Part shown: piece by piece, positions 1 to 64,000 of the stretch
Position numbering within the stretch: the stretch's first letter is position 1
Layout: each line of letters opens with the position of its first letter
From: Gekko japonicus
Lineage: Eukaryota
Length of the DNA stretch: 64,000 bases
Direction of reading: 5' to 3'
Assembly: GCF_001447785.1 (NCBI RefSeq)
Contig: NW_015174295.1
Coordinates: 119,649 to 183,648 of the forward strand
Notes under the pieces: generated by a model
The model's input: the letters and a program-made list of their open reading frames with translations, nothing else
Told to the model about the DNA's origin: nothing
Databases searched by the model: none
Position numbers and translations under genes: made by a program

Positions 1-2076
1 TTTAAGACCAAGTTTTATTCAGGTAGAAGCTCTCCCTCCTCTGTGAGGACAGATCTGCACGTCCCCCCCACCCCAATAGCTAGCAATCCAAAACAGTCCA
101 GTGGAGCCTGAACGGTGGGTGTTGCCTTCTGACACACTTCTGGTGATGCCAGGGGTGTGGTATATGCAAATAAGTTAAGCTAATTAGTTATGCTAATGAG
201 CTCCTGCACCTCTTTTTCTACGAAATGACCCCTGCTACATGTTACATACTGAACAGTCAATTTCTTGGCTTCCACTTTGGTCATTCTTCTCTTATGAAAG
301 TGGTATATACTGCTCCCCTAAGGAGGGAAGACCATTGTGAGTAAGAGATGAAAAAGGGGCCACAGGAGGAGGGAGGCCGAATTGTCAAGGGGGGGGGCGT
401 GGCTCAAGTTGGCACAGCATGACCTACACAAAAGGAAGCAGAAATAAATATTCTTTGCAGTGAGAATGCGGTTGCACAGAATAGTAGACTACATAAGGGC
501 TTCCCGGCACACCTGCATATGGAAGGTAGCAGAAGGGTACCTCCAGGGGTCATTTCCTGCAGGAGCGCACAGGAGCTGGCAATCCAAAACAGTCCATTGG
601 AGCCTGAGCGGTGGGTGCTGCCTTCTGAAACACTTCCGGTGATGTCAGGGGGTGTGGCATATGCAAATAAGTTATGCTAATGAGTTATGCCAATGAGCTC
701 CTGCACCTCTTTTTCTACGAAATGACCCCTGNNNNNNNNNNNNNNNNNNNNNNNNNNNNNNNNNNNNNNNNNNNNNNNNNNNNNNNNNNNNNNNNNNNNN
801 NNNNNNNNNNNNNNNNNNNNNNNNNNNNNNNNNNNNNNNNNNNNNNNNNNNNNNNNNNNNNNNNNNNNNNNNNNNNNNNNNNNNNNNNNNNNNNNNNNNN
901 NNNNNNNNNNNNNNNNNNNNNNNNNNNNNNNNNNNNNNNNNNNNNNNNNNNNNNNNNNNNNNNNNNNNNNNNNNNNNNNNNNNNNNNNNNNNNNNNNNNN
1001 NNNNNNNNNNNNNNNNNNNNNNNNNNNNNNNNNNNNNNNNNNNNNNNNNNNNNNNNNNNNNNNNNNNNNNNNNNNNNNNNNNNNNNNNNNNNNNNNNNNN
1101 NNNNNNNNNNNNNNNNNNNNNNNNNNNNNNNNNNNNNNNNNNNNNNNNNNNNNNNNNNNNNNNNNNNNNNNNNNNNNNNNNNNNNNNNNNNNNNNNNNNN
1201 NNNNNNNNNNNNNNNNNNNNNNNNNNNNNNNNNNNNNNNNNNNNNNNNNNNNNNNNNNNCCCAGCAGCCCTCAGTCAGAGCAAGAAGCAGCCAGGTGAGT
1301 TGCACAGCTCCCCCCAGCCCCCCAGTCCAAAACAGTCCAGTGGCACCTTTAAGACCAAGTTTTATTCAGGTAGAAGCTCTCCCTCCTCTGTGAGGACAGA
1401 TCTGCACGTCCCCCCCACCCCAATAGCTAGCAATCCAAAACAGTCCAGTGGAGCCTGAACGGTGGGTGTTGCCTTCTGACACACTTCTGGTGATGCCAGG
1501 GGTGTGGTATATGCAAATAAGTTAAGCTAATTAGTTATGCTAATGAGCTCCTGCACCTCTTTTTCTACGAAATGACCCCTGCTACATGTTACATACTGAA
1601 CAGTCAATTTCTTGGCTTCCACTTTGGTCATTCTTCTCTTATGAAAGTGGTATATACTGCTCCCCTAAGGAGGGAAGACCATTGTGAGTAAGAGATGAAA
1701 GGTGCCACAGGAGGAGGGAGGCCGAATTGTCAAGGGGGGGGGCGTGGCTCAAGTTGGCACAGCATGACCTACACAAAAGGAAGCAGAAATAAATATTCTT
1801 TGCAGTGAGAATGCGGTTGCACAGAATAGTAGACTACATAAGGGCTTCCCGGCACACCTGCATATGGAAGGTAGCAGAAGGGTACCTCCAGGGGTCATTT
1901 CCTGCAGGAGCGCACAGGAGCTGGCAATCCAAAACAGTCCATTGGAGCCTGAGCGGTGGGTGCTGCCTTCTGAAACACTTCCGGTGATGTCAGGGGGTGT
2001 GGCATATGCAAATAAGTTATGCTAATGAGTTATGCCAATGAGCTCCTGCACCTCTTTTTCTACGAAATGACCCCTG
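1..2076 (+). repeat. Near-identical duplication flanking an assembly gap (1-731 approximately equals 1348-2076)
   Basis: The same unique and MITE sequence occurs on both sides of the 732-1259 gap, with only small differences near 350 and 430. Confidence 0.9.
1889..2076. mobile_element. hAT-type MITE, TIR CAGGGGTCATTTC (family A). Related copies at 544-731, 1260-1582, 19390-19764, ~21187-21630, ~27468-27664, ~31895-32282, 33379-33720, 57739-58151, 59011-59442
   Basis: Terminal inverted repeats with 8-bp target-site duplications: GGTACCTC here, CTACAAAC at 33371/33721, ATAAAAAC at 59003/59443. Confidence 0.85.
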
Positions 2077-2268
2077 GGTACCTCATGTTTTACAGTCGCT
2101 TCAAAAAGAAAATTTAGAGCCGACGGCCAAACGGACACTGCGTTTTTACATGGTTTCAACTCCCTTAGGTATTTATGAAAGATAACACCTTCTCTTTACT
2201 CAGTAGCGGTGATGAGAAATTTAGCTAGGAATCGATAAGATGGTGAAAGAAGCGAATAGTTGTCTCAC

Positions 2269-2366
2269 ATGAAGCTGCTCATCATCTGTTTGGTGTCTTC
2301 CGAGCTCCTCGAGTTGGCAAAGCTTATAAATGAGCAGTAGACAGCAATCCACGCACACCACTTGAG
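2269..2366 (-). CDS. WDR83OS: WDR83OS coding exon 3 (final exon not seen; before the window or in the gap)
   Basis: TTTGCAG acceptor and GTGAGA donor; [32 protein letters not shown](M); 98 nt. Confidence 0.97.
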
Positions 2367-4225
2367 CTGCAAAAACCCATGGGATAAACTCTCAGAAACC
2401 CTCAATAGAATCACAAGGATTTAGCATCAGCTCGTCTCCAGCACAGGTATAAACCCATCAAAAACTCTCAGCCTTGCTTATCTAGTGAGGACGGGAACTG
2501 GCTTCAGTTTTAAAGAGGGATAGTTTTGCTAGACCAAGCTCACTTAAACTCAGTGGTCACGCAAATGATAAAATATACTTGGACTTTAGAAAATTGTACG
2601 TGTGCTCTGTGCTATTGTCACTTCCGACTTACAGCAACAAACCAGGTACACCCTCATATCTCTCAAATGGTAAGATGAACACATGATCCCTGGGCACTGA
2701 ACCTGGGGTGTTCAATGTGTTCACAAATAGCACAAGTAAAGCTTACAGTGACTTGAGAACGCAAGGGGAAAGAAGCATGCCACTGTATGCTTTTGCAATC
2801 TCATTTATGTCAGAAAAACCAATGCCAACAGGGATGTTCATGTCGTAACGCACAAATTCAAATAGGTATCAATATATCTAATTTTCAACATGACCACATC
2901 TGTGACTATTTAAATCTGAAGACAGGAGCCATGAACAATCAGGACATATTTTTCTATAAACCTGAAAAAGCCCCAAGTTTGCAAAAAACCCGGAAATCTA
3001 AAAAACAAAACAAAAACACGGGTTTTTTAAAAACAAAAACCAATAATAGAACCTTTAAATAAATAACTGCTTGCAAAAACAAATGCCCTCTGTGGCCAAT
3101 GCTGGACAACCACAACAGCACTGTTAGTTCAAGCCTTGGTTTTGGTCAGTAAAAGGCATGGGGAGGAGGCCCCTTCCAGGGCTGTTTGACTTTTTAGGAA
3201 GGACTCGTGGGGGGCAGGCCTGGCCACAGCCACCAGGCAAACTGCTACCACACAATGTGCATGACTCACCCAGACCCGGCTGCTTGCTACTGTTCAACAG
3301 CGGCCACCCCGTGAAAACCAGAGTGAGCTAATGGTCAGTGTGTCAGATTAGGAAGGGGGGAACCTGATTTGAATCCCCACTCTGCCACGGAAGCCTGCTG
3401 TGTGACCTCGGACCAGTCACGCACCCTCAGCCTCAGCTACATCACAGGGTTGTTGTACAGATAAAACGGAAGAGGATGATGTAAGCTGTTTTGGGGCCGT
3501 CGTGGGGAGAAAGAGGTATGAATGTAGTAAATAAATATAGCTGAAGATGGGGGGGGGGGAGAGAAAGGTTGGTCGGTGAGGGGGCAGGAGAGAAGGAAGC
3601 AAGGGAGGGTGAGCATTTGGAGGCTGCCTGGAGGAAGAGAAAGAAGAAACCGTGCTGTGCAGGGGAAACTGAGGTACCACTTGAAAGGCCTTGCGGGTTC
3701 CCCATCACACAATTGGGCCTGGCCCAGCTGCCCACACCATGCAACTTGGCCAGACGTTCGTTTCCCAGGGAGAGGCTACAAGCATGGCGGCTACAAGCAT
3801 GGACGGCTTCGAAGGGGAATTAGATAAGCATATGGAGCAGAGGTCCATCAGTGGCTATTAGCCACAAGGTATAGGTAGGGGCTCTGGGGGGGGGGATGCT
3901 CTGTCTTCTTGGTGCTTGGGGGGGGTCAACAGTGGGAGGGCTTCTAGTGTCCTGGCCCCACTGCTGGACCTCCTGGTGGCACCTGGTATTTCTGGCCCCT
4001 GTGTGACACAGAGTGTTGGACTGGATGTGCCTTTGGCCTGATCCAACATTGGCGTCTCTTATGTTCTTATGAGAGGCTACCTGGCGTAGGGAAGGAGGGA
4101 AAACTGAAGACAGGTGTGTGCGGGAGGGACAAAGATCGGTTCAGTAGTGGGTGAAAAGGGAAGAAAGAGGCAGAAAAGGAGGACAGGACAGGGTTTTCAG
4201 GGAAGGGAATGAAGAAAGGTCACCA

Positions 4226-5460
4226 CACCTTAAAAAGGATATTATAGCTTTGGGGAAAGTGCAGAAAAGGGCAACCCGAATGATAAAAGGGTTGGAACAC
4301 TTTCCCTATGAGGAAAGGTTAAAGCGCTTGGGGCTCTTTAGCTTGGAGAAACGCTGACTGAGGGGGTGACATGATCGAGGTTTCTAAGATTATGCATGGG
4401 ATAGAGCAGGTGGAGAAAGAGGTACTTTTTTCCCTTTCTCACAATACAAGCACTCGTGGGCACTCCATGAAATTGCTGAGCGGTTGGGTTAGAACGGATA
4501 AAAGGAGGTCCTTCTTCACCCAAAGAGTGATTAACACATGGAATTCACTGCCACAGGAGGTGGCGGTGGCAACAAGCATGGGTGGCTTCAAGAGGGAATT
4601 AGATAAGCACAAGAAGCGGGACCCGCGATACTCGCAGGGGGGAGTATTCCTAAAGGCTCCCGGCCTGCAGAAGCAGCTCCACAGGTAAGCCTTCTTCCCC
4701 ACCCCTGGGCCTCGGCGGCAAGGTGCCTCCCAGCTACGGGCCTGCCGCTCTCCCCCCCACTGATCTTCCCCCCCCTCGGGCACCAGCAGCGAGGCTTGAG
4801 TGCCTTCCAGCCACCAAGCCCACTGATCTCCCCCCCGGGTACTGGTGATGAGGCCTGAGAGCCTCCCAGCCCCCGGGCCCGCCGATCTCCCCCCCCCCCC
4901 CCCGGTTAGGACTGCTCCAAGTGTGCAGGAAAATATCTCTGCCCCCCAAGTGCCCCTGATGTGCAGATTTAGATATCCACACGGAGGGGACAACTTGGCT
5001 ATTAGATATATAGATATGGAACAGAGGTCCATCCGTGGCTATTAGCCACAAGGTATAAATAGGAACTCTCAGTCTGGGGCAACTGATGCTCTGTATTCTT
5101 GGTGCTTGGGGGGGGGGGCAACAGTGGGAGGGCTTCTAGTGTCCTGGCCCCACTGGTGGACCTCCTGATGGCACCTGGTATTTCTGGCCACTGTGTGACA
5201 CAGAGTGTTGGACTGGATGGGCCTTTGGCCTGATCCAACATTGGCTTCTCTTGTGTTCTTATAGGAACTCTCAGTCTGGGGCAAGGGATGCTCTGTCTTC
5301 TTGGTGCTTGGGGGGGGGCAACAGTGGGAGGGCTTCTGGTGTCCTGGCCCCACTGCTGGGCCTCCTGGTGGCACCTGGTATTTCTGGCCACTGTGTGACA
5401 CAGAGTGTTGGACCGGATGGGCCTTTGGCCTGATCCAACATTGGCTTCTCTTATGTTCTT
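4226..5460 (+). mobile_element. CR1 LINE 3' end (ORF2 C-terminus and 3'UTR), interrupted by an insert at ~4613-4990
   Basis: [40 protein letters not shown] and TRGHSMKL...FFTQRVINTWNSLPQEV are typical CR1 ORF2 tail motifs; ends in TTCTTATGTTCTT. Further 3' ends at ~3780-4070, 11625-11910(-), 54451-55170(-), 62661-62960(-). Confidence 0.9.
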
Positions 5461-5793
5461 AAACAGAGTGGGAGGGGGAAATGAGACACACACAGCCAAG
5501 TCCACGTGGTCCTCTGCTTGTTTTAATTATTTGCGATGGCTAAGATACAAAATGCATTTTTACGGAGTCTTACTTTAAATAAAGAGCAGCTGGGGTTGAA
5601 TGCTTTTCTATAATATGTCTCTATGTAGTCACAGGAGGTCACCTTTTTGGCACACTTTGATATTAAACTGGATACAGCAGCTCCTATACTGCCCTTAGCA
5701 TCATTTAATTCTAACCTCTATGGCGATGAGAAGAGTGGTAGTTACTGCAGACAATCCTTAAGGAAGGGTTTATCCAGACACCATAATAGTTAC

Positions 5794-6453
5794 TGTAACG
5801 ATTTCATGTTTTGTGTGTTTGTGTCTTTAAAAGTGGTTTGCATGGCTGTGTGATGATAATGTAGAATGCTGGACAGGCATGTGGTGTGATTGGTGATTGA
5901 CAGAGAGGGGGAGGGAGGATAAGATATGTCAGTCAAGAGTGTCAGTTGAAGGGTGTCTGTTAGAGTTATGAGAGTTGAAAAAGAGAATTGAACAGAGTCT
6001 GTCAGAAGAGAGTGATGTGTTAAAGCAGTTGTTATAAGTTCTGTCTAGTAAAAGAGTTAAGCAGTTTGTTCGTTTTAAGGTCTGAGAGAGAGAAGTCTTG
6101 TGTGTGGTATGAAAAGTTAAAGCATAAAGAAACAGTAACCATATATGGTCTAAGGAAAATATTGTTACAAAGTGACATGCCCTGATCCCTGTCAATAAGA
6201 GGGAAGAGTGTGGGAACATCAAATAAATCTACTTTTATTTAAGATAACAGTTCTGAATGAAATTCCTCAGGAAACACATGGTCCTTCGAAAGCCCAGACC
6301 CTGGGTCACAATACCTACCCAGAGAGGAAAATCTTATAGAAAAGGTGTGGGAAAGCCTAAATTTCCCTGGTGGCAGCCGGAATACCCAAAGAAAAATAAA
6401 CCATAAGAACTTTTAAAGTAAAACTAGACCTCCCCAGATAAGAGGTCATCACA
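5794..6453. mobile_element. Solo LTR
   Basis: Begins TGTAACGATT and ends CATCACA; flanked by 5-bp TSD GTTAC (5789-5793, 6454-6458). Confidence 0.8.
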
Positions 6454-7495
6454 GTTACGTTTGAACATTTGGAGTTACTAAGAGCTGGCCATTTTTTTTA
6501 CCTTAGGTGTTTTTCAAAAAGTGATCAAGGCCGCGATCCTAAAAGCCCTTTCCCGGGAGTAAGCCCTACTGAATAAAACGGGACTTACTTCTGCTTAGGA
6601 CTGCCGCCTAGGAGTACAACCCTGTAGCCAGGATGTGAAACATTTAGGATAGCAACGCTTCTCAGCACAAGCTCCACAAGGGGTGCTGGGATGAATAGGA
6701 GCGAGCGAACAGAATGCAGCAGAGAAATGTCTACACGAGAAGAAGCTAAGCAAAGTCCTTGAAGTCTGAGACAGCCAGTCTGCAGGAGAAGACTTCCCTC
6801 AGTGACTGAGTCTGACGGTGCACAATCTCAGCTATATTTGGGATTCCTTCCAGGGCTGCCCTGTAACTAGCTCCATGCAGGACTTGAACCTGGGGTGCCA
6901 CGCACGCTAAGTCAATACACCAACATGGACTGTGATTCCTATCAAATTTTAAATATATACTTTAGGAATACTTTACTCTGGAAATTACAGAGGAATCTTA
7001 TTGAAACTGTACTGCAGTTATTAATTCACATCGTTATTCAAAGATTCACTTATTGATTTTAGTTCATGCCCTTCTAAGAGAGACCTTATCTAGAAGAAAA
7101 GAAACGCACTCTGATGCAAGGGTCTTGATTTCTAATTGCACCTCCTTACACAGAACAAAACTGATGATAGTGTTCCAAACAACTGTTTTACCTACTGCAG
7201 GAGAGGTACATGGTGGCCATTCAGTTCAGAGAGCTTCCTTTAACTGTTCCATCTATTCCGAATTAGACTGCCTTGTGCTATCATTCTGGTCTTCTTCCAA
7301 AGCCATTAAAACGTACAATTTTTAATATATATTTTTTGTATTCCATGCCTTTATTCTAATTGCTGGAAAGTTCACTAACATGTCATAGCAAATGTATTCG
7401 TTATACAGTAATGAGCAGCTGAAATATTGTTTATGATCTATGTGATCAGTATCCTTGATACCATGATGTCAAAGGACTAATGGCCGACTGCTTAC

Positions 7496-7601
7496 CTTCA
7501 GCATTAAACCACACATACTGAAAATCATTCCCAGGAGATTCATGTAGTCTGGTGTAGGGTCTTCCAAGGTAGGGTTGTTCTCTGTAGATGGAGGCTTGTA
7601 C
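7496..7601 (-). CDS. WDR83OS: WDR83OS coding exon 2
   Basis: TATAG acceptor and GTAAG donor; (R)[35 protein letters not shown]; 106 nt, in phase with exon 1. Confidence 0.97.
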
Positions 7602-7767
7602 CTATAAGTTGAAGAATCACTCATTATGACAGAAGGAAAACATGTTATTATGCTTGAAAATAAAAAAATTAGCTTTATCCACAGCAATATCAAGACTGAA
7701 TCGAGATTACAAATTTTACACTTCCCTGCTGCACATTCATGCCATTACAGGTCAACATTCACAGCAT

Positions 7768-8428
7768 ACTAGTATAGATGGTACATGACACCTAAGAAAA
7801 TAGCAAACATGAACCAGAATATGTCTAGTAAATGTTGGAAATGTAAGAAACATGAGGGCTCATTCTATCATATGTGGTGGACTTGTGACAAAGCTATAGA
7901 CTTTTGGACTAAAGTCCATGGAGAAATGCAAAAAATACTAAAATTTTCCTTTAAAAAGGCACCTGAGATTCTGCTTTTAGGACTTAGAATGGAAGAATTA
8001 AACATGAAGAAAAAGACTCTATTCTGGTATTTAATAACAACTGCGAGGATGGTTTATGCACAATGTTGGAAGCAAGAGAAAATACCAGAAATAGAAGATT
8101 GGATACAAAAAGTTCTGTTCATGGCAGAAATGGACAAAATAACAAGAAAATTAAACAACTAAGAAGACCAAGAATTTTTTGAGGAATGGGATGACTTCAA
8201 GATATATCTAGAAAAAAACTGGGATGTAAAAAGAAATTTACTTTGTTTAGAACAATATTAAGTATAAGATTGTTATCTTGGAATGTATATGACTTTTGGA
8301 CCACAGGGGAAACGCATTGCGGGAAGCCATTGGAGAGGTGGGAGGGAGTTGGGAAACTGATTTCAAGAAATTGTTTTTGACTATGTGAAATATATTAAGA
8401 AAAAATAAAAGTTTCTTGACAAAAAAAA
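7768..8428 (+). mobile_element. 5'-truncated L1-clade LINE (ORF2 C-terminal Cys domain, 3'UTR, polyA)
   Basis: CWKCKKHEGSFYHMWWTC zinc-knuckle region; AATAAA and A-tail; 14-bp TSD AACATTCACAGCAT (7754-7767, 8429-8442). Confidence 0.9.
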
Positions 8429-10728
8429 AACATTCACAGCATGCTTGTCCCAGTGTCTAAGCAGTACCAACACCTCCAATACCACCCTCTCACAAGAGGT
8501 ACTCTTCACTGCTCTTGAAACATTTTAAACATCTTCCTTATACTTAAAAAAAATGTACCACAGCGGGTTATAAATATAATAAATAAAAATAAATAAAAGG
8601 GAAGCCATTTGCTTAAGCCAAGAAGAGGCCTTGTTTCTAAAAGGGCAAAAAAAAAAGCGGGGCAGAATTCAACCCCACATTTGGACGTCCAGTTCTTACA
8701 AGTCATTCAAGCAGTTGTATAGCAAGTCAATGCCCCCAAACTATGAAATCTGTGAGTTATTTCTAAAGGCTTATGGGCAGTTTTGAGATTAAGAAAGTAC
8801 ACAGAATTGTGTTTTGAATGACTGGTAGGCATCTCAACATGAGACACATGTAGACAAACTTATCAGAAGCCAGCAATTTTTAAGAGTGGCAAAACATAGG
8901 CCCAAAGACCACATCGGATTTTTCTATGCAGTAAAGTAATATGAAACAATACAAAGGGCCCATCTCTCCCCCATACATCTTTACAGTTGTACACAGCTGA
9001 ACTAAAATGATGCAGATGGAGGAGGATTTGCATACAAAGGAGCAAGCATCTATGTCTGCATAAAGATGTGCACATCTCCCCCCCCCCCCCTGCCATCCAT
9101 TCATCAGTTGGGACATAGCCTTTTGAGGGAGAAAGATTCTTCATCCTAGTTGCAAGATGGTCAGTGTGGTACAGTGGTTAGAGGACTGGACTAATATCTG
9201 GGAGACCAAAGTTCACATCCCCACTCTTCCATAGAAATTTGCTGGGTGACGTTGGGCTAGTCATGCACTCTCAACCTAATCTATCTCACAGGGTCATGGT
9301 CAGGGTAAAATGGAGAATGATATAAGGCACTCTGAGACCCCATTGGGGAGAAAGGTGAGGTATAAAATTAAGTATATAAATAAATAAGGGAAGGGATGAA
9401 GTTAATACAGCCTGGCTAGCTAGTGCAATTTGTTCCTTTACCCCAGAGCATACTAAAGCCATCCAAGTGCACAGCCAGGTAATATCTCAGTCCCTATATG
9501 TTTCTACCCCCCTGTTCAGTATCTCTCCACAGCCTCTCCTATCATAGATTTTACAGTGAAAAGGACAATATACAAACAACAGAAAAATCACTGTTAATTA
9601 CCAAATCCAATCCATTTTATTATTCTTGGCTAGACAGAATATGTCTTAGCCGTTTATCTAACTGTTCAGCTGAAAACCACAAATAACAGGAACACTGCTC
9701 CTGCTTTAACACTATGTTAATATAACAAGAGTGGGTTACAGTTGTGGAACTAGGTTTGCAAAAGAAACAAAAACTGTAAACACAGATGCTAAAGAATGTC
9801 TATGAAACAGAATTATTATCAGTGCAAGGTCAATTCATCAATAGTATAATACATTCAATAGCTGAATAATGAAACAATTATTGACGATCCTCTCCGGAAT
9901 GTAATGTATCGTTTCGATGTCTGTATCTTCTTCTGAACAGTAGTTGAATACATAAGGTGGAACCTTGTAAACATTTATAAAACAATGTGTAAGAATACTT
10001 AAGTACAGTTTTTGTTTCTTTTGCAAACCTATTAACACTGTGTTACACTGACAAACTTTTAAAGAACATCAAGCAGGTTACGGTATGTGCCCTCATTTTG
10101 CCAATAAGTAAAGGAATTAGGAGCAAAGACTATTTTAGGTAAAGGTTCCCTTGCTCGAAAGCCAGTCGAATCCGACTCTAGGGTTACGGAACGCTGTTAC
10201 CTTCCCACCGAAGTGGTACCTATTTATCTACTTGCAATTTCTTGCTTTCGAACTGCTAGGTTGGCAGGAGCTGGAACTAGAGACAGGAGCTCACCCCGTC
10301 TTGCAGCACCCGGGTCTTGAACTGCTGAACTACTGACCTTCCACAGCCTGCAGTTCAGCGTCTTAACCACTTGAGCCACCGCAGCTCCAAAAAGACTATT
10401 TTACAGGGCAACAATTCCACTCAATGGAGGTTAGTATTTACTTGAACAAAATTATTTTAATCTTGTTTCTTTACTTTCATCATTACCTGGCTTATTTTGC
10501 AGACCTAAAACCATCAGTGTTACTGTTTTCTGTTTTGTTACATTTTAATACATACCTATTATAGTGAAAAATAGACACTATATAAGGGGAATATACATAT
10601 CATACACTCTGCTGCTCCCTCATGTGCATTCAAGAAACAAATCAAGGATGCGACTAGTAGGAAGTTGTTCACAGCTACTGAAATCAATAGGGCCTTGAAT
10701 TAGTGGTCACATCCATGTTGGATTTTTT

Positions 10729-11220
10729 AGGCTGCGGTCACACGAAGCATTAGCCATGCTGCAGAGACAGAAGATAGGCGGATTTTCCAGGCGCGATCAC
10801 ACCGCCACATCTGGGAAGTGTAGAGCTCCCGTGGCGAACCCGAGGCTTCCCGCCGAAGATGCGCGGTAAAAAAGTTTCCAGAAACCGCAGGGCAAGGGCG
10901 GGCGTCTGATCGCGTTCCGGTGGTAGTTCCGGCGCCCGCCCATGTCCCCTCGCAAAAAGGTTTCCCCCCCCCCCAAGTCTCCACGGATGCGCACAAGCAC
11001 CCAACGGAGCATGCGCACACTTCAGTTTAAAAAACAACAACAACCCCGTTTGCCCTGCGCCCCGCTTCTTTGCCACGCCGCAGGACTGTGGAATGATCGG
11101 CACCTCCCCCCTACCATGGGACCTCCACGGTAGGTCTGCTCGCGCAACTGCGCATTATTTAGCCCCGGGGCAAACAGCCACATTTCCCCCCCGCATTTTC
11201 CTGCCTGTGTGACCGCAGCC
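10729..11220. mobile_element. Non-autonomous TIR element (GGCTGCGGTCACAC...GTGTGACCGCAGCC); relatives at ~14002-14636, ~15408-15774, ~42846-42974
   Basis: Matching terminal inverted repeats and a shared internal motif (CATCTGGGAAG) between several copies; superfamily not determined. Confidence 0.7.
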
Positions 11221-12119
11221 ATAGTGACAAAAGCCCAACTGGCTTTCACATGAAGGACACTTGAAGCACAACTAGTACTGAAGACGGATCTAGATATCTC
11301 CGCTGAAGGTAGTGGGCCTAATATAGAAATACATAAAAACAATTTTCTACATTCTCAGATGACATTATTTTGTCACAACAAGTCAGCTCCCCCAATGGAC
11401 TATAAAAGTACACCTCTCTGTGTGTGAAGTGTGATGATGCAAACACTGCCACGCCTCTTCATGTCTGTGATGTAACGAGCATTAGAGCCGGCTCTGGCAA
11501 TGCTGTAAAGGTTCTGACTTCTTGAGCTACCTTACGTCATTGGAACACTCACATCGTTTTGTGCTTTTTAAGAGATTCTACTAATCAAGACCTCCTCCTA
11601 ATATAGCAAAAACCTAGCACTTTACATAAGAACATAAGAGAAGCCAATGTTGGATCAGGCCAATGGCCCATCCAGTCCAACACTCTGTGTCACACAGTGG
11701 CCAAAAATACCAGGTGCCATCAGGGGGTCCACCAGTGGGGCCAGGACACTAGAAGCCCACCCACTGTTGCCCCCCCAAAGCACCAAGAATACAGAGCATC
11801 ACCTGCCCCAGCTTGTGAGTTCCTATCTATATCTTGTGGCTAACAGCCACTGATGGACCTCTGCTCCATATGTTTATCCAGTTCCCTCTTGAAGCTGTCC
11901 GTGCTTGTTAAGCTATTTTTTTTTTAAAAAAGTCAAAGTCAAATGTACAGATCTACTTTCCAGTCCCGAAGGGCACAGATCCCTTGACTGACAGCACCCA
12001 CCAGCAACAACACCTACACCCACTCCCTCCTCCTATATAGCATGGACTGGACAGCACTATTGCCTTTGAACTGAGACTAGTTCGTGAAGATAAGTCACTC
12101 AGACTCACGTCGCTTTTTG

Positions 12120-12712
12120 CCCAGTTTGGTGTAGTGGTGAAGTGCGCGGACTGTAATCTGGGAGAACCGGGTTTGATTCCCCACTCCTCCACATGCAGCC
12201 GGCTGGATGACCTTGGGTCAGTCACAAGTTCTCTCAGAGCTGTCCTTGAAAAAGAGCCGTTTCTGTCAGAGCTCTCTCAGCCCCACCCGCCTCACAGGGC
12301 GTCTGTTGTGGGGAGGGGAAGGGAAAGGAGTTTGTAAGCTGCTCTGAGACTCTGAGTGAAGGGGGGGGGAAGGCTCACACAATGTGGGGCAGAGGTCAAG
12401 GAACCTGGGAGAAACTGCCACACACAGGAGAGCCAGTTTGGTGTCGTGGTTAGGAGCGCAGACTCTAATCTGGGAGAACCGGGTTTGATTCTCCCCACTC
12501 CTCCACTTGCGGCTGCTGGTGTGACCTTGGGTCAGTCACAAGTTCTCTCAGAGCTGTCCTTGAAAAAGAGCAGTTTCTGTCAAGAGCTCTCTCAGCCCCA
12601 CCCACCTCACAGGGTGTCTGTTGTAGGGAGGGGAAGGGAAAGGAGTTTGCAAGCCGCTCTGAGACTCCCTTGGGTAGTGAAGGGCGGGGTACAAATGCAA
12701 TCTCTTCTTCTA
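12120..12712 (+). mobile_element. Two tandem tRNA-headed SINEs (Squam3-like). Other copies at ~22013-22290, 29190-29432(-), 35470-35752(-), 37567-38058, 43375-43668, 56820-57100(-), 61406-61700, 63370-63910, 63911-64000(-)
   Basis: Pol III A/B-box head GGTGTAGTGGT...GGTTTGATTCCC followed by a conserved body and a (TCT)n tail; many dispersed copies. Confidence 0.85.
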
Positions 12713-12989
12713 TATCCCCCCTTTCCCACAAGACGTGTCCCTGCTCTGTCTATCTTCCTGTTGACAAGGTAAACTTCTCTGGCCCCCTTCCTCCGCCCTT
12801 CCTCATTCGTTGCCATGGTGATCTCTCATCGCCTCCCCCCCGCCCTCTTCAAAGGGACTCCCGTGAACCTCAGCGCCCCCCTGTCGTAACCCAGTGCAAC
12901 CCTTCCACGCGACACGGCCTCCTTTCCCAGCTGCCCGGGTCCTCTCATGCCCCTGCCGGGGCGCTGCCTCCATCATACCCATGGCTGAC

Positions 12990-13039
12990 CTGAGCACGCG
13001 ATTAGGCCGCCGCGGGTCCGCCACGTTGTTGCCGGACAT
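12990..13039 (-). CDS. WDR83OS: WDR83OS (Asterix/PAT10) coding exon 1
   Basis: ATG at 13039 gives MSGNNVADPRRPNRVL(R), matching the N-terminus of human WDR83OS (MSTNNMSDPRRPNKVLR); 50 nt followed by donor GTCAGC. Confidence 0.95.
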
Positions 13040-13710
13040 CGCGACCTGTCCCCAGCCGACTCCAGGTAGCCTCTCCGACTTCCGCTTCCTTTCAGCGCGA
13101 TGGGCGTAGATGGGGGGCAACAAATGCAGTAACACCGCCGTGCTCGAGATCTTTGGTTCCGGAAAGAGGGCGGCGAACTCTGACCGACGGACGCTCAGGT
13201 GGGTCCTGTTCAAGGCTCCCTCTAAACTGTTGAATCCTGTGAGCAAAACTTCTACTTGGTGAGCTCCTGGCATTAAAATTGTGAGCGAGCCATTTGGCTG
13301 CTGCATGAATCAGTTTGCTCTGGAGCCCTCCTTCCTGAGCTGAGACAAAAATCTGAGCCCGAGGCTAAAAAACTGTGAGCCAGCTCACACTAACTCAGCT
13401 TAGAGGGAACACTGGCTCCTGTTTTATTTCGCGTCCTCCTCCGTACTGATTCAGGTAACTTCGCGGAACTCTCTTTTCTTGGGGAATATCAGCCTTTGCT
13501 CTACTGGAAGGCGAAGGGGTTGGGGAGAAGAGACCCGCGGAGGAGAACAAGCGGAACTAAAGCCGCCGCGCCCGGTAGCTACGCGCTCCGGGGAGCCAAT
13601 ATGAGGACGGACTTTGTGCTTTTCTTGTCCATTTTCGTCCTTGTTGTTTTGATCCGGCTTGCAGTAGGCATTAAAGGGTTAAGAAACCTATAGGGAGAGG
13701 TTTTAGGTAA
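13040..13710. promoter_or_regulatory. Bidirectional CpG-rich promoter region of WDR83OS/WDR83
   Basis: CpG-dense sequence between the divergent genes; ETS-like ACTTCCG near 13078 and CCGGAAA near 13160; candidate non-coding WDR83 first-exon donor AG|GTAAGG at 13707/13708 and candidate acceptor near 14974. Confidence 0.65.
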
Positions 13711-13777
13711 GGTTCGCAATCCCTGTTAAATGGGACTTGGGTCTGTTGGGAAATCTCTGTAAAAAGGCAATGGGGGC

Positions 13778-13996
13778 TAGGGTTGCCAGCCTCCAGGTGG
13801 GGCCTGGGGATCTCCCGCTTTTACCACTGATCTCCAGCTGACGGAGATCAGCTCCCCTGGAGAAAATGGCTGCTTTGAAGGGGAGACTCTATGGCACTGT
13901 ACCAGGCTGAGGCCCCTCCCCTCCCCAAACCCCGCCCTCTCCTGGCTCCACCCCCAAAGTCTCCAGGTATTTTCCAAACCAGATTTGGCAACCCTA
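13778..13996. mobile_element. hAT MITE, TIR TAGGGTTGCCA
   Basis: TAGGGTTGCCA...TGGCAACCCTA with 8-bp TSD ATGGGGGC. Confidence 0.85.
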
Positions 13997-15146
13997 ATGG
14001 GGGCCCCGGTCACACGGGAGGATTTGCCCCGCCTAACGGACGGGTTGAGGGCGCATCAAACGGGTGCGATCATACGGCAACATCTGGGAAGCGTAGCGCA
14101 CCCGTCACCAACCCGTACCATCGGCCCGAAGAAGCGGATTTAAAAAGTAACAGCAAAAGGGTAGTGGCAACCGGAAAACGCAGGTCGCAGGCAATGCTCC
14201 CTCTAAGCTGTGGAGTCTGGTGAGCAAAAATTCTACTTTGTGAGCTGCCAGCATTAAAGCTGTGAGCGAGCGATTTGCCCACTGTCTAAATTAGTCTGCT
14301 CTGGAGCCATCCCTTCCTGGGCTAAGACAAAAATGTGAGAGCCAGAGGCTAAAAAACTGTGAGCTAGCTCACACTAACTCAGCTGAGAGGGAACACTGGT
14401 TGCAGGCAAGCGTAGGATCGCGGCAGCACGCACATGTGTCCCGTAGCATGTCTGATTGCACCATGCCGGTTCTTCCTGGCCTTTGATGCGCTTCAACATC
14501 GCCATGTGATCACTGGCTATCGCCATATGAGCGGCACCTTGGGGAACCGTATGATCGCGTTACCGCACATCTTTTGGATCCGGCGTTAAAATGCCTCCCT
14601 TCCACTGTGGATTTTCCCGCTCCTGTGACCAGGGCCAGAGTTGGCCTCAACTGGCTGTAGATTGAGAGACCTTAAGAAAATTGGGGGGGGGGGGGGTTTA
14701 GGGGTTTTTCGAAAATATACAAAGTCCTAGATATGTACAAGTGGTTTATGCTACAAAAATGTTGTTAACTAGTTTGGAGCGGAACGGTGGAAAGAGGATC
14801 TAGTCGACTGACCAGATATTAAGGCAACATAAAGTAATCTAGAGTGGGCACTCCTTTGCCGATTTTGCTTTCTAGTGATGCACTGTCTCTAGTTCTAATT
14901 ACCATTGTAAGGGAAATTGTAGCTTTGTTGGGTTTAGAGCAGAGGATTTATTTCTGTCCCTGTGTTATTTCTAGCCCTGTGGTGTTCCAAGATGAAAAAA
15001 CTACCAGAAGCAAAACATTCCTAAGCCTTCAATCCAGTCTGGGATATTCCTGGTGCATGAAACTTTGCAGTGGACGTTGCTGTGTCATCAAATGTATGGG
15101 AGCATCACTCACAGCATATGTGTGAAGCAAGTTGCTTTTCTTCATC

Positions 15147-15249
15147 ATGGCTTTTCCAGAGCCAAAACTAAAGAAACCTGAGCTGCCTACAAAACTGCTG
15201 GGCACATTGCAATGTAAACAGGGAGCTGTCAGAGCTGTAAGGTTCAATG
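15147..15249 (+). CDS. WDR83: WDR83 (MORG1) coding exon 1
   Basis: ATG at 15147; MAFPEPKLKKPELPTKLLGTLQCKQGAVRAVRFN; donor GTGAGT; matches the human N-terminus MAFPEPKP...QGAVRAVRFN. Confidence 0.96.
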
Positions 15250-16145
15250 GTGAGTGCATCCTCAATCCTGCACAGTGGACATTGGTACATAATTATTAGG
15301 GCTAAAGACGCTGGGAAAGAGAGCCCTTGTTTTATGATCTACAAGGAAACTGGGATCTATTGTGTGACATGGCCCCAGGTTTTTTTTTTAGTGATTTGTT
15401 AGATCAAGGCCCCGGTCACCCGGGCCGGATATCACGGGGGGGAGGGGTGGCTAATTGCCCCGGCGCAGTTTGATCCGCGATTACGTGCTCAGACGCACCA
15501 GCGGCACACCACGGGGCCTTCCCTCGGCGCCGGCGGGTAAACAAGGGACCGGAGGGGAATGCCATGCACCGGCGCGATCATACCACGGGCATCTGGAGGC
15601 AGCCTGTGGCAGACATTTACTAGTACCTTGGAGGTACTAGTTTTTTAATGCGCATCTTCGGCGGGAAGCCATGGGAGCACTACGCTTCCCAGATGTTGCG
15701 GTGTGATCTCGCCCGGAAAATCCGCCTATCATCCGTCTCTTTAGCGCGGCAAATGCTCCGTGTGAATGGGGCCCAAGAAAGTTATTGCAGTGGGTGTGGG
15801 GAGGTGCTGAGAATTTTTTTTTTGACTGCATGTGAATGGTGCAGTCAGTGTAACTCAAATGGATAATGTCACAGGCTGGAACATGACTTGTGGTGTTCTT
15901 AGTAATAACAGCCGTGGAAGCACTGCTTGTTGGGAGATATAGGCCTGGTAGCACAGAAATCAGGAAGTAGAAAGGAGGAGGTTTGACCTGGGCCTAGTTT
16001 ATTTTACTAAGTGATGCTGCATTTGTTTTGTTTTGCTTGTTTAACTTAAACAATAAATCTGGTTTTGAACTTAAATTGTACTCAGTAGCTCGATACAACT
16101 GTAGTGTGGTGATTCTTAGCCTTTCTTCTTCTCTTTTTCCCCAAG

Positions 16146-16266
16146 TGGACGGGAATTACTGTCTCACTTGTGGCAGTGACAAGTCACTCAAGCTCTGGAA
16201 CCCCCACAAAGAGACTCTCCTCAAGACATACAGTGGCCATGGCTATGAGGTCCTGGATGCAGCAGG
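16146..16266 (+). CDS. WDR83: WDR83 coding exon 2
   Basis: (V)DGNYCLTCGSDKSLKLWNPHKETLLKTYSGHGYEVLDAAG; AG/GTAAG boundaries. Confidence 0.97.
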
Positions 16267-16557
16267 GTAAGCGCTGGGGGAGAGGAAGACACATTTGTTA
16301 GAACTGTTCTCTTCCCTCTGTGGGCCCCTCTGTATACACATTCAAATCTATTTTTCCTACTTTTGTGACTTTAAAAAATGGAATCTAAGTGTCTCTGTCA
16401 GAATTCTGCACCCACTGCTGAATTCTGGGCTCTCTCAGTTCAATGGAGAGAGCCCTCGGAATTGACATCCCTTGAATTAGAGTAGGAGATGTGGAAGCCC
16501 AAGCAATGGCATTTCTGTAGCTGCCGTTATACCTCATCTGTTTCTTTTCTCCCATAG

Positions 16558-16663
16558 GTCATTTGACAACAGCCAGCTTTGCTCATGCGGATCAGACAAG
16601 ACGGTTGTGCTATGGGATGTGGCAACGGGACAGGTGATTCGCAAGTTCCGTGGCCATGCAGGG
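16558..16663 (+). CDS. WDR83: WDR83 coding exon 3
   Basis: SFDNSQLCSCGSDKTVVLWDVATGQVIRKFRGHAG; CATAG/GTAAG boundaries. Confidence 0.97.
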
Positions 16664-16846
16664 GTAAGATATGTTCTGTCCTTTTTGGGTTTCAGGGAAA
16701 TGTCTCCACTCTTATTCTTAATAAAGTGAATTCCTTTGGACTTTCAATGAGGGTTAATAGCTCTGTACTCTGTCTTGCTAGAGCGGGCTGTGTTAGTGAC
16801 TTAGAGAGTTTTAAGGACAACTTAAACCGTTTGTGGGATTGCCAGG

Positions 16847-17346
16847 TGTCACGACTCAGGTGGGGTGTCACCTGACGCTGCCACCACTCTGGATTTAGGT
16901 TCCCTTGAGAAGGCCCAGAGCACCCTCCCAAGACCTTCAGACCTCCCTTTTGGCCGAATAACAGGTGCGAGGACCAGGCAGAGTACAACAAGGAAAAGGT
17001 TTATTTTATAGGAGGTCAAACAACAAGGTGCAGAATAATAACAGTAAGTGGGTGAAAAGAAATCAAATGCCCTAACGTGTCTAAATATATAGTGTCCCTA
17101 GCTCACTATCTCAAGTGGCCTTACACTACTCACTCTTCCCTCAGGATGAGGGTCTCTCCCCTGTAGCAGCCTTCCTTCTGCTCTGCCACCAGCCCTTTTG
17201 TTCCCCAGCCCTCTTCTTCCCTATTGGTCAATTTTGGCTCCAAAACCTCTCGAGAACTTCTGGGAGTTTTAGGCCCAGCCTCACCTACTGCTAGCCAGGC
17301 TCCCCGGGCCTAGTAGGCCTCTGGTGGCACAGCCCAGATCATGACA
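16847..17346. mobile_element. Solo LTR in WDR83 intron
   Basis: TGTCACGA...TCATGACA termini with 5-bp TSD CCAGG. Confidence 0.8.
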
Positions 17347-17522
17347 CCAGGCTACTTAAACTGAGAGACTCGGACAGTGAAACTGAGCACACAGGTGCAG
17401 AGAGCGGGGGCTATCTGTGACCATCTCCCCCGCACAAAAAAGATACCAGTTGCTTTGCTAGTTAAGGGTGAATTTAAATAAAAGTTACACGGTGTTGTCT
17501 ACAAGAGTACTTTGTGTGTTAG

Positions 17523-17904
17523 CAGGGCTATTTTTGGGCAGGAACGCACAGGAACGGAGTTCCAGCTGGCTTCAGAGTTGGCCACGCCCACTACAGCCAA
17601 AACCTCTGTGCATGTGTGGCTACAGAGTGAAGGCCTGGAGAGCGAGACACACACCCCCGGTGACTCTGAGGCGGGCGGGCCAGGGGGGCCCTGGAAGAAT
17701 CAGGGAGGCATTTAAATGTCTCCCCGTGCCTTTCCTAGCCTTTCCAAGGGCCGGCTTGCCCGGGTTCCCCGCAGCCATGGGACGCCCGGGCAAGCCAAGG
17801 GGAGGCATGGGGTGTGGCCTGATATGCTAATGAGTTTCTGCTGTTGGGTGTGGCCTGTTATGCTAATGAGTTCCTGCTGGGCTTTTTCTACGAAAAAAGC
17901 CCTG
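17523..17904. mobile_element. hAT MITE, TIR CAGGGCT(A/T)TTTT (family B); relatives at 20396-20756 and 35953-36326
   Basis: TIRs with 8-bp TSDs TGTGTTAG here and GTTATATA at 35945/36327. Confidence 0.85.
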
Positions 17905-18130
17905 TGTGTTAGTATTGTGGGATGGGAGTAATGCTGGAGGCTAGAGCTCTGTGAAAATAATACAAGTATGCAGGGGTTGAAGTGATCAGTGAGATGGAGA
18001 GTAAGAGATAAGTTTTACAAAAGGTCATCCTCAACAGCACACTTGAGTCTGATTCCCAGGATGAGGACGTTTCTATGTAGCCTCTGGGAAAGCACTTGTC
18101 CCTAATCTCTTCCTCTCTGTTATCGGGCAG

Positions 18131-18179
18131 AAGGTAAACTGTGTCCAGTTCAGTGAAGAGGCGACTGTGATCTTGTCAG
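18131..18179 (+). CDS. WDR83: WDR83 coding exon 4
   Basis: KVNCVQFSEEATVILS(G); GCAG/GTAAGG boundaries. Confidence 0.96.
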
Positions 18180-18277
18180 GTAAGGACTGCTTCTTTTCTT
18201 GCCAGTCGTTTCCAGATAATTGGTTTTCTTGTTTTGCTTAGTTGGGGTTTTTTGCTTGCTTGTTTGCTGTCCGGCAG

Positions 18278-18404
18278 GATCGATTGACTCCAGTGTCCGC
18301 TGCTGGGACTGTCGTTCACGCAGACCAGATTCCATCCAGATACTTGATGAGGCCAAAGATGGCATCTCCAGTCTGAAAGTGTCAGATCATGAAATCCTTA
18401 CAGG
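18278..18404 (+). CDS. WDR83: WDR83 coding exon 5 (donor non-canonical, GG|ATAAAG)
   Basis: SIDSSVRCWDCRSRRPDSIQILDEAKDGISSLKVSDHEILTG; the phase of the next exon requires an end at 18404, where the intron begins AT rather than GT. Confidence 0.9.
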
Positions 18405-19153
18405 ATAAAGAGAGGTAAGGTGGAAGAGGTATCTGGAGCTGGAGAAGACAAACTCCGTGCTCTGCTGAGCTCAAGCCAAACTCTCATGGAGCCTATCAAG
18501 CACTCCCAACCTTTTTGGCTCATCTGTAGTGGGCTATGAGAATGACCCATATGACCACTATTGGAATACAGCGTTCAAAACATTATCTTTTAAATCCTGT
18601 AGCGTGTACAGATTTGAGAATTTTGGCTTATTTTTTATGCAGGCGAGTTTCTATTAAATGCTTAGGAATCAGAGGATACAAGTGTTATAGCGTTAAAGGT
18701 AAATAGGAACTGCGGTGGCTCAAGTGGTTAAGACGCTGAACTGCAGACTGTGGAAGGTCGGTAGTTCAGCAGTTCGAGACCCAGGGGTATGACGGAGTGA
18801 GCTCCCGTCTCTAGTTCCAGCCCCTGCCAACCTAGCAGTTCGAAAGCAAGACATTGCAAGTAGATAAATAGGTACCACTTCGGTGCGAAGGTAACAGCGC
18901 TCCGTGCGCCTTGGTGTTTAGTCATGCCGGCCACATGACCACGGAAACGTCTTTGGGCAGCGCTGGCTCTTCGGCTTTGAAACGGAGATGAGCACCACAA
19001 CCCCAGAGTCAGATTCGACTGGCTTTCGAGCAAGGGAACCTTTACCTTTTTTCCCATCTCAACATTTAGGATTTGTAATTTTAGAATCAGAGGGCTTACA
19101 GTACAGAATTTACTACCCTGGTTGGTTAGCAATGACTTTCTCTCCTTTCTCAG

Positions 19154-19221
19154 TTCTGTAGATGGGCGTGTCCGACGTTATGACCTACGCGCTGGAGAGC
19201 TGTGCTCAGACTATGTTGGAA
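19154..19221 (+). CDS. WDR83: WDR83 coding exon 6
   Basis: SVDGRVRRYDLRAGELCSDYVG(S); CTCAG/GTGAGT boundaries. Confidence 0.96.
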
Positions 19222-19912
19222 GTGAGTGTGCCAGACTTTGTCTGCAAATCGGGTACCTCTTATGAGCCGTCTCTGACTCTCCATTTTGTAGAATTGACAC
19301 TGGCCATTTCTGTTCAATAGACTTGGTGCAGATCCAGCTTGAAGGGTTGCTGTGAAGCCACATCTTTCATCCTCAGTCACATGTCTTTCCAGGGGTCATT
19401 TCAAAGAAAAAGAGGTGCAGGAGCTCATTAGCATAACTCATTGGCATATGCCACACCCCCTGACATCACCGGAAGTGTGTCACAAAGGCACCACTGGACT
19501 GTTTTGGCTTACTAGCTATTGGGGAGGGGGGGAACGTGCAGATCTGTCCTCGCAGAGGGAGAGCTTGTACCTGAATAAAACTTGGCCTTAAAGGTGCCAC
19601 TGGACTGTTTTGGACCAGGGGGGCTCTGCAACTTTCCTGGCTGCTTCTTGCTCTGACTGAGGGCTGCTGGGAGCAGGGGGTGGGGCTTCTTGCATGTGCC
19701 CACCCCCTGGGCTCTTTACTGCCGGAGCTCCGCTCCTGTGCGCTCCTGCAGGAAATGACCCCTGTAGTCTTTCATCGACTCCAGACAGTGGCAGGGCAGA
19801 ATGCAGCGGACTTGGTCCCTGCAAGTTGCTATCCCTGTCTGTCTTCCTTTGGAATTGTTAGCATTGGGCAAAATGCCATCAGTCCTAGGAGCACTCGTCC
19901 TCTTGCTCCTCC

Positions 19913-19914
<2 letters not shown>

Positions 19915-19943
<29 letters not shown>
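19915..19943 (+). repeat. (CA)n microsatellite
   Basis: Direct reading. Confidence 0.95.
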
Positions 19944-19947
<4 letters not shown>

Positions 19948-19985
19948 AAATGATGGAATCCAGCACTGCTATCTTATTACTACAG

Positions 19986-20094
19986 GTCCCATCACGTGCG
20001 TTTGTTTCAGCAAAGATGGACAATGTATGCTGGCTGCTAGTTTGGACTCCACGCTACACTTGTTGGACAAGGACACAGGCGAGATGCTGGGAGA
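19986..20094 (+). CDS. WDR83: WDR83 coding exon 7
   Basis: PITCVCFSKDGQCMLAASLDSTLHLLDKDTGEMLG(E); TACAG/GTGAGT boundaries. Confidence 0.96.
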
Positions 20095-20773
20095 GTGAGT
20101 AATAAATGCAGCAACCCCGTCATTGTGAGGGCAGGATAGAAGGATCATATTAATCCAGTGCTGAAAGATCTGCACTGCTCGCCCATTTAACTCTTCTAAG
20201 CCGCCTCTGGCAGGTTCCTGAAGAGGTGGCATGAAATTTTTCTAAACAAACCAATAAAAATATTGTGACTCCGGTCTAATGTTGTTCCCCGTGTATCTTG
20301 ACTCAAGGGAACCGCGGTTGTACCAGATGGGCTGCCGGGGAGGGCCTGGCCTGTATGGGAGAAATGTTCTCATTCTTATCTGAATCCCCCCCCCCCAGGG
20401 CTCTTTTTGTAGAAAAAGCCCAGCAGGAACTCATTAGCATAATAGGCCATACCCATGACAGCACAGCTCATTCGCATATTAGGCCACACCCCCGTATTAC
20501 CAGAAGTGTGGTCATCCAGCCACACCCACCTTTTGCTTCTTATTCTGTTTACCTTGTTTGTTGTCAAAACCCAGGGCCTTTTTTTGGAGCAGGAACTCCT
20601 TCGCATGTTAGGCCACACACCCCTGATGTAGCCAATCCTAATGAGTTCCTGCTGTTGGGTGTGGCCTATTATGCTAATGAGTTCCTGCTGGGCGTGGCCA
20701 ACTTGGGAGCCAGCCGGAACTCCGTTCCTGTGCGTTCCTGCCCAAAAATAGCCCTGCCCCCCCATATCTCTAG

Positions 20774-20888
20774 ATACACAGGCCACAAGAACGTCACCTA
20801 CAAGATGGACTGCTGCCTGAGTGAGAGAGACACGCATATTGGAAGCTGCTCTGAGGATGGCAAAGTGTATTTCTGGGACCTGGTTGAG
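20774..20888 (+). CDS. WDR83: WDR83 coding exon 8
   Basis: YTGHKNVTYKMDCCLSERDTHIGSCSEDGKVYFWDLVE; CTCTAG/GTGAGC boundaries. Confidence 0.96.
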
Positions 20889-22490
20889 GTGAGCATAATT
20901 GCCCAGGGACAGCGTGGGCATTCGTCAAAGGCACCCTTGTGGTTCCTCTTTGCCTCATGCCAGCAGACCTAGACTTATAATTGTGTGCTATGGAATCTAT
21001 AGAGAATGAATTCCCCTCAGGTGGACCGGGTGCTGTTTAACCCTGGAGAAAGAAACGGACACTCTCTTCCCCCCCCCCCTCCACTACTCATTAGTCACGG
21101 CCTGTGGGAAATGACACATTTCTACTCTTTCTACTGTTTGAGGGAAGGAATAGTGGGTGGTTTGTCTGACCTTAGCTGTCTTGGGCAGGGGTCGTTTCGT
21201 AGAAAAAGAGCTAGGGGAACTCATTAGCATATGCCACACCCCCTGACATCACCGGAAGTGTGTCATAAGGCCACACCCCCTGACATCACCGGAAGTGTGT
21301 CATAAGGCCACGCACCCCGCCCCCAACGGTCCCAGCCGCCGCCACCGGCCTTCCAGCTCCATTGCCAAGCCCCATGAGGGGCCCGGCGGTGGACCTGCAA
21401 GGCCGGCGGGAGTGCAAGGAAGCCCCGCAAAGGCCCTCCCTGGGCCCAGGCAGGCAGGGGTGGGGAGAGGCAGGGAGGAAGCAACTTACCCTCCCTCTTC
21501 TCCTGCCTCCTCCTGGCTGAATGAGGGCCGGAAATGGGGTGGCCGGAAGCAGGGGGCGGGGCTTCGTCATGTGCCCCGCCCCCCGCACCTCACCCGGGGG
21601 AACTGCGATCCCCCCCCAAATTTCCTCTGGTCTTGGGAGAGCTGCTAACAACAGAAGCAGGCTGGCAGCAGAGTTGGTGCAGAATGTTTTTAATCCTAGG
21701 AGTTGCCTGTCATCCACCTGTCGGGTTACAAAGCACTGCATTGTGGGTAAAGCCTTGCCAAAGGCACAGTTCTGATCGATGCAGGGCAAATGACATTTCT
21801 GTCTCCAGTGAGGCTCATGCACAAGCGTGCATCTCTTCTGTTGCTAGACATTTCTTTCCTTGTCCTTTGAATGTGTCAAACTTGGATGCTCCTTCCCAAA
21901 CTTGCTTGTTCAGCAGTAACAATGACTCTGCTTGCCTCTCCATCCTGTAAAATTATAGAGGAAAGAGAGAGGTGATAGTGTTGTGTGTCCTGGGTCCACT
22001 TTTGCCATGTTGAGCCAGCTTGGTGTCGTGGTGAAGTGCGCGGACTCTAATCTGGGAGAACCGGGTTTGATTCCCCACTTGCACCTGGCTGGATGACCTT
22101 GGGCAAGCCATAGTTCTGACAAGAGCTGTCCTTGAAAAAGAGCAGTTCCTGTCAGAGCTCTCTCAGCCTCACCGACCTCACAGGGTGTCTCTTGTGGGGA
22201 GGGGAAGGGAAAGGAGTTTGTAAGCCGCTCTGAGACACCTTTCGGTAGTGAAGGGCAGGGTATAAATCCAATCTCCTCTTCTTCTTGCAGCATTAACGGG
22301 TGGTGACCTCTTCTAGCTTGTAAGCAATGGCAACCACAGTGTAGATGGGACTCTCGATTTGAGTCTCCGGGAGAAAGGTGGACTATGCATGAGGTCAATG
22401 CTCCAGGGCTGGTGGCAGAGGGACCGGGGCGTGTACATCCTCCAGAGTTCTTGTCTTCCTAATGTCTGCAACTTTTCTTCCTCATCGTAG

Positions 22491-22655
22491 GGATCCCTGG
22501 CTACGAGCTTACCTGTGAGTAACAGTGCTGTCCAGTCTCTCTCCTTCCACCCAACTGAGGCGTGCTTGCTCACTGCGGCAGAGGGCCTCGTGCAGCTTTG
22601 GAGGGAGGAGTCGTACACGGCAGGGGAGGCAGAGGAGGAAGGCCCGCCTGCTTGA
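22491..22655 (+). CDS. WDR83: WDR83 terminal coding exon 9
   Basis: GSLATSLPVSNSAVQSLSFHPTEACLLTAAEGLVQLWREESYTAGEAEEEGPPA*; CGTAG acceptor; TGA at 22653-22655. Confidence 0.95.
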   Translation, partial: GSLATSLPVSNSAVQSLSFHPTEACLLTAAEGLVQLWREESYTAGEAEEEGPPA

Positions 22656-22872
22656 TCTTCACCGCGGGATCGACGGAACAGAGAACTCCAGGTGCAGGGA
22701 TTTGAGAGGCTCTAACGTACCTTTCATGCCAAGCATCACATTGTGCTCACTCAGGCCCGTAGCTGACAACTTCTTGCTCGGGGGGGGGATGTGTTCCCTG
22801 GCGGGGGGGCTGCCATTATATGTCTGTGCGGTACTGCCACGCCGTGCCCATACTTTTAAATAATAACTAAAT

Positions 22873-22878
22873 AATAAA
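22873..22878 (+). terminator. Candidate polyadenylation signal of WDR83
   Basis: AATAAA about 220 nt after the stop codon, followed by T/GT-rich sequence. Confidence 0.7.
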
Positions 22879-25074
22879 TCCTCTACATTTTAATGTGATT
22901 TAGTGTATTCGGGGGGGNNNNNNNNNNNNNNNNNNNNNNNNNNNNNNNNNNNNNNNNNNNNNNNNNNNNNNNNNNNNNNNNNNNNNNNNNNNNNNNNNNN
23001 NNNNNNCTTGGGACGGTGCCTGTTGCCTTCGTGGTGGTTGGGGGGGGGGGCGTGCCGGCGCCGAGAGGTTGAGAGGAGGGAGAGGTGCCCGGGGTGAGCA
23101 GTTCGCTGTCCGCTCCCCCCCAGCCGCTCGTGGCCTCTTTGTTACCCGGGTGGGACAGGAATGGCTCCAGCCAGCGGCCCCTCTCGTTGTTACTCTTGTC
23201 CCCCTCCCCGCCGGGAGAAGCGCTCGGTGCCCCCCCCAGCCTCCACCGCCTCCGCTGGCCTTCCTCACGGGGGAGGCACGGCTACTGTGGCACGGCTACC
23301 GCTCCAAGCCACCAGGGGCACCCTGCCTCCCTCCCTCCCACATCACCCCGCCCGCGGTGGACGCGAATTGCCTCGTCATCGGAGTCCCTGGCCCACCGCT
23401 CACTTGCTCAGTGCCGCCCAGCGAGAAGCGCCGGGCCAGGCCTCATCCCGCCCAGCGGAGGCCGACCCAGGGCCAAACTCAGCCGTCTAGAGCCGGGGGC
23501 AGGGGGAGAGAAGAAGTGATCGATCAGGGGTGAGGGGCTCGCAAGAACCATGGGGGGGGGGTGGCCTGGGCCCCTCATTAGCTACTGGCCTGTGCTCACT
23601 GTCTCTGGAAAGGGGTGTGGCATCAGACTAGGACTGTTCACACACTAGACATCATTTCTTCAAGAGGCCTAGCCCTTTTATGCCTTTTAGTGGTATAAGG
23701 CTCCTTCCTCTGCCAAAGTTGAAATACGTCCTACCTCTTTGGGCTGTCACTCTGCGATATCCTGTATTGCAACTACTAATTCAAGTGTAATGTTCCACAA
23801 GGGTGGCCATGTTAGTCTGTTACAGGAAAACTGAACAGGAGCTCGGTGGCACACCTTAGACACCAACAGTCTAAATTCCTGTATAAACTTTTGTGTCTCA
23901 GAACTCACTTCACCAAACGTGACTGTGACTCAAGACAGTTTATGCTGACATATATATATTATTAGCTTTCAGGGCAGCACTGGGCTCCTGCTTAGTCCCT
24001 CTTAGTGATGGGTTTTATTCTTGGGTCGTGCTGCAGCAAAGTAACTTGGTTAAAGTCAAAACACAGAGGTCCTATCAGAGTACACATGCATTCCTTTGTA
24101 TGACTTTTCACCATTCATGAGTTTAATATGATAGAGAATGCAAGAGTTGTGTTTCAGCTGCAGCTGCTTAGAACCATCCCTTTCATTAAATGGTTGCCAT
24201 ATTAAAATGGGCAGAAGGAAACCACCTCTGTGCTTTGGGTAAGTAAAGATTTCCCTTGCTCGAAAGCCAGTCGAATCCGACTGTAGGGTTGCGGTGCTCA
24301 TCTCCATTTCAAAGCCGAAGAGCCAGCGCTGTCTGAAGACGTTTCCGTGGTCATGTGGCCGGCATGACTAGACGCCGAGGCGCACGGAACGCTGTTACCT
24401 TCCCCCTGAAGTGGTACCTATTTATCTACTTGCAAGTTCTTGCTTTCGAACTGCTAGGTTGGCAGGAGCTGGAACTAGAGACGGGAGCTCACTCCGTCAT
24501 GCGGCACTCAGGTCTCGAACTGCTGAACTACCAACCTTCCACAGCTTGCAGTTCAGCGTCTTAACCACTTGAGCCACCGCAGCTCCGTGCTTTGGGTACT
24601 TGGGGTTTTAAAAAAAACACACCATGGTGTAGTTTCCTGCCTAATTTTAAATGTATTTTCTCAGTGCTACAGGTAATTTTGCTGTGTTAATATCCTACAT
24701 TTTTGTATTTCGACAATACTAATCAAAAATCAAGCAGAGAAGAGTTTTCCTGTGGTGGAATTCAAATCCCTCCTGTTTCCCATGTGAGGCAGTGTGGAGA
24801 CGACAGGGATTATCTTCTATTAATCTGTAATTGTGGATTTTCCCTTGCCTCGCAAAAAAACCCTGGAGGTGTTTATCTCTCTCCCAGGCTTTCCTTCTGC
24901 CAGATGTGATATGGTTGGAGTAGCCACACTTCCTTCCCTGTGTGCATTTGCCTGTCCAAAGGGTATGCATTTGCAGGAAAACATTCTTCTGCCATCTGTA
25001 GCGTTCCCAGGTGTGTGGGAATTAGAGAGATTCCACATAGAGTGATGGGTCCTGTGGGAAGGAAAGGCGGGTGG

Positions 25075-25420
25075 GTGTGACTGCACAGATGACCACTCGA
25101 AGATCACCAGTTACAGGTAAGCAACCTGCTTATCTTCTTCTTGGTCTCTGTGCATCACACCCAGGGGATATTGAAAAGCAGTGGCTCACCTGGAGGCGGG
25201 AGCTGTCGCAAATTCAATGCTCTGCCGACGAAAGGACTAGGCGGCCAAGGTGCACTCTGTGGCATCCACGAACATCAAGAGCGTAGTGCTTGATGAAGGT
25301 GTTTGGAGTAGGCCGTGTCGCAGCCCCACAGATCGCTGACAGGGAAGCACCCTTCAAGAAGGCTGTAGACGTAGCCACGGATCTTGTGGAGTGTGCTCTG
25401 AGGTGAAACAACGCCTTCTC
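25075..25420 (-). mobile_element. DIRS-type retrotransposon remnant (tyrosine recombinase C-terminus plus terminal inverted structure)
   Basis: ORF segment AHSTRSVATSTAFLKGASLSAICGAATRPTPNTFIKHYALD contains the HxxR motif and catalytic Tyr of DIRS recombinases; imperfect inverted repeat at 25075-25103 / 25136-25160 downstream of it. Confidence 0.8.
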
Positions 25421-28032
25421 TTGGATTCTGGTTCTCCCAAAAAATATCCACTTCTTCGGTAGCTGCACTGAGTCCACTGCTTCCACCATCATCACCTGCG
25501 TGGGATGCACAAACTCTTTACTGGTACTGTCCAGCCAAAATGTGCACCTCAGGTGGGCTACAGTGACAACCTGCTTCAAAGACAAGCGTACCTCAAGACC
25601 AGTGTTCCCTCTAAGCCTCACAGAGTTGTGAGCAAAAATTCTACCTTCTGAGCGAAAGAAAGTTAGCAGCATTAATGTTGTGAGCGAGTCTACGCTGGAC
25701 GATCACATCAATTAGATTTTTAGAAGATTTCCATAACCTTGTAAGAATCTCAGAATGAATTCTTTTACACTATATTTAAACAATATTTTAAGAATAATTT
25801 AAAGATTATAGGAGAAAACTGAATCAAGTCAAATTTCACTACAGAAGATGTTGTCCTCTATGGGGGTAGACCTGGCCTCTGGAGAACAGGTCTACCCGTC
25901 CCAGTCCACTATATTGGTAGACCTGGCCTTGGACTGTCGCCCTGCGCTGAGCGTTAGAAAACATACCTGCACTTTTGGGGGGGGGGGGAACCTCTTGCGG
26001 TCTCCTTTGGGTTTTTTTTGGTGAAATATGACAAATTTACAGGTCAAGTATAACAGAGGAGGAACAATCACTGTCAGAACCCTGACTAACCAAATTACTT
26101 ATTTATTCTAATATTTATATCCCACTTTTACTGTGACTCAAGGCATCTTACAAATCATACTGAAAAGCGTAATGGGGTGTGCAAAATAAAAATCTATTTC
26201 TCCAGGGCTCTATTATAGCCAATGGGGATCATTATAGTCAATGGGTCTCTTAGGCTATAATGGAGAATCAATCTGGAGCTTGGGCGGGGGCTGTTTTTTT
26301 GAGGCAGGGGCAAGGCTGGTACCTCTCCTCAACCCCCTCCCCCAATTTCAAAAAGATTGGACCAGGGGGTCCAATTCTATGGGCCCCAGAAGGAGGTGCG
26401 CACACTTAGAGGGAACACGTCTCAAGACATACTACCCTTTGGGTTTCACTTCCTTGCTTAGAGCTAGCGGTCAATATCCAGTCATTTCGCATGATAGTAA
26501 AAATTTTCTGGAAATCTAGCTTCATATAAAGGTAGAAGTGTACATATAGCTACTAGACTCACAAATTAGGAAGCAATGTGAAGCAAAATCAGGAAGAGTA
26601 TACGGCTCCCAGTAAAAACACTTAATCAATCTTTTCCTAAACGCGAATGGTTGAGTTATTCACGACTAATGTATGGAACCATCGCACAGAAAATCTGATA
26701 ACTAGACAGATGCTGTCGGCAGGAACCATTTCTTTAATGTATGTAACTGCAGGGGGATGCACTGTACTGCTAAACAATGCACCCTATATTCATTGCAGCC
26801 ACATTTATCTAGTTCTAACGTGTAGGTTCGGCAGAAAGGAAGGAAAAATAATCTCTTCCCTGTCAATAAAAGCTTTAAAACTCTGAAACATTTCTCCCAT
26901 GGTGAGGAGCAGGCAAACTGAATTACCTCTGCATTCCACAGTCTAACCACATCTAATTGCAAACTCTGTGGGAGTCAACAAGGGAGTCTGTTTGATGGCT
27001 AAGAGTTTTTATTCAGGGGGCGGGGGCCATGGATTTCATCAGTGCAGACGCAACTGTGGCCCTCCCCAAGAGAGAGAAAGGCTTACTGTGAATATGTAAT
27101 CACAGCAGTTCACCTCAATGCCTGGGAGTTTGGTCTCCACGACACAAGATGCATTCCGTGTCAACCTATTTGTAAGCCCGAGGGCAAGTGGAACCCAGGA
27201 CTCTCTAGGTATGGGTCCCCCCCCCCAAATATGTAGAACCAAATAATGTTTCTTGCTAAAAATAGTACTAATTGCAACATATTGGGGTATACAGAAGGAA
27301 ATTTGGTCTGTGGGCCAGTTTCTGATGGTCCATTTGGTACCTGCTGATTTCTGGTATTACTGGAAAGAACGCTGCCATTTGGTGCACCTTGCTCTGATCC
27401 AGTAAGGCAGTGCTGATCTAAGACTGGAGTGGATATTCACAAGCACTTACATGCAAGTTAGTTGTCCCCAGGGGTCATTTCCTGCCAGAGCACCGCCCAG
27501 GGGCACCACCACCCCGCCACCTGGGGGAATTTTAAACATGCCAGGGTTCCCTGCCCGATAACCCAGACATGCTTGCATGCCTGCCCTTTGTCAGGGGGTG
27601 TGGCATATGCAAATGGGCTATGCAAATGAGCTCCTGCACCTATTTTTCTGTGAAATGACCCCTGCCTCCTGCTATTGTATACAAACATATTTAGACTGCT
27701 GTTTGGCAGTGAGTAGTGTTTCTTCAACAAGTAATAAAGATGTATGCATACACACTACGGAATTTGCATATACTCCCTTTCACATAACAGATTTTTCGGT
27801 GTGCTGCGTAAATATCATTAATTTACATATCAACAATTCTAATCTGTTGAAGAAACACTACTCACTGCAAAACAGCAGTCTAAATATATTTTCATAATAC
27901 TACATCACGGTTATTTTCTTCATTGTTTGCATCCTTCTCGTGATCTCTCTGTTGTTTCTACATTGTATACAAACAAGCAGGTGTGTGTGCATGCTTGAAG
28001 AAAGAGAGTGTTAGAAACATATCACCAGCTAC

Positions 28033-28126
28033 CTCTGAGCATCTAGTTTAGGCATTGGCCTTTTAACACCTTTCCTGGTGGTCATCGACGAATCCTTGGT
28101 TTGCGATGAGTTTTTTCCTTCTGGCT
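28033..28126 (-). CDS. TIPIN: TIPIN second coding exon (exon 3); downstream exons not found
   Basis: (E)PEGKNSSQTKDSSMTTRKGVKRPMPKLDAQ(R) matches human VKRNIPKLDAQR; TTTTCCAG/GTAGCT boundaries; in phase with the previous exon. Confidence 0.92.
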
Positions 28127-28389
28127 CTGGAAAAGAAACAAAACGTAAGTGGAAATGCAAATAATACTAACCACAGAACGAACTGTCCACTGTAATAAAT
28201 ATTGTTAGATAAGACAGGCTGGCAGATAAGACTGACAGATCCAAAGGCAGTCTGAGATTTAGGGTTTTGCAAACTGCCACATCTAAACTGAATTACTTTA
28301 CAAAGCACAAAATATACAGACCATCTCAAAGCCACTGTCCTTACAGAAGGTAATTTTTGCTTAGCAGTGGAAACAAGTGACTAAGTTAC

Positions 28390-28504
28390 CTTTTTCATCT
28401 TCTCCCCCTGGGGAGGCTGGAGGAGGTAGAGGTTGAAACTCCTCATCCTGGGTGTGTTCATAATCAGGAATGTCAAACAAATTGCCATCTACTGGATCAA
28501 TCAT
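28390..28504 (-). CDS. TIPIN: TIPIN first coding exon (exon 2; acceptor at 28527)
   Basis: [38 protein letters not shown] matches the TIPIN N-terminus (human ...[22 protein letters not shown]); TTTTGCAG acceptor and GTAACT donor. Confidence 0.92.
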
Positions 28505-29999
28505 CTGTCCAACAAAGCTGTTCTGTCCTGCAAAAGAACACAAAGGTAAAAGTGGGGTCTATTATTTTGCAAACCCACCTAGGTATCAAGAACAGACCAA
28601 CCCTATTCTTCTGTTCTTTACTAGTTCAAATGGACAACTAACAATTAATGAAAATTCTTGGGTCTTTGCAAGAAACTAAGAACAGTACAGTACAGTACAA
28701 CCGACATTTAAACCTTCAATTTCAGTGAAGTGCAGAATTGCAGGGGGGGGGGTTTAAGGCACCTCTTCCCTGAAATGCCCTAATGCACCCAAGACAACAA
28801 GAACAGAATCATAGAATCACAGAGTTGAAAGGGGCCATACAGACCATCTAGTCCAACCCCCCTGCCCAATGAAGGACCAGCCTAAAGCATCCCTGACAAA
28901 TATTCATCTAGCCTCTTCTTGAAAGCTGCCAGTGAATCCCTCCTCCCCTAAAAAAGTTTCCCTCCAAGGAACTCCCACCCTCCATTTTATCCTCACACGA
29001 CCTTTTGAAGGTAGGTTAGACGGAGACTGCGAAGCTCATGGCTGAGTGGGAACCTATCACATGGTCCATAGCACGGGTCCCTAACTTTTTCAAGCCTGTG
29101 GGCACACCTGGAATTCTGATGTAGCACGGTGGGCACAGCCACAAAATGGCTGCTAGAAATTACTGTCAAAAGAGGCAGAGCTAGCCACAAAGAAGAAGAG
29201 ATTGGATTTATACCCCTCCCTTCACTTGGAGTCTCAGAGCAGCTTACAAACTCCTTTCCCTTCCCCACAACAGACACCCTGTGAGGTAGACGGGGCTGAG
29301 AGAGCTCTCTCTTGAGAACTACTCTTTCAAGGACAGCTCTGACAAAATTATGGCTTGCCCAAGGTCATCCAGCAGGTGCAAGTGGAGGAGTGGGGAATCA
29401 AACCCGGTTCTCCAATACACCAAACTGGCTCTCACCTATCAGAGCAGCTACCACAGCTTACCTCCAGTCACACAGTAAAAATAGGAGAGGGCTGTGGCTC
29501 AGTTTGTAGAGCCTCTTTTTGGCATGCAGAAGGTCCCAGGTTCAATCCCTGGCATCTCCAGTTAAGGGAGCAGTGAGTAGGCGGTGTGAAAGATCTTTCT
29601 CTGCCTGAGACCCTGGACACAGCTACTGCCGGTTTGAGTAGACAAGACTGACCTTGATGGGCCGAGGGTCTCATTCTGTAGAAGGCAGCTTCATGTAGCC
29701 TTGTGCTGTGATGGTAGCGGCTGCCAAAATCGACATTTTTAATTATCTGTAGAAAAGAGCAAGAGTCCAGTAGCCTCTTAAGGACTAACAAAATATGTGG
29801 CAGGGTCACAAAACAGGACAGATGGAACTCCCGTTCTAGCTGTACCCGAAGAAGGGAGCGGTGACTCAAGAAAGCTCCTCCCCTGCCCCAGATTTTGTTC
29901 GTCTTTAAGGTTCTACTGGACTCTTGCTCTTCTCTACTGCTGCAGGCAGCCTAACAGGGCGACCCATCCTGATTTTTAAAGATCTGGACAGCCCATCAA

Positions 30000-30700
30000 A
30001 CCTCCAATGGCCAATCAAAAGCCTTGCTGGGCAAAAGCCACCCCACCCCCCGGGCGGGCACCAGCAAAAGCGTCAGCCAGCACCACGGTGCCCGCGGGCA
30101 CCACGTTGGGGACCCCCTGGTCTGTGGCGCCCTTGCCTCACACACTGACTGCTGGGCCGCAGAAGCTTCATCGGCCTCCCTCCCTCTCTCAACCGGGCCC
30201 ACATCCCGTAAAACAAGGGGCGCGCATCTCCACCTGCACTCTGGAGGCCAAACTAACCGCTTCTTCACCAAACGGCACCGGGAGACGGGCCAAGGGCAAA
30301 ACTCGGAACGCGGGCCGCCAGCGAGACCGAGGCGGTGCCAAACTTGAGAGGATAAAAGCCACTTCCGGCGCGTCCGCCTACCTCATTCAGAACGGACCTC
30401 CCACTTCCGGTCGAGGCGGAAAGAGCGGGGGGGACAAACTAGGAGAGAGGAAACCGCGCCGAGGCACGGAGGAAAGACGACTGCGCGTGCGCTTAAAAGC
30501 GGGTGCGGCGTAATCTCGCGAGAACAGGGGGGGCCGTCCGGTCTTTCCTGGATGATTCGCTGAAGTCGAAGTCGGCGCCTGCGACGCCGCCTTGTTCGCC
30601 CAAATCTTCTACTGCGCACGCGCTCTTTGCCCCGCCTTTCTCTGTGTTGGGGGTTCGCGCGCTTTTTACCCTCAGGCCAATCCCAGCCAGAGACACCCTT
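30000..30700 (-). promoter_or_regulatory. TIPIN CpG-island promoter and putative non-coding exon 1 (donor at 30382/30381)
   Basis: CpG-rich; minus-strand donor GAG|GTAGGC; ACTTCCGG at 30361 and 30403; TCTCGCGAGA at 30514-30523; TGCGCGTGCGC at 30482; TTTGCCCGCC near 30626; CCAAT near 30677. Confidence 0.75.
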
Positions 30701-33700
30701 TTATCTTTTTGGGGGGGCCAAAACATTCCTGAGGGGAACCGAATTATTATTTATTTGAAGAACTGTATTATTTACAACCAAGAGGCGCGAGAAGCATATT
30801 TGGCCTCGTCTCCCAGCGACCTTGTGCAAGGTCAATTCATCAATAGTACACTACATTGAATAGCTAAATAATGAAACAATTATTGACGATCCTCTCCGGA
30901 ATGTAATGTATCGTTTCGATGTCTGTATCTTCTTCTGAACAGTAGTTGAATACATAAGGTGAACCTTGTAAAACATTTATAAAGCAATGTGTAAGAATAC
31001 TTAAGTACAGTTTTTGTTTCTTTTGCAAACCTATTAACACTGTGTTACACTGACAAACTTTTAAAGAACATCAAGCAGGTTACGGTATCTTAAAGGTGCC
31101 GCTGGACTCAAATTTAGTTCTTTTTCTCCTGAATTAAGGTTGCCATATTTTGAAAAGCCAAAAAGAAGTGTGTATACACATGAAAGCTTACACTCAGAAT
31201 TAAACTTTGTTGGTCTTAAAGAAGTGTGCATCTTAAGGGTGCCACTGGACTCAAATTTTGTTTATTTATGTATTTATTTGACTTATACCCCGCCCTCCTC
31301 GCCAAAGCAGGCTCAGGGCAGCTGACAAAGGATAAAACATAAAAACAATTATAACACAAAATAATTTAAAAACGGTCCAATATCATAAAGTGCTAGCTAG
31401 TTGTAAACTAATACGTAGGGATGGCAGCAACAGTTAGGTTGATCTGATCTTTTGGCTCGCCTTGCTCATCAGCTTCTCGAATGGTGGAATCAGGGCCAAA
31501 TGAACCAAAATGAAGCCATTTAAAGATTAGGCCAAGCCATTAACTGCACATGTGAATATATATACATTCTTTCCACAATTCAATACATTACAGTATATGC
31601 CGTACAACAGACAGCACATTAGATATATATAGTGCTTTTTAATGTTGTTTTTTAAAAAGACATGATGGTACTATATAAGGTTATACCAATTCCCCCTCAT
31701 GATTTTGTAGCACCCTCCCCAAAGATGCTGGTAACCAGTACTGTCTGGTACCACCACAATAATAAACGTACATCCATTCTAGCTTCAAATGAGACGCCCG
31801 TGTTGGTCTGAAGCAAAAGAACAGAGTTTGAGTTCAGCGGCACCTTTACGACCGACAAAGTTAATTCTGGGTGTCGGCTTTTCTATGCACGCACACAGGA
31901 GTCATTTCCTGCAGGAGCGCACAGGAGCAGAGCTCCGGCAGTAAGGAGCCCAGGGGGTGGGCACATCCAACAAGCCCCGCCCCCTGCTCCCAGCAGCCCT
32001 CAGTTGGGCCACGAGGAACAAGAAACAGCCAGGTAAGCTGCAGAGCCCCCCCCCCTCAGCCCACCTTCAGGTACAAGCTCTCCCTCCTCTGTGAGGGCAG
32101 ATCTGCGCGTCCCCCCCCCCCAATAGCTAGCAATCCAAAACAGTCCAGTGGAGCCTGAGCGGTGGATGTTGCCTTCTGACACACTTCCGGTGATGTCAGG
32201 GGGTGTGGCATATGCAAATAAGCTATGCTAATAAGTTATGCTAATGAGCTCCTGCACCTCTTTTCCTATGAAATGACCCCTGCATGCACACTTAAGATAT
32301 CTGAAGAAGTATGTGTGCACATGAAAGCTTCTACCCAGAGTAAAACTTCGTTTGTCTTAAAGGTGCCGCTGGACTCAAACTTTGTTCTGTTGCTTCAGAT
32401 CAACATGGCAACCAATGTTCCCCCTAAGCTGTGGAGTCTTGTGAGCGAAAATCCTACTTTGTGAGCTACGGGCATTAAAGTTGTGAGCGAGCCATTTGGT
32501 TGCTGCATAAATTAGTTTGCTTTGAGGCCATCCTTCCTGAGCTAGAGCAAAAATCTGTGAGCTGGATGAAAATGTCATTTTTGGGTTAGAAGGTTAGGGA
32601 TATTTCTAGCCAGTAGCAATTATCGCACCTGAAATGGGAGTGGTATTTAAAATGAGATTTGTCATAGTGATCACTTGTTTGAAATAGTCGCGAAATACGT
32701 GCTCTTTTTGTTTGCTTTTCAAAATATGGTAACCTTTAGTTTAAAGGATAATCCTAGCACGAAAAGGGTAATCCCAGCAAGCCCAACAGGCTAGAACAGG
32801 CAGCTCTGGATTCAAATCCCTGCTCTGCTCCAAAGCTCACTAGAAGACTTTGGGCCAGTCACTTTATTGGGGGGAAAGGTTGGAATTGATAGCTATGATT
32901 ACTTATTCTGGCAGGACTCATGTTCTGATCCAAGGTTCTGGATGCAGGCAACAACCCAAGGTCTCCTACATCCAATATAGCCTTTGCCAAAAATAGTTCT
33001 GCCCTGAAACTCAATGTGTGTTGGCCTCACATTAAATTTGCTATTGGAACTTCTCCCAGTTACTTACATTATCCTTCTTTTCTTCTTAATCACCAGCACG
33101 AAACTTGGCTCTGTGTAGTAAATTTCTCTGAGGTTCCCAATGAAATCACAGTTTGCTTCTTCCATTCATCCAACACTTTTAATTTAATTAGGAATCCTGA
33201 AGCCGTAAGTGTGGTGCTTCTATCAGATCCAGTTTCAGGAGTGGTTCTATGTCCTTTTTGCAATCAAGGAACAGCAACACAAGTCAAATATTAACCCAAA
33301 ATGTAATGTTATAAAACATTTGTGGGGAAAGCACTCATTCACACCAACTCCTCAGTGTTTTATTTTAATACTACAAACCAGGGGTCATTTCGTAGAAAAA
33401 GAGCTAGGGGGACTCATTAGCATAACTCATTAGCATATGCCACCCCCCCTGACATCAGGGGCCCGGCGGTGGACCTGCAAGGCCGGCGGGAGGGCGAGGA
33501 AGCCCCGCGAAGGCCCTCCCTGGCCCCAGGCAGGCAGGGGTGGGGAGAGGCGGGGAGGAAGCAACTTACCCTCCCTCTTCTCCTGCCTCCTCCTGGCTGA
33601 ATGAGGGCCGGAAGCGGGGTGGCCAGAAGCAGGGGGCGGGGCTTTGTCATGTGCCCCACCCCCCTGCACCTCACCCGGGGGGACTGCGATCCCCCACGAT

Positions 33701-33989
33701 CCCCCCCGAAATGACCTCTGCTACAAACCTACCTCCTAGGACTCAGTATGGTTTAGGGCAGTAATATCACCCACATAAGTCTCCAAACGAATCGCAATCT
33801 CTATTGAATTCAATTAGGCTTATTCTAAATAAAAAGCTGACACAAAATCTTTCCTAATGGTATAGGTATATTAAAAAAATGAAAAACTGGTGGCCAATCG
33901 TAAGAATGGGTATATGCTGGCAAACAACTGCATAATAGCTGATAGTGTGCCAGTTCCAAAGCATGGCACAACACCAGGGCTGTAGCTGA

Positions 33990-34425
33990 TGAAAAAACTG
34001 AAGTTGTTGAAGATTTTCTATCCCTTGGCTCAATCATCATCCAAAAGGGAGACGGCAACCAGGAAATCAGAAAGAGATTGAGACTGGGAAGAGCGGCCGT
34101 GAAGGAACTAGAAAAGATCCTTACGTGTATGGAAGTCTCACTGGAGACCAAGATCGAGGTAATTCATACTATAGTATTCCTCATTACAATGTACGAATAT
34201 TAAAATTGGGCAGTGAAGAAATCGAACAATATAAAGCTGGCAGGAAGTAAATGTATTTATTTGAAATGTGGGGTTGGAGGAGAGTTTGATGAATACCACT
34301 GACCACCAAAAAGACAAACGAGTGATGAATTAAACCTGAATTCTCCCTAGATGCTAAAATTATTTTGGTACCTTGGTCACATAATGAGGAGGCAAAACTC
34401 ACTAGAAACGAGAATAATGCTAGGA
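33990..34425 (+). mobile_element. Degenerate RTE-clade LINE fragment
   Basis: Translates to EVVEDFLSLGSIIIQKGDGNQEIRKRLRLGRAAVKELEKILTCMEVSLETK, typical of the RTE/BovB post-RT region. Confidence 0.75.
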
Positions 34426-36686
34426 AGAGCTCTCTCAGCCCCACCTACCTCACAGGCAATGTTCCCTCTAAGCTGTGGAGTCTTGTCAGCAAAAATTCTA
34501 CTTTGTGAGCTACTGGCATTAAAGTTGTGAGCAGGCGATTTGCCTATTGCATCAATTAGTTTGCTCTGGAGCCATCCTTCCTGAGCTAAGACAAAAATGT
34601 GTGAGCCGGAGGCTAAAAAACTGTGAGCTAGCTCACACTAACTCAGCTTAGAGGGAACACTGGTGAATGGAGGAAGCTATGGACTTCAGTCGGCAAGATC
34701 TGAGCAAAGCTGTTGACGAGAGGACATTTGGGAAGGCATAAATCCATAGGATCAACATAAGTCGGAAGTGACCGGAAACAGTTAACGCACTTACAGAACG
34801 ACAATATGGCACGTAGCCGCAGGCAGAGCCAAATATGCAAGAGAAAGATTCCAGTGCCAAACTTGCATAGGTAAATTATTTTAATGTACGTGGAGACACG
34901 CCCATCTAAGCAGAAAGCTTCAGTGTAACTGTAATAAAGCGGCTGCAAGTCTCTTGCTGGAAATATACAGTTCATTGGCCTCCTGCCAATAATTTAATTG
35001 CCTTGGTTTTCCTGGATGTGCTATTGTTACATCACCCAGCCTCATTCCCTGGGGTCATGTGTTGTATGTTGTCCTGGCTAAGGCTGGTGCTGTTACGAGC
35101 AAAGTAGGGCTTTGATCAGAAGAGGGGCTCCAATATGAGTCAGGTTCCACAGTGGCTCTGCAATGAGGGTTGCTCTGCTCGAGAAAACCAAAAATTAAGA
35201 TTTTAATATGTAGTATATGTTTTAAATTGTTATGTATATGATTGTTTTACCATGGCAAGTGTTCTTGCCTCTGTAAGCCACCCTGAGCCCACGGGGGAGG
35301 GCGGGGTATAAGTACGAAAAATAAATAAATAAAATAAATAAATAAAATGCCCGTCTGTCCTCAGCAGCAGCTGCCCCAACAGCTGCTGTTTAATGCAGGC
35401 TTTGGTCATGTTTTTGAATACCTGTAAAATGTGTTGCAAAACATCTGCATTTAATAAATTTAACTTTTTTGAAGAGGAGAAGAGATTGGATGTATACCCC
35501 ATGGCCCTTCACTACCCAAAGGTGTCTCAGAGCGGCTTGCGAACTCCTTTCCCTTCCCCACAACAGACACCCCGTGAGGCAGGTGGGGCTGAGAGAGCTC
35601 TGAGAGAAACTGCTCTTTTTCCAAGAACAGCTCTGATCAGAACTACGCCTTGCCCAAGGTCATCCAGCAGGTGCAAGTGGAGGAGTGGGGAATCAAACCC
35701 GGTTCTCCCAGATTAGAGTCCGCGCACTTAACCACTACACCAAACTGGCTCTCACAGTTTGGTGTAGTGATTGTGCTTAAGGGCCTGGGAAACCCAGTTT
35801 CAAATACCCACTCTGCTACTGAGGCTTACTGGGTGACCATGGACCAGTCCCTCTGTCTCTGCCTAACCTACCTCACAGGGTTCTTTTGATGATATAAGGG
35901 ACAATGTTGTAAGCCACTGCGTCTCCACTGGGAAGAAAAGCAAGGTTATATACAGGGCTTTTTTGGTAGAAAAAGCCCAGCGGGAACTCATTAGCATAAT
36001 TGGTCACACCCAACAGCAAAAACATTACCATATTAGGCCACACCCCGGACATCACAGCTCATTAGCCTATTAGGCCACACCCCCATGTTACCACACCCAA
36101 CTTTTGCTTCTTATTCTGTTTGCTTTGTTTGTTGTCAAAACCCAGGGCTTTTTGTGTAGCAGGAACTCCTTTGCATGTTAGGCCACACACCCCTAATGTA
36201 GCCAATCCTAATGCGTTTCTGCTGTCGGGTGTGGCCTATTATGCTAATGAGCTCCTGCTGGGCGTGGCCAACTCAGGAGCCAGCCAGAACTCCGTTCCTG
36301 TGCATTCCTGCCCAAAAATAGCCCTGGTTATATATACGGTATAGTGTGGTGTCACGGTCAGAGTGTTGGGAACGTGGGATTCTCGGGTTCAGATCCTCAC
36401 TTTGCTGTGGAAGCGTGGTGAGTGACCTGGCGCAGGCCGCATGTTCCCAGACAAACCTACCTTATAGGATTGTTAAGAGGATAAAAGGGGAGACTGACGT
36501 AAGCCACTCTGGGTTCCCGTTGGGGGGAAAAGTCAGGCATTAATGAGGTAAATAAAAAGGTAAAGGTGTCCCTTGCTCGAAAGCCAGTCGAGTCCGACTC
36601 TAGGGTTGCGGTGCTCACCTCCGTTTCCAAGCTGAAGAGCCAGCGCTGTCCAAAGACGTTTCCGTGGTCATGTGGCCGGGGTGACT

Positions 36687-37241
36687 ATTTATTTATTTAT
36701 TTATTTAATTCAATTTATACCCCGCCCTCCCCGCATATGCGGGCTCAGGGCGGCTTACAAGAGGCTGACGCCAATATAAAGCCATATAAAATCCATTCAA
36801 TACAATAACATTATACTAAACAAAGTGCTCTGGCGTTCTCCTATGATATTCCGCAGATGGTATACAGTTTCTCTACTACTCAGGGTTGTCTACTACTCAG
36901 GGTTATCTGTTCTAGCAGACGCTGATGTTCCCTTCTTCCAGGGCCAGGGACGATGGAACAATGATGATGGTAATGATGGTACTGGCGGCTCCTACTCGTA
37001 CGCCTGGCGGAAGAGCTCCGTCTTGCAGGCCCTGCGGAATTGCACCAGGTCCCGCAGGGCCCGGATCTCCTCCGGGAGCTCATTCCACCAGGTAGGAGCC
37101 GCCACCGAGAAAGCCTTGGCCCTGGTGGCGGCCAGCCTGGCCTCTTTGGGACCTGGCATCGCCAGGAGGTGTTGGGTCCCAGACTGTAGTGCTCGTGGGG
37201 GAACGTATGAGGAAAGGCGGTCCCTTAGGTAAGCTGGACCC
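36687..37241 (-). mobile_element. L2 LINE 3' end inserted into a Sauria SINE; further L2 fragments at ~59455-59780(-) and ~56640-56810
   Basis: GPAYLRDRLSSYVPPRALQS...AFSVAAPTWWNELPEEIR...FRRACKTELFRQAY is an L2 ORF2 C-terminus; (TAAA)n tail; short TGACTA duplication; the host SINE resumes after it. Confidence 0.85.
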
Positions 37242-38436
37242 TGACTAAACACCAAGGCGCACTGAATGCTGTTACCTTCCCACCAAAGTGGTACCTATTT
37301 ACCTACTTGCAATTTCTTGCTTTCAAACTGCTAGGTTGGCAAGAGCTGGAACTAGAGATGGGAGCTCACTCCGTCATGCGGCACACTCGGGTCTCGAACT
37401 GCTGAACTACCGACCTTCCACAGCCTGCAGTTCAGCATCTTAACTACTTGAGCCACCGCAGCTCCTAATGAGGTAAATAGCTAAAAATAAATGCATAAGA
37501 GAATTACAAATAGCGGTTTATCCACTTCTACAGTGAATTTGGTGATCATTGAAAAGCTACATTTCCCCAGCTTGGTGTAGTAGTTAGGAGCATGGACTCT
37601 AATCCGGGAGAACTGGGTTTAATTCCCCACTCCTTCACATGCAGTTGCTGGTGTGACCTTGGTTCAGTCACAAGTTCATTCAGAGCCGTTTTCTCACGAG
37701 CGGTTCTTATAAGAGCTCTCTCAGCCCCATCTACCTCACAAGCAGCGCTCCCTCTAAACTTGTGAGCAAAAATTCTACTTTGTGAGCTACGGCTACGGGC
37801 GTTAAAGTTTCGAGCGAGCGATTTGGCTGCTGCATGAATTAGTTTGCTCTGGAGCCACCCTTCCTGCGCTAGGACAAAAATGTGAGAGCCGGAGGCTAAA
37901 AAACTGTGAGCTAGCTCACACTAACTCAGCTTAGAGGGAACGCTGCTCACAGGGTGCCTGTTGTGGGGAGGGGAACGGAAAGGAGATTGTAAACCGCTCT
38001 GAGTCTCCTTTGGGTAGTGAAGGGCGGGGTATAAATCCAATCTCTTCTTTCTTCTTCATTAAATTCCAGCGTGGCATAACACTGAGTCCAGAAACGGATA
38101 TTTTTACTTCGTTTTAAATTTTGTTCGGCTTCCTTGGTATAAATCTCACCACAGGAGGAGGGAACTGTCCTGCACAATCTGCTTCTACCCAGATGTAGGT
38201 TCAATGGGATTTATTCCCAGGAAATTGTGTGGAGGACTGCCGCCTTAATGTTATGAATTCCTTTTACAAATTGCTGGTTTGGTTCAAGCATTTATACGCC
38301 GCCTTCCCAGAGACTGTTCAAGGTGTCTCACAAGCAAAAGCAATACCATATCCAAGATCACTCTTGTAATTTAGAAATGATTGGGCTTCCATGCACGATA
38401 TAATACATATAATGAACAACACAAGATAGTTATGAC

Positions 38437-38644
38437 CAGTGTTCCCTCTAAGCTGAGTTAGTGTGAGCTAGCTCACAGTTTTTTAGCCTCCGGCTCACAC
38501 ATTTTTGTCTTCGCTCAGGAAGGATGCGGCTCCAGAGCAAACTAATTCATGCAGTAGCCAAATCGCTCGCTCACAACTTTAACACCAGTAGCGCAAAAGG
38601 CAGAATTTTTGCTCACAAGGCTCCACAGCTTAGAGGGAACATTG
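38437..38644. mobile_element. ~205-bp hAT MITE, TIR CAGTGTTCCCTCTAAGCTG (family C). About 20 copies or fragments, e.g. 13211-13414, 14192-14398, 34457-34662, 37743-37945, 40087-40294, 41165-41371, 51656-51864, 58531-58734, 59896-60101, 60850-61054
   Basis: TIRs with 8-bp TSDs: GTTATGAC (38429/38645), ACAGCGAC (59888/60102), GTCCAAAC flanking 51656-51864. Confidence 0.9.
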
Positions 38645-38906
38645 GTTATGACTTCTCTGTCCAAAGTCAGGTGTTTTTTTGTTAAGGACTGTTATATTAA
38701 TATAATAGAATGAATGCAATATAATGTAGATACGGTGTTTGCTATAACAAAAAAGAACAAAGCATAATACAAGAGATATTGATGATGTTAGAGTACCATA
38801 ACAATGATCATGAACTGAAATAGTTGGAGATAGTATGATAAGAAGGAGCACGTGAAAGTCAAGAGCTTATAACATTCTACTAGAACTGCACCCTTGTTCC
38901 TGCCTC

Positions 38907-39186
38907 TTGTTGTTGTTCAGTCACACAGTCGAGTCCGACTCTTCGCGACCCCGTGGACCAGATCACACCAGGCCTTCCGGTCTTCCGCCGTCCTCCGAAG
39001 TTTGCTCAACTTCATGTTCATTGCATCGATGACACTGTCTGACCATCTCATCCTCTGCCGTCCCCGTCTTCTTTGACCTTCAGTCTTCCCCAGCATCAGG
39101 GTCTTCTTCTCCAGGGAGTGCTCCCTTCTCATTGGGTGGCCAAAGTATTTGAGCTTCAGTTTCATTATCTGGCCTTCCAGGGAACA
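38907..39186 (-). mobile_element. BovB (RTE) LINE 3' end; shorter copies at ~41953-42131 and ~42571-42749
   Basis: SLEGQIMKLKLKYFGHPMRR...LMLGKTEGQRRRGRQRMRW...LVHGVAKSRTRLCD is the BovB ORF C-terminus; (CAA)n tail. Confidence 0.92.
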
Positions 39187-39960
39187 GGGTTGCCCCCTCT
39201 CCCCAGCTCCCAACCGGCCAAGATCTGCCCGAGGGCCGTGGCGCGCGCGCCTGCACGTGCCAGCCAGGCCGTTTGCAAAGCGCGCCCCGGACTCCGCCGC
39301 CGCCGCCTCCCTCCTGCCAGGGCTCCAGCAGCCCGCCAATCAGCCAGCCCGCCATTCCCCTGGCGGGGGGAGGCCAGTTCCCCTCCCCGCGCGAGGAAGG
39401 GCAAGGAGGCTCCGGCGCGGCTTCAGCGCGCAAGGGCCATGCGCCGCACACATGCGCGCCACCACCGCCGCCCCCCGCCCAGGCACCCGAGCCGCCGAGG
39501 GAGGAGCCGCCGCCGCCGCCGCCGCCTGCTCTCCTCGCCGGGCTCTGGCTTTAAAGGGACCCGCGCCCCGCCGCAGCCGCCGCCGAGCCCCGGAAGCGGG
39601 AGCCTCGCGAGGGGGAGGAGAGGACCGGCCTCTTCTCGCCTGTTGCTCCCGTGCGTCCTGCTCGCCGGCACTGCAGCGCGCTCTGCTCCGTCGGGGAGCC
39701 GCCCGCTGACTCTGCCTCCGCCGGGAGCGGCGCGCTCGGCGGGCGACCATGCCGAAGAAGAAGCCCCTGCCCATCCAGCTGAACCCCACGCCGGACGGCT
39801 CCGCCATCAACGGCACCAGCGCGGCCGAGTGAGTCCGCTTGGCTTGGCTTGGGGGGGTCTTTTTTTTTTGGGGGGGGGGGGGGCGTCGCGGGCGACCGGA
39901 CTTCGGAGGATGCGGGAGGCCGGCCGCGGGAAGCTCACGCAGCCCTCCTCCAGCCAGTCG
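39187..39960 (+). promoter_or_regulatory. MAP2K1 CpG island, promoter and 5'UTR
   Basis: Very high GC and CpG content with (GCC)n runs and GC boxes, immediately upstream of and around the MAP2K1 start codon. Confidence 0.85.
39749..39828 (+). CDS. MAP2K1: MAP2K1 (MEK1) coding exon 1; exon 2 lies beyond the window
   Basis: [26 protein letters not shown](E) versus human [27 protein letters not shown]; 80 nt; donor GTGAGT; head-to-head with TIPIN as in human. Confidence 0.96.
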
Positions 39961-41536
39961 CCGTGCTTGCAGAGAGTCCGGGTTTGCAGATCTATAGTTT
40001 CAAAATTAGGCATCCAAAAATTGTGCGTGCGTCTGTGTATATATGTAGCCAAAACTGTACAATATCTCAGTGATATGTAATAGAACCACTGTTCCCTCTA
40101 AGCTGAGTGAGTGTGAGCCAGCTGATAGTTTCTTAGCCTCCGGCTCACACATTTTTGTCTTCGCTCAAGGAGGATGGGGCTCCCGAGCAAACTCATTCAT
40201 GCAGCAGCCAAATCTCTCGCTCACAACTTTAAGGCCAGCAGCTCCCAAAGGAGGATTTTGGCTTACAAGACTCTGCAGCTTAGAGGGAGCATTGAGTAGA
40301 ACAATGCAACTTATAATGCTGTTAGCCGTGGAACAATCATTAGAACGATACAAAGTGATAATGCTAATAGCAGTGGAACAATCCTTACAAAGCAGCCGGC
40401 TTTCGCATCAAGACTTCAGTGTCATCTGCACAGGTCCAATGATGAGAAATCTTCATGGGAATTGAGGGCTGGTCCCGCCATTAACTTTAGCGACCCCTGA
40501 GAAGAGGGGCCTTTACAAATTAGAAAGGTGCAATCGCAAAACCAAGAAAAATCAGGATAAGTTGATTGGCTTCTGATGAAGTCTTGATATGAAGCGAAAG
40601 GCGGCTGCTTTGTGATGATCATTCCACTGCTATTAGCATTCTATATATTATATATATATATATATNNNNNNNNNNNNNNNNNNNNNNNNNNNNNNNNNNN
40701 NNNNNNNNNNNNNNNNNNNNNNNNNNNNNNNNNNNNNNNNNNNNNNNNNNNNNNNNNNNNNNNNNNTATATATATATATATAAAATTTAAATTAGGCATC
40801 TAAAACTCCCGGCTTCAAAAGCCTAACCGCGTGCACCTTGGGTTCATATTGGAGATCTTTCCAGCGAGGCAGGAACTGTTGCAGCGGATCAGCAAGTCGA
40901 GATATTGGGGGTTGGGGGGGTGTACAAAGCCCAGGAAAAAGGATACCGACGGCCGACCTTTTAAAACTGTGGTCGGTGTCCGGTGTTAAGAGTCAGGTGG
41001 GACATACCGTCGCCGTTCTCTCCCCGGCAGGCAGAAATCCCATGCTGGTGTCTGGGTCCCCGTGGGGTTCGTAAAAGCACATTTGGCTTGGTGCACATGA
41101 TGAGTTGGTAGAGCTTGTTCCCTCCGGCGCTTTATCGGATTGCTGCTCGCATCGGGTCACGGGGCAATGTTGCCTCTAAGCTGTGGAGTCTTGTGAGCAA
41201 AAATTCTACTTTGTGAGCTCCTGGCATTAAAGTTGTGAGCGAGCCATTTGGCTACTGCATTAAATTAGTTGGTGCTGGAGCCATCCTTCCTGAGCTAAGA
41301 CAAAAATGTGTGAGCCGGAGGCTGAAAAACTGTGAGCTGGCTCACACTAACTCAGCTTAGAGGGAACACTGGTCACGGGTGGCCAAAAAAAAAAAAGATT
41401 ACAAGAGTTGCCATTAGAAACAGTTCTCATGGGCATAGCTTTGGGGAACCTGAGGAACCTGCACCAGGAAAAGTGGGGTGGGGGGGGGAAGCACTTGGTT
41501 ACAGGTCCAGCTTGGTTGTCCAGCTGAGATCTGAGT

Positions 41537-42771
41537 GGGGTTTTGAAGTGGTTTGCCTTGAGAAGTCCCCTGTGTGGCTCTGGCAATGTGCTTGTCGCCA
41601 GTACGCCCTCTGAGCTGTTGAGTCGTGTGAGCAAAAATCCTAGTTTGTGAGGTCCTGGAATTGAAGTGGTGAGCGAGCGATTTGGCTACTGCATGAATCG
41701 GTTTGCTCTGGAGCCATTCTTCCTGAGCGAAGACAAAAATGTGTGAGCCGGAGACTAAAAAACTGTGAGCTGGCTCACACTAACTCAGCTTAGAGGGAAC
41801 TATAATCAATGCTCCCTCTGAGCTGTGGAGTCTTTTGAGCAAAAATTCTACTTTGTGGAGCCGCTGGCCTTAAAGTTGTGAGCGAGCGATTTGGCTACTG
41901 CATAAATCAGTCTGCTCCGGAGCCTTCCTTCCTGAGCGAAGACAAAAATGTGTGTTGTTGTTGTTCAGTCGCACAGTCGAGTCCAACTCTTCGCGACCCC
42001 ATGGACCAGATCACGCCAGGCCTTCCTGTCTTCCGCCGTCCTCTGAAGTTGGCTCAATTTCATGCTCGTTGCATCTATGACACTGTCTGACCATCTCATC
42101 CTTTGCCATCCCCGTCTTCTTTGACCTTCAATCTTTAAAAAAAATGTGTGAGCGGGGTTTTGAAGTGGTTTTGCCTTGAGAAGTCCCCTGTGTGGCTCTG
42201 GCAATGTGCTTGTCGCCAGTGCGCCCTCTGAGCTGTGGAGTCGTGTGAGCAAAAATCCTCGTTTGTGAGCTCCTGGCATTGAAGTGGTGAGCGAGCGATT
42301 TGGCTACTGCATGAATCAGTTTGCTCTGGAGCCATCCTTCCTGAGCTAAGATTAAAATGTGTGAGCCGGAGACTAAAAAACTGTGAGCTAGCTCACACTA
42401 GCTCAGCTTAGAGGGAACTATAACCAATGCTCCCTCTGAGCTGTGGAGTCTTTTGAGCAAAAATTCTACTTTGTGGAGCTGCTGGCCTTAAAGCTGTGAG
42501 CGAGCGATTTGGCTACTGCATAAATCAGTCTGCTCCGGAGCCATCCTTCCTGAGCGAAGACAAAAATGTGTGTTGTTGTTGTTCAGTCGCACAGTCGAGT
42601 CCAACTCTTCGCGACCCCATGGACCAGATCACGCCAGGCCTTCCTGTCTTCCGCCGTCCTCTGAAGTTGGCTCAATTTCATGCTCGTTGCATCTATGACA
42701 CTGTCTGACCATCTCATCCTTTGCCATCCCCGTCTTCTTTGACCTTCAATCTTTAAAAAAAATGTGTGAGC
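41537..42771 (+). repeat. Tandem duplication, ~618-bp unit x2
   Basis: 41537-42153 is repeated at 42154-42771 with scattered substitutions; identical ORF translations at 41878 and 42496. Confidence 0.9.
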
Positions 42772-44159
42772 CGGAGGCTAAAAAACTGTGAGTTGGCTCA
42801 CACTAACTCAGCTTAGAGGGAACGCTGCCCGTTACCCTGTCAGGGGGCTGCGATCACACACCCTAAATAATCCACTTTCAATCCACTCCCAATGCACTTT
42901 CCAAGTGGATTGCACTGTGTGAACTGGCAAAATCCAATTTGAAAGTGGATTGTCTCCTGTGTCTGATCACAGCCTGAGATGTTGTGAAATAGTGGTTAAG
43001 CCAGGGGGTTTAAGAAAATGAAATCTTTTAAGTTAAGGTATATTGGCGGGGTAGGCTAGAATCGCCCGTTTGTGCGCAGAACGGTAGGAAAGGCTTTTAA
43101 GAGATGAAAAGATGCTTTACAGACAAGGAAATGACAGTGGGGAAGAGTTGCCAATAATCTAAGTGCTAGCCTTGTGCAGATTTATGCCAGGACACTAAAA
43201 CGGTCACGCAAGGCTCTCCTCACAGTGCCCGGTGTTTGGGTTGCAGAAACTATGGGTTATTAATCAGTATGTCACTTATTAGTCATGTTAAGTTGTAGAG
43301 TTTCAGTTATGCAAACGGGCTGTCTTATTCTGGCTCTTTATTGATCTCTTATTCTGAATGTTTGATGTCGTTTGGCCAGTTTGGTGTCGTGGTTAAGTGT
43401 GCAGACTCTAATCTGGGAGAACCGGGCTTGATTCCCCACTCCTGCACTTGCAGCTGCTGGATGACCTTGGGCAAGCCATAGTTCTGTCAGAGCTGTTCTC
43501 AGAAAAGAGCAGTTTCTCTCAGAGCTCTCTCAGCCCCACCTACCTCACAGGGTGTCTGTTGCGGGGAGGGGAAGGGAGAGGAGTTTGTAAGCCGCTCTGA
43601 GACTCCTTTGGGTAGTGAAGGGCGGGGTATAAATCCAATCTCTTATTCTCTTCTTCTTCTTCTTCTTCTGATTATGAAAGGTTGCTGGCCCCCAAGTTAG
43701 ATTTTTGAACAAGTATTTAAGACCCAAGTCCAGATCTGTGCCCTGACATCAAATCTGATGAGCGAGGGCCTGTCACTCTCCTATACTAGCCTACCTTGCA
43801 CAGTTGTTGTGAGAAGAACTCTATATGCCCCTCGTGATCTTTGAAAGAAGGCGTAGGATACAAATGTTGTAGCTCCTTTCTGCCTAACATTATGGACATC
43901 ACCTTTGTGAACAATCCCTGTGCAAACATACCTGACGTAGGAAAAAAATTGTATGCCCACATGGCTTTTGAGGAAAGAGACTAGCTTTCCTTAACATAGA
44001 TGGGTTCAGGTGTACCCTTTCCTCTTCCTTGGGGATAATTTCAGTACCAGTCAATCACAATGGTGGAGTTTGTGAGACAGGGTTAGGAATGAGAAACCCC
44101 GTATTCTAGGCATGGTCAAATGTGGAAAATGGTCCCAACTCAATTGAATAGATGGGCTC

Positions 44160-44901
44160 TGTGATGCCCTCCTTATTAGGGAGGACTGGTTTCACTTTAA
44201 AAGTCCTCTTTTTATTCTGTTTATCTGGGTATATACGGCTGCCACCAGGAAATTTTAAGGATTTCCAAACCTTTTATACTTTACTGTTGTTCTTACTATT
44301 TTGGTAGACCGAGTTCAAGGCTTACGAGGAACTATGTGGTCCTGAGGAAGTATTTATTTCAGAGCTGGTATACTTGAATGAAAGAGGATTTATTGAAATA
44401 AAGCATAAATAAGAGGGTAGTACAATGTAACTAGTAATGTGTAAATACTGAACAATTGCTTTGGTATCCCACACAATCTTCTCCCTCTCTGTCAGGGATC
44501 TTTGCATGTAACTTTGTAACACTTGTTTATCTCAATGCCATATACATTTACTGTTTCACTCTAGCCTGTCACTCAGACTTTCCTTTAACTTTTGTTCACC
44601 TAAACTTTACTGTTTCCTAGACACTCAGCTTTCAGCTTATAACTGCTTCAACACAGAACTGCTTGTCTCTCCTTTCACACACAGAACTAACTGAACCTAT
44701 CAACTGTCAAACCTGTAACTGTAAAACTTGACTGACATACATACTCATCCACTCATTTTCACTTCCAAAACCCCTTCCCCTCTCTGTCAACCACCAATCA
44801 TACCACACTTGCCTCTCTCAACCACTCTAGTCTATCTACCTCCGTCATGCAACCAAAACTTTTAAAGAGACACGCACACACAAAAACAAGGAATCGTTAC
44901 A
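44160..44901. mobile_element. Solo LTR, same terminal motifs as 5794-6453 in the opposite orientation
   Basis: TGTGATG...AATCGTTACA (reverse complement of TGTAACGATT...CATCACA) with 5-bp TSD GGCTC. Confidence 0.8.
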
Positions 44902-46730
44902 GGCTCTGATGCCCAACTCAAGAGGGAGTTTTCACAATGGAAAGTGGCGTTCCCCTCTCCATTAATAACTGTGATCTGGAGACAGGGCTGATCAATTTAT
45001 TTATTATAATGAGGCCCTCAAGCTTGTTAAAACGACAGCAACTTATTCAGGATTGTGGGAAACTTGAGCAGGCTCGTGCAAACCTCCGGAAGGATCTCTC
45101 AGAACTGCATGAATGGACAGCAGTGTAGCAAATGGGGGCTTTTTTGTAAGTAAGTCTAAGCTGATGACTATCGGCACACACAAAAAAAGCAATCTAGAAA
45201 AGCCATACATACATCCCAGTCACTTATACACTGAATTGGCTGTGAGTAACCGGAAAGGGATTTGAGGATTTTGTTGGCAAGGGCAGTGAGAACGGCTACT
45301 CTGTGCACAGTGCGGGAAAGAGAGGCAGCTTTTGCACTGGGGATTATTAGGAAAGGATACTGGGGGTTATTAGGAAGGATACCCCCGTGCCTTTCTGGAG
45401 GGGCTCGAATTGTACAGTTCCAGTCACCAGTCTTCAAAATAAAATTGCAGAGCCGGAAAAGACCATGGGTATGATGCAGGGGTTAGGACACCTTCCCTGT
45501 AACTGTAACTTTATGAAGAAACAGCAACAGGATAGAGATTTGCAAGAGTATCCATACTGGGGAGGGGGAGGGAGTGAATAGACAGGATTTTTTTCCCTCT
45601 TCCCTTCTTGTAACTCTGGGTTAGCCAGTAACATTGATTGGCACTAGTAGGTTCAGACCAAAAAAAGAGATACTGTTTCACACAACATGTGAGTAACGAC
45701 AGACTTTGCTGCCACAAGGTATAGCTTTAAAAAGTGGATAAGAGATCGGGTCTACAAACTACTTTAAGTCAGGAGAGCTCAGTGGAACCTCCTTGTTCAG
45801 AGGCAGTATAGCCTCTGAATACCAGATTCTGGGGGGCAGGCAGGAACTGGGGAGCAGGCCCCTGTGTGGACTTCCAAAGGGGCTGGCCCACTGTTGGAAA
45901 CAGGATGCTGGATTAGATGTATCCTTTAGCCGCGGTGCCTCTAGTGGTTAAGACGCTGAACTGCAGGCTGAAAGGTCGGTAGCTCGACAGTTCGAGACCC
46001 GAGTGCGGCATGACGGAGTGAGCTCCCATCTCTGGCCCCAGCTCCTGCCAACCTAGCAGTTTGAAAGAAAGAAACTGTAAGTAGATAAATAGGGACCACT
46101 TCGGTGGGAAGGTAACAGCGTTCCGTGTGCCTTGGTGTTTAGTCATGCTGGCCACATGACCGCGGAAACGTCTTTGGACAGCGCTGGCTCTTCGGCTTGG
46201 AAATGGAGATGAGCACCGCCCCCTAAAGTTGGATACGACTGGCTTTCGAGCAAGGGAAACCTTTACCTTTACACTGGGTCTGATCCAGTGGGGCTTACCC
46301 ATGCTCTTCTCGCACTTGTTTCAGTAGCTGAGCATGTGTTGCTAAACAGACATAATTTCCCCCCCAAATGCTTGACATGTCGTAGTGTCATCTCAAAGAC
46401 TTAATTTGCATCCTGTGATGATGTTTCAAGGCAGGCCTTGACATGACGCCACGTTGAAGCGTCAGGTTGCAGGTTTCACCGGGGGGGGGGGGGCGACTGG
46501 GCACCGTCGTCCCCTGCTTTCTTCTCAAAACTTTGCTTTTTAAAATATCTGTATCAAGGACTGATACAGACTTCCAAAGCAGCTTCAAGCAATACAGGAT
46601 AATAATCAAGGAATTAATAACAGAAGAATAAAATTCCTTAAAATCGCAGCAGAGGAAAGGAGAACAGGAGCATTTGCTAATCCCCCCCCAAAAAAAATCA
46701 TTAAAAACTCAGGAGAATATCACTGTTATA

Positions 46731-47080
46731 AAAGGTAAAGGTTCCCTTGCTCGAAAGCCAGTCGAATCCGACTCTAGGGTTGCGGTGCTCATCTCCGTTT
46801 CAAAGCCGAAGAGCCAGCGCTGTCCAAAGACGTTTCCGTGGTCATGTGGCCGGCATGACTAAACACCAAGGCGCATGGAACGCTGTTACCTTCCCACCAA
46901 AGTGGTCCCTATTTATCTACTTGCAATTTCTTGCTTTCGAACTGCTAGGTTGGCAGGAGCTGGAACTAGAGACGGGAGCTCACTCCGTCATGTGGCACAC
47001 TCGGGTCTTGAACTGCTGAACTACCGACCTTCCACAGCCTGCAGTTCAGTGTCTTAACCACTTGAGCCCCCGCAGCTCCT
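46731..47080 (+). mobile_element. Sauria SINE. Other copies at ~10136-10388, 18707-19048(-), 24240-24586, 36555-37465, 45927-46270(-), 50696-51011, 53365-53500(-)
   Basis: Characteristic AAAGGTAAAGGTTCCCTTGCTCGAAAGCCAGTCG...GCTGTTACCTTCCCACCAAAGTGG body, repeated in many copies. The strand given is the orientation of this text, not necessarily of transcription. Confidence 0.85.
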
Positions 47081-47696
47081 ATTTGTTATAACCTAGTGCT
47101 AAAACACTGGTGCTGTGTCGTGTCTCAAGAGGATGTCCTGCAACCAGGAAATAGTTTTGTGTGTCTTGTGTATATGTACAACAGCGTTCCAGATCTGGAG
47201 CAGAACAGCGACCGTTTGACCTTTTGGCTTTCAGTAGAAAGATTGGTGGAACTGGCGTGGTCCTCTTTCTTTCTGGGGGCGGAAAGCGCCATCAAATCAC
47301 AGCCGAGTTAGGATGATCCTGTAGGGTTTCCAAGGCAGGGGACTAACAAAGATGGTTTGCCATCGTCGGCCTCTGCTAGTGACCCTGGTAAATGCTGATC
47401 ATCACATTGGGGCCAGGAAGCAATTGTTCTCCAGGCCGGTTTGGCCGGGGATCTGGAGGTTGTTGTTTTTTTTTTTTGTCATCTTCTGGGCATGGAGCAG
47501 CGGTCAGGTCACTGTGTGTGTGTGGGGGGGGAGGTATTTGTGGATTTCCTGCATTGTGCAGAGGGTTGGACTAGATGACCCTGGAGGTCCCTTCCGACTC
47601 TATGATTCCTTGGTGGTCTCCTGTTCCAGTACTAACCAGGGGTCAACCCCACTTAGCTTCTCAAGATCTGATGAGATCGAGCTGGTCAGGGCTTTG

Positions 47697-48140
47697 AATC
47701 ATAGAATGTTAGAGTTGGAAGGGACCTTACAGGTCATCTAGTCCAACCCCCCGCACTCTGCAGGAGCACAGCCGAAAGACAGCCCTACAACATACCCGAA
47801 AGATGGTCGTCCAGCCTCTGCTTGAAAACGTCCAGTGAAGGAGCATCCACCCCCCCACCCCCCCCGAGGCAGTCTGTTCCACTGTTCAACCACCCTTACA
47901 GTCAGGAAGTTTCTCCTGATATTTAGCCGGTATTGACTCCCTTGTAATTTCCACCCATTAGATCCAGTCTTGCAATCCGGAGCAAGAGAGAATAGATCTG
48001 CTCCATCTTCTACATGACAGCCCTTCAGAGACTTGAAGACTGCAATCATGTCCCCTCTAAGCCTTCTCTTTCCCAGGCTAAACATACCCAACTCTTTCAG
48101 CCTTTCCTCATAAGGCTTGAATTCCAACCCCCTCACCATT
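47697..48140 (-). mobile_element. CR1 LINE 3' end (second subfamily)
   Basis: MVRGLEFKPYEERLKELGMFSLGKRRLRGDMIAVFK...NFLTVRVVEQWNRLP; ATTCTATG-type tail. Confidence 0.9.
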
Positions 48141-48513
48141 TCTTTACCGTTTGGAAAAACAGCTAGGTAGTTGGCTTCATAGTGAGATCTGCAAGGGATA
48201 TTTACCTTTGGCTCTTTGGACACGGGACTGTAGGATGTTGATGTGATTTTGGAGAATTGTAATTAGGGAGGGGCAGAACTGGGGATGGCTAGGGAGAAAG
48301 GCGGGATGGCTCTCAGCTTTACTTTTTTGGGGGTGGTACCGCTCTGTTAAAAATGTTTTAAGTCCTTTAATATTATTTATTTATTATTTCAATTTATATC
48401 CCGCCCTTCCCATAAACGGGGTTTGCTTTGCTGTTTATATGTCACATCCATGAGCACACAGAGCTTCCTCATACTGTGTCAGACGTTCTGTCCATCAAAG
48501 TCAGGCTTGTCTG

Positions 48514-49677
48514 TGTCAGCTCACGCCGTAACTCTCAGACGCAATAAGTCCTTCAACAGGCTTTATTCAGAAAGTCTGGAAAGTTGCATTAAAGTTGATC
48601 TCTTTGACAGAACTGACGGATATTACAAAGTGGGAATCTACGAGACCTTTGGTCCAGCCCTCATTCATACGTCATGATTACATCGTGCTGAGACAGGTTA
48701 AGACAGGTTAACATAATACAGTTCAGATGGTGTGAATGTTGGTCATTTCAGTCTCTTTCGAAGGCCATGAGAAGTGGAAATAGGGAAGTTTCCTCTGGCC
48801 TTATGCGGAGGATGATTTCTTTTACAGTGGGGAATTTCACATTACCCAGTTTCACCCGGTTTCGAGCCGGTAATGATCCGTTTTGAAGTGAACCGGTATA
48901 GGGCTGCCATTTCACACATGGCTTTCCCCTTCAGGTAAAGAGCTGGATCTGAAGCGGTTTGCCATTTCAGACTGCACCGCTTTTTCCCACTTCCCCCCCC
49001 CTGTTTTTTGCCCATGTGGGCGATCTCCGGCTTTTTTTTTTTAAACGTTCGCTTTAGAGCGCTATAGCGCTATAGCAGTATAACAAAACACTCCATGCAT
49101 TCCAATGGGATTGATATAATGCTATTCCATTATAGCGCTATAGCGCTATAAAACAAACGTTAAAAAAAAGCCGGAGATTGCCCGCGCGGGCGAAAAACAG
49201 CAGGAAAAAGCGCATCGGAACCAGGAGAGGAAACTGAGGAGTACTTAGAAGCGGTTGACAGGTAAAATGCTTCAGCCCCGTTTCCTAAATGGGACAGAAG
49301 CGATTGTATATGAAATGACAAATATATTCCGGAAGGGAACCGGTTCTCAAACGGTCCTGTCTGAAATGACAGACCAGAAACTGTGTGGGAACCGTTCCTC
49401 TTCCGGAATATATTGCCTGTCTGAAATTCCTCAGTTTTACAAAGTGCAGCTAATCTACAGTTCACACAGACATGTTTCAATTGCCCCCCCCCTTTCAAGA
49501 ATGTCAGAGGAGGCCCTTGCAGATAGATTGATACAATGCCAGCAGGTGCTACATGGGAACTACAAGCAGGGAGGAAACCAGCTGGTGAAGCAATAATAGG
49601 ATATAGATATGTACATCAGAAAGGCACAGTTACAAGGAATATGACCCAGTGACCTGGGCAAGGGTCCGATTCTGACA
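48514..49677. mobile_element. LTR-like element containing a nested palindromic insert
   Basis: TGTCAG...CTGACA termini with 5-bp TSD GTCTG (48509-48513, 49678-49682); internal inverted repeat at 49001-49200. Confidence 0.65.
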
Positions 49678-52557
49678 GTCTGCTCTCCCGGGTCTCAGTT
49701 CTTTCACATCACCTACTGCCTGGTTCTTTTAAAACTGGATTTGGGTGGGGTGGGGGGAGACCATCCGCATGCACAGCAAATGCTTTTACCACTGAGCCAC
49801 ACAGCCCCTCCTCTAAGTTGTATTGTTTTGCCTCATGTATAAATGGTGTCTTTGATGCCAAATGCGGCCCCTAGGTGCCATAAAATCTGTGCCTGCTGAG
49901 AGACTTCTGGAGAGGAAAGTGTTGCTTTGGAAGAAGAGTTCACAGGAGAGGGGAGAATTGGTCATGAAGCGTCCTAGTGCATGTGCGTCAATCAAATTTG
50001 GAGATCCTGAGGTGGTTTCTGAAAGTTACCACCCTTTGCCCCTTGTTGCAAGAGTTGCAAGTGTTCCACTGAACCGGTAGGAAGGCCAGGAGAACCGTCT
50101 AAGCACACAGGCGCACTTCTGAAGCAGAGTCCCTGTGCTGGGACTGCAGGGAAAAGAGGCCATTGTCCTGCTTCAACCCCGAACAATGGCAGCGGCTGCA
50201 AATTGTCTCGTCCTTCTCCTTGGCTTGCACTTTCCTGAGCCGGGGCAAACTGGAGTGCTGGAAATTCCTTGATGAAGACATGGTTTGGCCTGGAAGCCCT
50301 TCTCGAAGGCGCTTTGGAAAGGAAATGAGTGACTCATTCCGGCTGCAGCCCGCAGATTCTCCAGTTGCAGGTCCTGGGAATGAAACTGGCCGTAGGTTTT
50401 AGGAGGATCGATCCATTATTGCGCTCTTCTCAATCGTTTTTCTTCTCCCATTATTTCCACAATTTGCTCAGCCAGGGAGTTGCAAGGATGCTCCTGTTCA
50501 TTTGCCTCTTTTTTTCTTTTTCAACACTTGACGAAACCGGATGCGGAAAAGATGATCCAAGCCCTCTTTACATGAACTGCCTATTACGTCCCTTTGCGTT
50601 ATCTGGAAGCGGGACTCAGTATTCATTTGGGTAATGTACTCATGGATGTGGGGGGGACGACACTGAGTATTTGAGTAAGCAGGAGCTTCAGATATTAAAG
50701 GTAAAGGTTCCCTTGCTCGAAAGCCAGTCGAGTTCGACTCTCCGTTTCCAAGCCGAAGAGCCAGCGCTGTCCGAAGACATTTCCGTGGTCATGTGGCCGG
50801 CATGACTAAACACCAAGGCGCACGGAAAGCTGTTACCTTCCCACCAAAGTGGTACCTATTTATCTACTTGCAATTTCTTGCTAGGTTGGCAGGAGCTGGA
50901 ACTAGAGATGAGAGCTCACTCCATCATGCGGCACCCTGGTCCCAAACTGCTGAACTACTGACCTTCCACAGCCTGCAGTTCAGCGTCTTAACCACTTGAG
51001 CCACCACAGCTTTTTCAGATATTAGGGTGGGTCTTATTTATTTAGAATTTGAATCCAGCTTGCCTTCCAGGACGTTTAACAAAATATCTCATAAAACATG
51101 AACTGTGTACGGGGGCATATGCAAATAAAACTGTCATGAAGAAGCAGGCCTGTTTGCTCCCATCCATCAAAAGCTCACCTGCATAGAAGGTCTGGCAGCA
51201 TTTTTGAAAGAGGTTCTTGAATTCCACAGGCGGGTTTGCAGTCACCCTTCCCTCCTTTTTAAAATTCCAACAAGTGGTGCAGAGGGTCCCGTTAAGAAAC
51301 TGCTCCCAGCTGGTGTGGAATAGCGATGAGCAGGGGTCATTTCCTGCAGGAGGGCACAGGAGCGGAGCTCCGGCAGTAAAGAGCCCGGGGGTGTCAAAGT
51401 GTGTGGGGGAAACTGGAGGACTGGTAACAACCACCTGGGTTTCATCTGTTGGAACGGAGCTGGGAGATGGCTGTGAGTTCCGACAAGCTGGCAGTTCATC
51501 TTCTTGCTTGCCGGCTTCTGCTGCTTCAGAACTGGCTACGAAGGGCTCCTCTCCTCCTGAGGAGGCCTTCTCTCCTGACCAACCCATGACACTCATGCTT
51601 TGTTTCAGCTCTGTCTGAGATTTCGATTTGTTTCCAGATTCCTGTCGTCCAAACCGATGCTCCCTCTAAGCTGTGGAGTCCCGTGAGCAAGCATTCTACT
51701 TTGTGAGCCACTGGCCTTAAAGTTGTGAGCGAGCGATTTGGCTGCTGCATAAAATCAGTTTGCTCTGGAGCCCACCCCTTCCTGAGCCAAGGCCAAAATG
51801 TGTGAGCCGGGGGCTAAAAAACCTGTGAGCTAGCTCACACTGACTCAGCTTAGAGGGAATACTGGTCCAAACCCCATTGCCCTGTTCACTGGGTGTCCGG
51901 TGTCCTGTTGACTGTACTTGACTTCCACCATGTAATTTGCCTTCAGTGTCAGTGAGAAAGGCGAACGATAAATAACCAAATGAAAAAAGTTAACAGTACG
52001 GTAAATAAGCAGAGCCAAGTCCTAGAATAGCTATGCAAGCATTGCAGGAGCTGCACCACTCAGACCTGGCCGGAGGTGGGTTTCGGTTCACCCACTGCCT
52101 CCATCTCCCTTGCTGCCGACTGGTGGGAGGCCGCAGTGGGTTGAGCCGACACCCATTGTTGGCACTGAACAGCCCTTGCAGTGCTGGCATACGTACCGGG
52201 GCTTGGCCTGGCCTGCTCCTGGCCCAAGGGCCACTCCACCTGGCTTGTTCCGGGATCATTTTAAATCCCCATTCTCTCCCTGCGCCTCTCCCATTTGACA
52301 CCCACCCACCCCGTTGCTTCCATGTGCCCACCAAAGTGATTATAGCTTGAGAGATTCCATCTAGTTTTCAAAGGAGCCTATTTAAAATGGTCATATTTTC
52401 TGTTCCCCGCTGACAACAAGTTAACTGCCCATCCCGGCACTTGTCCCAGAGAGAGCTTGGCGGAGTGGCTGTTTACGAATAAGTCCAAGAAAAGGGGACC
52501 ATAATTCCAGAGTAACCTTGGAACAGTTCATGGACTCCACCCTTGAGAATCCCTGTC

Positions 52558-53144
52558 TTCAAGTATTATATGGGCCCAGAATATAGGCCGTAATATTAAT
52601 TTTGAAGAGTGGGAGCAGATATGGTGGAAAAATATAAATTTAACTAATGCTGCGTCATATAAAGAGAACATGTATAAGATGTTTTATAGATGGTATATTA
52701 CACCAGATAGATTAGCTTAACAAAATAGTAACTGCTCTGATAAATGCTGGAAATGTAAAAATAAGATTGGCTCTTTTTATCACATGTGGTGGCTATGTGA
52801 TGTTACAAAGAGGTATTGGAGATGGATTCATGAGATAATGGAAAAAATAACAAGAACTAATATCCCGTTTACTCCAGAGATAGTGTTATTGAATATATTT
52901 CCGAAAGACTTTGATAAAGCAGATAGGTATTTGATAGTTCATATGTCGACNNNNNNNNNNNNNNNNNNNNNNNNNNNNNNNNNNNNNNNNNNNNNNNNNN
53001 NNNNNNNNNNNNNNNNNNNNNNNNNNNNNNNNNNNNNNNNNNNNNNNNNNNNNNNNNNNNNNNNNNNNNNNNNNNNNNNNNNNNNNNNNNNNNNNNNNNN
53101 NNNNNNNNNNNNNNNNNNNNNNNNNNNNNNNNNNNNNNNNNNNN

Positions 53145-53199
<55 letters not shown>
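52558..53199 (+). mobile_element. 5'-truncated L1-clade LINE spanning the gap, ending in (AG)n
   Basis: YRWYITPDR..KCWKCKNKIGSFYHMWWLC, with a premature stop; candidate 13-bp TSD GAGAATCCCTGTC (52545-52557, 53200-53212). Confidence 0.75.
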
Positions 53200-53205
<6 letters not shown>

Positions 53206-55594
53206 CCCTGTCCAATCTCAAGCGCAGAAATTGTCGTGACCACTTTCCATCTTAATGATAATTGTGTCCTGTCAAGCCACAACCGACTCCCAGTGATCCC
53301 GGGATCATGGTGTTTTTTCAAGGCAAGAAATGAGCAGGATGGATTTGCCACTGCGTTCCTCCACATACATGCTGGCCACATGACCACGGAAACGTCTTTG
53401 GACAGCGCTGGCTCTTCGGCTTTGAAACGGAGATGAGCACCGCAACCCTAGAGTCGGACTTGACTGGCTTTCGAGCAAGGGAACCTTTACCTTTACCTTT
53501 TTCCTCCACATAGCAACCCCGGCTTTCCTTGGCGGTCTCCCACCCAAGTACTAACTGGGGCCGACCCTACTTAGCTTCCAGGATATTGGGCCAGCCTGGG
53601 CCGTCCAGGTCAAGGCGAGAGGCATTCAGAGGTGGTTTGCCCTTGCCTGCCTCTGCCTAGCAACCCTGGACTTCCTTCGGGGGGCTCCCATCCAAATACC
53701 GACCAGGGCTGTTAGCTTCCAAGATCTGACGAGATCAGGCTAGGCTGGGCTATTAGGAAAAACTGCCATGCTCTTCTTTTGGTTAAGGAACCTCCTGTGA
53801 CGGTTAGCATTCAACAGCGTAGAAAGAACAAGCAGTTGAGTGTCTGTCTTAATCTTTTCCTCTGTGTTGCTACAAGAGTTAAAATTCTAGGAATTGTGAC
53901 CGACTCCTTACTTCACGCTTGTGTGGTTCCTTACTTTGTGCCCCTGCAAGGAAGAAAGGAAGAAAATAATCCTGGGGTGTCATTTCCCAGGAAGCTTTCT
54001 CATGCGGGTTCCACAGAAATGAGCAGGATGTGCTCAGGAGTGCAGAGGGGTGAAACGTTTATTACTCATCTATTGGGGGGGAAAAACATAGCTTTGGGTT
54101 TTTCCTGTATGAATCAGCTATTGTGGACGTTGTTTCCAAATGCATTCGCTTTTCAGATGACTGAGGCGTGCGGCTTTATTAAATGGCCCGGAGTTCTGAT
54201 GATTTGTGGAAATACATATTATCAAAATAGTAAAAGGTGATCGATATAACGTTCCTCTCTCTGGGCTTAATGCTGAGGTTTGGGTATGTCATATACAATG
54301 CTCCCTTCGAGCTGTGGAGTCTTGTGAGCAGAAATTCTACTTCGTGGGCCACTGGCATTAAAATTGTAAGCGAGCGATTTGGCCACTGCATAAACTAGTT
54401 TGCTCTGGAGCCCTCCTTCCTGAGTGAAGACAAAAATGTGTGAGCCGGGGAACATAAGAACATAAGGGAAGCCAATGCTGGATCAGGCCAATGGCCCATC
54501 TTGTCCAACACTCTTGAGTCACACAGTGGCCAAAAATACCAGGTGCCATCAGGAGGTCCAGCAGTGGGGGCAGGACACTAGAAGCCCTCCCACTGTCCCC
54601 CCCCCCCCCCAAACACAAACAAACAGAACCACCCCCCCCCCCCCAGATGGAGAGTTCCTATAAGAACCTAAGAGAAGCCAGTGTTGGATCAGGCCAATGG
54701 CCCATCTAGTCCAACACTCTGTGTCACACAAGTGGCCAAAAACACCAGGTGCCATCAGGAGGTCCAGCAGTGGGGCCAGAACTCCAGAAGCCCTCCCACT
54801 GTGCCCCCCCCCCCAAGAACCAAGAATACAGAGCATCACTTGCCCCAGACTGAGGGTTCCTGTAAGAACACAAGAGAAGCCAATGTTGGATCAGGCCAGT
54901 GGCCCATCTAGTCCAACACTCTGTGTTACACGGTGGCCAGAAATACCAGGTGCCATCAGGAGGTCCACCAGTGGTGCCAGGACACTAGAAGCCCTCCCAC
55001 TGTGCCCCCCCCCAGGCACCAAGAATACAGAGCATCACCTGCCCCAGACCAAGAGATGCTATAAGAACATAAGGGAAGCCAATGCTGGATCAGGCCAATG
55101 GCCCCTCCAGTCACACAGTGGCCAAAAATACCAGGAGCCATCAGGAGGTCCAGCAGTGGGGCCAGGACACATAGCTAGCTCACACTAACTCAGCTTAGGG
55201 GGAACAGTGCTCTGGGGGTGTTTCCAGACCAGTGACTCCACACAGCCCTCACCCGAGCTCTGCAGCTCGTCTGTGTTTTTTTAAACCCAGTATCTCTCTT
55301 TTCCATTTTTGGTCCGCCGCAACATGGAAAGGTCAGCTCCGCTTTGAAGTTGAGTGCTCACGGATTGGCCACGATTGTCCTTTCGTTTTCCTCTCAGGGC
55401 CCTTGGAGACATTAAGATCAGAAGCCCTTGCCAAAGGCTTTTTCTTGGAGCGCTCATACCACACGGAGCATTTGCTCCTCTCTGCGCACCATCCCTGGTA
55501 GCGCGCCACACCCCTGCACAGGTGCACTGCCTTTCAGCATTCATAGAGAGAGTGGTACTTCGGGTTCTTATGAGAGTTCAAACAGGGTCAGGAG

Positions 55595-56256
55595 TAGAGA
55601 CGTAAAATTTCCGGAAATTTTGAAGCTCGGAAAAAAACCCCGGTTTTTTCCCGTTTTTTTTGGGGGGGAAACGGAAATTTTCGTAAAAATTGGAAAAAAT
55701 GCTACATTAGCATTTCTTTTGTCTTTTCTAGATTGAAAGTCATTCTGTTACTTTAGGAACATAAAATATGACTGTGGACATTTTTACTTGGCATGAAATT
55801 ATCACAACTAGCATATTAAAAATATAGTGTATCCAAACAATTATTACAAACAGAATACCCACCCACATGCAAAAACAAAACTGAAACTTTTTAATTTTCT
55901 TCTGACAGTCGCACCTCCTAAAGGAAGAAATGCATCTTGTTCTTGCATTGGAGAGTTCAGTTTGTAACCTAGGACTTGCTTGTCCTCAGTGCACAGAAAT
56001 TAGATCAATCTGATACCATATATATATATATTTTAGAAATGATTTGGAAAATATTTGAACACCTTGTCTTAAAATATTTTATTCATCATGTTAAAATAAA
56101 ACATTCCATAATCAATTTTTTTTCTTTTTTCCTTTCTTTTTTCAATTTTTCCAGTTTTTTGGAAAAAAACAAAAAAGGCTTCAGGAAAAAAACGGGGGGG
56201 GGGGAATGGGTTTTTTCCGAATTTTTCCGGTTTTTTTCCGGGCCTTCACATCTCTA
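55595..56256. mobile_element. Non-autonomous hAT DNA transposon
   Basis: TAGAGACGTAAA...TTCACATCTCTA TIRs, subterminal TTTCCGG repeats, and 8-bp TSD GTCAGGAG/GTCAGGAC. Confidence 0.75.
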
Positions 56257-59200
56257 GTCAGGACTCAGGAGGGCTTGAGAAACACTTCTGGGCAGTTCAG
56301 GAGACTTGTTCTCCCCACTGCCTGGTGCCGTCCGTCAGACACTGCTTCCAAATTCAGGGGAAACAGGCAGGAGCATTGTATCTTGGAGGCAAACTCACAT
56401 GTTTTCTAGCATAAGCCTTTCTAGACTGGAGTAAGCTGTGGAATCTTGTGAGCAAAACATCCTACTTTGTGAGCTACTGGCATTCAAGTTGTGAGCGAGC
56501 GATCTGGCTGCTGCATGAATCAGTTTGCTCTGGAGCCCTCCTCCCTGAGCTAAGACAAAAACTGTGTGAGCCGGAGGCTAAAAAACTGTGAGCTCGCTCA
56601 CACTCACTCGGCTTACAGGGAACACCACCCAAGGCCTGCTTTCTATGCCCTTTCCTGCAAAGGTGAGGCGGGCGGCGACCAGAGACAGGGCTTGTTTAGT
56701 GGTGGCTCCTTCCTACTGGACTGCCCTCCCCATTTAGGCTCAGCCGCTTTACTCTCCTTTAGGCACGAGGACAAAATATGTCTTTTTTACCTCAACTTTA
56801 ATGAAGGGGTTTGATCTTTTAGAGGAGGAGGAGGAGACTGGATTTATACCCCGCCCTTCACTACCCGAAGGAGTCTCAAAGCGGCTGACAAACTCCTTTC
56901 TCTTTCCCTCCCCACAACAGACACCCTGTGGGGTAGGTGAGGCTGGGAGAGCTCTGACAGAAACGGCTCTTTTTCAAGGACAGCTCTTATCAGAACTACG
57001 GCTTGCCCAAGGTCATCCAGCAGCTGCAAGTGGAGGAGTGGGGAATCAAACCCAGTTCTCCCAGATTAGAGTCCGTGCACTTAACCACTACACCAAACTT
57101 TTTTGATTGTGTCCTGAAGGCTGTTTACAGATAGCACTTAATTTTATTTATTTACTTCCTTTATACCCACTTCCCCCCCCCCATGGGGACTCGAAGTGGC
57201 CTTTACTGTTCTCCTCTCCTCTTGTTTTAGCCTCACAACAACCCTGTGAGGTAGGTTAGGCTGAGAATGTGCGACTGGCCCAAAGTCACCCAGCGAGCTT
57301 CCGTGGCCGAGTGAGGATTCGCACTTGGGTCTCCCAGAGCCTAGTCTGACTCTCAAGCCGCTACACCCACACTGGCTCTCCACTTTAAACTGTGGAGTCT
57401 TGGGGTGGTGGTGGTTTGCTTATTTTAATACTGAAGAGTCTTACATGTTTGTGATTTTATTGTATGGTTTTTACTGTGAGATCTGCTTCACGCTGGTCTC
57501 TGGAGTAACTTTTTAGAATGAATGACTTCGTCAGATTTACTAAATTGGGGAAGTGAGTAAGTGACGGCAGAATTCTGCGGGCAGCCTCTCTGTGGATCCA
57601 GCTGTCCTTGCTGTTCCTGCGTGTCCGTGAGCCTGCCTTGGCTGGTGGCAGCAAAGGGAAGTGGTTTCTCTTCATCCGCACTAGAAGCCCTCGGGACGGC
57701 TGCCACCAAAACCTCCTCTTTGCTGGTGTTACGCTGCACAGGGGTCATTTTGTAGAAAAGAGGTGCAGGAGCTCATTAGCACAACTCATTAGCATAACTT
57801 ATTTGCATAGGCCACACCCCCTGACATCACCGGAAGTGTGTCAGAAGGCAACACCCACCGCTCAGGCTCCACTGGACTGTTTTGGACTGCTAGCTATTGG
57901 GGGGGGGGGACGTGCAGATCTGTCCTCGCAGAGGAGGGAGAGCTTGTACCTGAATAAAACTTGGTCTTAAAGGTGCCACTGGACTGTTTTGGGCCGGGGG
58001 GCAGGGGGAGCTCTGCAACTTACCTGGCTCCTTCTTGCTCTGACCGAGGGCTGCTGGGAGCAGGGGGTGGGGCTTGTTGCACGTGCCCGCCCCCTGGGCT
58101 CTTTACTGCCGGAGCTCCGCTCCTGTGTGCTCCTGCAGGAAATGACCCCTGGTTACGCAAGTCACAAGAATCTGTGGGCGAGGCTTGCTTCTTTCCTTCC
58201 ACTGGTCTCCACCGGGATTGTAAGGAGAGCAAGTGCCTCCGGCAGTGTCAGGCCGGAGGTCCATCCAGGCCAGCGTTCCGTTTGGCTTCCCCTGGGGGCT
58301 TCTGGAAGCTCACCCACAGTCCAGGGGAGCACCTGCCCTCTCCTGGGGTTCGTTCCTGCTAGTGGTACTCAGGCCCAATTTATTATTATTACTGTTTATT
58401 TAATTTTTACCCTGCCCTACCCCAGAAATGCCAAATGCCACTAGTTGAAAACACCATCAAAGATTGCCAGAACAATATATTACACAATTATAAAGTTGTT
58501 GGGTCACGACAACAACTTTCATGCATACTCCGATGCTCCCTCTAAGCTGTGGAGTCTTGTGTACATAAATTCTACTTTGTGAGCTACTGGCATTAAAGTT
58601 GTGCGGGAGCAATTTGGCTACTGTATACATTAGTTTGCTCAGGAGCCCCCATCCCTTCCTGAGCTGAGATGTGTGAGCTGGAGGCTAAAAACCTGTGAGC
58701 TAGCTCACACTAACTCAGCTTAGAGGGAACACTGACTGTAACTATAATAAGGCATGAGAGACAATATTTCCTCCTTTGAAGATAAGACGTGTATCTTATG
58801 CCTTATTATAGTTGCAGTATGCATTAATGTCGTCGTCGTGACACCACCAACTTTTATAATTGTTTAATATATTGTTTTGGCAATCTTTGATGGTGTTTTC
58901 TACTAGTGGAATTTGTATGTTCGGGAACTCCTGCAACACTAGTCTTTTCCCCTTGTCATTTGGATTTACCACCCCAGAAATGGGCTCAGGGCGGCTCACA
59001 ACATAAAAACCAGAGGTCATTTCGGGGGGAATCGCGAGGGATCTCAGTTCCCCCGGGTGAGGTGCAGGGGGGCGGGGCACATGACGAAGCCCCACCCCCT
59101 GCTTCCGGCTGCCCCGCTTCCGGCCCTCATTCAGCCAGGAGGAGGCAGGAGAAGAGGGAGGGTAAGTTGCTTCCCCCCTGCCTCTCCCCATTCCTGCCTG

Positions 59201-62200
59201 CCTGGGGCCAGGGAGGGCCTTCGCGGGGCTTCCTTGCACTCCCGCCGGCCTTGCAGGTCCACCGCCGGGCCCGTCATGGGGCTCGGCAGTGGAGCTGCAA
59301 GGCCGGCAGCGGCGGCCAGCACCGTTGGGGATGGGGTGTGTGGCCTTATGACACACTTCCGGTGATGTCAGGGGGTGTGGCATATGCTAATGAGTTATGC
59401 TAATGAATTTCCCCTAGCTCTTTTTCTACGAAACGACCCCTGATAAAAACCAACAATCAACAAAAACAATAAAACCATAAATAGCCACAGCAGAGAAAAG
59501 CAAAACCCCACACCTCACATCGGGCAGGAAGAATTACCCCAAGAAATTCCAGTGCCCAAGTAACATCCCGAACAGCAAGGGCACTGGGAAAGAGGGGGCC
59601 AGATTGGTTGAATGCCTGGCGGAACAGCTTTATTTTACAAGCCCTGCGGATCTGTAAGAGGCCCCGCAGGGCCCTGATCTCGAGTGTGAGCCTGTTCCAC
59701 CAGACCAACAGGACGGAACTTCCCCATGGACCTTTGGAAGGGCTCCGGCTGTCACAGGAACACACATGCAGCGGCCTTAGTTTGAATCAGACTATCGGGT
59801 CCATCAACGTCAGTATTGCCTGCTCAGACTGGTAGCAGCGCTCCAGAGTCTTGGTTAGACACTCCCCCCCCCCCAGTCAAGTGACTTACAGCGACCAGTG
59901 TTCCCTCTAAGCTGAGTTAGTGTGAGCTAGCTCACAAATTTTTAGCCTCTAGCTCTCACATTTTCGTCTTCGCTCAGGAAGGAGGGCTCCAGAGCAAACT
60001 AGTTTATCCAGCAGCCAAATCTCTTGCTCACAACTTTAATGTCCGTTGCTCACAAAGTAGAATTTTTGCTCACAAGACTCCACAGCTTAGAGGGAATATT
60101 GACAGCGACCCCAAAGGGATTTCAAGGCAAGAGGGATTCAGAGGCGGCTTGCTATTGCGTATCTCTGCGTAGCGACCTTGGATTTTCTCAGTGGTCTCGC
60201 ATTGAAGTACTAAGCAGGGCCGACCCTGCTTGGCTTCCAAGATCTGATGAGATGAGGCTAGTTTGGGCTACCGGGGTTAGTTCAATCACTTAACCACCTG
60301 ATCCTTTTGCCTGGGGACGGAACCTGGGACCTTCTGCATGGAAAGCAGATGCTCTGCCAATGAGCCACAGCGCCTCCCCATTTAAACTCTGCTGCAACTT
60401 AAGCAGAGTAGCTCTGTGTATGCTGTCGGTACTGCAGCGGAGTGCAAACTGAGTGTATCTCAGCAGGTCGTTGCTCAGCTCAAACTCGGCGCCTGTGTGA
60501 GTGCAAAATCCCATGGGGAGAATGCTTTTGCCTTCCTGGAGCCTTCTTTAAATAAGGACACAGTGGTTTGCTGCTAGGGGAAACAGCCGCACTCTTCCTC
60601 TGGCAAAGGTCGCTTTTCTTTCGGGGACCCTCTTCAATAAATGTGGGTTCTACCTCCGCAGCAGATTCTATTCCGCTTTCCCTCTGCAATCAGGAGTGAG
60701 TCTCCGTGTTTGCGGCTTTCTTCATTTGGCTGGGAAGGATGGGATCTGATGACTCAATTCTCACAATTCAGGTTACATCGATCTCCAGTCCTGACATATT
60801 TATTACCTGTGTTGTTCCCCCCCCCAGCTGAACCCAAACAGATGATAACCAGCGTTCCCTCTAAGCTGAGTTAGTGGGAGCTAGCTCACAGGTTTTTAGC
60901 CTCCGGCTCACACATTTTTGTCTTAGCTCAGGAAGGAGGGCTCCAGAGCAAACTAATCTATGCAGTGGCCCAATCGCTCGCTCACAACTTTAAGGCCAGT
61001 TGCTCACCAAGTAGAATTTTTGCTCACAAGACTTCACAGCTTAGAGGGAGCATTGGTGGTAACCAGAAACTAAGCTTGCCATTCTCTTTAGGTGTTAAGA
61101 AAACATCTTCACTATTGTGCATGCTAATTTTAACAAGCCACCCTCTATATATACAACTGTGATCTGTAATTCCATTTCATTGTCTGACAAAGTGTGCACG
61201 CACACGAAAGCTCACACCTTGAATGAAACTTTGTTGGTCTTCAGGGTGTCCCAGGACTCTCTTTGTTCTGCTGCTTCAAACCAACACGGCTGCCCACCTT
61301 GATCTACCTTCATTTTCCTTGATCTTTTTTCTCCCCAAACCCCCCCCCCCCCCCCCACTGGGTAAATGTTCTTCTGTGCTTAAGCACAGAGCCAGTTTGG
61401 TGTGAGAGCCAGTTTGGTGTAGTGGTTAAATGCGCGGACTCTAATCTGGGAGAACTGGGTTTGATTCCCCACTCCTCCACTTGCAGCTGCTGGATGACCT
61501 TGAGCAAGCCATAGTTCTCTCAGAACTGTTCTCTCAAGGGCAGTCCTCGAAAGAGCTCTCTCAGCCCCACCTACCTCACAGGGTGTATGTTGTGGGGAGG
61601 GGAAGGGAAAGGAGTTTCTAAGCCGCTCTGAGACTCCAAGTGAACGGTGAGGTATAAATCCAATCTCCTCCTCCTCTTCTTCTTCTCCTCCTCCTCCTCC
61701 TCGCCCAGTCTGAGGATACCCCAAAGTGGAAAAAACCAATTGCCAGCTGGACCCTGTCAGAAGCCAACAGCTGTTTGGGGAGGACGGATCCGTTTGCCGC
61801 ACAGCAAACATCTGCTTGCTTCTGCCCACAGTCCTGTCTGAACAGGAAAAGAGCAAATCCCCTCGGAACGTGGTTTTCTGGCATTCCTCCCTGTCTGTGA
61901 CATACATTTTATGACCCCTGAGAGATTTCATCACTTCGTAGACATTCCACAGGGAGCAAGAATGCGCTCACGTCGGTGGCCAGAAATTCTTGGGAAAGCG
62001 GATGCCTCTAATCTGCAGTCTTTCTTTTAAGCAGATCTAGAGACATGCTCCAGATTCCGAAGAAACGACAATTAAAGTTTTAAGAGACGGCCAGTACCGT
62101 TTGAGAAAATGCTTACTTTCCTGTCTGCCAGAACAAAATCCCTCTGAGCCCAGGTAACTAAGGCTCTTGGGATTTTTTCCAGCCCTGCCCGTAAATTCCC

Positions 62201-62582
62201 ATAAAGCAGGAAACATTTTAATTTTTATTAATGCTTTGTCAGTCTTTAATAAGGGACTCTGTAACTCTTTGGTCAGGGATAATGACTCAGTTGCTTTGTT
62301 TACCACTGAAGGGTATTCTGGGGTAACCGGATTATGTAATGTTGCAGCATGACATAATCTTGCTACAACAGCTTGGAGATTATAAAATAAAAAAATCTGC
62401 CGTTAGCTCTCCAATCCAGGCAAGATTCACTTTATAAAGTGGATTGTGTTTATGGTTTGGGAGTTATACTGCCCAATTAAAGCACTGGACTGTGTGTGAC
62501 AGATCATTCTCTTCCCTAAAGAAAACTGTGTAGTGCCCTACAAGTACCGATGCTGTCTTCCAGTCTAGCAACAGGTAAGCAA

Positions 62583-62586
<4 letters not shown>

Positions 62587-62648
<62 letters not shown>

Positions 62649-62664
62649 GAACGAGAACGAGAAC
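62587..62664 (+). repeat. (GA)n followed by (GAGAAC)n compound microsatellite
   Basis: Direct reading; abuts a CR1 tail. Confidence 0.95.
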
Positions 62665-64000
62665 ATAAGAACATAAGAGACGCCAATGTTGGATCAGGCC
62701 AGTGGCCCATCCAGTCCAACACTCTGTGTCACACAGTGGCCAGAAATACCAGGTGCCATCAGGAGATCCACCAGTGGGGCCAGGACACTAGAAGCCCTCC
62801 CACTGTTGGCCCCACCCCCCAAAGCACCAAGAAGACAGAGCATCACTTGCCCCAGAGCCCCTATCTATACCTTGTGGCTAATAGCCACTGATGGACCTCT
62901 GCTCCATATGCTTATCTAATTCCCTTTTGAAGCCGTCCATGCTTGTAGCCGCCGCCACTTCCTGGTAGAGCATCTGCTTGGTCCCCGGTTGAATCCCTGA
63001 CACCTCCAGTTGAAAGGATCAGGTAACAGATGATGTGAAAGACATTACCGGACTGAGATGCAAGAGAGCTGTTGCCCACCTGAGTAGACAAGACTGACCT
63101 TCGTGGACCGAGGGTCTGTGTAAGGCAGCTTCAGGTGTTCGGCGTCAAGGGACAACTGGGCAGCCACAGTCTGGGTTCAATTTGTCAAAGGACTTGCCAA
63201 GGCTCAACTCCGGAACCTATTTTTCAAGTGCCAGCCCCAGGATATGGGGCAGGAATGAAGGGGAGTGCCTCTTGGCGATGAGCAGCCAGGTCAGAGGGAA
63301 AGCTTTCAAATTGCTCCAGCCCCTGGCATCCAGAATAGGTAGTGGTTTCCCATTGTTGGAGAGGGTATACTTTGGTGTCGTGGTTAAGTGCGCGGACTCT
63401 AATCTGGGAGAACCGGGTTTGATTCCCCACTTCTCCATATGCACCTGGCTGGATGACCTTGGGCAAGCCGTAGTTCTGATAAGAGCTGTCTGTGAAAAAG
63501 AGCAGTTTCTGTCAAGAGCTCTCTCAGCCCCACCCACCTCCCAGGGTGCCTGTTGTGGGGAGGGGGAGGGAAAGGAGTTTGTAAGCCGCTCTGAGACACC
63601 TTTGGGTAGTGAAGGGCAAGGGGTATAAATCCAATCTCTTCTTCCTCAATCTCTAATCTGGGAGAACCGGGTTTGATTCCCCACTCCTCCACTTGCAGCT
63701 GGCTGGATGACCTTGGGCAAGCCGTAGTTCTGATCAGAGGTGTTCTTGAAAAAGAGCCGTTTCTGTCAGAGCTCTCTCCGCCCCGCCTGCCTCACAGGGT
63801 GTCTGTTGTGGGGAGGGGGAGGGAAAAGAGATTGTAAACCGCTCTGAGACTCCTTTGGGTAGTGAAGGGGCGGGTATAAATCCAATCTCCTCCTCCTCCT
63901 CTTCTTCTATAGAAGAAGAAGAAGAGACTGGATTTATACCCCGCCCTTCACTACGTGAAGGAGTCTCAGAGTGGCTTACAATCACCTTCCCTTCCCCTCC

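What the first reader, a model, noticed from the sequence alone, without database searches (positions are those of the whole stretch)
18400..18420. WDR83 exon-5 splice donor is AT, not GT, and read-through hits a stop
Seen: the exon ends ...CTT ACA GG|ATAAAG, and the next exon (19154) needs exactly this phase. The other seven donors are canonical GT. The intron ends in AG and the 5' end does not match the U12 consensus ATATCCTT. Using the strong downstream donor GAG|GTAAGG at 18414/18415 includes GGA TAA, a premature stop about halfway through the WD40 propeller. Inference: a +1 G>A loss-of-function allele or pseudogenisation of MORG1, a rare AT-AG intron, or a consensus base error.
Basis: partly seen in the sequence, partly recalled or inferred. 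Interest (0 to 1): 0.7.

Follow-up and report, generated by a model that had tools for sequence, protein, structure and literature searches.

The report
Pseudogene bases pasted into working WDR83
The odd AT splice site is in the assembled sequence, but reads from other animals of the species show it belongs to a broken second copy of the gene while the working WDR83 gene has a normal GT site, so this is most likely an assembly mix-up between two similar copies rather than new biology.

Summary
The AT at 18405-18406 is in the assembly, but it is not the donor of the working gene. The genome holds a second, decayed WDR83OS-WDR83 block (copy B, G000:C9463, 7.8% diverged, 8-nt frameshift in exon 8) with the same AT. 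The two copies are letter-identical over 18298-18548 (251 nt), far beyond chance. Sequencing runs split them again. A genomic contig of run X1 has G at 18405 plus seven linked differences at 59.7 of 125 depth; a related organism (X19) also has G. In RNA, correctly spliced exon 5>6 reads that could be phased carry window-type exon 6 (3 of 3); reads spliced at the +10 GT, giving a stop at codon 170, carry copy-B exon 6 (5 of 5). So the window gene is intact in four other samples, the AT is a lesion of a transcribed pseudogene, and the window carries a pseudogene patch. Most likely this is an assembly chimera (about 0.82). A true gene-conversion allele in the assembled animal is not excluded (about 0.12), since its own reads were not identified. 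A functional AT-AG intron and A-to-I editing are rejected. Side result: the working copy sits between TIPIN and MAP2K1, the decayed copy near MAN2B1.

The parts
18405..18406 (+). AT at the 5' end of WDR83 intron 5 in the assembly; a copy-B (pseudogene) state. The working copy reads G at 18405.
   Evidence: sequence; X1 contig G at depth 59.7 of 125, X21 unspliced reads G 3 of 3; X19 G at 18 of 18 depth (one contig)
18415..18416 (+). GT 10 nt downstream; the donor used by copy-B transcripts; adds 10 nt and a stop at codon 170
   Evidence: stop; 8 joint reads in X22, 0 in X21; 5 of 5 loose ends carry copy-B exon 6
18298..18548 (+). 251-nt run identical between window copy and copy B; the chimeric patch. 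Read-supported differences hidden in it: 18345, 18360, 18405, 18409, 18414, 18417, 18427, 18445, 18451, 18457 (window holds the B state), and 18491, 18495, 18512 (one B-type contig differs from both assembled copies).
18278..18404 (+). WDR83 coding exon 5 (127 nt)
19154..19221 (+). WDR83 coding exon 6; site 19166 tells copy A from copy B and was used to phase junctions
15147..22655 (+). WDR83/MORG1 copy A, nine coding exons, 320 aa, intact apart from the patched donor
18710..19050 (.). High-copy SINE inserted in intron 5 of copy A only (looks Sauria-SINE-like, recalled); swamped the joint table of the first read lay
1..25056 (.). Window part of the duplicated WDR83OS-WDR83 block (starts about 2 kb before the window, C14585:117664; partner G000:C9463:984370-1001579)
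19939..20118 (+). Second A/B identical run (180 nt) covering all of exon 7; possibly another patch, not tested with reads

Best explanation
The AT donor is a lesion of a decayed, still transcribed second copy of WDR83 elsewhere in the genome, and it most likely entered the working gene only in the assembly, where a stretch of the pseudogene was used for both copies. Shown: copy B exists, is broken elsewhere (8-nt deletion in exon 8, broken WDR83OS), has the AT, and its transcripts splice at the GT 10 nt downstream, giving a stop at codon 170. Shown: a GT version of this stretch exists in genomic DNA at about half depth, and correctly spliced transcripts carry window-type exon 6. Inferred: the short-read assembler merged or gap-filled the two copies across four shared stretches of 33-47 nt that chain through exon 5 and the start of intron 5, and kept the pseudogene letters at 18345-18457. 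Inferred: copy-B transcripts would be nonsense-mediated decay substrates.
For: Exactly two copies found in G000 by DNA and protein searches. A/B divergence 7.8% over 25 colinear blocks, yet 5 perfect runs of 100 nt or more against 0.26 expected; the longest (251 nt) covers the odd donor. X1 genomic contig 18375-18487 has G at 18405 and 7 linked changes including non-A>G ones, depth 59.7 of 125, matching single-copy depth at other A/B sites. X21 RNA is almost all copy A (16 of 17 reads at L002:1524; 12 of 12 at 18345), shows G in 3 of 3 unspliced reads and only the exact junction (2 reads, 0 at +10). X22 holds both copies: exact junction 5 reads, +10 junction 8 reads; loose ends phase 3 of 3 exact-site reads to copy A and 5 of 5 +10 reads to copy B, Fisher p 0.018. 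Organism B (X19) has G, so GT is likely ancestral. The true differences are separated by shared stretches of 47, 44, 33 and 36 nt, long enough for k-mer paths of the two copies to join. Nearby assembly trouble: N gap with a repeated flank at 235-1888 and a garbled WDR83OS last exon beside an N gap. Mouse Morg1 null is embryonic lethal (PMC10377003, abstract), which argues against a homozygous null, by inference across taxa.
Against: No run known to be from the assembled animal was laid, so assembly error and a real conversion allele are not directly told apart. A shuffle test found no shortage of surviving poppable bubbles between the copies (11 seen, 11.0 expected at k 33; P 0.06-0.92 over k 25-41), so systematic bubble popping is not shown. 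X6 gave only an AT-bearing contig at this site (0 of 77.3 depth with G) while giving only copy-A letters at L002:1572; contigs drop variants, so this is not absence, but it does not replicate X1. X6's B contig matches the assembly at 18491 and 18495 where X1's B contig differs, which weakens a two-way mosaic argument and could mean real conversion between the copies. Read counts are small, and G at 18405 is tied to copy A by sample purity and depth rather than by one molecule spanning a window-specific mark.
Confidence: 0.82

Rival explanations
1. The assembled animal truly carries a gene-conversion allele: a 113-251 nt tract copied from the pseudogene into the working gene, killing the donor, probably heterozygous.
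For: The patch is one continuous tract of B letters. No deficit of surviving bubbles, so an assembler cause is not proven. Copy B seems to vary at 18491-18512 between X1 and X6, which could be conversion the other way. Heterozygous Morg1 mice are normal (PMC10377003, abstract).
Against: Five such long identical runs occur in about 11 kb of aligned sequence, many for copies 7.8% apart on different contigs with different neighbours. Four other samples (X1, X21, X22, X23) show an intact copy A. X1's G share (48%) fits two intact A alleles.
Confidence: 0.12
2. The window copy itself is becoming a pseudogene and a working WDR83 lies elsewhere.
For: Copy A has many more repeat insertions than copy B (about 27 kb against 17 kb for the same block).
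Against: Only two copies were found and the other has a frameshift. Correctly spliced RNA carries copy-A marks.
Confidence: 0.03
3. A functional non-canonical AT-AG intron, spliced directly or after A-to-I editing of the A to inosine.
For: Exact-site junctions exist (X21 2 reads, X22 5). Edited AT-AG introns are described in human: C14orf37, NUP210, CRYZL1 (PMC4176328, passages).
Against: G at 18405 is in genomic contigs (X1, X19) and linked to G>A, A>C and G>T changes that editing cannot make. AT-bearing transcripts use the +10 GT (5 of 5 phased). No U12 motif; best inverted match near the donor is only 17 of 22 columns. WDR83 is not named in the main text of PMC4176328 (0 hits; supplements not read).
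Confidence: 0.01

Closest known systems
Chimeric or collapsed paralog sequence in short-read de Bruijn assemblies
   Same: Two similar copies share letter-identical patches bounded by shared stretches above about 31 nt; reads recover both versions. Bubble formation and crushing in such assemblers is described in PMC7423139 (passages on heterozygous alleles).
   Different: Here the two paths are paralogs 7.8% apart, not alleles, and the collapse is local: most poppable bubbles survive. The assembler used is not known to me from any call.
Pseudogene-to-gene conversion alleles such as CYP21A1P to CYP21A2 or GBAP1 to GBA1 (recalled, no call)
   Same: A short tract of pseudogene letters, including a splice lesion, sits inside an otherwise intact gene.
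   Different: Those pairs are tandem and about 96-98% alike (recalled); these copies are 92% alike and have different neighbours. No read here shows the recombinant molecule.
A-to-I-edited AT-AG introns (C14orf37, NUP210, CRYZL1; PMC4176328 Table 2 passage)
   Same: AT-AG in the reference, G seen in RNA.
   Different: Here G is also in DNA and is linked to non-editing changes.
WDR83/MORG1 (PDB 9s2f chain WD)
   Same: Exons 5 and 7 match residues 128-167 and 193-227; 320 against 315 aa.
   Different: This genome has two copies of the WDR83OS-WDR83 pair, and DHPS lies on a third contig, whereas pig WDR83 overlaps DHPS and lies beside MAN2B1 (PMC4124853 passages).

Membership tests
Functional AT-AG intron (U2- or U12-type) | AT is the genomic state of the expressed, correctly spliced allele | tested here: not met
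   Genomic contig with G (X1); exact-site junctions phase to copy A, whose unspliced reads have G
Functional AT-AG intron (U2- or U12-type) | U12 5' consensus and branch site | tested here: not met
   No match in the 749-nt intron (motifs recalled)
A-to-I-edited splice donor | A in DNA, G only in RNA | tested here: not met
   G in DNA contigs of X1 and X19, linked to G>A, A>C, G>T changes; DNA and RNA not from the same animal
A-to-I-edited splice donor | Long complementary sequence pairing with the donor | tested here: not met
   Best local inverted match in 16001-22600 is 17 of 22 columns
Transcribed unprocessed pseudogene (copy B) | Keeps introns and flanks of the parent | tested here: met
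   All 9 exons and introns colinear
Transcribed unprocessed pseudogene (copy B) | Disabling lesions | tested here: met
   Lost exon-5 donor with +10 splicing to a stop; 8-nt deletion in exon 8 in the assembly, not checked in reads
Transcribed unprocessed pseudogene (copy B) | Transcribed | tested here: met
   B-type reads at 18345: X22 12 of 23, X23 1 of 10, X21 0 of 12; spliced B reads
Assembly chimera of paralogs | Sequence in the assembly is absent from reads of the assembled individual | not testable with these tools
   No run known to be from that animal; both lays used
Assembly chimera of paralogs | Excess of perfect identity between diverged copies that other samples resolve | tested here: met
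   5 runs of 100 nt or more against 0.26 expected; 13 read-supported differences inside the 251-nt run; the other 4 runs not tested
Assembly chimera of paralogs | Systematic loss of short bubbles between the copies | tested here: not met
   11 surviving against 11.0 in shuffles at k 33
Gene-conversion allele | Single molecules join recipient-specific flanks to donor-specific letters | tested here: inconclusive
   None seen in X1, X21, X22, X23, X6; short reads and contigs, other animals

The most novel reading that the evidence does not exclude
The patch is real: a transcribed WDR83 pseudogene left at the ancestral site converts its relocated, essential daughter gene at an unlinked locus, creating a splice-null allele that segregates in the species.
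Probability: 0.1. Interest if true: 0.4.

Novelty: not a real feature. Interest (0 to 1): 0.12.

Why it matters
As biology it matters little: the working gene has a normal donor. In practice it warns that this assembly would make an essential gene look lost, and that other patches (exon 7, exon 1, WDR83OS) may carry pseudogene letters, which can mislead gene-loss and selection scans. If the patch were a real conversion allele, it would show an unlinked pseudogene acting as a source of null alleles. The side result, a gene pair that has likely moved by duplication while the parent copy decays, is a modest point of genome evolution.

Tried and rejected
A-to-I editing and a functional AT-AG intron: rejected. 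A two-way mosaic as proof of assembler collapse: suggested by X1, not upheld by X6, so not relied on. Systematic bubble popping: shuffle test gave no deficit. First lay's joint table was swamped by SINE reads (87 joints not shown); junctions were read on the copy-B locus instead. The run search listed no indexed holder on record as RNA; this is not used as evidence. Of 24 runs listed, 6 were laid (X1, X6, X19, X21, X22, X23); X20 and the guessed-RNA contig runs were not. A Pfam scan of six exons failed on a frame slip and was not repeated. DHPS synteny did not choose between the copies (third contig). Earlier-finding look-ups returned nothing. Papers: no report of this duplication in the listings (one search was too loose: none of its 12 rows holds WDR83). 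PMC11909109 and PMC8954370 gave no synteny; (TIPIN, MAP2K1) was seen as listing only. No supplements were read.

Full report
Observation. The window reads ...ACA GG then AT at 18405-18406. A nine-exon model gives an open 320-aa protein only if intron 5 runs 18405-19153, AT to AG. Seven of eight donors are GT. The GT at 18415 gives a stop at codon 170, and skipping exon 5 a stop at codon 129. Exons 5 and 7 match human-length WDR83 in PDB 9s2f (E 1e-18 and 1e-16).

A second copy. DNA and protein searches of the own genome found two places, the window and G000:C9463. The block from about 2 kb before the window to 25056 is duplicated at C9463:984370-1001579, with 842 substitutions in 10,858 aligned bases, 7.8%. 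Copy B is broken. It has an 8-nt deletion in WDR83 exon 8, further 3- and 9-nt deletions, 14 silent and 15 amino-acid differences (a 16th row at the stop codon came from alignment slip beside the 9-nt gap and is dropped). Its WDR83OS has a stop in exon 1 and lacks the stretch that holds exon 2. Copy B has the same AT.

A suspicious patch. The two copies are letter-identical over 18298-18548. Five runs of 100 nt or more were seen among 854 runs where 0.26 are expected; shuffles gave 0.19-0.28.

Reads, first lay (three raw RNA runs and one DNA contig set on 18050-19330). An X1 contig over 18375-18487 carries G at 18405 and seven more differences (18409, 18414, 18417, 18427, 18445, 18451, 18457) at depth 59.7 of 125. 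With these the donor is a canonical GT. At 18405 the RNA reads show G in 3 of 3 (X21), 1 of 4 (X23) and 0 of 14 (X22). Two silent exon-5 differences (18345, 18360) appear in 12 of 12 and 9 of 9 X21 reads, 11 of 23 and 11 of 25 X22 reads, 9 of 10 and 6 of 9 X23 reads. X1 listed no contig with these two, and the tool warned that some differences were not counted. A second X1 contig (18458-18624) has copy-B marks plus three differences (18491, 18495, 18512) found in neither assembled copy. In all, 13 read-supported differences lie in the 251-nt run, near the 19.6 expected at the regional rate (P 0.07).

Reads, second lay (on copy B, L002:1340-3140, where L002:1632 is window 18405). Two exon 5>6 joints appear. 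The exact site: 2 reads in X21, 5 in X22. The GT 10 nt downstream: 0 in X21, 8 in X22. Loose ends in X22 phase them: 3 of 3 at the exact site carry the window form of exon 6, 5 of 5 at the +10 site carry the copy-B form (Fisher p 0.018; these reads may overlap the joint counts). X21 is almost purely copy A (16 of 17 reads at L002:1524). Organism B (X19) has G at the donor (one contig, 18 of 18 depth), so GT is likely the older state. Against: X6 gave only an AT contig here (0 of 77.3) and only copy-A letters at L002:1572. Its loose ends fall at GATC sites, which suggests a proximity-ligation library (inference). Contigs show presence, not absence. X6 also matches the assembly at 18491 and 18495.

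Mechanism. Shown: the AT belongs to copy B, whose transcripts splice 10 nt late and meet a stop; the working copy has GT and splices correctly in X21 and X22. Inferred: the window holds copy-B letters at 18345-18457 because the assembler joined the two copies through shared stretches of 47, 44, 33 and 36 nt and kept or filled in the wrong path. The shuffle test does not show systematic bubble popping (11 surviving against 11.0 at k 33), so the exact step, merging or gap filling, is open. A real conversion allele in the assembled animal cannot be excluded without its reads; I give it 0.12. A homozygous null is unlikely if the gene is essential as in mouse (PMC10377003, abstract and outline seen).

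Rejected. Editing and a functional AT-AG intron fail because G is in DNA, is linked to non-editing changes, and AT-bearing transcripts use another donor. Edited AT-AG introns are known in human (PMC4176328, passages); WDR83 is not in its main text.

Context. Copy A lies between a Swi3/TIPIN exon (C14585:107612-107752) and MAP2K1 exon 1 (window 39749-39828). Copy B lies about 145 kb from lysosomal alpha-mannosidase exons on C9463. DHPS is on a third contig. In pig, WDR83 overlaps DHPS at 66.6-66.7 Mb of chromosome 2 and MAN2B1 is at 66.72 Mb (PMC4124853, passages); that TIPIN and MAP2K1 are direct neighbours in human is recalled. So the working copy is likely the relocated daughter and the decayed copy the parent (inference, about 0.7).

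Verdict. Not a real feature of the working gene; interest 0.12. No report of this duplication showed in the listings; supplements were not read.

Noticed in passing
window 1-25056 and G000:C9463:984370-1001579; neighbours C14585:107612-107752, window 39749-39828, L011:2025-2228: The working WDR83OS-WDR83 pair sits between TIPIN and MAP2K1, while the decayed copy is on the MAN2B1 contig, the neighbour in pig. Likely relocation by duplication with decay of the parent; DHPS, which overlaps WDR83 in pig, is on a third contig.
   Followed up: partly
L002:1340-3140 (copy B): The pseudogene is transcribed and spliced, with a share that differs by sample: 12 of 23 reads in X22, 1 of 10 in X23, 0 of 12 in X21 (X21 v X22 Fisher p 0.002; mates not separated). 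Tissue or sex unknown.
   Followed up: partly
window 18405-18417: Four of the A/B differences fall in 13 nt: two remove the true donor (+1, +5) and two bring the +10 donor nearer consensus (P about 0.015 at the regional rate, chosen after the fact).
   Followed up: partly
window 9114-9295, 10435-10573, 15192-15308, 19939-20118: Four more long A/B identical runs; the last covers all of exon 7. They may be further patches.
   Followed up: no
G000:C14585 about 119100-119300 (just before the window) and window 235-1888: WDR83OS last exon in copy A ends oddly beside an N gap while copy B has the normal-looking end; a 310-nt stretch is repeated on both sides of the N gap 732-1259. Likely assembly faults.
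   Followed up: partly
L002:3063 and 1340-2452, run X19: Organism B shows two contig versions across this region, one with a 4-nt deletion in exon 6 (depth 11.5 of 27.4), so the duplication may predate the species split, with independent decay.
   Followed up: no
window 2076-25056: Copy A has gained many repeat insertions relative to copy B (about 27 kb against 17 kb for the whole block).
   Followed up: no
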